A stretch of DNA of 32,335 bases from a virus (lineage: Duplodnaviria; Heunggongvirae; Uroviricota; Caudoviricetes). A program made the position numbers and the translations under genes. The stretch lies in IMG/VR virus record IMGVR_UViG_3300044642_000188. One strand, 5' to 3'. Positions 1 through 32,335 of this stretch are shown one piece after another; positions within the stretch are counted from its first letter, which is position 1, and each line of letters starts with the position of its first letter. The notes beneath the pieces are model-generated. The model was not told the DNA's origin, made no database searches, and saw nothing but the letters and a program-made list of their open reading frames with translations.

Positions 1-624
1 TATTACAAAGAAATCCGTGAGGTGAGAAGCAAGGGCTTAACTGTCGTTACTACACAGGATATAACCAATGCAGAGAAGATTGTAGAAGAACTTAAGACTA
101 ATGATTTTACAGCACCAATTGTAAACCTAGTTAATAGTTCACGCTACAATGTATATAATCAGCTCCAGGTAGAAGGATATGTTGTATTTGGACACATGTT
201 CAAGAGCATGATGGATAAGGTGATTGTTGACCATACAGAGAAGACAATCCAGGTGTATGATCTTAAATGTACATGGTCCGTAGAGAATTTCTATGAAGAG
301 TATTATCTCTATCGTAGAGCTTATATACAGGGCTATTTGTATTTCTATGCAGCAAAGCAAATGTTTGATGAGTTAGTAGCTGTAGGATATGAGATATTAC
401 CTCCTAAGTTTATTGTATGTGACAGCACAAACTATGCATGTCCACTAGTATTTACAATGGATGATAAGTCATTCCAAGATGCTGAACAAGGATTTGAGCA
501 CAAAGGAAGAAAGTATCCTGGTGTTAAAAGTCTTGTTGATGACCTCAAATGGGCTATCAAGAATGATAAATGGAATATTTCAAAAGAGAATTATTTAAAT
601 AACGGGTTAGTAAAATTAGGCTAA
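1..624 (+). CDS. PD-(D/E)XK exonuclease-like protein, 5'-truncated at the window edge
   Basis: Frame is open from base 1 (YYKEIREVRSK...). It has a D-KVIVD...YDLK-T motif followed by Y-x-x-Q-x-x-L-Y, typical of phage RecB/lambda-exonuclease-like nucleases. Confidence 0.65.
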   Translation, partial: YYKEIREVRSKGLTVVTTQDITNAEKIVEELKTNDFTAPIVNLVNSSRYNVYNQLQVEGYVVFGHMFKSMMDKVIVDHTEKTIQVYDLKCTWSVENFYEEYYLYRRAYIQGYLYFYAAKQMFDELVAVGYEILPPKFIVCDSTNYACPLVFTMDDKSFQDAEQGFEHKGRKYPGVKSLVDDLKWAIKNDKWNISKENYLNNGLVKLG

Positions 625-1175
625 TGGATGCGATAAAGACGATTACCACTATATTCATTGTTCCAATATTCAGTATTGATAAGGAAAAACTAAAAACTAA
701 TGGGTTCGTCAATGGTTTTATAAAAGATAGCAGAAGAGATATACAATACAAGGATTCTGTCTATCTTTTATTTAAGCCTGAAGACCTAGATAAATTTAAA
801 GTGTTTCTAGATGGTGAATATGAAAGAACTAAGTCTATTATAGATGATTATGATTATGAAGAGGGGTATGTTGTTGTGGTTTATCAAATCAATCCAAGGC
901 TAATGCCTGATATAGAATTGGTAAAACAGGGCAAATATTCCCAAACTTCTACCAAATTCCAGCAGATTTTCCCTAAAATTATCAAAATTAACAAACATGG
1001 CTTCCAAAAAGATGAACTCTCTCTTCAATATCGAGTCTTTAATAAGACAGAAGATTTAAAGCAGTTCTGGGAAGAAAAGTTTGACATGACATTTGATGAT
1101 GATATGGAAGTCTGGCATGGTTTTATAGAAGAAAAAGAGATTCTTGACCTAGATAAAATCAAAGAACATGTATAA
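624..1175 (+). CDS. Hypothetical protein, 183 aa
   Basis: Long ORF coupled to the upstream stop by a TAATG overlap; no motif recognised. Confidence 0.75.
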   Translation: MDAIKTITTIFIVPIFSIDKEKLKTNGFVNGFIKDSRRDIQYKDSVYLLFKPEDLDKFKVFLDGEYERTKSIIDDYDYEEGYVVVVYQINPRLMPDIELVKQGKYSQTSTKFQQIFPKIIKINKHGFQKDELSLQYRVFNKTEDLKQFWEEKFDMTFDDDMEVWHGFIEEKEILDLDKIKEHV

Positions 1176-1380
1176 CAAAGAAGTGCTAGAAGAACTAGTA
1201 AAGAAGTTTGGTATAGAAAATACCATTCTGTTCTGTAAAATGGAAGCTCTCAAGAATGCTGTTCTATACGAAGACTGTATTAAGAACGATCAAAATACAA
1301 CAGATTGTATAGAGTTTGATTTTGAGAGGGACTGGTGGCAGAACAAATATGAAGAACTAAATAAAACAAATTCGTTATGA
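1168..1380 (+). CDS. Hypothetical protein, 70 aa
   Basis: Overlaps both neighbours by 4-8 nt in operon style. Confidence 0.65.
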   Translation: MYNKEVLEELVKKFGIENTILFCKMEALKNAVLYEDCIKNDQNTTDCIEFDFERDWWQNKYEELNKTNSL

Positions 1381-1739
1381 CAGGATTAGAACTATTAGAA
1401 AAGTATGACAAAGCAGCTATTGTTATCAAGCAGTATTATTTGAATAGCATGTTAGAGTCTCTGAAGGATGATAATCTTCCAGAGAACTTTAAAGAATATG
1501 CTCGTCAAACAACTATTGATAATGATAAGATAGGTAAGCTCATAGATGTACAGCCTAGAGGATTATTTGATGTGTTTGATACCAACAAGATATACATTGG
1601 AATTACTCCTAATATATTAATTGGTGGTATGGAATTCAAATATACCATAGGTGACATCACTGGTGAGCAGCCTACAAGAAAGGAAGTTGAGAAAATAGCT
1701 GTTGAAAAAGCATTTGAAATCTTAAACAATAAGTTATGA
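1377..1739 (+). CDS. Hypothetical protein, 120 aa
   Basis: ATGA overlaps on both sides. Confidence 0.7.
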   Translation: MTGLELLEKYDKAAIVIKQYYLNSMLESLKDDNLPENFKEYARQTTIDNDKIGKLIDVQPRGLFDVFDTNKIYIGITPNILIGGMEFKYTIGDITGEQPTRKEVEKIAVEKAFEILNNKL

Positions 1740-2035
1740 TCTACAATAATGACATAGACCCAAATGTAGAAATGTGGCAAAAAGAAAGTGATCAAGTAGT
1801 CTTATCAGTTATTGATAAGTATACTAAGCGTAGTGAGGTGGGGATTGCCAAGTATGGCACCACTCTACAAACTAATAACAAAGACAATTTTCTCAAACAT
1901 CTGCAGGAAGAACTAATGGATGCAACGCTCTATATAGAGAAGCTTATGACCCTTGAAAAGGAAATAACTAATCTAGTTAGAAATCATCCTAATGATGCAG
2001 AACTTGGTTGGAAAATAAGAGATTTAGTTAAGTAG
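1736..2035 (+). CDS. MazG-like / all-alpha NTP pyrophosphohydrolase-like protein
   Basis: KYGTTL...LKHLQEELMDATLYIEK carries an EExxD acidic helix, as in a common phage family; it lies directly upstream of the RNR. Confidence 0.5.
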   Translation: MIYNNDIDPNVEMWQKESDQVVLSVIDKYTKRSEVGIAKYGTTLQTNNKDNFLKHLQEELMDATLYIEKLMTLEKEITNLVRNHPNDAELGWKIRDLVK

Positions 2036-2050
2036 AATTTTTGAAATGTC

Positions 2051-2081
2051 TTGGTTTATAAGAAGGGCGGTTGTACATTTG
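2051..2081 (+). promoter_or_regulatory. Bacteroidota-type housekeeping promoter for nrdJ
   Basis: TTG (2051-2053), 20-nt spacer, TACATTTG (2074-2081), matching the TAnnTTTG -7 consensus; an A-rich leader follows. Confidence 0.55.
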
Positions 2082-2096
2082 CAACCCCCTTTTTTT
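2063..2096 (+). terminator. Rho-independent terminator
   Basis: Stem AAGGG(C)GGTTG / CAACC-CCCTT followed by a run of 7 T. Confidence 0.6.
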
Positions 2097-2120
2097 AACT
2101 AATTAAAAACAAAACAAAAC

Positions 2121-3977
2121 ATGGATTTAGGATTAGATGCGTTAAGTAAAATAACGATTTTTAGTAAGTATGCAAAGTATGTCCCAGAACTAAAGAGAAG
2201 AGAAACCTGGGATGAGATAGTAGATAGATATCAGACAATGATGATCAAGAAATATCCTAAATTACAAGATGCTATTATAGAGAGTGCCAAGTTTATCAGA
2301 GATAAGAAGGTGTTACCATCTATGAGGGCTCTTCAGTTTGCTGGTCCAGCTATGGAAGTAAATAACGCTAGGGGATATAACTGTGCTTATCTGCCAGTGG
2401 ATAGTCTGTATAGCTTCAGTGAGACTATGTTCTTATTATTAGGTGGTTCAGGTGTTGGTTTTTCTGTACAGAAGCACCATGTAGCTCAATTACCAGCTAT
2501 TAAGAAGCAACAGAGCTACAAACAAAAGAACTATCTTATTGAGGATAGTATTATGGGATGGGCTGATGCTGTGAAGGTGTTAGTTAAGTTCTATTTTGAG
2601 GGTGGTTATAAGCCTAAGTTTGACTTTAGAGCCATTCGTGAGAAAGGAGCTAGACTGGTAACAGCTGGTGGTAAAGCACCTGGTCCTGAACCATTAAAGA
2701 TTGCATTAGCTCACATTGATGCTATTATGGAGCGTAAAGAAGATGGTAGTAAACTATCTCCTCTAGAATGCCATGATATTATGTGTCACATTGCTAACAG
2801 TGTCCTTGCAGGTGGTATTAGAAGATCAGCTATGATTTCTCTATTCAGCCATGACGATGAGGAAATGATTACATGTAAGTATGGTGACTGGTGGGAGACT
2901 AATGAACAACGTGGTAGAAGTAATAACTCAGCTGTCCTTAAAAGAGGTGAGGTGAGTGAAGAAGAATTCATGGCTCTATGGAAAAGAATTGAAGCATCAG
3001 GAAGCGGTGAACCAGGTATCTATTGGTCTAACGACTTAGATTGGGGAACTAATCCTTGTTGTGAAATTGGATTACGTCCATTCCAATTCTGTAACCTATG
3101 TGAAGTGAATGTATCTGATATTGTGGACCAAGACGATCTTAATGAGAGAGTGGCAATTGCTGCATTCTTTGGTACATTACAAGCAGGTTTCTTTGACTTT
3201 CATTACTTACGTCCTATCTGGCAAAAGACTACACAGAAAGACGCTCTATTAGGTATTGGTATGACTGGTATTGGTTCAGGAGAAATCCTTAAATATGACC
3301 TAGAACTAGTGGCTAATACAGCTAAAACTATGAATAGGGACCTATCAGCTCTTATTGGTACTAATGAAGCAGCTCGTATTACATGTATTAAACCTTCTGG
3401 TACAACTAGCCTTGTGTTAGGTACAGCTAGTGGTATACATGCATGGCATGCTCCTCACTATCTAAGAACAATGAGATTTAACAAGAATGAAGACATTGCT
3501 ATGTACTTAGAGATTAACCATCCTGAACTATGTGAAGATGATGTATTACGTCCTAAGGATACAGTGTGTGTACGCATTCCAGTTCAAGCTCCTGAAGGAT
3601 CTATATTTAGAACTGAGTCTCCACTAGATACATTAGAGCGTGTTAAGAAGTTCTCTACAGAATGGATTAAACCAGGTCATAGCAATGGAGCCAATACACA
3701 CAACGTAAGTGCTACTATTTCTATTGCAGATGAGTGGGAAGCTGTAGGTAATTGGATGTGGGACAATAGAGAGGTGTATAATGGTTTATCTGTATTACCA
3801 TTCTTTGGTGGTACGTATAAACAAGCTCCTTTTGAAGACATCACAGAAGAGGAATACAACAACCGCATTAAATCATTGAAATCCATTGACTTAACAAAAG
3901 TGATGGAGATAGATGATACTGTAGACTTTGGTGCTATCCAAGCTTGCGGAGGTGGTGCTTGTGAAGTAAACATCTAA
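2121..3977 (+). CDS. nrdJ: Class II (adenosylcobalamin-dependent) monomeric ribonucleoside-triphosphate reductase
   Basis: YNCAY, GGIRRSAMISL, TNPCCEI, FCNLCEV and KPSGTTSL motifs plus a C-terminal ACGGGAC redox pair; 618 aa; no nrdB adjacent. Confidence 0.92.
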   Translation: MDLGLDALSKITIFSKYAKYVPELKRRETWDEIVDRYQTMMIKKYPKLQDAIIESAKFIRDKKVLPSMRALQFAGPAMEVNNARGYNCAYLPVDSLYSFSETMFLLLGGSGVGFSVQKHHVAQLPAIKKQQSYKQKNYLIEDSIMGWADAVKVLVKFYFEGGYKPKFDFRAIREKGARLVTAGGKAPGPEPLKIALAHIDAIMERKEDGSKLSPLECHDIMCHIANSVLAGGIRRSAMISLFSHDDEEMITCKYGDWWETNEQRGRSNNSAVLKRGEVSEEEFMALWKRIEASGSGEPGIYWSNDLDWGTNPCCEIGLRPFQFCNLCEVNVSDIVDQDDLNERVAIAAFFGTLQAGFFDFHYLRPIWQKTTQKDALLGIGMTGIGSGEILKYDLELVANTAKTMNRDLSALIGTNEAARITCIKPSGTTSLVLGTASGIHAWHAPHYLRTMRFNKNEDIAMYLEINHPELCEDDVLRPKDTVCVRIPVQAPEGSIFRTESPLDTLERVKKFSTEWIKPGHSNGANTHNVSATISIADEWEAVGNWMWDNREVYNGLSVLPFFGGTYKQAPFEDITEEEYNNRIKSLKSIDLTKVMEIDDTVDFGAIQACGGGACEVNI

Positions 3978-4156
3978 TGGAAAAAAAAGAATTCATAAAA
4001 GATAAACATTACTACTTGGAGGGAAATAGAGTTGTATTCACATCTCTGTTTCTCATCCAACGTGGTGAGTGTTGTGCAAACGGGTGTAAACACTGCCCAT
4101 ATACCAAACCAAGAAAAAAAGGTAATACTCTTCTAGAAGAAGAGAAAAAAATATAG
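3977..4156 (+). CDS. 59-aa Cys-rich protein, DUF5522-like (missed by the ORF track)
   Basis: Hand translation: MEKKEFIKDKHYYLEGNRVVFTSLFLIQRGECCANGCKHCPYTKPRKKGNTLLEEEKKI. TAATG-coupled to nrdJ; CCxxGCxHCPY motif. Confidence 0.8.
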   Translation: MEKKEFIKDKHYYLEGNRVVFTSLFLIQRGECCANGCKHCPYTKPRKKGNTLLEEEKKI

Positions 4157-4183
4157 TGTTCTGTGTTCTGTTTTGATTATGAA

Positions 4184-4216
4184 AGCCCTGGTATATCTAT
4201 ACTGGGGCTATTTTTT
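4184..4216 (+). terminator. Rho-independent terminator
   Basis: Stem AGCCCTGGTAT / ATACTGGGGCT (two G-U pairs) followed by a T-rich tract. Confidence 0.65.
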
Positions 4217-4241
4217 ATTTTTTATTTTGTAAAATTATTCG

Positions 4242-4249
4242 TAAATTTG
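4242..4249 (+). promoter_or_regulatory. Possible -7 promoter box upstream of recA
   Basis: TAAATTTG matches TAnnTTTG 20 nt before the ATG; no correctly spaced -33 TTG was found. Confidence 0.4.
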
Positions 4250-4269
4250 TATCTATAAAACCAACAATT

Positions 4270-5304
4270 ATGGCAAAAGCAAAGGAAACCTCAGAGGGCA
4301 AAAGTAAGTATCAAGAAGCCCTTGAGAAATTAAACAAAGCTTACGGTGTAGGAACAATCCTAACACTAGAAAGCAAAACAGATGGTGAGTATGACATTAT
4401 CAGTACAGGGAGTATTGGTTTTGATTACATCACTTTAGGAACTGGAGGATTTGTAAAAGGTAAGATGTATGAACTAATGGGCTGGGAGGGTAGTGGTAAG
4501 TCTACAATTTGTGGTCATGCTGTAGCAGAGTGTCAAAAAAAGGGAGGCACTGTGTTATATATTGATGGCGAGCATGCTGTAGATAAACATTACTTTCAAG
4601 CTCTAGGTGTAGACACTACCAAGATGTTGATTGCTCAACCAAGCTGCGGTGAGGAAGGCTTTAACATTGCTATGGAAATGATTCAAACAGGAGATGTTGA
4701 TCTTGTTATCATTGACTCTGATAGCTCATTGATTCCTAAGAAACAATTAGATGGTGATGTGGGTGATAGCACTATCGGTTACAAAGCTAGATTGAATAGC
4801 AATGCATATCCAAAACTAAAAGGTGCCCTATCACAACATAATGTATGTGTTATTGTTGTAAGTCAATATCGTGAGAAGATTGGTGTCATGTTTGGTAACC
4901 CTACAACAACTCAGGGTGGTCATGCATTGAAGTTTTACACTGATGTAAGAATAGAAGTGAGCAAGAGCTTAGCTAAGGAAGGTGATGTAAACTATGGTAA
5001 TATTACCAAGGTGAAAGCTGTAAAGAACAAGATGAGTTCTCCTTATAAGCTACATGCATTTGATATTGTATATGGTGAGGGTATTGATAAGGTGGGTGAG
5101 ATTATGGAACTTCTTAATGAGTTTGAACTTGGTAGGAAGTATGGTAAGACATTCACATTCAATGAAATAAAGTATGATCTTGACCAGTTTAAAGCTATGT
5201 TGTTAGACAACGAAGAGTTTTACAATGAAATCAAGACTAGTATTATTAACAAAATTAATCAAACTGAAATTAAAATCGAAGAAGATGTTACAAGTGAAAT
5301 TTAA
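4270..5304 (+). CDS. recA: RecA-family recombinase
   Basis: IISTGS motif, Walker A GWEGSGKST, YIDGEHA, Walker B LVIIDS, QYREKIGVMFGNP, GGHALKFY, KVKAVKNK. Confidence 0.96.
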   Translation: MAKAKETSEGKSKYQEALEKLNKAYGVGTILTLESKTDGEYDIISTGSIGFDYITLGTGGFVKGKMYELMGWEGSGKSTICGHAVAECQKKGGTVLYIDGEHAVDKHYFQALGVDTTKMLIAQPSCGEEGFNIAMEMIQTGDVDLVIIDSDSSLIPKKQLDGDVGDSTIGYKARLNSNAYPKLKGALSQHNVCVIVVSQYREKIGVMFGNPTTTQGGHALKFYTDVRIEVSKSLAKEGDVNYGNITKVKAVKNKMSSPYKLHAFDIVYGEGIDKVGEIMELLNEFELGRKYGKTFTFNEIKYDLDQFKAMLLDNEEFYNEIKTSIINKINQTEIKIEEDVTSEI

Positions 5305-5716
5305 AAAGATCTCTGACAACACTATTGTTCCAGCAAGAGCAAGTTTAGATGCAGCATGTTATGATGTATATGCACATTCCATTGTACATAAAGATGATGG
5401 TAAAGTTGTTGTTGGATTAGGGTTTAAGACAGAAATTCCTACAGGTTATAAAGCTGTATTAGTTCCCCGTAGTAACTTAACTAAATACCACTGGGTGATG
5501 AACAACTCCATAGGTATTATTGACTCTGATTACCGTGGTGAGTGGATATGTATATTCACCACTACAAAAGAAGGAGAAGATTTTCCTTATAATGTAGGTG
5601 ATAGAGTGGCACAGTTCTATCTAGATGAGGTGTATAACATTGCATTCTTAGAAGTTGCAGCCCTATCAGATACAGATAGAGGTGATGGTGGATTTGGATC
5701 AACTGGTCTTAAGTAA
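5285..5716 (+). CDS. dut: Trimeric dUTPase (start re-called at ATG 5285, MLQVKFKK)
   Basis: AACYDVYA, PRSNL, GIIDSDYRGE, RVAQF and RGDGGFGSTG motifs. Confidence 0.95.
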   Translation: MLQVKFKKISDNTIVPARASLDAACYDVYAHSIVHKDDGKVVVGLGFKTEIPTGYKAVLVPRSNLTKYHWVMNNSIGIIDSDYRGEWICIFTTTKEGEDFPYNVGDRVAQFYLDEVYNIAFLEVAALSDTDRGDGGFGSTGLK

Positions 5717-6114
5717 TGGCTACATGTAAAACCTGTGGTAAAAACTGTGAGGGAGAATACTGTTTCAAGCACAAACCTAGAAAACCTTTATCCTCTGCGA
5801 AAGGATTTAAGGTGAAGGTCCCTGACAAACATCCTATTACAGAGATTAATCCTATGAAGGATTTGTTTCTGCGTATATGGAAAACAAGACCTCGTAAATC
5901 AGAGGTTAGTGGGGATTATTTAATAGGTAGTGTGTCAACAGCATTCTTCCATCACATTTTACCAAAAGAAAAATATCCTCAAGCTGCATTAGATGAAGAA
6001 AATATCATACTTTTGACATTGAATGAACATGATCAAGTAGAGAGTGATATTTATAGGTTTGAGGAAGTAAACAAGAGACGTGAACATTTAAAACAAAAGT
6101 ATGAAATTAGCTGA
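5716..6114 (+). CDS. HNH/NinG-like nuclease-fold protein with an N-terminal Cys/His finger
   Basis: CKTC...CxxxYCFKH at the N-terminus; HHILPK...ENIILLTLNEH resembles an HNH core lacking the usual CxxCH. Confidence 0.55.
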   Translation: MATCKTCGKNCEGEYCFKHKPRKPLSSAKGFKVKVPDKHPITEINPMKDLFLRIWKTRPRKSEVSGDYLIGSVSTAFFHHILPKEKYPQAALDEENIILLTLNEHDQVESDIYRFEEVNKRREHLKQKYEIS

Positions 6115-6550
6115 GGGAATAATAATAGGTATATCTATAGGATTGATGATAGCTACAGCTGTTTGGACAATAGACAAAAAGCCTACAGATCCTTATCATA
6201 AGGTGTATACAATACCTGCTGGAACATTTGATCTGGATGTACAAATCATTGTTACAGAGGATACAGCATTTGCTGCTAAGTATATAACTACCAACTTTGA
6301 CAGTAGTCTTAAGAGTCCTAATTTAGATGCTAGAGCTGTAACATTTGGTACAGCTGATGGTAAACCTCCTATCATATGGTTCTCAGACATTGAGGACTCA
6401 TCTATTGTACAACATGAATTACTCCATGTAACAATAGACATGATGAAATGGGCAGGTATTGAGCTAAATGATGAAACAGAAGAGGTGTACACCTACCAGT
6501 TACAGTATTTAACAAAACAATTTTATAAACAAGTAAACCAAAACAAATGA
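6101..6550 (+). CDS. Membrane-anchored zincin-like (HEXXH) protein
   Basis: Hydrophobic N-terminal helix IIIGISIGLMIATAVWTI; QHELLH motif with a downstream EEVYTY glutamate. Confidence 0.55.
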   Translation: MKLAEGIIIGISIGLMIATAVWTIDKKPTDPYHKVYTIPAGTFDLDVQIIVTEDTAFAAKYITTNFDSSLKSPNLDARAVTFGTADGKPPIIWFSDIEDSSIVQHELLHVTIDMMKWAGIELNDETEEVYTYQLQYLTKQFYKQVNQNK

Positions 6551-6816
6551 GCAATTTATTCTTTTACACAAGAAAAGAAGGTGAGAACACCTTTACAGAA
6601 TGTTTTAACTTAAACAAAGTTATTAGATCAATTGCAGGTGCTGAACCTGGAAAACTTATCATTTTATTAGATGATATGTACGAAACTTCTAGAGATATAC
6701 AAACTCCAAATCTTAAAACAAACAAATTAGAAGTGAAGAGAGTAAGAGAATCAATGCAATCTCAAATCTTTTTAGAAGGAGAAGACGTTACAAGATTTAA
6801 CAATTTAAACAAATAA
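6547..6816 (+). CDS. Hypothetical protein, 89 aa
   Basis: ATGA overlap with the upstream gene; A-rich leader. Confidence 0.7.
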   Translation: MSNLFFYTRKEGENTFTECFNLNKVIRSIAGAEPGKLIILLDDMYETSRDIQTPNLKTNKLEVKRVRESMQSQIFLEGEDVTRFNNLNK

Positions 6817-6818
6817 TC

Positions 6819-7106
6819 ATGCCAAAGTTATTAGGAAACAGAGTGTTATTAGAATTACCTCCACAAGAAGAGGAAAGCAAGATTGTTGTAGACGAGAACA
6901 CAAAAGAAGCATTACAAAGAGAATTGCTTAACAAGATGTCTAAACTAAAAGTGTTACAAGTTGGCACTATTGTTACAGAGATTAAAGCAGGTGACTGGGT
7001 TTTAGTAGATCCAGCAGCTTTAAACAAAGCTACATTAGTTCCAATTAATAAAAATGATGACCGTGCAATATTAGTATCACCATTTGATATTATTCAAATC
7101 TGGTAA
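6819..7106 (+). CDS. groES: GroES/Cpn10-like co-chaperonin
   Basis: KLLGNRVLLE, a mobile-loop-like segment, KVLQVG, EIKAGDWVL; 95 aa. Confidence 0.75.
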   Translation: MPKLLGNRVLLELPPQEEESKIVVDENTKEALQRELLNKMSKLKVLQVGTIVTEIKAGDWVLVDPAALNKATLVPINKNDDRAILVSPFDIIQIW

Positions 7107-7107
7107 T

Positions 7108-7785
7108 ATGAAAATAAAAGCATTCATAATAATGTATAATAGGTTAACTATTCCTAAGAAGCTAGCTGAAAATCTAGCTGATACAGGATGTGAACCTATT
7201 TTATTGGATAATAGTTCTACTTATCCTCCATTGTTAGAATGGTACAAAAGCTGCCCTTTCAAAGTCCATACCTTTAATCAAAGGTATGGCGAAAGGGTGT
7301 TTTGGGATTCAGGACTATTCAATCAATATAACGATGAATATTATATTGTTACAGACCATGATTTAGATATCTCTAATGTTCCCCCAGACTACACAGAAAT
7401 GTTAATAAAGGGGCTAGAAAACCAAGATATAACTAAATGTGGTTTGTCTTTAGACATAGATGATTTACCAGATACACCTTATGGGAAAGATGTAATAGGT
7501 TGTGAATTAAAGTATTGGGGAGATAAAGACTTTTTAGGAAACTATATAGCAGGAGTAGATACCACATTTGCAATGTACGATAGAAAAAGACAAACTCCAG
7601 GTTGGGATCATGGAGATAAATTCTATTATGGTAGTAGACTTCCTAAACCTTATACAGCAAAACATATGCCTTGGTATCTCACTGAAGAATCTTTTGCATC
7701 AAACGAAGAAGAAAAATATTACCACACAGGATGTACCAACTTTTGGTCCACTGTATTTAAAAGAAGACACAATATAAAAATATGA
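7108..7785 (+). CDS. GT-A fold (GT2-like) glycosyltransferase (start re-called at ATG 7108)
   Basis: IIMYNR, ILLDNSST, YYIVTDHDLD (DxD), VDTTFAMY. Confidence 0.8.
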   Translation: MKIKAFIIMYNRLTIPKKLAENLADTGCEPILLDNSSTYPPLLEWYKSCPFKVHTFNQRYGERVFWDSGLFNQYNDEYYIVTDHDLDISNVPPDYTEMLIKGLENQDITKCGLSLDIDDLPDTPYGKDVIGCELKYWGDKDFLGNYIAGVDTTFAMYDRKRQTPGWDHGDKFYYGSRLPKPYTAKHMPWYLTEESFASNEEEKYYHTGCTNFWSTVFKRRHNIKI

Positions 7786-8648
7786 AAATAATAAACGCAA
7801 CTTACGGAAACGTTGATTGTACAAAACAACTACAATATAAAGTTAAAAACAATGCGTTAGTCATTAGAGCAACTAATGATATTATTGGCGATCCTTCTCC
7901 AGGAAACGTTAAAGAACTTATTGTAGACATGGAGATAGATGGTAACACCGTTAGACATAGCGTGAAAGAACATCAATTGTTTGTCTATCCTAAAACTAAA
8001 AAAGATAGATTGGGTATATTTTATTCTAACAATAATACACCTGTTATCTATCCTGCTATTAGAGCATCTTTAACATCTATCCAGAAAGCTGCAGAAGAAA
8101 AAGCAGACATATATACATGTATGTGGAACCATGAGCCTTCTAATCCTTTTATAGAATATATAGCTTGGACAAAAACATCTTCTCATTTGAATCAATTGTT
8201 GCAAGTTATGCAACTGTTATACAACGCTAGACAAGTTAATAACTATACGTATGTATCTTTCTTAGAACATGATGTATTATATCCAGAAGGATACTTTGAT
8301 TATCCTGAGTTTGGTGCAGGTGAGGTTTGGACTAACATGAACTACATAGGAATTAATAAAGAAGGTTACCAACCACAAGGTGCTAAACATGAACCTTTCC
8401 ATCAAATGACTATGAGATTTGATGATGCAATAAAGCATTGCGAATCTATTCTTGAGAATGCATTAATAACTAACAGTGGATTAATGGAACAACAAAACAA
8501 TAGACATCAATGGGAGTGTGTGAATCCTGCTATTCACATCAATCATGGTTATCACTTTACATCGCATAATAGCATCTATCTTAAAGAAGGAATCTATCAA
8601 GAACATCCGTATTGGGGAAGTTTTGAAAAATGGAAACACTTGTTCTAA
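7782..8648 (+). CDS. SUEL/DUF3395-like lectin module fused to a GT-A-like domain
   Basis: N-terminal IINATYG...GDPSPGNVKELIVD; C-terminal VSFLEHDVLYP (DxD-like) and INHGYHFT. Confidence 0.55.
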   Translation: MKIINATYGNVDCTKQLQYKVKNNALVIRATNDIIGDPSPGNVKELIVDMEIDGNTVRHSVKEHQLFVYPKTKKDRLGIFYSNNNTPVIYPAIRASLTSIQKAAEEKADIYTCMWNHEPSNPFIEYIAWTKTSSHLNQLLQVMQLLYNARQVNNYTYVSFLEHDVLYPEGYFDYPEFGAGEVWTNMNYIGINKEGYQPQGAKHEPFHQMTMRFDDAIKHCESILENALITNSGLMEQQNNRHQWECVNPAIHINHGYHFTSHNSIYLKEGIYQEHPYWGSFEKWKHLF

Positions 8649-9349
8649 TGAAAGTATTAGTATTTACATCATCGTATAATAGACCTTACATGTTAAGGCA
8701 ATGTATATTAAATATAAAGAACCAATCTTATAAAGACTATGTGCATTCTGTAAATGTCGTATCAGACTCTCCACAAACAGTGTATCCTATTGTAGAAGAT
8801 TTGTTTTCAAAAAAACTAATAGTGGATGATGAAAGACGTAATAAAAAAATTCACATTAATCATCTAATAGCTATTAGAAATGTACCTAACTACCAAGAGT
8901 ATGATTTGTTTGTTAAGGTGGATGATGATGATGTGTACAAAAAAGACTACATTAAAAATATTGTAAAGTTCTTTAAGACAAACCCTCAGGTTGATGTAAC
9001 CTCTACAGAAATAATTTATCAGCTTAATGGTAATAAGCTAATAGGTAATGTAAGATTATACTCTGATCTTGGAGGCAATCCTGGAGAGTCAGATTATAAA
9101 ATGCCTATGACATTTGCATTTAATAGAAAAGCTCTGCAGCTACTAGAACAATTTCCAGAGAATAATATATTACACAACAACGATGATTTATTGTGGCGAA
9201 ACATATGGGTTAGTAATTCAATCATACATAAACCCATGAACAACTTAGAAGAGGTTATATGGCATGTACATGGTAAAAATACATCTACAGCAAGTTTTCT
9301 AAAAAAGCCAACAATATTAAAAAGGCTGCTTGATTGGTTGGGATTATAA
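8648..9349 (+). CDS. GT2-family glycosyltransferase (start re-called at ATG 8648)
   Basis: VFTSSYNRP and FVKVDDDDVY motifs; TAATG coupling. Confidence 0.8.
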   Translation: MKVLVFTSSYNRPYMLRQCILNIKNQSYKDYVHSVNVVSDSPQTVYPIVEDLFSKKLIVDDERRNKKIHINHLIAIRNVPNYQEYDLFVKVDDDDVYKKDYIKNIVKFFKTNPQVDVTSTEIIYQLNGNKLIGNVRLYSDLGGNPGESDYKMPMTFAFNRKALQLLEQFPENNILHNNDDLLWRNIWVSNSIIHKPMNNLEEVIWHVHGKNTSTASFLKKPTILKRLLDWLGL

Positions 9350-9351
9350 AT

Positions 9352-9382
9352 AAAAAAGCCCCTCAAAACAGAGGGGCTTTTT
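9352..9382. terminator. Bidirectional rho-independent terminator at the junction of the two arms
   Basis: AAAAAAGCCCCTC-aaaaca-GAGGGGCTTTTT, between stops at 9349 (+) and 9384 (-). Confidence 0.9.
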
Positions 9383-9383
9383 A

Positions 9384-9524
9384 TTATTTTGATAACTTCT
9401 TACCAGTCATAGGAGCCATAGGACTCTTACCTTTATTTCTAGTATTATCTGATTCCCTCATATAAGGCTTATTAGGCTTAGGGTTCTTAACCTTAGGAGC
9501 TAAACGTGGTTTACCTGATTTCAT
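9384..9524 (-). CDS. 46-aa basic protein (missed by the ORF track)
   Basis: MKSGKPRLAPKVKNPKPNKPYMRESDNTRNKGKSPMAPMTGKKLSK; TAATG overlap; stop abuts the terminator. Confidence 0.7.
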   Translation of the reverse strand: MKSGKPRLAPKVKNPKPNKPYMRESDNTRNKGKSPMAPMTGKKLSK

Positions 9525-10075
9525 TAGCAACCATATTTACATTTGCTCATAGACTTACCCATCTTAGCTTTACCAGTGTAGTTCTTACCAGGTTGTCTAC
9601 CATAACTACCAAGTTGCATAGATACAGTTTTACCAGACTTAGCAGCAGGGGCTTTTTTAGCAGCTCTAGCAGCTTTACGCTCTGATCTAGCTTCTTGACG
9701 TTCTTCTTTAGTTTTACCACCAGTTAAAACATTTTTGATAGCTTGACCAGCTTTTTGAAGAGGACTAGGTCCACCTTGGAAATATCTTTGTCTTTGAGCA
9801 CCAGTCATGTTTGATACACATCCGCCTCTTTGAGCTTTCTTAATAGTTTTACCAGCTTTAGCCTCAGGAGCAGATTTAGCAGCTTTTTTAGCAGCTCTTT
9901 TTTCAACTCTTTCTTCTTTGCGTTCTGCTCTTGCATTTTCACGCATTTGCTTGTTACCAGCTCTTCTTAATTGACCTTCGGTACCACCTCTGAAGAAATT
10001 AGTTCTTTCTTGAGAAGACATGTTTGAAACACAACCACCCCTTTGGGCTTTTTTAACCTTTTTAACAGTTGCCAT
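9524..10075 (-). CDS. Basic Lys/Arg/Ala-rich protein with an internal duplication
   Basis: Two KKAQRGGCVSNM modules, each followed by an RAAKKA-rich tract. Confidence 0.8.
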   Translation of the reverse strand: MATVKKVKKAQRGGCVSNMSSQERTNFFRGGTEGQLRRAGNKQMRENARAERKEERVEKRAAKKAAKSAPEAKAGKTIKKAQRGGCVSNMTGAQRQRYFQGGPSPLQKAGQAIKNVLTGGKTKEERQEARSERKAARAAKKAPAAKSGKTVSMQLGSYGRQPGKNYTGKAKMGKSMSKCKYGC

Positions 10076-10103
10076 TTTGTTTTGTTTTTATTTTTTTAAT
10101 AAT

Positions 10104-10853
10104 TTATTTTTTACTAACCTTGCCACCAGCTTTTTTCTTTGGTGTTGCACCTTTAGCATTTATGATTGATTTTACAATCTTTCTGCCATATTTTTTAGGT
10201 TTTGCAGGATAATCTTTATATACACCTGATTCTAATCCTTCTAAATACCTACCAGTACCTTTAAATGTTTTCTTACCAGCAGCATAGCCAGTGGTATCAA
10301 CAGCTAGTCTTCTTTTTGGATAACGAGCACCTTTAGTTTCATAAACTAATGAGTCGCCACTTTGTGCTGTCTTAATTTTAGCAGGTCTCTTGCCGCTTAT
10401 TTCTTTACTTGATTGTATAGCAGATTTTTTAGCTGCTTTATTCAATCTAGATTTAGCTTCATTATAACTCTCTTTAAACATGTTATGGTCTTTAAGAGCT
10501 TTACTAACTTTAGTTCTTAAAGTTTCTTTATCTCCACCAGGGTATGTAGTTTCTTTAGTTTCATATCCTTTACGAGTACTCATTTTTACAGAAGGATATT
10601 TTTTTACTAATGAGTCACCAGACTGAGCTTTTTTTGCTCTTGCAGCTTTTGCACGCTCTCTTAATGGTATAGACATTCGACTTGGTGGCTTAACTGAACT
10701 TGGTTTAACTGAACGTAAAGCTCTTTTTTGTACACGAGCAGCTACTCGCTCAGCCCTTTCAGGGTCTTTCTTTTCTATTCTGTGTATTCTGTCATCTTGT
10801 GATTTTCTTTTAACAAGATGATCACCAAGTTGTGCTTTTTTTACCTTTGCCAT
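10104..10853 (-). CDS. Basic modular protein, 249 aa (start re-called, MAKVKKAQLG)
   Basis: Three K[KT]AQxGD modules and a terminal KAGGKV; ATG 2 nt after the upstream stop. Confidence 0.8.
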   Translation of the reverse strand: MAKVKKAQLGDHLVKRKSQDDRIHRIEKKDPERAERVAARVQKRALRSVKPSSVKPPSRMSIPLRERAKAARAKKAQSGDSLVKKYPSVKMSTRKGYETKETTYPGGDKETLRTKVSKALKDHNMFKESYNEAKSRLNKAAKKSAIQSSKEISGKRPAKIKTAQSGDSLVYETKGARYPKRRLAVDTTGYAAGKKTFKGTGRYLEGLESGVYKDYPAKPKKYGRKIVKSIINAKGATPKKKAGGKVSKK

Positions 10854-10854
10854 T

Positions 10855-11295
10855 TTAACAGTTCCATTTACGAAGTGATTTATTAATTCTGCTGTTAGGG
10901 TCATTAGCCGTTTTAGCAGACGTGAGTTTCTTTTTCATACCTGACATTCTAGAACAGAAAGACTTACGTCTACTTGCTGCTTTAGAACCAGCTTTGAGTT
11001 TTGAAGGTTTAGTGGTAACAGCAGTCTTCAACTTGCTACCTGGATTAGCTTTTCTATAAGAAGCTACACCCTTAGCGTTTAAACCACCTTCAGGATTCTT
11101 ACCTTCTTTTCTTTGCCATGCTGGGCTAACCTTACCACCGTCCTTTAATGTAGAGCCTTTAAACTCTCCCTTCTTTTTAACAAGAGGACCATTAGGAACA
11201 GGGGTGATTTTACCACCAGTTCTAAGAACTCCCTTACCAACATAGGCTTCAGCCTTCTGTGGGTTATATACCTTTGTTTTAGGAATTCTAGCCAT
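10855..11295 (-). CDS. Basic protein with a DUF6321-like C-terminal domain
   Basis: AWQRKEGKNPEGGLNAKG...RRKSFCSRM...DPNSRINKSLRKWNC, a widespread phage family (recalled from memory). Confidence 0.7.
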   Translation of the reverse strand: MARIPKTKVYNPQKAEAYVGKGVLRTGGKITPVPNGPLVKKKGEFKGSTLKDGGKVSPAWQRKEGKNPEGGLNAKGVASYRKANPGSKLKTAVTTKPSKLKAGSKAASRRKSFCSRMSGMKKKLTSAKTANDPNSRINKSLRKWNC

Positions 11296-11296
11296 G

Positions 11297-11458
11297 TTAT
11301 TTACCTTTACGCTTTGCAGCTATCTTCTTAAACGTTTTAGCAAGAGCTTTAGCTCTACCTGTACAACCAGGCTTAGTAATAGGAGTGCATTTGCCTTCTG
11401 TACCTCTAGCCTTAATAGACTTAGATACCTTCTGCATCCACTTTTTATCTGTAGCCAT
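11297..11458 (-). CDS. 53-aa basic protein (missed by the ORF track)
   Basis: MATDKKWMQKVSKSIKARGTEGKCTPITKPGCTGRAKALAKTFKKIAAKRKGK; TAATG overlap upstream, 1-nt gap downstream. Confidence 0.8.
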   Translation of the reverse strand: MATDKKWMQKVSKSIKARGTEGKCTPITKPGCTGRAKALAKTFKKIAAKRKGK

Positions 11459-11952
11459 TACTTTTTCTTTTTCATTTTACCACCCATCTTCATCATCTTT
11501 GTAGCACCTAACTGTTTGTCCTTCTTAAGACTTACAGAAGTTTTAACGTTACGAGGAGGTAAGTTCATTTCTTGAACCTTAGTCCAAGCACCTTTAGGAT
11601 CAACAGGTCCTACACGCTTGTTAGAAGCAGTTAAACCAGCTTGAGCCTTCTTAACCTTACCACCATTCTTAATAACACCACGTCCTTTAAGGATGTCAGC
11701 TTTAGTAATCTTACCATCCTTGTTTAAGTCTGGGAATGATTTACCATCTTTAGCTTTAGGTAGCATGTTGGAAGCTCTAGAGCCACTGCTCTGAGCAACT
11801 CTTTTACCACGTTCTAAACGTGTAGCTCTTTCCTTCATGCGATCAGATACTTTATCAGCTCTGTCAGGATTTTTTTCTGCTATTCTACCAAGTCTTTTGT
11901 ATTGTCCTCTTCTAAGTTTAATACCAGATTGGGCTTTTTTAACTTTTGTCAT
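11458..11952 (-). CDS. Basic modular protein, 164 aa, with an EF-hand-like loop
   Basis: KKAQSG, KKAQAG, KNGGKV and KMGGKM motifs; DLNKDGKITKAD loop. Confidence 0.8.
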   Translation of the reverse strand: MTKVKKAQSGIKLRRGQYKRLGRIAEKNPDRADKVSDRMKERATRLERGKRVAQSSGSRASNMLPKAKDGKSFPDLNKDGKITKADILKGRGVIKNGGKVKKAQAGLTASNKRVGPVDPKGAWTKVQEMNLPPRNVKTSVSLKKDKQLGATKMMKMGGKMKKKK

Positions 11953-11957
11953 CTTAT

Positions 11958-12038
11958 TTATATATTAGATTGTTCTAGACATTTAGGACATTGTCCTTCC
12001 TCAAGAGCTATTTCATGTATGGAGCAATGATCGTTCAT
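11958..12038 (-). CDS. 26-aa Cys/His micropeptide (missed by the ORF track)
   Basis: MNDHCSIHEIALEEGQCPKCLEQSNI; TAATG-coupled; fills the gap exactly; CxxH-x8-CxxC. Confidence 0.6.
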   Translation of the reverse strand: MNDHCSIHEIALEEGQCPKCLEQSNI

Positions 12039-12187
12039 TACTTCTTACTCTTAGCCTTGATTTTCTTTTCCTGCTTAAGCATAGCAGATGTAGGTTTCTT
12101 ACCTGAGCCTTTAGCAGCACGAATGTTATCCCACAACCCACGTTGTGAAACAGAACCATCCTTGCGTTTAATCATTTCTTTTGCCAT
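12038..12187 (-). CDS. 49-aa basic protein (missed by the ORF track)
   Basis: MAKEMIKRKDGSVSQRGLWDNIRAAKGSGKKPTSAMLKQEKKIKAKSKK; GLWDNIRA resembles a common small phage protein family. Confidence 0.8.
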   Translation of the reverse strand: MAKEMIKRKDGSVSQRGLWDNIRAAKGSGKKPTSAMLKQEKKIKAKSKK

Positions 12188-12190
12188 AAC

Positions 12191-12484
12191 TTATTGATTT
12201 TCAGCTTCTTTAATAACACCAGCTTCCACTGATCTAGCTAGCACTTGCTCAACTGTATTGTTAGCTCTGTTAGCTAAAAGGATACGAGCAGCCTCTTCTG
12301 TAGCTAATTGTGCACGTAATGAGTTAAGGATTACACCAAACTCAGCACCGTTAATAACAAAAATATCATCTGTATTCCAGGTGTATTTCTTGTTTGGATC
12401 GTACTTAATAGGCTCCTGAGTAGGCATTTCTGGTACATTTACTTCTTCTTGACCTGGTAATTCTGGTACTAATTCTTCTGACAT
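12191..12484 (-). CDS. Acidic hypothetical protein, 97 aa
   Basis: Glu/Pro-rich N-terminus; first gene after the predicted promoter. Confidence 0.75.
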   Translation of the reverse strand: MSEELVPELPGQEEVNVPEMPTQEPIKYDPNKKYTWNTDDIFVINGAEFGVILNSLRAQLATEEAARILLANRANNTVEQVLARSVEAGVIKEAENQ

Positions 12485-12509
12485 ATTATATATTTTTTGG
12501 TTTTACGAA

Positions 12510-12541
12510 CAAAGATATGTATTTCTACAATATCTACCAAA
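12510..12541 (-). promoter_or_regulatory. Bacteroidota-type promoter for the basic-protein operon
   Basis: Minus strand: TTTG (12541-12538), 20-nt spacer, TATCTTTG (12517-12510). Confidence 0.75.
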
Positions 12542-12542
12542 T

Positions 12543-13202
12543 TTATTTTAGCTCTGATTTATACACCTTTCTAGTGTTCCACAATTGACGATAGTTTCCT
12601 CCAGAGTGGTCTCCTAAATAAGCCATACTTCCATGTTGACCGTTTCTTTTTCCTCTGGCAATTAATGTATCATTGAGCACAAAGCAAAATGTATCATTGA
12701 GCACCATCAATGCTCCTTTGCAATATTTTGTGGAATAGTCAAACGCTTTTCCTAGCACACCTGGACCTGTACAATCTACAGGATATTTACCATAGTGTTT
12801 TGATTTACAATTACTTACTATTATATCAACAGCTTTCTTTAAATTCTTATTACCTGGAGGAGCATAGAACATACCTACTGCAACATATCTGTCTATTGTG
12901 TCTTTAAAGAACACACCATTTTCATCATTGTATTTATCTATATCAGGAAGAACAGAAAAACTAGTATCTATATACCAACCGCCATGTACATATATAATTG
13001 CAAACCTAGCTAAGTCTGCTTTAAAAGAATATGGAACTAGTTCATCGTAAGCCCAAAGTACCTCTGGTTCAAACTCTTTTTCTAAAAGCTCCTTTATACT
13101 ATTGTTGTCCCACAGCTTGTGTTCATATTTAGCTTTAACTGCTTCTATTTTTGCAACAGCTACTGGGGATGGACTATCAGTTATGTAGATTTGATGTATC
13201 AT
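12543..13202 (-). CDS. GT32 / Gly_transf_sug-type glycosyltransferase
   Basis: MIHQIY, KLWD, FKADLARFAIIYVHGGWYIDT, TGPGVL. Confidence 0.85.
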   Translation of the reverse strand: MIHQIYITDSPSPVAVAKIEAVKAKYEHKLWDNNSIKELLEKEFEPEVLWAYDELVPYSFKADLARFAIIYVHGGWYIDTSFSVLPDIDKYNDENGVFFKDTIDRYVAVGMFYAPPGNKNLKKAVDIIVSNCKSKHYGKYPVDCTGPGVLGKAFDYSTKYCKGALMVLNDTFCFVLNDTLIARGKRNGQHGSMAYLGDHSGGNYRQLWNTRKVYKSELK

Positions 13203-13885
13203 TTCATTATCACAGGTTCGTTATCTAAATATCCTGTATACACAGAATGATGTCCCCTTGATACACCATCGTAAGTCAATCCTACATAGTCATTACATTC
13301 AAACTCTAAATAACCTTCTTTACAATAATCTTTAGTTTCAAGAATAGCCCTGCTATAACATAAAGGACCCGTTACACTAAGAATATCTGTTTTTGCACTT
13401 ATTTTTCTTGGTCTATGAACATAGTTTTTTATGTTCTGTTTCATTCTAGAAATCACTGTATGTAAAATTGGATGCCCTGGTTCAGATATTATATGCCAGT
13501 TTTGGAATTCCCCAAACTTATATTTAAGTGTATCAGCATGATGTCTGTGACACCAATGTCCTGTAACAAACTTGTAGTTTTCTGCCCACTCAGTTAAGTC
13601 TTTCTCAGGACAACTTTTAATATCAAAATAGAATCCTCCAACCTTGTATATAAGCAAATACCTAAAGAAATCAGCCTTTGCCATACCAAGCTTTGGATTA
13701 ATCATGTTATACAGATGCAATGTCTCTTCATCATAATTTTCTTTAATGAATGTATAAACATCTTCATCATCGTATAATCTATATTCAAACGTAGGACATG
13801 CCTCTTTTAATCTAAATACCACTTCCTGTAATTCTAATGGAAGCTTTTTAGTTTTAAACGTTTGATGTATTATCTTAGGTATCAT
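13199..13885 (-). CDS. GT32 (Och1/Sur1-like) glycosyltransferase
   Basis: MIPKIIHQT, KADFFRYLLIYKVGGFYFDIKS, FQNW, TGP. Confidence 0.88.
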   Translation of the reverse strand: MIPKIIHQTFKTKKLPLELQEVVFRLKEACPTFEYRLYDDEDVYTFIKENYDEETLHLYNMINPKLGMAKADFFRYLLIYKVGGFYFDIKSCPEKDLTEWAENYKFVTGHWCHRHHADTLKYKFGEFQNWHIISEPGHPILHTVISRMKQNIKNYVHRPRKISAKTDILSVTGPLCYSRAILETKDYCKEGYLEFECNDYVGLTYDGVSRGHHSVYTGYLDNEPVIMK

Positions 13886-13893
13886 CAGTTGGT

Positions 13894-14586
13894 TTATATA
13901 AAATCTAAATTTATATCAGGGTTGTTGGAATTGTTAGGAGTATCTAAAGCAGTTGGAAAAGTTTCAGTACTAATACTAGCTTCTGGAACAAGTGCCTTTG
14001 GAACAAATGTGAGTTCTAACACAATTGGTATATCACGTCCTTCATAATTAAATGTGGAAGCATAATTGTTTCCATGAACATGACATAAATAAAAATACTT
14101 ATCAAGTTCAATTAAATAACTTATAAACTGGTCTCTATAAATCTCTTGATCTAAATCATGAAATTCAATAACCATTCCTGTAACTACATGAGACAGTTCT
14201 TCAATATTAGTATTTGCTAACCACTCATATTCACATCCTTCTACATCTATCTTTAACAGCACTCTTCCAGATATACCAAGTTCTTTATAATGATTTAGAA
14301 AGTTATCTGTTTGCTCCTGAGGAGTCCCAGACAATCCTTTTTTATACCATGTAAATAAGTCAGGATATTGAGTTTCAATACCTTCTATAGTATGGTCATA
14401 CCCACACACTTTCTTGTTAGTAAGCTGTATATAATGTTCATCAAATGTAATATCGTTATTTATTCCATAGCTAAACAAACACTCGCTATCTTCTAACATT
14501 TGTTTTGGAAGAATATACCCCCCATCATAAGTGTTTCCGAGTCTAATTTTTTCCCCTACATAATAGGGCTTTAATTGGTTTATCAT
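13894..14586 (-). CDS. FkbM/METTL24-like SAM-dependent methyltransferase
   Basis: RLGNTYDGGY, FSYGINNDITFD, LKIDVEGCE, VIEFH, HVHGNN. Confidence 0.8.
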   Translation of the reverse strand: MINQLKPYYVGEKIRLGNTYDGGYILPKQMLEDSECLFSYGINNDITFDEHYIQLTNKKVCGYDHTIEGIETQYPDLFTWYKKGLSGTPQEQTDNFLNHYKELGISGRVLLKIDVEGCEYEWLANTNIEELSHVVTGMVIEFHDLDQEIYRDQFISYLIELDKYFYLCHVHGNNYASTFNYEGRDIPIVLELTFVPKALVPEASISTETFPTALDTPNNSNNPDINLDFI

Positions 14587-14590
14587 TGGT

Positions 14591-14872
14591 TTATAATGTT
14601 ATATCAAAGACAATTGTTGCAGAACTCTTTATACTTTTAGACAGATCTAAATGGATCTGTAAGAGGTTATGAAACTTCAAAATCTCTTCTAGCAACATGT
14701 CATTATACCTGGGTACAGACGGTGCTAGTCTAAAGTGGTAGGAATTAGGATTCCTAGTAATTTCTAATGTGGCTAACTCATCCACAGAATCTATAATTCC
14801 CTGAAGGTGAGCAAAATAAGCAAGTTCGTTATCTTGCATCACCTCAGGAAAGAATTTCTTGTTAATTTGCAT
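14591..14872 (-). CDS. Hypothetical protein, 93 aa
   Basis: TAATG coupling; operon-like spacing. Confidence 0.7.
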   Translation of the reverse strand: MQINKKFFPEVMQDNELAYFAHLQGIIDSVDELATLEITRNPNSYHFRLAPSVPRYNDMLLEEILKFHNLLQIHLDLSKSIKSSATIVFDITL

Positions 14873-15276
14873 TAAGACAAGGTTAATAAGTATTTAGTTT
14901 TTGCTGCTTCACCGCTTAGAGCATCTGCTAGATTTGCTATATCGTGGAAGCTATTTGCTTCAGCATATCTTTTTAAGTTACTTGCAAAGTCCATAAGAGC
15001 TGTTACAACTGCATTAGAATCTGTAGCAGTTAAAGGGTCTATTTTAAATACACCAGGACGTTTACCTGTATAGCCCATAAGTTTCTCAATAACACCATCT
15101 TTGAAATCATGTACATAATCATATAATCCTCCAAGAGCTTGATGTTGAGCGTAACTCTTTGTCTGCCAATGTAATAGATGTAATTGCTCATGAAAATATG
15201 TAAGCTTTCCAGCTATTGTTTCTAAGTTTAATTCTCCTGATTTCATCATCTCATCAGGGAATAATGATTTTGCCAT
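14872..15276 (-). CDS. Ferritin/Dps-like four-helix protein (DUF5856-like)
   Basis: LHLLHWQTKSYAQHQALGGLYD...D.VIEKLMG pattern of phage Dps-like proteins. Confidence 0.75.
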   Translation of the reverse strand: MAKSLFPDEMMKSGELNLETIAGKLTYFHEQLHLLHWQTKSYAQHQALGGLYDYVHDFKDGVIEKLMGYTGKRPGVFKIDPLTATDSNAVVTALMDFASNLKRYAEANSFHDIANLADALSGEAAKTKYLLTLS

Positions 15277-15295
15277 TTAGTTTTATTTAATTAGA

Positions 15296-15709
15296 TTAAC
15301 ATGGTGTACCATTGTTTGTAATTGTAGATCCTGATAAAGTATATGCAGTTCCATTAAAACTTATATACTGGTTTCCTGTCCAAGGTTGCGTTAATGCTGC
15401 ATCATAGTATAAATTTACACCTACACCTAACGTAGATTGTGCAGTGTAAACAAGCCAACCAGGAACACCTGCACATGCAAATTCAGGAGTTACTGATGAG
15501 ATAATTGCCCATGCTGTAGGTGTTACACTTCCACCACCTTGTGTAGTGGTAGTGGTAGTGGTAGGTATTTCATTACAACATTCATTTGCATTGATTTCCA
15601 CCCAATTACCTACAGCAGGTTTAAACCTTTGTAGAATAGGACCACCAGCTATCACTCTACCTGTACCATCATAGCGTACGTACGCTTTTAATTTATTTTG
15701 ATTTGCCAT
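15296..15709 (-). CDS. Modular putative virion surface protein: anchor A, poly-Thr linker, variable domain
   Basis: LKAYVRYDGTGRVIAG...KPAVGNWVEI...ECCN, then PTTTTTTTQGGGS. Confidence 0.8.
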   Translation of the reverse strand: MANQNKLKAYVRYDGTGRVIAGGPILQRFKPAVGNWVEINANECCNEIPTTTTTTTQGGGSVTPTAWAIISSVTPEFACAGVPGWLVYTAQSTLGVGVNLYYDAALTQPWTGNQYISFNGTAYTLSGSTITNNGTPC

Positions 15710-15725
15710 TTTTTTTGTATCTTTA

Positions 15726-15750
15726 AGAGCACACCATAACGATGTGCTCT
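15726..15750 (-). other. Intergenic stem-loop (up to 11 bp in the minus-strand RNA)
   Basis: AGAGCACA / TGTGCTCT is a perfect 8-bp stem, extended by G-U pairs on the minus strand; no U tract in the sense direction. Confidence 0.55.
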
Positions 15751-15770
15751 ATTTTATTTAATTATATTAT

Positions 15771-16457
15771 TTATCCACAAGAAACACATTCACCAGGAGC
15801 TCCACCTGCACCTTGGATTATTGAATCACTAATTTTACTAAATAATCTTGAAAATCCACCATAGATTACATAAAATGTTGAAGGCAACATTGAGAAATTA
15901 CCTTGTAATTCAACAACTGGATCACATATGTTACTACCAGTAGCAAATGATACTGTTGTAAAAGTACTAGGTGTTCCACAAGATTCTGAATTGTATCCTA
16001 CATTTATAGTTGCTATAGTAGTGGTAGTTGTTGTTGTTATAAATGCACAATTATTTATGTATTGCATTACACCTTGTGAGTTTGTAAGATATAAATCTCC
16101 AAAACGTTGAATGTAAGAATTTGCATAAGGTATTGTCAATGCTTCATTAACGTATGCTACTTGGTTTTCTCCAGGAGCTGCAACAAACCAAAGAACAGTG
16201 CCTTGAAATCCTTCACATGCAATTTCAGCAGTTGGTCCTGTAAATAATTCAAAAGGAAAACCACCACCTCCACCACCTTGTGTGGTTGTTGTTGTAGTTG
16301 TAGAAGATGAAGGAATGTAATTACAACATTCGTATGCTTGAATTTCATGCCACTTACCCACCTTAGGTTTATTTTTCCTAAGGATTAAGCTACCAGCAAC
16401 GATTCTTCCGCTTCCATCGAAGCGAACAAAGGCTCTTAAGTCTCTCTTATTACTCAT
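15771..16457 (-). CDS. Modular putative virion surface protein: anchor A, two poly-Thr linkers, two variable domains
   Basis: LRAFVRFDGSGRIVAG...KPKVGKWHEI...ECCN; SSSTTTTTTTQGGGGG; ITTTTTTTI. Confidence 0.8.
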   Translation of the reverse strand: MSNKRDLRAFVRFDGSGRIVAGSLILRKNKPKVGKWHEIQAYECCNYIPSSSTTTTTTTQGGGGGGFPFELFTGPTAEIACEGFQGTVLWFVAAPGENQVAYVNEALTIPYANSYIQRFGDLYLTNSQGVMQYINNCAFITTTTTTTIATINVGYNSESCGTPSTFTTVSFATGSNICDPVVELQGNFSMLPSTFYVIYGGFSRLFSKISDSIIQGAGGAPGECVSCG

Positions 16458-16471
16458 AATAATCGTTTTTG

Positions 16472-17488
16472 TTAATATAATAATTTGTATTTTTCTCTTA
16501 ATTCCATCAGTTGTGATGTATAATAGTGTGTGCAGAACTTCTGACTAATCTCACTATTCATAACTGTCTGTAAATGAGGATCATTGAAAGGATCTTGTCC
16601 TGTGTGATACTTTCCTTTATAGAAAGCAGGATACCCATTGGCTTGATCACCAACAATTCCTGCATTATGTAGGAGTCCCATTCTCTTTATTTTCTCAATT
16701 GGATCAGAAGACCAAGCAAAATCCATTTCAGGAATAATCTTTGCTTCTTGTTTCCTATACCAAATAGCCCAAAGAACAGCCCACATATCAGCACACCAAC
16801 TTTGAAAGCCTTTATCTTCATTCTCAAAGAATTCTCTATTTACGTTTAGTAAATGTGTTCTAATTACCAAACAATCTTGCAACACCTTATCCCAGAAATC
16901 ACTATCGATGTTCTTTAATAGGTATTGAGCTCCTCCTGAATGTAAATTATTAGCTTCAGCTATCTCTCTAGTTATGCCTGTAAACTCTGCTGTTTCAGCT
17001 AGAATGTCTCTAGTCTTATACAACTCAAGCTTTTCAGGCTTTACATCTCTAATCTTACTATCAAAATATGAAGCGTTGATATAACTGTTTGTATCAGATA
17101 CATAGTTTATATCATCATCCAGATAAGCATCTATGTTTAGATTCTCTGTAAACACTACGTCTGAATCACAATACATAACAGCTTTATCTTTCATCCCTGG
17201 ATTCTCTTCAAAATATCTTCTCAGACAATAAGGACGCAACACAGGAATATAAACTCCTAACATGTTACTAATCTGGTGCTCATCTTTGTAGAATACAAAT
17301 TCAGCCTCTGGATAGAGGTCTATCACTTGCTGCCATTTGGTATTCTTCTCCCTATAACTAGGAATGAATATAAGCACAATTGCCTTGTCTGAATGTCCAA
17401 TTTTCCTTAAGCTCTCTATCCATAAATGTACCTGCCATGTGTAATAGGTATCATCTGGTTGAGCACAGATAAATCTGAGATCCTTCAT
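16472..17488 (-). CDS. GT-A glycosyltransferase resembling plant HPAT (GT95) / SERGT1 (GT96) peptide O-glycosyltransferases
   Basis: Colinear motifs DTYYTWQVHL, YIPVLRPYCL, VMYCDSDVVF, GGAQYLL, SWCADMW, LLHN parallel HPAT-type YxxWQ, YxxLNRP, MxEPDHVF, GNSPVI, GWVLEMY, IIHY (recalled from memory). Confidence 0.65.
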   Translation of the reverse strand: MKDLRFICAQPDDTYYTWQVHLWIESLRKIGHSDKAIVLIFIPSYREKNTKWQQVIDLYPEAEFVFYKDEHQISNMLGVYIPVLRPYCLRRYFEENPGMKDKAVMYCDSDVVFTENLNIDAYLDDDINYVSDTNSYINASYFDSKIRDVKPEKLELYKTRDILAETAEFTGITREIAEANNLHSGGAQYLLKNIDSDFWDKVLQDCLVIRTHLLNVNREFFENEDKGFQSWCADMWAVLWAIWYRKQEAKIIPEMDFAWSSDPIEKIKRMGLLHNAGIVGDQANGYPAFYKGKYHTGQDPFNDPHLQTVMNSEISQKFCTHYYTSQLMELREKYKLLY

Positions 17489-17524
17489 ATGTAGTTTTTA
17501 TTGGTTTGTTTTTTAATGTATTGA

Positions 17525-18655
17525 CTAGTTATTAGTAACAGTACACCCACGTCCTTGTAATACAGCTTTTGCAGCTAAACCAGTTGCAGAAGGTGTTGCT
17601 GATGTACCAGTTATTGTAACAGTTCTATTATTGAATGATGTAGTACCATTTGTTCCGTCTAATGCTGCTAAACTAACTAAAATTCCGTCTACACTACTTT
17701 GACTTAAAGAACAACTTGTAAAAATTACGTTTCCTGATGTTCCCCCTATTTGTTTCAAACCTGAACCAAAACCAAAAACAGTCAAATTTGGTGTTCCTGA
17801 TGAAAAATTAATTGTATTACCGCCAGAACTATATATTCTTACAATACTTGGCATAATAAAACTAAATAAAGCCGTACACGATTGAACGCTTAATGCAGTT
17901 GCGTTATTGTTATTATTTAATGTAGTTAAATTAACAAAAGCAATATTTGTTAATGATGTCAAACTTGATATACTAATTTGAGCAAAAGCGGTGGCTAATG
18001 AATTAAAATTAAATGTAGTTACTGCCGTTTGATTACTAATATTAATAGCTTGACCAACTGAAACTAAATTAGAAAAATTAATACTTGTTACAACGCTTGG
18101 ATTATTATTATTTAAAGTTAATGAACCAAGATAAGTAATATTTGGAAAATTTAAATTTAAAATATTTAAAGATGAATTTATTGAAAATCCACTGCCAACT
18201 CTTTGTAAACTTGGAAGTGATGCACCTAAATCTGTAATTAAAGGAGAACCTGGATTAAATTGGTTTTGAATTGCAACTAAATTAGGTAAACTTAATGTAG
18301 TTAAATTTGCAAAGTTTGTTTGAAAATTTTGTAAAATTTCAACATCACTTGTAAAAGAAGTAATAGAATTATAATTACTTGAATTAATTGTTAATGCACC
18401 CGTTTTTGTATATCCCGATAAAACAACTCCATTAATGTTTGAATTAATTAAATAGTTATCAAAATAATATCCCGGATTAATATTATTTGTTGTAACAAAA
18501 CTAAATGTAGGCATAACGGGACCGCCACCGCTTGCTAAATCAGCAATATCTTGTGCTGTTGTTTTTACTGTAGAACTACCTTGAACTACAGGAATTTCTT
18601 CTGCACCAGTTAATGCAGAACCTGCTGTCAGTTGACTAATTTTTACGTTTGCCAT
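17525..18655 (-). CDS. Putative fibre/adhesin: KISQL-type N-terminal segment plus LRR / receptor-L-like beta-solenoid
   Basis: MANVKISQL...LTGAEEIPVVQG; ~22-aa repeats LSLPNLVAI, SLPSLQRVG, NFPNITYLG, NFSNLVSVG, NFNSLATA. Confidence 0.7.
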   Translation of the reverse strand: MANVKISQLTAGSALTGAEEIPVVQGSSTVKTTAQDIADLASGGGPVMPTFSFVTTNNINPGYYFDNYLINSNINGVVLSGYTKTGALTINSSNYNSITSFTSDVEILQNFQTNFANLTTLSLPNLVAIQNQFNPGSPLITDLGASLPSLQRVGSGFSINSSLNILNLNFPNITYLGSLTLNNNNPSVVTSINFSNLVSVGQAINISNQTAVTTFNFNSLATAFAQISISSLTSLTNIAFVNLTTLNNNNNATALSVQSCTALFSFIMPSIVRIYSSGGNTINFSSGTPNLTVFGFGSGLKQIGGTSGNVIFTSCSLSQSSVDGILVSLAALDGTNGTTSFNNRTVTITGTSATPSATGLAAKAVLQGRGCTVTNN

Positions 18656-18665
18656 TTTTATATTT

Positions 18666-19532
18666 TTATTCTATAATTAAATTATCACCACCCTCTGTTA
18701 TGATGGGGTCACTACCCTCTGTTGTTATAAAATCACCAGGAGCACTGGTGGTTGTAGTTGTTGTTGTAGGACAAATATAAGGTGAACATGCAGGTAAATC
18801 ACTAAGATTATATATTGCAGAGATGATACCAGTTGTTAATGTAAACACTTTTGCATTTAAATAAGGACCGCCTAAATCATATATGTAAGTACCACTAAAT
18901 GTAACAGGAGGATTTCCAGGAGTTGTATTATATATTTGTGTTCCTACATTAAATCCTGCAGATGTATAGTATAAGAATGAACTTCCGCCATAGCTAGGAC
19001 TACCACTATTAAATACTTCAATCCAATCACATTTTACTTCAGCTGGTGTTTTTGTTGACCAATCTGTACCTACTCCACATATTACACCATTACTATATAA
19101 ATTTATTGGTTGAAAAGAATCTGTTGTGGTGGTGGTTGTTGTAGGTGTAGCAGTTGTTGTTGTACTAGTTGTAGAGGTTGTTGTACTTGTAGAAGTTGTA
19201 GTAGATGTACTTGTAGATGTGGTGGTGGTGGTGCTTGGGTTACAAGACTCACAAGGCTTTATGAAATAAACCTCTTTCCAATTACCATCCTGAGGAGCAT
19301 CATGTTGAAGAATCAAACTACCAGCTACATATTTGTTGCTGTTATTTTGACCACCTATTTTATTTATATATCTAACAAATGCACGTAGTTTATAGTTGGG
19401 AGGGGTAGTTGTAACAAGAACGTCACTAATAGCTACCCAGTCACCCACCTTAGGTTTAACTGAAGTTACTATTGGTCCACCTGGAACAATCCTTCCCTTA
19501 TTATCATATCTTATGTAAGCAGTTAAACTCAT
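18666..19532 (-). CDS. Modular putative virion surface protein: tandem anchor A x2, long Thr/Ser linker, domain, Thr linker, TEG tail
   Basis: AYIRYDNKGRIVPG...KPKVGDW and LRAFVRY...VAGSLIL...GNWKEV; 37-aa Thr-rich tract; C-terminal FITTEGSDPIITEGGDNLIIE. Confidence 0.8.
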   Translation of the reverse strand: MSLTAYIRYDNKGRIVPGGPIVTSVKPKVGDWVAISDVLVTTTPPNYKLRAFVRYINKIGGQNNSNKYVAGSLILQHDAPQDGNWKEVYFIKPCESCNPSTTTTTSTSTSTTTSTSTTTSTTSTTTTATPTTTTTTTDSFQPINLYSNGVICGVGTDWSTKTPAEVKCDWIEVFNSGSPSYGGSSFLYYTSAGFNVGTQIYNTTPGNPPVTFSGTYIYDLGGPYLNAKVFTLTTGIISAIYNLSDLPACSPYICPTTTTTTTSAPGDFITTEGSDPIITEGGDNLIIE

Positions 19533-19541
19533 ATCTTTTTA

Positions 19542-19703
19542 TTAAACAGTAGTCGTAGTAGTAGTGGTAGGAGGAACAGTTGTAGTAGTGGTAGTTGTAC
19601 CATTGTTATACATAACACGTGTCAGAGTCTCTAATTGCTTAGATATCTGCCATAGCAAATTGCTTTTTGTACCCCAGCCTATCTGTCTTGATGGTATTGC
19701 CAT
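19542..19703 (-). CDS. 53-aa protein: anchor B plus a near-pure Thr tail (missed by the ORF track)
   Basis: MAIPSRQIGWGTKSNLLWQISKQLETLTRVMYNNGTTTTTTTVPPTTTTTTTV; paralogous to the N-terminus of 19726-20667. Confidence 0.85.
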   Translation of the reverse strand: MAIPSRQIGWGTKSNLLWQISKQLETLTRVMYNNGTTTTTTTVPPTTTTTTTV

Positions 19704-19725
19704 TTTATTAATATTTTATTTTATC

Positions 19726-20667
19726 CTATCCTACTTGATTTACTGTTACAATTAATCCAGGAATAGCAGGGATATTTCCTGTAGCTACAGCTGATGTAAT
19801 TGCTATTGCATTATCTGCATTACTATTTATTTCCCATTTAAGTTGTACATATTCATTAGCACTTGTTGTCTTGAAAAAGAAATTCCAAGCTGGTACAACA
19901 TACACAGAGTTAGAAGGAAATCCTATTTGTGAAGCACTATTAGGTACACTTACACCATTTTGTGCTAACCAAATATGAATGTGTGTAGCAGTGTTACCAG
20001 TATTTTTTACCATCTGAGCACTAAACGCTATGCTATATACACCAGGATTAGCTATAGTTATTCTATTACCAGAAACAATTGAAACACCGTTGTTCCAAGA
20101 ATCTGAATTATTAAGACCCATTGTAAGAACACTATTAGCAACACCTGTTTGATTTGTAGTGTCATAGAAAGATCCTAGATAACCAAACCCACCAGCTGCA
20201 CCCTGAATTCCTTGAATACCCTGCACACCTTGTATACCTTGCTCTCCTTGAACACCTTGAACACCTTGGATGCCTTGATCACCTTGAGGTCCTTTTATAT
20301 CACCAGCATCAAACCATACAGTTCCATTCCAAGTCATCAATGATCCATCAGATAATAAAATCCATGCATCACCAATGTTAGCACCTGGTAAACTTCCTGC
20401 TCCTGCATTAAATGCAGCAAGATCAGCATAAGATCCAAGAAGAGTTACAGAATTACCTGCACTTCCTTGAGCTCCAGTTTCACCTTGCACACCTTGTATT
20501 CCTTGTATTCCTTGTGGACCCTGAGGACCAATAGGTCCTTGAGGACCTACAATACCACCACCTCCACTATTATATGTCACTCCTGTAAGAGCTTCTAATT
20601 GTTTAGAAATCTGCCACAAAAGATTTTCTTCTGTGCCCCAGCCTATCTGTCTACTTGGTATTGCCAT
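19726..20667 (-). CDS. Collagen-like fibre protein: anchor B, Gly-X-Y repeats, BclA-like C-terminal domain
   Basis: MAIPSRQIGWGTEENLLWQISKQL; two GPQ/GIQ/GVQ tracts; GSFYDTT...ITIANPGVYSIAFSAQ. Confidence 0.85.
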   Translation of the reverse strand: MAIPSRQIGWGTEENLLWQISKQLEALTGVTYNSGGGGIVGPQGPIGPQGPQGIQGIQGVQGETGAQGSAGNSVTLLGSYADLAAFNAGAGSLPGANIGDAWILLSDGSLMTWNGTVWFDAGDIKGPQGDQGIQGVQGVQGEQGIQGVQGIQGIQGAAGGFGYLGSFYDTTNQTGVANSVLTMGLNNSDSWNNGVSIVSGNRITIANPGVYSIAFSAQMVKNTGNTATHIHIWLAQNGVSVPNSASQIGFPSNSVYVVPAWNFFFKTTSANEYVQLKWEINSNADNAIAITSAVATGNIPAIPGLIVTVNQVG

Positions 20668-20686
20668 GATTGTGAAAATTAATATT

Positions 20687-20716
20687 CAAAGATATGTTGT
20701 TTTTTACTATAACCAA
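20687..20716 (-). promoter_or_regulatory. Bacteroidota-type promoter for the surface-protein / glycosylation operon
   Basis: Minus strand: TTG (20716-20714), 19-nt spacer, TATCTTTG (20694-20687); shares ACATATCTTTG with the 12510 promoter. Confidence 0.7.
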
Positions 20717-20736
20717 TGAGCATCAATAATTTACAA

Positions 20737-20775
20737 TAACTAAATTGATTAATTGATTTCTAACTAAATTGATTA
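20737..20775. repeat. Perfect 15-bp direct repeat TAACTAAATTGATTA x2
   Basis: Copies at 20737-20751 and 20761-20775, with an extra AATTGATT at 20751-20758. Confidence 0.85.
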
Positions 20776-20797
20776 GAGTTTAGAAATATCTATATGT

Positions 20798-20814
20798 TGG
20801 TAGTATTACTACCA
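20798..20814. repeat. 17-bp palindrome TGGTAGTA-T-TACTACCA
   Basis: Perfect 8+1+8 inverted repeat directly after the stop at 20815. Confidence 0.75.
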
Positions 20815-20940
20815 TTATTTACCTTGTCCTCTGTACTTGCTTACAGCTTTTTCTTTTGGTCCACTAGTCTTTTTAGCTTTGCCTCCCTTGCGTTTACCAA
20901 AGCTAATCTTTCTAACTTCACCACCTTTTGCTTTTGCCAT
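20815..20940 (-). CDS. 41-aa basic peptide (missed by the ORF track)
   Basis: MAKAKGGEVRKISFGKRKGGKAKKTSGPKEKAVSKYRGQGK; the YRGQGK C-terminus is typical of a small phage protein family. Confidence 0.75.
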   Translation of the reverse strand: MAKAKGGEVRKISFGKRKGGKAKKTSGPKEKAVSKYRGQGK

Positions 20941-20946
20941 GTTGAT

Positions 20947-21378
20947 TTATTTTAATGATGCGATTGTAACAAATTGTAATACCACGACAGCTACTAGTAA
21001 AAACTTACCTAGCTCGTGCATCTTGGTTCTAAACTTCTCTTCCTTTTGAGCCTTGAAAAAGATTTCCCTATTAGCCTCATACTTCCATTTGTATTGGCTA
21101 ACATCAGCTATTACAGTTTTTAGACTATCCTGTCTAGATTTCAATGAATCCACCTTATAGGTTAATGAGTCTATGAAAACCTTATTTAATTGATTATCAA
21201 TGCTTAACGAATCTATTTGGGATTTATATCCTTTGATTAATGTATTGATATAGTTTCCTTGTTCAACGGTCATTATAACCACTGAATCATTACCTATTTT
21301 CTTTGTTCTTGGATACTGGGAGTACGTTGTAGCTGACACCAGTATCAACAAGATTACTATCAAGTTTACTTTTAGCAT
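20947..21378 (-). CDS. Exported coiled-coil protein with a signal peptide and C-terminal TM helix (lysis-associated)
   Basis: LIVILLILVSATTYS|Q; heptad-like middle; LLVAVVVLQFVTIA. Confidence 0.7.
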   Translation of the reverse strand: MLKVNLIVILLILVSATTYSQYPRTKKIGNDSVVIMTVEQGNYINTLIKGYKSQIDSLSIDNQLNKVFIDSLTYKVDSLKSRQDSLKTVIADVSQYKWKYEANREIFFKAQKEEKFRTKMHELGKFLLVAVVVLQFVTIASLK

Positions 21379-21631
21379 TGCTTAATTCAGATTTTAATGA
21401 GCTAACCTCTGCCTTTAATGATACAATTTGGCTAACTGCTTGGTTTACTATTTTTGTTTGTGCTTTGGCAGCACCTTCTTGTACAGCTGCACCATTTTTA
21501 TTATTTTCTGAAACTTTGTTAAGTAGGGACTCAAGTTCTTTATCTTCTTTAACTGTTTCATCAGCGTGCTGAGCTGTGGTATATTGACATCCATATAGAC
21601 TTATTAATATTAAAAATGTTAATGCTCTCAT
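21290..21631 (-). CDS. Lipoprotein, candidate o-spanin
   Basis: MRALTFLILISLYG|C lipobox; predicted coiled coil; lysis-cassette context. Confidence 0.6.
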   Translation of the reverse strand: MRALTFLILISLYGCQYTTAQHADETVKEDKELESLLNKVSENNKNGAAVQEGAAKAQTKIVNQAVSQIVSLKAEVSSLKSELSNAKSKLDSNLVDTGVSYNVLPVSKNKENR

Positions 21632-21933
21632 TAGTTTAACTTTTTTATAGCTCCTAATTGTTGTAATGTTTGTAACTGAGTGGTAGTCACAGCTTTAGTG
21701 CTGTCACTAACTCTTAGTGCTTCCTGCACCTTATCTAATCTACCTTCCACCTTATCAATACGTACATTCTGAGAAGTTGCCTGCTCTTTAAATGTTGTAC
21801 GCACATCTATGTATAGGTATGAAATAGCAATAAGTACTAGGAAGAGTGTACCCACTATTGGGTTCTTAGCAAACTCCTTAAAACTTATAGGTAAAGGATT
21901 TGCTGAAATGTTTGTTTCTTTTTTCGCTGCCAT
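21631..21933 (-). CDS. Single-TM coiled-coil protein, candidate i-spanin or holin accessory
   Basis: PIVGTLFLVLIAISYLYI TM helix, then a helical tail; TAATG-coupled to the lipoprotein. Confidence 0.6.
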   Translation of the reverse strand: MAAKKETNISANPLPISFKEFAKNPIVGTLFLVLIAISYLYIDVRTTFKEQATSQNVRIDKVEGRLDKVQEALRVSDSTKAVTTTQLQTLQQLGAIKKLN

Positions 21934-22181
21934 TATTTTCTTTTTAAATCTTGTATAAATTCATCTCTTTGAGCCATTAGATATTTTTCTCTGTCTAATA
22001 GTCTTTGTCTTTCATCTTCAGTTAACTTCAGGATTAGTTCTTCTTTTGACTTAATCATCTGTTTATACTCGTTCATCTGAGATGTAAATAAACTATTCTG
22101 ATAATACATAATACCAACTAGGATCAATATTGTAAAGGACTGCTCCTTTAGTTTATTCATAAACTCTTGACCATAGTTCAT
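21933..22181 (-). CDS. Single-TM coiled-coil protein
   Basis: SFTILILVGIMYY TM helix followed by a charged helix. Confidence 0.7.
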   Translation of the reverse strand: MNYGQEFMNKLKEQSFTILILVGIMYYQNSLFTSQMNEYKQMIKSKEELILKLTEDERQRLLDREKYLMAQRDEFIQDLKRK

Positions 22182-22187
22182 TATATT

Positions 22188-22787
22188 TTATTTTAATAGG
22201 TTATTATATTCATTAAAATGCTTGATACGATCAGGAAGTCCAATTGTACCACCATTTACACGCTTAGTAACCTTAGTAACTACAGCATCTGTAGCTCCTT
22301 CATCAGCAATCTTATGTAAACCATTCTTATGGAAGAACCAAGCTGCAGATAATAAAGGATACTTTGTAGCTACTAAATCAGGGGTAGCAAGGATATCATC
22401 CTCTACAGATTTATCAAAAGCTGTGTAGTTATCCTTTCCAGTTAGCTGAATGTATCCACGTCCTCTGAACTTCCAACCCTCACCAGATGCTTCTAAACCA
22501 TTACCCATACGACCACCATACACCTTGTTAGCAATCTTTTCTGGCTGACGAGCATATGCATTAGCTAATGCTTCTGTAGGAAAGTATTTCTTAAAAGTAT
22601 TCATAAGACCTTTAGCCCCATAGTTTAGGTTCTCTGAAACAGCTTTGAATCCACCTGATTCATGACCACACTGAGCCAAGAAATGAGCTAGTCTTAAAGG
22701 AGTATTGATTTCAAACTTAGTTTGTACATCAGGAATCTGAGCAATCACTGTGTCAGGAATGTGTCCTTTTAATTTTTCTAAATTCAT
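22188..22787 (-). CDS. GH19 (chitinase-like) endolysin
   Basis: RLAHFLAQCGHESGGF, ENLNYG, YGGRMGN, FRGRGYIQLTGKDNY, VTKRVNGGTIG. Confidence 0.93.
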   Translation of the reverse strand: MNLEKLKGHIPDTVIAQIPDVQTKFEINTPLRLAHFLAQCGHESGGFKAVSENLNYGAKGLMNTFKKYFPTEALANAYARQPEKIANKVYGGRMGNGLEASGEGWKFRGRGYIQLTGKDNYTAFDKSVEDDILATPDLVATKYPLLSAAWFFHKNGLHKIADEGATDAVVTKVTKRVNGGTIGLPDRIKHFNEYNNLLK

Positions 22788-22790
22788 TTT

Positions 22791-23399
22791 TTATTTTTTG
22801 ATTTTCCAAAATAACTGAAAGCCATAGTTTATTTGACCTTCAACGTCTGTACCAACCATCACACTATAAATCTGATCCTTCTTAGTCTTAAGAAGTAATC
22901 CAAGATTTACATTTTCAACACCTGATGTCTTGTCACCAATTACACCACCACCCATATATAATTGATTCTTAAGGGGTGCGTACTTAGTAATGGTTGTAGT
23001 TGTATGAATAGTAGGTATCTTATAGTTGTATTTATAAGATCTATTCTGTAAGATATTTTTTTGTAATGTATCAGCTATAGCTACATATCCTAAGGTGTCT
23101 AGCTTCAATGTATCAGTATAGATGTTCTTTGCCAGGTAGGCAACAACTAATGAATCGTATTGTTCTTTAAGCCTAGGATAGGATGTATCAGCTATATACT
23201 CTGGAGGAGTTTGAATAGTTTCATATATTGTCTCCTTAACCTTTAACTTCTTGATAATCAATGAGTCATGCACTTGCCATGTTGTATCATGTACAGTGAC
23301 CACCTCAGGTTGTTTATCTTTTATATATGTACAACCATCTTTTTGAAAGAGTATAATTGCCATTAAAACAGCAATTACAAAAATAAGTAATCTATTCAT
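22791..23399 (-). CDS. N-terminally membrane-anchored protein of the lysis cassette
   Basis: MNRLLIFVIAVLMAIILF anchor; beta-rich C-terminus ending in YGFQLFWKI. Confidence 0.7.
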   Translation of the reverse strand: MNRLLIFVIAVLMAIILFQKDGCTYIKDKQPEVVTVHDTTWQVHDSLIIKKLKVKETIYETIQTPPEYIADTSYPRLKEQYDSLVVAYLAKNIYTDTLKLDTLGYVAIADTLQKNILQNRSYKYNYKIPTIHTTTTITKYAPLKNQLYMGGGVIGDKTSGVENVNLGLLLKTKKDQIYSVMVGTDVEGQINYGFQLFWKIKK

Positions 23400-23643
23400 T
23401 ATCTTCAGTTTGGCTTTTCTTGTTTATAAACTTGTCCACGGAAGCAATTCCAAAACAAGCTATAGTCAAGATTTTAAATGAGTCATATATGAACTCATTT
23501 ACTAACAATGGTTTATTCATAGCTCCTGTAACAATATCTGTTATAGCAAATATTATCATAATTACAAAAGAAGCAAAGCCAATTACAGCTTTCTCATTGA
23601 TTGAGTTGCTGTCATCAAATAGATCAGAAAAGAATTTCTTCAT
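23392..23643 (-). CDS. Holin-like protein with two TM helices (start re-called, MKKFFSDL)
   Basis: AVIGFASFVIMIIFAI and ILTIACFGIASV TM segments, charged C-terminal tail, close to the endolysin. Confidence 0.65.
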   Translation of the reverse strand: MKKFFSDLFDDSNSINEKAVIGFASFVIMIIFAITDIVTGAMNKPLLVNEFIYDSFKILTIACFGIASVDKFINKKSQTEDNE

Positions 23644-23917
23644 GTTTTTCGTTTTTAATTGTTTTTCTATTGTTAGGTAGGATGGCATAGCTTGTTAATT
23701 CCAAGTCTGCACTTGGTAAATCAACAGGAATAGAAGCTGTCTTCTTATAGATGAGCCTCTCTAGATTGTCTATACGTGTCTTGTCTATATTAGACCGAGC
23801 CATGAGGGCTTTTACATCAGCTTTAATTTCACTGACATCATTCCAAATCATCATAGCTAGTATTGATACTAAGCTAGGGAAAATCCAAACTTTGAAATTT
23901 TCAATAGGTTGTTTCAT
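23624..23917 (-). CDS. Single-TM coiled-coil protein (holin-associated)
   Basis: VWIFPSLVSILAMMIW TM helix, then DVSEIKADVKAL. Confidence 0.65.
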   Translation of the reverse strand: MKQPIENFKVWIFPSLVSILAMMIWNDVSEIKADVKALMARSNIDKTRIDNLERLIYKKTASIPVDLPSADLELTSYAILPNNRKTIKNEKHEEILF

Positions 23918-23934
23918 TTTGTTTCACAAATGAC

Positions 23935-23972
23935 AATAGCATGCTCTTCCCTTATAAGGAAAACATGCTATT
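23935..23972. other. Intergenic stem-loop ahead of the lysis cassette
   Basis: AATAGCATG (23935-23943) / CATGCTATT (23964-23972), with an inner CCT/AGG stem. Confidence 0.6.
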
Positions 23973-23997
23973 TAGTTTTAAAATTGGAGTTTTATTT

Positions 23998-24873
23998 CTA
24001 TGCTTTCAGAGAAGCAATTATCTTGTCAACGTTAAAGATCTCATCTTCACTGTTGTAAGGAAACTCTAATAGGTTTCCTACTATGTCAAACTTCTGGAAG
24101 TATGCACTACGAAGTTCTGGTTTCTTTGTGTGTGGATTAGCTAAGATGTTATCATGTATATCATAACCAAACACTGTAGGAGTGTTAGCTATCCATAACA
24201 CTGTAGAAGGTTTGTTGAGTCCAGCTGCTGCGTGTTGTACAAAGCTGTCCATTAGTAATCTCTTTTCGCTTAGCTCTATTAATACAGCCAAAGCTCTAAA
24301 GTTATCTGTTATAGGTATTGTCCCAGCAAAAGCTGTTTGATCTTCTCTTCTTACATGGACAACATTGTAGTCTTTTACAAACTCCTCTATAACACTTGAT
24401 ACAACATTAGTTGGAATGTCTCTAGCCCATGAGTATTTCTGTTCTTGCTGAGGTCCACCACCATTTGTCTGTAATAACAAAATAGGTTTGTCAGATGCAA
24501 ACTTAGCACTAAAGAACTGACGCTCTCTATCTGTTAAGTATATTTGTGGGTTTACACTATCAGGAACAGGTAAACCAAATATTCTAGTCCATGTATAGCT
24601 AAGATGTTCATCCTGTCTAACATAGTTTGTATCTACATAAGGATCATGTGCAAGCACAATGAAGTCCTTATTCTCTATATAATCCTGATAGAAATAGGCA
24701 GTTTGACCAAAGGCAAATGATCTATGAACATAAGGATTGTTCATAAACACCTCAGGAAAACCACTAACTACAATCAATTGATCCTCAGGATATTGGTTAT
24801 GTAACACCTCACAAATAGATGTAGCAAGGATGCATTTACCAATACCTCCATTAATCTGGAAAATGATGTTCAT
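23998..24873 (-). CDS. GT9-like (heptosyltransferase-fold, GT-B) glycosyltransferase
   Basis: NGGIGKCIL at the N-terminus; LLLQTNGG; LLMDSFVQHAAAGLNKPSTVLW. Confidence 0.75.
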   Translation of the reverse strand: MNIIFQINGGIGKCILATSICEVLHNQYPEDQLIVVSGFPEVFMNNPYVHRSFAFGQTAYFYQDYIENKDFIVLAHDPYVDTNYVRQDEHLSYTWTRIFGLPVPDSVNPQIYLTDRERQFFSAKFASDKPILLLQTNGGGPQQEQKYSWARDIPTNVVSSVIEEFVKDYNVVHVRREDQTAFAGTIPITDNFRALAVLIELSEKRLLMDSFVQHAAAGLNKPSTVLWIANTPTVFGYDIHDNILANPHTKKPELRSAYFQKFDIVGNLLEFPYNSEDEIFNVDKIIASLKA

Positions 24874-24875
24874 AA

Positions 24876-25262
24876 TTATAACTCTTCGTCTACTTCTTCT
24901 TGAAAAGGAACACCAGTTACCCAGTCCTTTAAGAATAAAAATTGCTCTAATCCTTGTGGGTTAGTGATAGCAATCTTTTCAAACACAACCTCTTGATTAT
25001 CAAGCTCTTGTAATTGCTTGTTCAAGATTTTAATGTTCTGTTTGCTGAACCTGTAGTTACCCTTCTCATCTAGTAAGAGAATGTCCTTCTCATCTACAGA
25101 TGCATTATCAATCCTTAGCTCATTAGCCTTGTCTTGATACTCTTGAAGACTAGGTTTTAATTTGTCATAGATCTTAATAAGCTTCTTCTGCACCTTAGTT
25201 TCCTCATTAGTAATGACTGACTGTAAGATGCTGCTTAGCAATTTTAAATCTGAATACTTCAT
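24876..25262 (-). CDS. Hypothetical protein, 128 aa
   Basis: First gene after the predicted promoter; helical and charged. Confidence 0.75.
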   Translation of the reverse strand: MKYSDLKLLSSILQSVITNEETKVQKKLIKIYDKLKPSLQEYQDKANELRIDNASVDEKDILLLDEKGNYRFSKQNIKILNKQLQELDNQEVVFEKIAITNPQGLEQFLFLKDWVTGVPFQEEVDEEL

Positions 25263-25282
25263 AAAGTTGGTTGTTTTAGCGG

Positions 25283-25314
25283 CAAATATATGGTAATTCT
25301 TTTAAACCACCAAA
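25283..25314 (-). promoter_or_regulatory. Bacteroidota-type promoter for the GT9 / lysis unit
   Basis: Minus strand: TTTG (25314-25311), 20-nt spacer, TATATTTG (25290-25283), then CCGC. Confidence 0.75.
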
Positions 25315-25329
25315 TTTTTGTTATGTGAA

Positions 25330-25662
25330 TTAAGGAGCTGTAGGTGGAACATATTCACCTGTAATAGTCAACTTAAGTTGTGCTGCTGCCCAATTGTATG
25401 CCCATTCATTAGCATCTGTAGCAGCATCCCAATCTAGGTAGTCTTGCCCTGAAATACTTAATGAACTATTTACCAATGTATTAAACATAGGATAAGCAGG
25501 TCCAGGTGTTGGAGGTGTTGGAGTTTCAACAACCTCATTTAATTGATATTGAAATGTAGCATTTGTAGATAAGTTATCATAATTAGATGTTAACACAAAT
25601 ACTGTTGCTTGTTTCTCTTCGCCATTTTGCCAAGAAGTAACTGATTGAATTGTTTTTGCCAT
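25330..25662 (-). CDS. Tail-fibre-associated small protein, 110 aa
   Basis: Downstream of the tail fibre; ATFQYQL...DYLDW...AYNWAA pattern; TPTPPTPGP insert. Confidence 0.7.
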   Translation of the reverse strand: MAKTIQSVTSWQNGEEKQATVFVLTSNYDNLSTNATFQYQLNEVVETPTPPTPGPAYPMFNTLVNSSLSISGQDYLDWDAATDANEWAYNWAAAQLKLTITGEYVPPTAP

Positions 25663-25711
25663 TTTATTTTATTTTATTTTGTAAAGTTAATGTTTTTTTT
25701 TTTATTAATAT

Positions 25712-26170
25712 TTAACAACCTACTACATTAACAATAAAGCCACCATTGTCCACCTGATAACTAGCTGAACCAGGTCCTTGAGAAAACCATTGAAAACCTC
25801 CTACCACAGGGGTTATATTACAATCATAAGCTACCCATAATCTCGTAGGAGAAATAGCACTGTCAGTATCATATAACGTGTAACTTCCAAAGTGGTCACA
25901 TGGACTAGAATTATAAGGATATAGATATATTTGTTGACATGCTGGTGCTGCAGCTTGTAGATCTGATTTTACAACCAATTGATTGGAAGCTTTAGCAGCA
26001 TAAGGTCCATAAGATGTATTAATGTTTACATAATAGTCAGCATCAGCTTTGGTTATCTGTTCTGAACTTGCAGGTATGCTATTCTTTAATGTAAATACCC
26101 CTGTGTTTACAGCATTCTGTAAATTGTTAAATGATACACATTGATTATTTGCAAGTGATGCCCAACTCAT
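25712..26170 (-). CDS. Tail-associated structural protein, 152 aa
   Basis: TAATG-coupled to the tail fibre; conserved-looking N-terminal half and a Cys/Tyr/Gly-rich C-terminal domain. Confidence 0.7.
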   Translation of the reverse strand: MSWASLANNQCVSFNNLQNAVNTGVFTLKNSIPASSEQITKADADYYVNINTSYGPYAAKASNQLVVKSDLQAAAPACQQIYLYPYNSSPCDHFGSYTLYDTDSAISPTRLWVAYDCNITPVVGGFQWFSQGPGSASYQVDNGGFIVNVVGC

Positions 26171-29100
26171 TATGCTTCGTATTTTTGAAGTTTAACCTCT
26201 AATTCAGCAACTCTTCTTTTAAGAACATCAACTTCATCCTCAATATATGCAATCTTTGCTGTGTGAACTTCACGATACACAAGGCTGTACATGTTATCTA
26301 CATTGTCATTATTCACTGCATATGGCATAATCTCCAAGAAGTCTTGAGCAATATATCCAAACTCAGTCTTGCCATCTTTCTTATATAACTTAGGCTTGAT
26401 TAACTGAATGTCCTTTACACGAGAGTTATCTTCAAGTATTGTCTTTACACGAGCATCTGAAGTTTCGTAGTAAGCTGATGCGTATGCAGTACCGTGAACA
26501 TATATACCCCCTGTATTATAATCATTATTATTCACTGACATTACAAGACTTGACATATCATAGTCAGTATAAAAGTTCATCCCCTTATAATTAGCATTTG
26601 CTCCAAACTTAATACCTGTATGGAAAGCAATTCTTAAATCTGGATAAGGAAAAGACCAAGATCCAGCTTCTCTATAAATAGCATAGGCTGCTGAAGCACT
26701 ACTATCCCAATAAACTCCAAACCCATCATCATCTGAAACTGATCCACTATTTCGTAAAGTGCCAGCTAAATATACCGTGCTTAATACTGATGAGCCATTT
26801 GGATCTAGGTAATAATTTGTATCGTTAGAATCATAGAATATTGGAGCTCTGAAAGAATAAGGAGAATAAGTGTAACCACCATTTGAAGATCCATAAACAT
26901 ATAAAACACCAACTGATCCACCAACACTTGTTATTCTAAATCCTGTACCCTCATATGCATTTAACTCTTCCCAATCATCTGCTGCGTTCCATAAGTAGTG
27001 ATTGAGGTCACCATTAGTTCTTAGAAATAATCTTTGGTCATTCATGCCTGTATTACCAATCCAGTTACCATTCACAGGTAGAGCATATGAACTATAGTTA
27101 CCTGAATGTAGAACATCTACATAAGAAGAATATGGAGAAGTAGATCCAAAGGACTGCTGCCATATTCTCATCCCAAATCCACTCTTAAGGAATGTCACAA
27201 GATTATCACTTCCTCCTGACCCATCACTATATGAACGAAGATGTAAGTAGTCAGCGTATGGAGCACTATTATTATTAGCCCACGATGTAAAACCAAATCC
27301 CATTCTATAGGATGTCATAGTTGAAGGAGAGATAGTTCTTACATCCCAAGTTTGAATAGCACCACCTGATGTACCATTTACAAGATAAGCAACGTTTGCT
27401 TGGTTCACACTTCCTGCACTAGTTGCATAAGATACAGACTGAGAACCTATGTTACCTGAGTGAATCATTTCTACCCAAGCATTTAAAGTAGCCCACCCAT
27501 TTCTCCAAAAATATCTATTTACGGCTTCTCCAGCACAAGTCATTTGAAATCCATAGCCATTAACATTATTTTGATGATTATAATGCATTGCATTAAATCC
27601 TACATAGTGAGAAGAACCACCGGGAGCATTACCCGGACTACTCCATGTATCAAAAAATCCAGAACCCCAATTAGAAAAAATTACATTGAAATCAGTTGTA
27701 GCCCAACCCATAGTACCATTTTGATACGGAGCCCCTTGACCTGATCTAGTAACAAATGGAGAGTTAATGCTAAGATAGTTAATAGCATTTCTTGTCATAG
27801 AGGCTGATGTAAATCTATATAGATTAGATTCACTATTAGGATCTACATAGTAAGCTGTATCATTTGAATCATAAAAGATTGGAGCTCTAAAATCTCCAAC
27901 CGAGGCAGCGGTACCAGCACTATTTACTGTGAACTTCCAATCACCAGCTACATATACTCCCCAAACTGTAGAGGATTGAGCTCCCATAAATTGATCAGAT
28001 CCACCTCCATATGATAACCATACACCTGGCGATCCAGTATTAATGTATGGGAAGGAGCCATTACCAATTCCAATTCTGTTTAGAAACTGAACTTGATTTA
28101 GCCTAGATGTGCTATTAGGATCTAAATAATATCCTGTATCTTGAGAGTCATAGTAGATTGGAGCACGCATTTGGTTATTAACTTCTACATATCCACCACC
28201 ACCATTAACAAATAGTTGAGTGTAACTAAAGCTGCCATTATGAGCCTGTAATCTAATAACTCTGGTGGCTGCACTGTTACCCGTATTTTCCATATAGGTG
28301 CCAGTACCGTCATTCCAAATCACTGAATTGACAGTAGTACCTATCGTTAGAGGTCCTGTTAATGTACCACCTGCTAATGGTAAATATGCAGGTGCAAGTG
28401 TAGCACTGTCAGCCACTCTAGCACTATCTACTCTTACACCATATGTACTAGTTCCATTCCAGCCCATTAGTGTTGGATAAGTTGCACTCCAAGCAGCTGT
28501 TGAATTAGTATTACTACAACCACCTCCGCTTGGATTTACAGATGCTGATGCATCAAATATAACGTGGTTATTACCATAGTTTTTCCATGATAATAAACCA
28601 ACTACGTTATTAATAACAGTGCTATCATTCCAGTTTGATTGAGCTCTTGAAGCTACGTTACCTGTTGCAGTTATGCTCCATGTACCACTAGCTCCACTTC
28701 CTGTAAGAGAAGGGGAGTAAGCTGTATAGTTTGCATCATTAAGTAAAACCCTCCACGTATTAAATGTACCTGCATCTCCATTTCTAGTTCTAAATGCAAT
28801 ACCTGTTCCACCACCACTATATGCAGCATTAAATTGTAATGAATAATTTGAATCACCAATTCTTTCAATAGGACCTGTATATGGTGCATTTACAGAATAT
28901 GTAAATCCACTTGCATTGGTATCCATTGTATTAGCATCAAGTGTGAATCCTTGATAATAATATATATTAGACGGCTTACCTGTAATTGCTGCCCAAGCAA
29001 CTGAACTAGCACTTCCTGCGGATCCTGTAATGTTTATTCCCCATGTACCTGAAGCACCACCACCTGTTAGTGTTGGCGAATATGAATTATAATTTGAACT

Positions 29101-32100
29101 TGTAAGATAGTTTTGCCATACACCCCATCCTGAAGCATAAGGAGATGTTCTATACCAACTACCTCCACTTGCATCAAAATAAACTTGTGTATCAACATGA
29201 CTACCAAGACTATAATACTGCATAACAGTACCATAATCTGAACCAAGCCCTGTACCATTAAAATAATTGTTCCACATCTTAATAGACATGGGATTCATAG
29301 TAGTCCTTGGTGCTGCAGAAGGATTGAAATTTGTTGATTCGTAACTTAATTGAAAAACAGAAAAAGTATTTAAAACACTACCATTTAATTGTGCTGGTGT
29401 GTATCCTAGAGCTGAACATACGTTAGCTCCTGTTAAGTTTAAACAGATGTTACCACTTGTTGTTACAGGAGAATTACAAACGTTTATATTTGTAGCTACC
29501 ACTCCTACAGATGTAACTGTACCTGTACATGTTGTGTAACCATTTGGATTGGTTGCATTGTAAGGTGTATATCCTAATGCTGAGCAAACATTTGCTCCAG
29601 ATAAGGAAATAGCTAATGTGCCAGATGTTGTGATTGGGCTACCTGTTACAGAGATGTTAGTTCCTGTAGCAGCTACGCAAGTCACTGTACCTGTACAGCT
29701 AGTTCTACTATTAAAACTGTTCCAGTCTGCAGCAGTTAATAAACCTGTGCAAGTAGATGAAGCAGTGGCAATGTTTAATGATAAATTTCCTGAAGATGTA
29801 ATAGGAGAACCTCCTATTGATACACCAGTAGTTGAAGATGTAAGACCTACACTAGTTACAGTACCTGTACAACTAGTGTGACTGTTGAATGTATTCCAAT
29901 CAGCAGCAGTAAGTAAACCTGTACATGCTGTTGAAGCAGTGGAGATATTAATACCAAGTGTACCACTTGATGTAATAGGACTACCAGATAGAAGCACACC
30001 AGTAGTAGATGTAGAGGTTGCAATGTTTGTTACAGTTCCTGTACAAGTTGTATAACCTGCAGGGTTTGTAGCGTTATATGGAGTGTAACCTAAAGCATTA
30101 CATACATTAGCACCACTAAGTGATAATCCAATAGTACCAGCTGATGTAATAGGGCTTCCAGTTACACCAATGTTTGTACCACTAACAGCAACACATGTCA
30201 CTGTTCCTGTGAAACTATCAGAAGATGTAATAGTGAAGTTAGGATAGGTTCCTGTAATAGAGGTTGTTCCACCTCCAGTTAGAGAAACTATTTGATCAGG
30301 ACAAGAGTTTGTTATTTGTCCTGTAGTTGGATTATATGCAACACCAGAGCTTGCACAGATTGCACTTCTAGCTCTACTATCAGTGAAGTAGAGATTAGTA
30401 CCCTCTGTAACAACAGATGTATCTAATGTTTGGAAAGTTTTATCCCCTCTGTAATATTGACTTATTGTACCAGCAGCAATCAGTGGTTGTTTATCATTGA
30501 ATGTAGTCCAATCTGTAGCACTTAAATAACCATCTGTTGTAGTGTTAGATTGTGTAATACCAAATACACCAGTGGTAGAACAATATGTTAAAGGGGCTGT
30601 ATGACCTATAGCAGCTCTCACCCTTGCATCTGTATAATATAAGTTGCCACACTCAGTAACTTGACAAGATAAGTAGTCACCAGTGGTAGCTACAACAGCA
30701 CCAAATCTACCAAACACACTAGTTACACCATCACTATTATCTATCTTAACCCATCCTGTAGCAGATTTAACTGCTAAGTCACCAACCTGCCAGTCAGTAA
30801 TACCACCAAGGTTTGTTGTCCCAGCTACAGAAACTCTCCAAGCCCAACCTGTTGTGGTTGTTCCAGATATATCAGGAGTGTTAGTAGCAGCATCCCAATC
30901 GCCTTGTAATATAATACCACCAGCTGTTGCACTATCAACGTAAGTCTTAACAGCTAGTTGTGTAGGATAGAGTGTGTTTGATACACCTAGAGATGTACAT
31001 GTAGATTTGTTTGCTACATCTTCAGGACTATATCCTAATGTAGAACAAATATCTCCAGCAGTTGTAGGGTTTGCACTTGTAATTAAACCCTTACCATTTA
31101 CAGCAATGTTTAATAAAGTCTCAGATGTGTATACATCATTGTTAACTGTGGCTAATGTAAGACTGGTACAAGTTCCTGTAGAACCTGTTCCTGTTACATC
31201 ACCAATAAATTCTAATGATCCAGATATATTACTTGTAGTGACACAGGTTACTAACCCTTTATTATTAACTGTTATTACAGGAACTTGTGTAGAGCTACCA
31301 AATGTACCTGTTGTGGCATTCACTGTAGCAAGAGTTAAGCCTGCAGATCCAGGACCTGAAGCTGTACCATCACCAGTGAGATCTGTAATATAATTACCTG
31401 CTGGTTGTTTACCATTAAACGTATTCCAGTCAGTTGAACTTAAATAACCATCGCTACCAGCACCTGCTTGTGTAATACCAACTGAACCACTGCCAGTGAT
31501 TGTACCACCTGTTAAAGGAGCAGAAGCTGTAATGCTTGTAACAGTTCCTACAGACCAACATCTGTCAGCTGTAAGATCATAGTTTACACCATTGATACCT
31601 AATTGTCTAGTGTCTGGAACAGGTGTATATCCTAAAGCATTTTGTTTATTATTAAATGTATTCCAATCTGTGGTAGACAAGTAACCATCTGTAGATGCAT
31701 TAGCTTGACTAATAGATATTGTAGGAGTGAGTCCTCCTGTTGTAGCAAGAGGAGCAGATACAGATATACTAGAAATGTATGATAGAGAAGGAATGTCTGC
31801 AGCTACTAGAGCTCTATATGTAGGAGTTCCTGCTCCACCATCAGGACCAGCAAACACTGTGTTAGCTGCTGCATTAGCTAATGCAAAACTTAAAGCAGGG
31901 GTTGTTGTAGGAGTTGCTACAGATGTAGTGAATAATGGAACTAAGTTACCAGAACTAAAGCTTGTTACCTTTTCTGGAAGATCTGGATAATCGTTAGTAA
32001 TTGTAAAGTTTGGATATGATCCAGATATGCTGATACCATAACCAGCATTTAGTGTAACGGTTTGGTCAGGAGCAGTGTTAACTATATTTATAACTGGAAT

Positions 32101-32334
32101 AGTGTTAGGATTGCTTACAGAAGCAGAAATACCTAGACCAGCAGTAACACCTACGGTTGTAACTGTACCTACAGACCAGCTTCTATTAGATGTTAAATCA
32201 TGAGCTACACCATTGATTGTCAATTCAATAGCATCATCTACAGGTACATATCCTAGAGTTGTAGTGATATCACCACCGCTCACTGGAGTGGCTGATGTTA
32301 TAAGTCCTTTACCGTTTACAGCAAACTTAAGGAA
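26170..32334 (-). CDS. Long tail fibre / receptor-binding protein with a C-terminal intramolecular chaperone (peptidase S74); 5'-truncated, >2050 aa
   Basis: Frame is open to the window edge (...FLKFAVNGKGLITSATPV). GTVTSV, ALGYTP and DWNTFN shaft repeats; C-terminal TSDARVK...GYIAQD...VY plus coiled coil. Confidence 0.92.
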   Translation of the reverse strand, partial: FLKFAVNGKGLITSATPVSGGDITTTLGYVPVDDAIELTINGVAHDLTSNRSWSVGTVTTVGVTAGLGISASVSNPNTIPVINIVNTAPDQTVTLNAGYGISISGSYPNFTITNDYPDLPEKVTSFSSGNLVPLFTTSVATPTTTPALSFALANAAANTVFAGPDGGAGTPTYRALVAADIPSLSYISSISVSAPLATTGGLTPTISISQANASTDGYLSTTDWNTFNNKQNALGYTPVPDTRQLGINGVNYDLTADRCWSVGTVTSITASAPLTGGTITGSGSVGITQAGAGSDGYLSSTDWNTFNGKQPAGNYITDLTGDGTASGPGSAGLTLATVNATTGTFGSSTQVPVITVNNKGLVTCVTTSNISGSLEFIGDVTGTGSTGTCTSLTLATVNNDVYTSETLLNIAVNGKGLITSANPTTAGDICSTLGYSPEDVANKSTCTSLGVSNTLYPTQLAVKTYVDSATAGGIILQGDWDAATNTPDISGTTTTGWAWRVSVAGTTNLGGITDWQVGDLAVKSATGWVKIDNSDGVTSVFGRFGAVVATTGDYLSCQVTECGNLYYTDARVRAAIGHTAPLTYCSTTGVFGITQSNTTTDGYLSATDWTTFNDKQPLIAAGTISQYYRGDKTFQTLDTSVVTEGTNLYFTDSRARSAICASSGVAYNPTTGQITNSCPDQIVSLTGGGTTSITGTYPNFTITSSDSFTGTVTCVAVSGTNIGVTGSPITSAGTIGLSLSGANVCNALGYTPYNATNPAGYTTCTGTVTNIATSTSTTGVLLSGSPITSSGTLGINISTASTACTGLLTAADWNTFNSHTSCTGTVTSVGLTSSTTGVSIGGSPITSSGNLSLNIATASSTCTGLLTAADWNSFNSRTSCTGTVTCVAATGTNISVTGSPITTSGTLAISLSGANVCSALGYTPYNATNPNGYTTCTGTVTSVGVVATNINVCNSPVTTSGNICLNLTGANVCSALGYTPAQLNGSVLNTFSVFQLSYESTNFNPSAAPRTTMNPMSIKMWNNYFNGTGLGSDYGTVMQYYSLGSHVDTQVYFDASGGSWYRTSPYASGWGVWQNYLTSSNYNSYSPTLTGGGASGTWGINITGSAGSASSVAWAAITGKPSNIYYYQGFTLDANTMDTNASGFTYSVNAPYTGPIERIGDSNYSLQFNAAYSGGGTGIAFRTRNGDAGTFNTWRVLLNDANYTAYSPSLTGSGASGTWSITATGNVASRAQSNWNDSTVINNVVGLLSWKNYGNNHVIFDASASVNPSGGGCSNTNSTAAWSATYPTLMGWNGTSTYGVRVDSARVADSATLAPAYLPLAGGTLTGPLTIGTTVNSVIWNDGTGTYMENTGNSAATRVIRLQAHNGSFSYTQLFVNGGGGYVEVNNQMRAPIYYDSQDTGYYLDPNSTSRLNQVQFLNRIGIGNGSFPYINTGSPGVWLSYGGGSDQFMGAQSSTVWGVYVAGDWKFTVNSAGTAASVGDFRAPIFYDSNDTAYYVDPNSESNLYRFTSASMTRNAINYLSINSPFVTRSGQGAPYQNGTMGWATTDFNVIFSNWGSGFFDTWSSPGNAPGGSSHYVGFNAMHYNHQNNVNGYGFQMTCAGEAVNRYFWRNGWATLNAWVEMIHSGNIGSQSVSYATSAGSVNQANVAYLVNGTSGGAIQTWDVRTISPSTMTSYRMGFGFTSWANNNSAPYADYLHLRSYSDGSGGSDNLVTFLKSGFGMRIWQQSFGSTSPYSSYVDVLHSGNYSSYALPVNGNWIGNTGMNDQRLFLRTNGDLNHYLWNAADDWEELNAYEGTGFRITSVGGSVGVLYVYGSSNGGYTYSPYSFRAPIFYDSNDTNYYLDPNGSSVLSTVYLAGTLRNSGSVSDDDGFGVYWDSSASAAYAIYREAGSWSFPYPDLRIAFHTGIKFGANANYKGMNFYTDYDMSSLVMSVNNNDYNTGGIYVHGTAYASAYYETSDARVKTILEDNSRVKDIQLIKPKLYKKDGKTEFGYIAQDFLEIMPYAVNNDNVDNMYSLVYREVHTAKIAYIEDEVDVLKRRVAELEVKLQKYEA
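26795..28168 (-). repeat. Three RAPI[FY]YDSxDTxYY[LV]DPN repeats in the distal fibre
   Basis: Copies at ~28111-28168, ~27832-27888 and ~26795-26850. Confidence 0.85.
29380..30130 (-). repeat. Tandem protein-level repeats in the fibre shaft
   Basis: ANVC[NS]ALGYTP x3, YNATNPxGYTTCTGTVT x2, CTGLLTAADWN[TS]FNSxTSCTGTVT x2. Confidence 0.85.
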
Positions 32335-32335
32335 G

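Follow-up and report, generated by a model that had tools for sequence, protein, structure and literature searches.

Organization of the 12-gene unit

We analyzed a 32,335-nucleotide window (the whole stretch of DNA studied here) from a phage of ~114 kb found in lake water; the isolate nearest to it has Chryseobacterium as its host. Twelve minus-strand ORFs with intergenic gaps of -4 to 61 nt were found to tile positions 12543-20667 (Table 1), and identical Bacteroidota-type promoter boxes flanked this unit at both ends. The 9-mer ATATCTTTG, which includes the Bacteroidota -7 box TAnnTTTG, occurred as an exact match at only two sites on the minus strand of the window (20687-20695 and 12510-12518); both copies had TTGG or TTTG ~20 nt upstream and an ATG ~20-30 nt downstream. 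The box pair and the ORF tiling confirmed the layout proposed in the initial annotation, namely a promoter at 20687-20716 followed by 12 packed genes to 12543 and then the next promoter. When relatives were scanned for the full promoter motif (TT[TG]G, 17-21 nt, TAnnTTTG), it stood ahead of p97, the gene that opens the next unit, in 32 of 66 loci, and was found ahead of the glycosyltransferase (GT), Thr-protein, DUF5856 or h93 genes in 0 of ~75 loci each. This distribution is consistent with a single transcription unit. A lysis cassette, not the main structural block, precedes the unit. Membrane segments were detected in none of the 12 proteins.

Six surface-type proteins, four of them carrying poly-Thr, had been annotated in the unit. 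The poly-Thr part was borne out by a search of all frames of the window, in which all eight runs of at least five threonines (T≥5) fell within 15542-19598, in the genes for the 53-, 288-, 228- and 137-aa proteins. Seven of the eight runs were exactly seven residues long (T7) and the Thr codons were mixed. The protein set is modular, with a short N-terminal module, at least one Pro-flanked T7 block and a variable end domain. One N-terminal module of ~45 aa (anchor A) was common to three Thr proteins and present in four copies in total, while the other (anchor B, the first ~33 residues) was common to the 53-aa peptide, which is without a folded domain, and the collagen-like fibre protein. No Thr tract was present in the latter, and its match to BclA_C was under the cut-off (E 0.014). 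Pfam and PHROG searches with the 376-aa protein gave no match, and its structure neighbours belonged to Recep_L_domain, LRR_5 and BspA clusters (TM 0.66-0.72). Its gene is accessory among relatives, as is that of the 288-aa protein, which is missing from the corresponding position in most of them. Two of the 12 genes, encoding the DUF5856 protein and a 93-aa ORF for which family searches gave no match, were neither enzyme nor surface-type.

Table 1. Features of the 12-gene unit and its flanks, in order of reading on the minus strand
Feature	Position	Strand	Evidence
Putative promoter-like site, Bacteroidota-type, 5' of first gene	20687..20716	-	Sequence: TTGG, ~20 nt, TATCTTTG
313-aa collagen-like fibre protein: anchor B (~33 aa), two Gly-X-Y blocks, C-terminal domain weakly BclA_C-like	19726..20667	-	Pfam Collagen E 4e-10; PHROG tail/tail-fibre families, best E 2.8e-24
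53-aa peptide: anchor B + T7-VPP-T7-V, then stop; proposed glycan-carrier subunit	19542..19703	-	Sequence; homologues in relatives
288-aa protein: two copies of anchor A, 38-residue Thr/Ser tract, ~120-aa domain, second T7 tract	18666..19532	-	Sequence
376-aa LRR/receptor-L-domain-like solenoid protein; fibre-type N-terminus; without Thr tract	17525..18655	-	Structure neighbours in Atlas
338-aa GT-A glycosyltransferase (predicted soluble), HPAT-like, GT8-type fold; proposed Thr-tract O-glycosyltransferase	16472..17488	-	phrog_4417 E 2e-54; structure model
228-aa Thr protein: anchor A, S3T7, Gly run, domain, T7, domain	15771..16457	-	Sequence
137-aa Thr protein: anchor A, T7, Cys-bracketed ~80-aa C-terminal domain	15296..15709	-	Sequence
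134-aa DUF5856 protein (phrog_858), conserved core neighbour	14872..15276	-	Pfam PF19174 E 1.6e-13
93-aa conserved ORF, final gene of conserved core	14591..14872	-	Kept in 71/80 relatives
230-aa FkbM-family methyltransferase, first cassette gene	13894..14586	-	PF05050 30.4 bits vs cut-off 22.7
228-aa GT32-type (Och1-like) glycosyltransferase (GT32a); D-I-K-S at expected DXD	13199..13885	-	PF04488 43.2 bits vs cut-off 23
219-aa second GT32-type glycosyltransferase (GT32b), motif D-T-S; last gene of unit	12543..13202	-	PF04488 35.1 bits vs cut-off 23; phrog_28262 E 5e-17
Next putative promoter-like site, 5' of basic-protein operon	12510..12541	-	Sequence: TTTG, 20 nt, TATCTTTG

The 338-aa enzyme and its pairing with threonine blocks

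The model of the 338-aa protein (pLDDT 96.3) had a GT-A glycosyltransferase fold. Its best solved structural matches were retaining GT-A enzymes, several of which target proteins or glycans attached to proteins: glycogenin (Z 14.4), Skp1 alpha-galactosyltransferase (13.9), LgtC (13.9), UGGT (13.6), GlyE of the serine-rich-repeat pathway (12.7) and the PBCV-1 capsid glycosyltransferase (11.0). H274 and both Asp residues of D108-S-D110 were invariant across 40 sequences with identities down to 30%, and no hydrophobic segment was found in the enzyme. The modelling supports its assignment as a real glycosyltransferase. The best named predicted models were HPAT-family clusters (TM 0.70-0.71 over 282-301 residues) and HPAT was also among the language-model neighbours; at the level of the modelled fold, HPAT is the nearest named family. 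A Pfam search with the enzyme gave no match, PF23452 (HPAT) included, and a weak HPAT match (E 1.3e-4) was obtained for one of 40 and one of 20 relatives in the two sets scanned. The earlier description of an HPAT-like O-glycosyltransferase therefore held for the glycosyltransferase assignment and the nearest fold but not for Pfam HPAT membership by sequence.

We compared the locus with 80 relatives in which GT was 65-100% identical. Thr-run proteins adjoined the enzyme gene in 77 of the 80, with the caveat that the comparative loci, among them several near-duplicates, lack phylogenetic independence; in three loci GT occurred without a clean T≥5 run, which tells against the link. In the kept gene order, GT stood between the anchor-B Thr peptide and the anchor-A Thr protein, with DUF5856 and the 93-aa ORF following. 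Homologues of the 53-aa peptide (44-84 aa, ending in T7-9 and then x-x-P) lay directly upstream of GT in most relatives, an anchor-A Thr protein gene immediately followed GT in nearly all, and the DUF5856 gene was located 3' of the Thr protein genes in 77. A glycosylation model leaves the conserved DUF5856 and 93-aa ORF genes unexplained, which counts against it. The length of the Thr runs peaked sharply at seven (163 of 330 runs, with 15 of six and 42 of eight residues), and the T7 runs were embedded in a P-T7-[VA][AT]-P unit. The block was terminal in many carriers, the protein stopping just after it (the 53-aa peptide and 46 distinct homologues). From these terminal blocks, the length peak and the mixed codons, we read the Thr block as a probable tag rather than a mere linker.

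The pairing extended to a distant set of 80 further viral loci on contigs of 4-363 kb, where T≥6 runs within 3 kb of GT reached a density of 74.8 per 100 kb, versus 4.9 per 100 kb beyond, a ~15-fold difference. At least one such run was located near GT in 63 of the loci, and nearly all runs were on the GT strand; the 17 loci without a Thr run within 3 kb tell against the link. None of the other coded homopolymers examined (S, A, G, P, Q, N, E, K, D, L) was enriched near GT in these loci, and the enrichment of Val runs was only the opposite-strand reading of Thr-coding repeats. Five isolated phages with Bacteroidota and Bacillota hosts also carried the pairing. Lactobacillus PLE3 had a C-terminal T7S on its major capsid and major tail proteins and a gene for a 34%-Thr protein immediately before GT, and a similar pattern was seen in Enterococcus phiFL1A, Clostridium phiCTP1, Lactobacillus Semele and Chryseobacterium MA9V-3; in the Enterococcus, Lactobacillus and Clostridium phages, the Thr tails were on capsid and tail-tube proteins with the enzyme gene adjoining. 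The tail-tube core of phiFL1A ran on into a 27-residue Thr/Ser tail, while the tube homologues of Javan47, 315.6 and phiJL-1 (52-60% identical to phiFL1A) ended without such a tail and had no GT after the tube gene. We read this as Thr tail and enzyme having been gained or lost together. Across these genomes the comparison supports the view that the pairing is not an accident of one locus, and the enzyme-substrate link, earlier drawn from co-location, is now strengthened by the relatives, the distant enrichment and the missing tails. Many unrelated phages have the enzyme family beside Thr-tagged proteins of the capsid, tail and fibres, so phages that encode it probably coat their own particles with sugar.

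T7 tracts were confined to three places in the nearest complete relative. Apart from the unit itself, they lay in a virion structural protein of 1625 aa (phrog_37948, E 5e-98) and in proteins adjoining a tail-fibre gene 45-55 kb away. The description of the operon as self-contained had to be abandoned, because T7-tagged virion proteins are encoded outside the unit and donor sugars must be supplied by the host.

Proposed function and alternative readings

Our preferred reading, to which we assign a probability of roughly 0.6, is that the phage encodes a cytoplasmic system that O-glycosylates Thr blocks on its own fibre and decoration proteins. We infer every step of the path from enzyme and Thr tracts to a glycosylated virion. 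The N-terminal module would anchor the Thr proteins to the virion, a location assumed from the fibre-type partner. D108-x-D110 and H274 would form the metal and nucleotide-sugar site, and the enzyme would put the first sugar on Thr hydroxyls before assembly, using a host UDP-sugar; it may also modify T7-tagged virion proteins whose genes lie outside the unit. In the source strain, the FkbM protein and the two Och1-like GT32 proteins could then elongate and methylate the glycan, and because this cassette is swappable, glycans would differ between related phages. The product would be mucin-like particle stalks that are stiff, hydrophilic and protease-resistant. In our literature search, no publication connected phages with an HPAT-like enzyme or with poly-Thr blocks. 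The virion O-glycosylation interpretation of the initial annotation was upheld in part, through the enzyme and its pairing with Thr; self-containment was lost and the role of the cassette became weaker.

The two GT32 enzymes and the FkbM-like methyltransferase were confirmed, all three exceeding their Pfam cut-offs, while the FkbM protein was under the cut-off of NCBIfam TIGR01444. The second Asp of DXD was absent from both GT32 proteins, which speaks against the proposed scheme; D-I-K was conserved throughout the GT32a subfamily, and the D-T-S of GT32b was seen only in the nearest relative, with D-F-S in multi-domain relatives. The FkbM-GT32-GT32 cassette is accessory: it was present in ~7 of the 80 relatives (the FkbM gene in only two), most of which run directly from the 93-aa ORF into the next operon. 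On a metagenome contig, position 12550 is directly followed by 14601, so that exactly the three cassette genes are skipped. With a cassette so rare, elongation and methyl-capping are roles that we infer. The same rarity favors a possible but rather doubtful alternative, in which the 338-aa enzyme modifies the Thr blocks but the cassette is a separate moron that merely ended up at the 3' end of the operon and might, for instance, alter host envelope polysaccharide or lipid during infection. The 3' end of an operon is a usual site of unrelated morons, and homologues of GT32a, named 'mannosyltransferase OCH1-like' by one source, are widespread in bacteria without a known protein link. However, GT domains of the 338-aa type are naturally fused to GT2 and GT32 domains and to methyltransferase domains, small GT32 genes lie directly 3' of GT in three of the 80 distant loci, and relatives hold the cassette or a triple-GT32 protein always in one slot of the unit. 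The three proteins are also without membrane segments, whereas envelope-modifying enzymes are often membrane-bound. The fusions and the GT32 adjacency back a link of GT32 and methyltransferases to the enzyme.

Thr/Pro-rich interdomain linkers are common in secreted Bacteroidota proteins, which favors a reading of the Thr blocks as unmodified flexible or rigid linkers. The glycosyltransferases would then target phage DNA bases or host surface glycans (superinfection exclusion or release), and phage glycosyltransferases are indeed best known from DNA glucosylation and serotype conversion (PMC12619734). We consider this improbable, since Thr runs alone among coded homopolymers cluster within 3 kb of the enzyme across unrelated phages, the capsid and tail-tube Thr tails are terminal with no domain beyond and are missing from enzyme-less homologues, the 53-aa peptide terminates in two T7 blocks, and the GT gene of Bacillota siphophages lies within the head-tail assembly module and not with DNA-metabolism genes. 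Even less probable is that the blocks are modified on non-virion carriers, such as released or intracellular glycopeptides acting against the host or competing phages, as the unfolded 53-aa peptide and the position of the unit after the lysis cassette might suggest, because anchor B also occurs in a collagen-like protein matching tail-fibre families, the T7 blocks found elsewhere in the nearest relative sit on a virion structural protein and on proteins encoded next to a tail-fibre gene, and tagged proteins in isolates are annotated as major capsid and major tail.

Comparison with known glycosylation systems

Glycogenin, AgtA (Skp1) and GlyE resemble the 338-aa enzyme as GT8-clan retaining GT-A proteins with DxD and a downstream His, 217-234 residues being aligned, but at an identity of only 10-13% and Foldseek TM values of 0.4-0.47. 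The plant and algal HPAT family (CAZy GT95, Pfam PF23452) is the nearest named one by fold: a Chlorophyta HPAT cluster model gave a TM of 0.71 over 301 residues, and a bacterial cluster in which 55% of the members carry HPAT gave 0.70. HPATs add the first sugar to a hydroxyl of a repetitive extended peptide, and in plants they are Golgi type II membrane proteins. The phage enzyme differs in having no membrane anchor, and its presumed acceptor is Thr, not Hyp. The serine-rich-repeat system likewise has dedicated cytoplasmic glycosyltransferases whose genes lie beside the one for a long substrate rich in Ser and Thr. In that system, the GT-B pair GtfA/GtfB initiates and GlyE only elongates, and the pneumococcal substrates are exported bacterial adhesins rather than virion components.

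Among viruses, Chlorovirus PBCV-1 glycosylates a structural protein with cytoplasmic enzymes that it encodes itself; one of these glycosyltransferases, A64R, is among the structural matches to the 338-aa enzyme (Z 11.0). Its glycans are N-linked at atypical sites of the major capsid protein, and the chlorovirus capsid glycan includes methylated sugars. PBCV-1 differs as a eukaryotic giant virus and is not known to have a poly-Thr tag or an HPAT-like enzyme. The three cassette proteins share with Och1-like GT32 (PF04488) and FkbM (PF05050) proteins their scores above the curated cut-offs, and differ in being small (219-230 aa) and predicted to be soluble, with D-I-K or D-T-S at the DXD position of GT32. 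Experimental proof of virion self-glycosylation by a phage is known from mycobacteriophages only. In Che8, Corndog and Myrna, phage glycosyltransferases modify the phages' own structural proteins (Freeman et al. 2023, Cell Host Microbe 31:1216, as cited in PMC12619734, PMC10877033, PMC13313380 and PMC12691614), and by the account of these citing papers the glycans are carried by capsid and tail-tube subunits in their C-terminal parts, and a glycosyltransferase paired with a methyltransferase in actinobacteriophages is regarded as hinting at glycosylated virions. The hosts there are Actinobacteria. The carriers proposed here include dedicated small fibre-type proteins; what the systems would have in common is a set of phage-encoded glycosyltransferases for the phage's own structural proteins.

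Organisation of the 12-gene unit and its setting

The 12 minus-strand ORFs of the unit were tightly tiled, with intergenic gaps of -4 to 61 nt. The exact 9-mer ATATCTTTG, which contains the Bacteroidota -7 box TAnnTTTG, had only two minus-strand copies, each lying ~20 nt past a TTGG or TTTG and ~20-30 nt ahead of an ATG. This fits the proposal in the initial annotation that a promoter precedes 12 packed genes: matching promoter-like boxes were found at both ends of the unit and none inside it. Among 80 relatives (enzyme 65-100% identical), the full promoter-like motif lay before the gene that opens the next unit at 32 of 66 loci and never ahead of the genes for the enzyme, the Thr proteins, the DUF5856 protein or the 93-aa ORF. 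The confinement of the boxes to both ends, together with this distribution, makes it plausible that the 12 genes form a single transcription unit. A scan with a sigma-70 model, which is uninformative for a Bacteroidota-type phage, gave fewer sites than shuffled sequences, and several weak terminator-like hairpins lay inside the unit. No RNA data set was listed for the unit as a whole, and the enzyme gene by itself matched small shares only of metatranscriptome libraries. At 80% likeness, short metatranscriptome contigs from relatives covered the enzyme, DUF5856 and Thr-tract regions, possibly through DNA carry-over.

Six of the 12 proteins were of fibre or decoration types (see the table); in the four with Thr blocks, these are preceded by one of two N-terminal modules, anchor A (~45 aa) or anchor B (~33 aa). 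Across all reading frames of the 32-kb window there were eight Thr runs of at least five residues, every one within these four genes; seven of them were exact T7, written with mixed Thr codons. A hydrophobic segment was absent from all 12 proteins and present in lysis genes just upstream.

The window is part of a phage genome: an almost identical record in IMG/VR, 114,224 bases long with a completeness rating of 99%, carried the 338-aa gene at 100% identity, and DNA of the window occurred in many lake-water metagenome runs, 24 in number. The 9-kb unit had no match by megablast among 50,697 phage records. The nearest isolated phage was Chryseobacterium phage MA9V-3 (enzyme 32% identity, RecA-like protein 43.5%), and a Bacteroidota host for the phage would fit. 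Three small proteins of the lysis cassette immediately upstream of the unit (20947-21933) look like holin and spanin candidates. The unit downstream encoded small, very basic proteins, and the DUF6321 domain found in one of them is repeatedly C-terminal in several PHROG families of unknown function. The coding strand switched near 9350-9520. The protein that runs past the window end was without Thr runs of at least five, and its last ~120 residues gave its sole family match.

Features of the window and of related loci (window positions unless a locus is named)
Feature	Coordinates	Strand	Remarks
12-gene unit	12543-20667	-	
Copies of ATATCTTTG	20687-20695; 12510-12518	-	
338-aa enzyme	16472-17488	-	
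FkbM methyltransferase	13894-14586	-	PF05050 30.4 bits vs 22.7, residues 36-149; TIGR01444 (NCBIfam) 25.4 vs 37.7, below cut-off
GT32a	13199-13885	-	PF04488 43.2 bits (curated cut-off 23)
GT32b	12543-13202	-	PF04488 35.1 bits (curated cut-off 23)
DUF5856 gene and 93-aa ORF	14591-15276	-	DUF5856 protein: phrog_858
313-aa fibre protein		-	two collagen blocks; tail-fibre PHROG matches down to E 3e-24
53-aa peptide		-	anchor B (first ~33 residues of the 313-aa fibre) + T7-VPP-T7-V, then stop
288-, 228- and 137-aa proteins		-	common ~45-aa anchor A (four copies), then Thr blocks and unrelated end domains
376-aa protein		-	resembles BspA-type LRR / receptor-L-domain solenoids (TM about 0.7)
Lysis cassette	20947-22787	-	
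GH19-type endolysin	22188-22787	-	phrog_181 E 2e-69; Pfam Glyco_hydro_19
Small lysis-cassette proteins	21631-21933; 20947-21378	-	strongly hydrophobic segment in each
Small lysis-cassette protein	21290-21631	-	lipoprotein-like start
Downstream unit	9524-12484	-	
Basic protein	10855-11295	-	DUF6321 C-terminal domain, E 5e-20
Ribonucleotide reductase; RecA/UvsX-type recombinase	2121-5304	+	divergent class II-like (weak Pfam hits); PF00154 E 5e-86
>2037-aa protein	26170-32334	-	long tail fibre distal subunit, E 5e-7
Tandem GT32-like protein, two relatives	L004:12888-14843; L014:8553-10859		>650 aa
1625-aa protein, nearest complete relative	L084:4527-9404 = G001:C1:50526-55403		'virion structural protein' PHROG, E 5e-98

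The 338-aa enzyme and the FkbM-GT32-GT32 cassette

The 338-aa enzyme matched no Pfam or NCBIfam family, and phmmer against PDB sequences gave no meaningful match; phrog_4417 includes it (E 2e-54), and its family is large, with 2,897 hits in a 90%-identity collection; clustering at 50% identity gave 764 groups. A model built from 40 sequences had a pLDDT of 96.3 and a GT-A fold. PDB representatives with a Z of at least 8 to this model numbered 95, the top rows all being GT-A enzymes, and Foldseek gave a probability of 1.00 for UGGT, glycogenin and WbbM. The best solved matches were retaining GT8-type enzymes (glycogenin, Z 14.4; Skp1 alpha-galactosyltransferase, 13.9; LgtC, 13.9; UGGT, 13.6; GlyE of the serine-rich-repeat adhesin pathway, 12.7; the PBCV-1 capsid glycosyltransferase, 11.0). 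The Foldseek TM to glycogenin, one of the best solved matches, was at most 0.47. Predicted models came closer: an HPAT-family cluster with HPAT in 100% of its members gave a TM of 0.71 (301 aligned, rmsd 4.2), a bacterial cluster with 55% HPAT members gave 0.70, and language-model neighbours of the enzyme included HPAT clusters.

At the sequence level Pfam HPAT (PF23452) had no hit to the enzyme at E<=0.1, and it touched only 1 of 40 and 1 of 20 relatives scanned, each with E 1.3e-4. The fold in common with HPAT (CAZy GT95) thus extends beyond the generic GT-A core, yet the enzyme falls below the curated sequence threshold. The description of the enzyme as HPAT-like in the initial annotation holds for the nearest named fold and does not extend to family membership. 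GT96 (SERGT1/SGT1 peptidyl-serine alpha-galactosyltransferase) had no entry among the language-model, solved-structure and predicted-model lists for the enzyme.

Across 40 sequences with identities as low as 30%, D108-S-D110 and H274 never varied; the same columns were likewise invariant in 20 distant members. Judged from these alignments, D108-x-D110 and H274 are what a metal-dependent GT8-type site requires, and the modelled protein is a GT-A fold glycosyltransferase with a conserved DxD motif. The maximum 19-residue Kyte-Doolittle mean of 0.76 indicated that the enzyme lacks the N-terminal membrane anchor of HPATs, hydroxyproline O-arabinosyltransferases that move L-arabinofuranose onto peptidyl hydroxyproline. 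Complex prediction for the enzyme and the 53-aa peptide, each entered as an alignment, scored 0.02, a value that counts neither way on binding.

We noted that the motifs of the cassette enzymes, GGFYFD-I-K in GT32a and GGWYID-T-S in GT32b, keep an invariant first Asp and lack the second Asp of DXD. D-I-K was conserved throughout the GT32a subfamily, bacterial members included, suggesting a subfamily trait and not decay for GT32a; small GT32 genes beside the glycosyltransferase gene in distant phages read D-I-D or D-V-D. Of the 80 relatives, 2 had FkbM and about 7 had GT32 genes, and a contig in one run joined 12550 to 14601, exactly across the three cassette genes. The cassette is accessory by this comparison. 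It could be a moron unrelated to the enzyme, an explanation that would be compatible with enzyme action on Thr blocks and that we regard as possible, though rather unlikely. Natural proteins fuse a domain of the 338-aa type to GT2 and GT32 and to methyltransferase domains, and small GT32 genes directly followed the enzyme gene in 3 of 80 distant loci, pointing to some connection between cassette and enzyme. Some relatives carried, instead of the cassette, one protein with three tandem GT32-like domains that read D-F-S at every DXD position and match the 765-position profile phrog_28262.

Thr blocks and their association with the enzyme across phages

Gene order was conserved in the 80 relatives, running from the anchor-B Thr peptide through the enzyme and the anchor-A Thr protein to DUF5856 and the 93-aa ORF. 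The 288- and 376-aa genes were missing in most of them, and there the 53-aa-type gene abuts the enzyme gene. A T>=5 run was missing in only three, where Thr/Ser-rich stretches remain. We also analyzed 80 further viral loci taken from a distant alignment (L085-L164), on contigs ranging from 4 to 363 kb. In a zone of 3 kb around the enzyme gene the density of T>=6 runs was 74.8 per 100 kb, versus 4.9 per 100 kb beyond it, and almost all runs were on the enzyme strand. Ten other homopolymers were unenriched near the enzyme gene in these loci, an enrichment of Val runs being only the opposite-strand shadow of Thr-coding repeats. The expected co-occurrence of the glycosyltransferase with poly-Thr proteins was therefore seen in 77/80 relatives and, as a nearby T>=6 run, in 63/80 distant loci. 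In the distant set the enzyme family was also present on contigs as large as jumbo-phage genomes (190-363 kb) and on one that carries a giant-virus MAG label, and collagen-like fibre genes lay within 5 kb of the enzyme gene in 15 of the 80 loci.

Isolated phages showed which proteins bear the runs. In Lactobacillus PLE3 the major capsid protein and the major tail protein both finish in T7S, and a protein with 34% Thr is encoded directly ahead of the enzyme gene. In Enterococcus phiFL1A, Thr tails occur on a capsid-position protein and the major tail protein, followed by the enzyme gene, and the pattern in Clostridium phiCTP1, Lactobacillus Semele and Chryseobacterium MA9V-3 was alike. The enzyme gene lies between capsid and tape-measure genes in PLE3, phiFL1A and phiCTP1, and among fibre-type genes in the window. 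The tail-tube core of phiFL1A was 52-60% identical to those of Streptococcus Javan47 and 315.6 and of Lactobacillus phiJL-1, which have the usual chaperone genes and no enzyme gene after the tube gene. Their tube proteins end after a common '...PGETTGDY..NI', whereas phiFL1A adds 27 Thr/Ser residues. Taken together, the clade order, the distant enrichment, the isolates and this gain or loss argue that the enzyme-substrate link is more than co-location, and the comparison strongly supports Thr blocks as probable substrates of the 338-aa enzyme. A role in DNA modification was set aside, given the head-tail module position of the enzyme gene and its Thr-specific association.

The unit had been described as self-contained, and this was refuted by the nearest complete relative. 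Its genome contained (ACN)7 24 times on one strand and zero times on the other, at only three places: the unit, the C-terminus of the 1625-aa protein, and 191- and 451-aa proteins beside a tail-fibre gene. With carriers elsewhere in the genome, the enzyme would serve substrates 45-55 kb away. The 1625-aa protein, the largest Thr-tagged protein of that genome, ends in ~170 residues of T6-T9 blocks flanked by short Cys-rich motifs (such as C..C..C..GTA.. repeats).

Thr runs in the clade of the window were embedded in a P-T7-[VA][AT]-P unit and measured seven in 163 of 330 cases, six in 15 and eight in 42; six was the commonest length of T>=5 runs in the distant set. The fixed length suggests that a ruler, enzymatic or structural, sets it. 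Microsatellite slippage was set aside as the origin, since codons are mixed and length is fixed at 7. In a rival reading the blocks would be unmodified linkers, with the enzymes acting elsewhere. We found 46 distinct anchor-B peptides of 44-84 aa that end directly after the Thr block, leaving nothing to link, so a plain linker reading is insufficient and we consider it improbable.

Contigs of relatives joined DNA of the window (15542-19598) at or beside Thr-tract and anchor sequences (for example 17490->19579, 15712->19194 and 19238->16311), and whole genes or domains between two tracts were skipped or exchanged in related-phage contigs. Searches with the variable end domains of the 137-, 228- and 288-aa proteins gave very few homologues among the 80 relatives, fewer than a useful fold model needs. 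Thr blocks and anchor modules may double as recombination points that shuffle end domains. The DUF5856 gene followed the Thr proteins in 77 of the 80 relatives and the 93-aa ORF was present in 71; the glycosylation reading leaves both unexplained. The PHROG of the DUF5856 protein is labelled 'starvation-inducible transcriptional regulator'.

Proposed glycosylation pathway and comparison with known systems

Our best reading, to which we give a probability of about 0.6, is cytoplasmic glycosylation of the Thr tag and elaboration by the cassette, followed by virion assembly. Late in infection, Thr-tagged fibre and decoration proteins would be made in the cytoplasm, where the HPAT-like enzyme would use a host nucleotide-sugar to add a first sugar to Thr hydroxyls. 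The two GT32 enzymes and the methyltransferase would then elaborate the glycan in the strain of the window, and the short N-terminal modules would attach the glycosylated proteins to the particle. Proteins with anchor A or anchor B are thus presumed to be virion parts; that the modified proteins lie outside the virion is highly improbable in our judgement, the tagged capsid and tail proteins of the isolates being virion proteins.

A broader reading, which we hold at even odds, is that the Pro-flanked ~7-Thr block is a portable glyco-tag read by an HPAT-like soluble GT-A enzyme in phages of at least two bacterial phyla; its carriers would be capsid, tail-tube or fibre proteins or anchor peptides of 45-60 aa dedicated to it. 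Tagged virion proteins would be mucin-like, swappable GT32/methyltransferase cassettes would diversify the glycan between strains, and the whole would be a widespread second self-glycosylation system, distinct from the mycobacteriophage one. The variable cassette and hypervariable end domains point to a surface chemistry that changes fast among phages otherwise nearly identical.

Were the Thr blocks glycosylated, sugar-coated phages would be no mycobacteriophage curiosity and would be common among lake, gut and dairy phages. The consequences would reach how antibodies recognise therapeutic phages and how these are cleared, as well as how stable phages are and how they aggregate and adhere in water and mucus. 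Phage proteomics would have to be re-read, since standard searches miss modified peptides. A glycosyltransferase family whose characterised members come from plants and algae would extend to phages with a new acceptor, and a ~10-residue tag with one soluble enzyme would offer a compact tool for cytoplasmic O-glycosylation in bacteria.

In the literature searched, mycobacteriophages are the only phages with reported virion glycosylation (Freeman et al. 2023, as cited in PMC12619734, PMC10877033, PMC13313380 and PMC12691614), and nothing relevant linked HPAT, poly-threonine or threonine-rich O-glycosylation to phages. The phage of the window resembles that system, known here through citing papers, in having a phage-encoded glycosyltransferase among structural-type genes. 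What would be new is that phage self-glycosylation, itself a known kind of system, relies here on another enzyme family and on a poly-Thr tag of defined form. A portable tag of this sort would give prokaryotic viruses a counterpart of extensin initiation in plants and mucin initiation in animals.

Follow-up and report, generated by a model that had tools for sequence, protein, structure and literature searches.

The open reading frame at positions 16472–17488 (minus strand) of the Caudoviricetes DNA in IMG/VR record IMGVR_UViG_3300044642_000188 encodes a GT-A fold glycosyltransferase which, acting in the cytoplasm, probably starts the O-glycosylation of poly-threonine tags on virion proteins. 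The whole stretch of DNA analyzed is 32,335 nt in length and is referred to here as the window. The proposed Thr-directed initiating role is strongly supported by comparative genomics, i.e. by gene sequences and their arrangement. The gene is tightly and recurrently linked with genes that encode Thr runs.

The 16472–17488 open reading frame and its protein family

The open reading frame starts with ATG and has a translated sequence of 338 aa. It is a real open reading frame and has exactly the coordinates that the earlier note reported. It is part of an operon on the minus strand, where gaps of 36 bp and 14 bp separate it from the upstream and the downstream gene, respectively.

A Pfam scan of the aa sequence gives no match even at E ≤ 10, and sequence and profile searches of the PDB show no relative. 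The sequence matches PHROG 4417, a family of ‘unknown function’, with an E-value of 2e-54 (residues 5–320 against profile positions 2–286 of 293). The family is large. A word-indexed search gives 2897 clusters at 90% identity; clustered at 50% identity (E ≤ 0.001), the family has 764. Among the 120 clusters listed, each source name that is given reads ‘hypothetical protein’. Carriers are phages of Enterococcus, Staphylococcus, Lactococcus, Lactobacillus, Clostridium and Chryseobacterium, plus many uncultured aquatic phages. By tblastn the enzyme is found in 77 phage records (Lactobacillus, Enterococcus, Staphylococcus, Lactococcus, Clostridium, Chryseobacterium, Arcanobacterium), among which there is no phage of Mycobacterium or Streptococcus. 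Some of the carriers are temperate phages.

Six motifs quoted in the earlier note are all present and in the order claimed: DTYYTWQ (aa positions 13–19), YIPVLRPYCL (80–89), MYCDSDVVF (105–113), GGAQYLL (185–191), SWCADMW (230–236) and LLHN (272–275). An alignment of 80 family sequences, with identity down to 28%, shows Y80, D108, D110, Y136, Q229, F257, H274 and K291 as invariant. Nearly invariant residues in the same alignment include R85, G185, G186, Q188, Y189 and D234. Eleven of these 14 columns are inside the quoted motif blocks (Y80, R85, D108, D110, G185, G186, Q188, Y189, Q229, D234, H274). Because most of the conserved columns fall in them, the six motifs are a family signature and not chance strings.

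The AlphaFold2 model, made with the family alignment as input, has a pLDDT of 97.4 and a pTM of 0.93. It displays a Rossmann-like GT-A fold with the DxD and a C-terminal His, which places the enzyme in the GT-A metal-dependent fold class. D108-x-D110 together with H274 form a putative metal site, as judged by position and conservation. The sequence has no membrane segment: the maximum hydropathy over 19 residues is 0.76 and the first strand of the model starts at residue 4. With no hydrophobic segment the enzyme is soluble and therefore must act in the cytoplasm. It is probably a soluble metal-dependent GT-A glycosyltransferase of the retaining type.

A set of 48 long family members was scanned for extra domains, and those recognized are GT2, Glyco_transf_7C, GT6, GT32, methyltransferases of several kinds and a single radical-SAM/SPASM domain. 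Such fusions agree with the first enzyme of a short glycan pathway that has optional extension and methylation.

Relationship to plant and algal HPAT and SGT1 enzymes

The enzyme family is probably a remote relative of the plant and algal families GT95 (HPAT) and GT96 (SGT1), and by the Pfam criterion it is not a member of them. GT95 is itself related to GT96 (PMC8012813). The resemblance to HPAT/SERGT1 proposed earlier is supported by three independent lines: language-model features and predicted fold, by both of which HPAT is the nearest named family, and the sequence of one relative; formal membership in PF23452, the HPAT family in Pfam, fails.

Twenty-two of the 30 nearest named ESM-Atlas clusters by language-model features carry PF23452, with scores of 0.96–0.97 and 207–213 shared features. 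When PF23452 is excluded, the next clusters are DUF7164 (0.90–0.96), followed by GT6 and GT8 at 0.87–0.88 with 113–119 shared features. By fold, GT8 is absent from the families given for the 30 Atlas models closest to the enzyme. The Pfam GT8 model, PF01501 (Glyco_transf_8), has no match to the enzyme at E ≤ 10; GT8 clusters are at 0.87 by features and the fold is similar.

Among solved structures in the PDB, the best folds for the model are GT8. In Foldseek, a comparison that the earlier note had suggested, TM values against solved GT-A chains are at most 0.48, and by VIA the aligned length is 226–250 residues for GT8/GT24 structures and 209–239 for solved GT8 structures. A Chlorophyta cluster that is 100% PF23452 is closer, with a TM of 0.71 over 301 of 338 residues, both partners being predicted models. 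The earlier note had taken best hits in GT8 to speak against the relationship. The GT8 matches in the PDB are no argument against HPAT kinship, because HPATs are described as ‘related to GT8’ and have no solved structure (PMC4908140).

In terms of Pfam membership, the proposal that the enzyme extends the HPAT family to phages is not borne out. PF23452 gives no match to the enzyme at E ≤ 10, and the best relative reaches 21.9 bits, under the 23.9-bit cut-off. This relative, P0258, is similar to the enzyme (E 1.8e-35), has an hhalign probability of 100% to the family profile and aligns almost end-to-end with PF23452 (E 1.3e-4). Sub-threshold PF23452 matches are seen in 4 of 80 relatives at E ≤ 1 (set A1) and in 1 of 56 at E ≤ 0.1 (set A2, the relatives of P0258, where P0258 alone matched). 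P0258 is in both sets, and the distinct matching proteins may be four and not five among the 136 scanned. The PF23452 model has no match in 11 phage records that carry the enzyme family, and a word-indexed search from the bridging protein P0258 gives phage-type relatives only. PF23452 is the Pfam family that the most members of the 80-sequence alignment match.

It is also conceivable, at a distinctly lower probability, that the family consists of GT8-like retaining transferases without any particular tie to HPAT/SGT1, and that the likeness reflects a generic GT-A/GT8 fold together with convergent motifs. The GT8 identity of the best solved folds agrees with this, as do the missing PF23452 matches in the enzyme and the 11 phage records and the sub-threshold level of the five matches among 136 relatives. 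Against a GT8-only ancestry are the coverage of the Chlorophyta HPAT-family model, 301 residues vs 226–250 for GT8 structures, the higher scores and larger number of shared features of HPAT clusters as compared with GT6 and GT8, and the fact that PF23452 is the family most often matched. Remote kinship with GT95/GT96 is thus the preferred reading of the ancestry.

Threonine runs in neighbouring open reading frames

The features of the window that concern the enzyme are as follows.

12543–13202, minus strand: second GT32-type DXD glycosyltransferase, paralogue of 13199–13885 (Pfam Gly_transf_sug, 2.3e-8; 6/80 relatives)
13199–13885, minus strand: GT32-type DXD glycosyltransferase (Pfam Gly_transf_sug, 6.7e-11; 6/80 relatives)
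13894–14586, minus strand: FkbM-family methyltransferase (Pfam Methyltransf_21, 5.2e-7, above cut-off; 2/80 relatives)
15296–15709, minus strand: 137-aa paralogue, candidate acceptor; anchor module, T7, variable C-terminal domain
15771–16457, minus strand: 228-aa candidate acceptor, the next gene downstream of the enzyme after a gap of 14 bp; an anchor module, then T7, a variable domain and another T7
16472–17488, minus strand: GT-A fold glycosyltransferase (PHROG 4417) of 338 aa, candidate initiating enzyme for poly-Thr tags
17525–18655, minus strand: fibre-like protein of 376 aa, encoded immediately upstream of the enzyme gene, without a Thr run (no Pfam or PHROG match)
18666–19532, minus strand: 288-aa candidate acceptor; repeated N-terminal anchor module, Thr/Ser-rich tracts (T5, T7, T7)
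19542–19703, minus strand: 53-aa candidate minimal acceptor; 35-aa N-terminal module in common with the collagen-like fibre, then T7-VPP-T7-V
19726–20667, minus strand: collagen-repeat tail-fibre protein, without a Thr run (Pfam Collagen, 4.2e-10; PHROG tail/tail-fibre families)

The gene was said to sit among poly-Thr genes, and this is confirmed over the whole window. Runs of at least five Thr are found in only four open reading frames of the 32 kb, 15296–15709, 15771–16457, 18666–19532 and 19542–19703, all on the minus strand and all within about 2.2 kb of the enzyme. There are eight such runs, and all but one consist of exactly seven Thr. The runs are encoded by mixed ACN codons and therefore are not slippage repeats.

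The 15296–15709, 15771–16457 and 18666–19532 proteins have an N-terminal module in common, which is unlike that of the 53-aa protein. The module is followed by Thr runs and by C-terminal domains that are unrelated to one another. The 228-aa protein has homologues in all 80 related loci. The 53-aa protein has homologues in 76 of the 80, and its T7 run is invariant in the 15 that were aligned. The 288-aa protein shows only weak, sub-threshold mucin-like matches in Pfam. Some of the tagged proteins consist of little beyond an anchor and T7.

The collagen-repeat fibre is present in 64 of 80 related loci and has its N-terminal module in common with the 53-aa protein. It marks the cassette as virion-fibre genes. 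The 376-aa fibre-like protein is a variable insert that is found in 7 of 80 relatives. From their sequences, the Thr-run neighbours resemble small fibre or decoration proteins, which would be held in the virion by an anchor that they have in common.

The two GT32-type genes and the FkbM gene are on the same strand as the enzyme gene, 2.6–3.9 kb downstream. In this phage the GT32 pair may extend the glycan and the FkbM enzyme may O-methylate it. These genes were considered as core parts of the system and rejected, as only 6/80 (GT32) and 2/80 (FkbM) relatives have them. Because of this rarity they are regarded as an add-on of this phage, weakly linked to the enzyme.

Recurrence of the enzyme and Thr runs in other genomes

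Close relatives were represented by 66 IMG/VR loci in which the enzyme is 65–100% identical. Thr-run open reading frames are present in 63 of these, and nearly always are the genes immediately before and after the enzyme. The neighbours range from 45 to 438 aa. Run length 7 nevertheless prevails, with 214 of 351 runs having 7 residues and 62 having 8.

The related loci were combined with diverged loci and cultured phages, and the enzymes were clustered at 60% identity. This gives 17 lineages. Fifteen have an adjacent Thr-run open reading frame, one (L221/L222) has no run next to the enzyme, and one is without flank sequence; three single-locus lineages came in via the T7 pattern and are to be discounted in this count. 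Over all loci, runs of at least five Thr are encoded by 116 of 235 open reading frames within 150 bp of the enzyme vs 4 of 1267 at distances beyond 3 kb. Outside the lineage of the window, run lengths are 5 (19 runs), 6 (19), 7 (29) and 8 (2). Scans with two further distant family members gave no loci, or two only.

In the reverse direction, 80 arbitrary IMG/VR loci with a T7-coding run were searched for the enzyme family within the stored stretch, a small sample of low power. Three have it, and in each it is directly adjacent to the run. Thr runs are thus widespread without the enzyme nearby; these may be plain linkers, or other transferases may serve those phages.

The nearest complete genome (G001, 114 kb) has Thr-coding runs at three loci only, all on the strand of the enzyme. 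The first is the enzyme neighbourhood, the second has a large protein (over 800 aa) whose function is unknown, and the third has two proteins encoded next to a fibre-like gene. The enzyme could therefore also act in trans, on tags whose genes are not in its own neighbourhood.

Cultured phages with and without the enzyme

Thr runs are present beside the enzyme in all seven carriers sampled, i.e. Chryseobacterium phage MA9V-3, Enterococcus phages phiFL1A and Planchet, Lactobacillus phages iLp84 and Semele, Staphylococcus phage RQ1 and Lactococcus phage 1706. The gene that precedes the enzyme has Thr runs in 7/7, as do major virion proteins. In phiFL1A, 1706 and RQ1 the enzyme gene lies between those for the tail tube and the chaperone, and in Planchet and iLp84 it follows the capsid gene. 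In Semele, a member of the Herelleviridae with a genome of 139 kb, it adjoins a Thr-run protein.

Four of the seven (phiFL1A, iLp84, 1706, RQ1) have Thr tags at capsid or tail-tube C-termini. The major capsid (or capsid-protease) protein and the major tail protein both end in Thr runs in the first three, and in RQ1 the C-terminal run is on a tail protein. The phiFL1A capsid terminates in T5-KP-T5-KP-T7-QG and its tail-tube protein in a Thr/Ser run of 21 residues. T7-SK terminates both the capsid and the tail proteins of iLp84. The capsid-protease protein of 1706 ends in T9-HHD and the tail protein in T10-HHD. RQ1 has eleven runs of T7–8. Semele, Planchet and MA9V-3 display a similar Thr-run pattern.

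No Thr runs were found in the seven sampled phages that do not have the enzyme (Javan570, Javan249, Javan46, P9, phiS11, TP-778L and phiEf11), six of which have homologous capsid proteins. Streptococcus phages Javan570, Javan249, Javan46 and P9 have capsids that are 60–69% identical to that of phiFL1A, and the gene order is the same. They lack the enzyme gene that phiFL1A has between its tail-tube and chaperone genes. Their capsid and tail proteins extend only as far as the start of the phiFL1A Thr tail. Likewise, the capsid of Oenococcus phage phiS11 is 54% identical to that of iLp84 and stops before the Thr tail. The association of enzyme and Thr runs (7/7 vs 0/7) has a Fisher p of 0.0006, with controls that are not phylogenetically independent. 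An oversized tail protein has been reported for phiEf11 (PMC5221750). This phage was considered as a candidate carrier and rejected, since its 20-kb structural region has neither the enzyme nor Thr runs, and it was kept as a negative control.

These tags bear on the rival reading that the targets of the enzyme are other sites of virion or fibre proteins, or a different neighbour product, and that the Thr runs are flexible linkers in the same module of decoration genes. The adjacency would then come from joint inheritance of the module and not from a relation of enzyme and substrate. The position of the window runs between the anchor module and the variable domains is linker-like. The lineage with the enzyme and no adjacent run, and the 77 of 80 phage loci with a T7-coding run that had no enzyme nearby, are also in its favour. 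However, the siphovirus tags form the very C-terminal end of capsid and tail-tube proteins and so have nothing to link, and they are missing from homologues of 54–69% identity in phages without the enzyme. Some tagged proteins are scarcely more than an anchor and T7. The linker reading is therefore considered improbable, and poly-Thr tags as the acceptors remain the preferred reading.

Less probable still is a role on the host envelope, in which the enzyme would modify a glycan such as teichoic acid, capsule or LPS against superinfection or for release, as prophage serotype-converting transferases do. The enzyme is of the GT-A type, some of its relatives are fused to GT2 and methyltransferase domains typical of polysaccharide pathways, and temperate phages are among the carriers, all of which would fit. 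The enzyme is however soluble and without a membrane segment, and its gene lies within late structural operons in phiFL1A, 1706, RQ1, Planchet and iLp84. It is also carried by the Herelleviridae phage Semele beside a Thr-run protein, and modification of the envelope gives no reason for the Thr-run linkage. Glycosylation of phage DNA bases for evasion of restriction is the classical role of phage glycosyltransferases (PMC12619734) but is very improbable here, as no DNA glucosyltransferase is among the closest solved folds, the gene is surrounded by those for fibre, capsid and tail proteins and is carried by ordinary temperate siphoviruses, and the Thr-run linkage would be left unexplained.

Proposed mechanism

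In the mechanism proposed for the preferred reading, glycosylation of poly-Thr tags, the soluble enzyme would be expressed late and would bind a UDP-sugar via Mn or Mg at D108, D110 and H274. It would transfer the first sugar, from a common UDP-hexose, to the Thr hydroxyls of short poly-Thr tags, typically T7. Retention of configuration is probable, as in the closest structural relatives. The acceptors would be newly made fibre, decoration, capsid or tail proteins, modified before or during assembly. In the window the tags would be linkers or tails on the small fibre or decoration proteins whose genes flank that of the enzyme, the capsid and tail-tube genes being outside the window; in other phages they would be the C-terminal tags of capsid and tail-tube proteins. 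A mucin-like sugar coat on the virion would be the result, and in the phage analyzed here this glycan may be elaborated by the two GT32 enzymes and the FkbM methyltransferase. The fold, the conserved DxD and His, the size and distribution of the family and the linkage with Thr-run genes are what the analysis shows; the identity of the acceptor proteins, modification at Thr, the sugar donor, retention, the accessory roles and the biological benefit are inferred. A predicted complex of the enzyme, the 53-aa T7 protein and Mn has a score of 0.02, which is taken as evidence in neither direction.

A more speculative proposal, put forward tentatively, is that T7 is a portable sequon. The enzyme would read about seven threonines in the manner of a ruler and load them with sugars, so that any virion protein that has the T7 tag would be glycosylated. 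This would be a modular glyco-tag used across phages of Bacillota and Bacteroidota, and the family would be the bacterial/viral sister of GT95/GT96.

Significance

If the reading is correct, virion glycosylation is carried out by a widespread family that acts on a simple and recognizable tag, and thousands of ‘hypothetical proteins’ gain a function. The plant enzymes that glycosylate extensin would gain relatives in viruses of prokaryotes, which would bear on the origin of that eukaryotic pathway. For phage therapy, effects of the glycan on virion stability or mucus adherence are conceivable. Several of the carriers infect starter cultures, which is of relevance to dairy phage biology. In biotechnology, a T7 tag together with this single soluble enzyme could serve for the glycosylation of proteins inside bacterial cells, in the cytoplasm.

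Comparison with known systems

GT8 enzymes (glycogenin, LgtC) and GlyE of the pneumococcal serine-rich-repeat pathway have about 10–12% identity to the phage enzyme, which has no Pfam GT8 match. GT8 structures leave some 60–110 residues of the model unmatched, depending on the structure. The capsid glycosyltransferase A64R of Chlorella virus PBCV-1 is a more distant fold match, over 191 residues. A64R is from a eukaryotic giant virus and its acceptor sites are different.

HPAT and SGT1 enzymes add the first sugar to hydroxyl side chains in low-complexity, proline-flanked peptide tracts (PMC4908140, PMC8012813). The likeness is that of GT-A enzymes which put the first sugar on such tracts, and for the phage enzyme this is the proposed role. 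The former are plant and algal enzymes, whereas the 16472–17488 protein is from a phage of bacteria. Plant HPAT has an N-terminal type II membrane anchor and catalysis is in the Golgi lumen (PMC8012813); the phage enzyme has no such anchor and is cytoplasmic. The acceptors are Hyp, to which HPAT1–3 transfer L-arabinofuranose, or Ser beside Hyp, which SGT1/SERGT1 alpha-galactosylates, and the candidate acceptor of the phage enzyme is poly-Thr. No prolyl-hydroxylase match was found among the open reading frames of the window that were scanned.

The literature search found no paper on PF23452, or on poly-Thr tags of phage proteins together with a transferase. Beyond a few mycobacteriophages, the papers searched document no other phage that glycosylates its own particle. 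According to Freeman et al. 2023 (cited via PMC12363180, PMC12619734), mycobacteriophages Che8, Corndog and Myrna have glycans on the C-termini of capsid and tail-tube proteins. The two citing papers describe Che8 gp108–110 and Corndog gp38 as phage-encoded transferases that act on the phage's own capsid and tail-tube subunits (PMC12363180, PMC12619734). Later papers report that mycobacteriophage virion glycans shield from antibodies and affect antibody recognition. The likeness is to the capsid and tail-tube C-termini, which are glycosylated there and have candidate Thr tags in phiFL1A, iLp84, 1706 and RQ1. The enzymes differ: Che8 gp108, gp109 and gp110 are unrelated to the enzyme family (negative bit scores in hmmsearch, hhalign probabilities not above 0.5%), and the capsid and tail proteins of Che8 have no Thr runs at their ends. 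Glycosylation by phages of their own particles is thus known. What would be new, if the reading is right, is a different, far more widespread and unannotated enzyme family that uses a simple tag.

Threonine run length and reusable modules

The threonine runs that the window holds at positions 15296–19703 are remarkably uniform in length, as seven of the eight are exactly seven residues long (T7). Among the related IMG/VR loci (L002–L081), T7 accounts for 214 of the 351 threonine runs. In other lineages T7 was counted 29 times and T8 just twice, a sharp drop. The fixation of the run at seven residues might reflect an acceptor site that works like a ruler. The sequence V/A-P/A-P often comes after T7.

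Two families of reusable N-terminal modules are present in the window. The first is common to the 53 aa protein (19542–19703) and the collagen-like fibre (19726–20667). The second is common to three threonine-run proteins (within 15296–16457 and 18666–19532) whose C-terminal domains are unrelated. The two module families suggest that these are display proteins which can be exchanged for one another on a shared socket of the virion.

Neighboring genes and the rest of the window

Two genes follow the threonine-run genes:
14872–15276, DUF5856 gene (Dps-like, PHROG 858)
14591–14872, open reading frame of 93 aa

The DUF5856 gene is found in this location in 77 of 80 relatives and the 93 aa open reading frame in 72 of 80. 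The first 9 kb of the window displays plus-strand genes, including those with replication and nucleotide-metabolism functions, and minus-strand genes, fibre and lysis functions among them, lie beyond it:
2121–3977 (+), ribonucleotide reductase (PHROG match)
4270–5304 (+), UvsX-like recombinase (PHROG match)
22188–22787 (-), endolysin (PHROG match)
26170–32334 (-), very large open reading frame of more than 2037 aa that continues past the end of the window

Fusions of the enzyme family

Among the long family members (P0141–P0270), one carries a fused radical-SAM/SPASM domain and another a fused GT6 domain. Glyco_transf_7C fusions of 581 aa are found as a Bacteroidota cellular cluster in the Atlas (TM 0.86).

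Threonine runs and C-terminal tails at other loci

G001, the nearest complete genome (114 kb), has dense threonine runs (T6–T9) at two loci far from the enzyme, and these are its sole threonine-run loci beyond the enzyme locus:
L241:2027–4444 (-), protein of 805 aa
L242:1447–3400 (-), two proteins adjoining a fibre-like gene

In Lactococcus phage 1706, which carries the enzyme, orf3 (L205:461–865) displays a T7 run near its C-terminus. Because orf3 is annotated as a holin, the tags may extend to non-virion proteins. Among 80 arbitrary IMG/VR loci that hold a T7-coding run (L085–L164), 77 have no enzyme family member in the stored stretch.

Four Streptococcus phages without the enzyme (Javan570, Javan249, P9 and Javan46; L207–L210) have a short Pro/Gly-rich C-terminal tail on the capsid protein. 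In some of these a similar tail is also found on the tail-tube protein, and in Javan570 both proteins end in PGVGG. The Pro/Gly-rich ending may represent another shared C-terminal tag.
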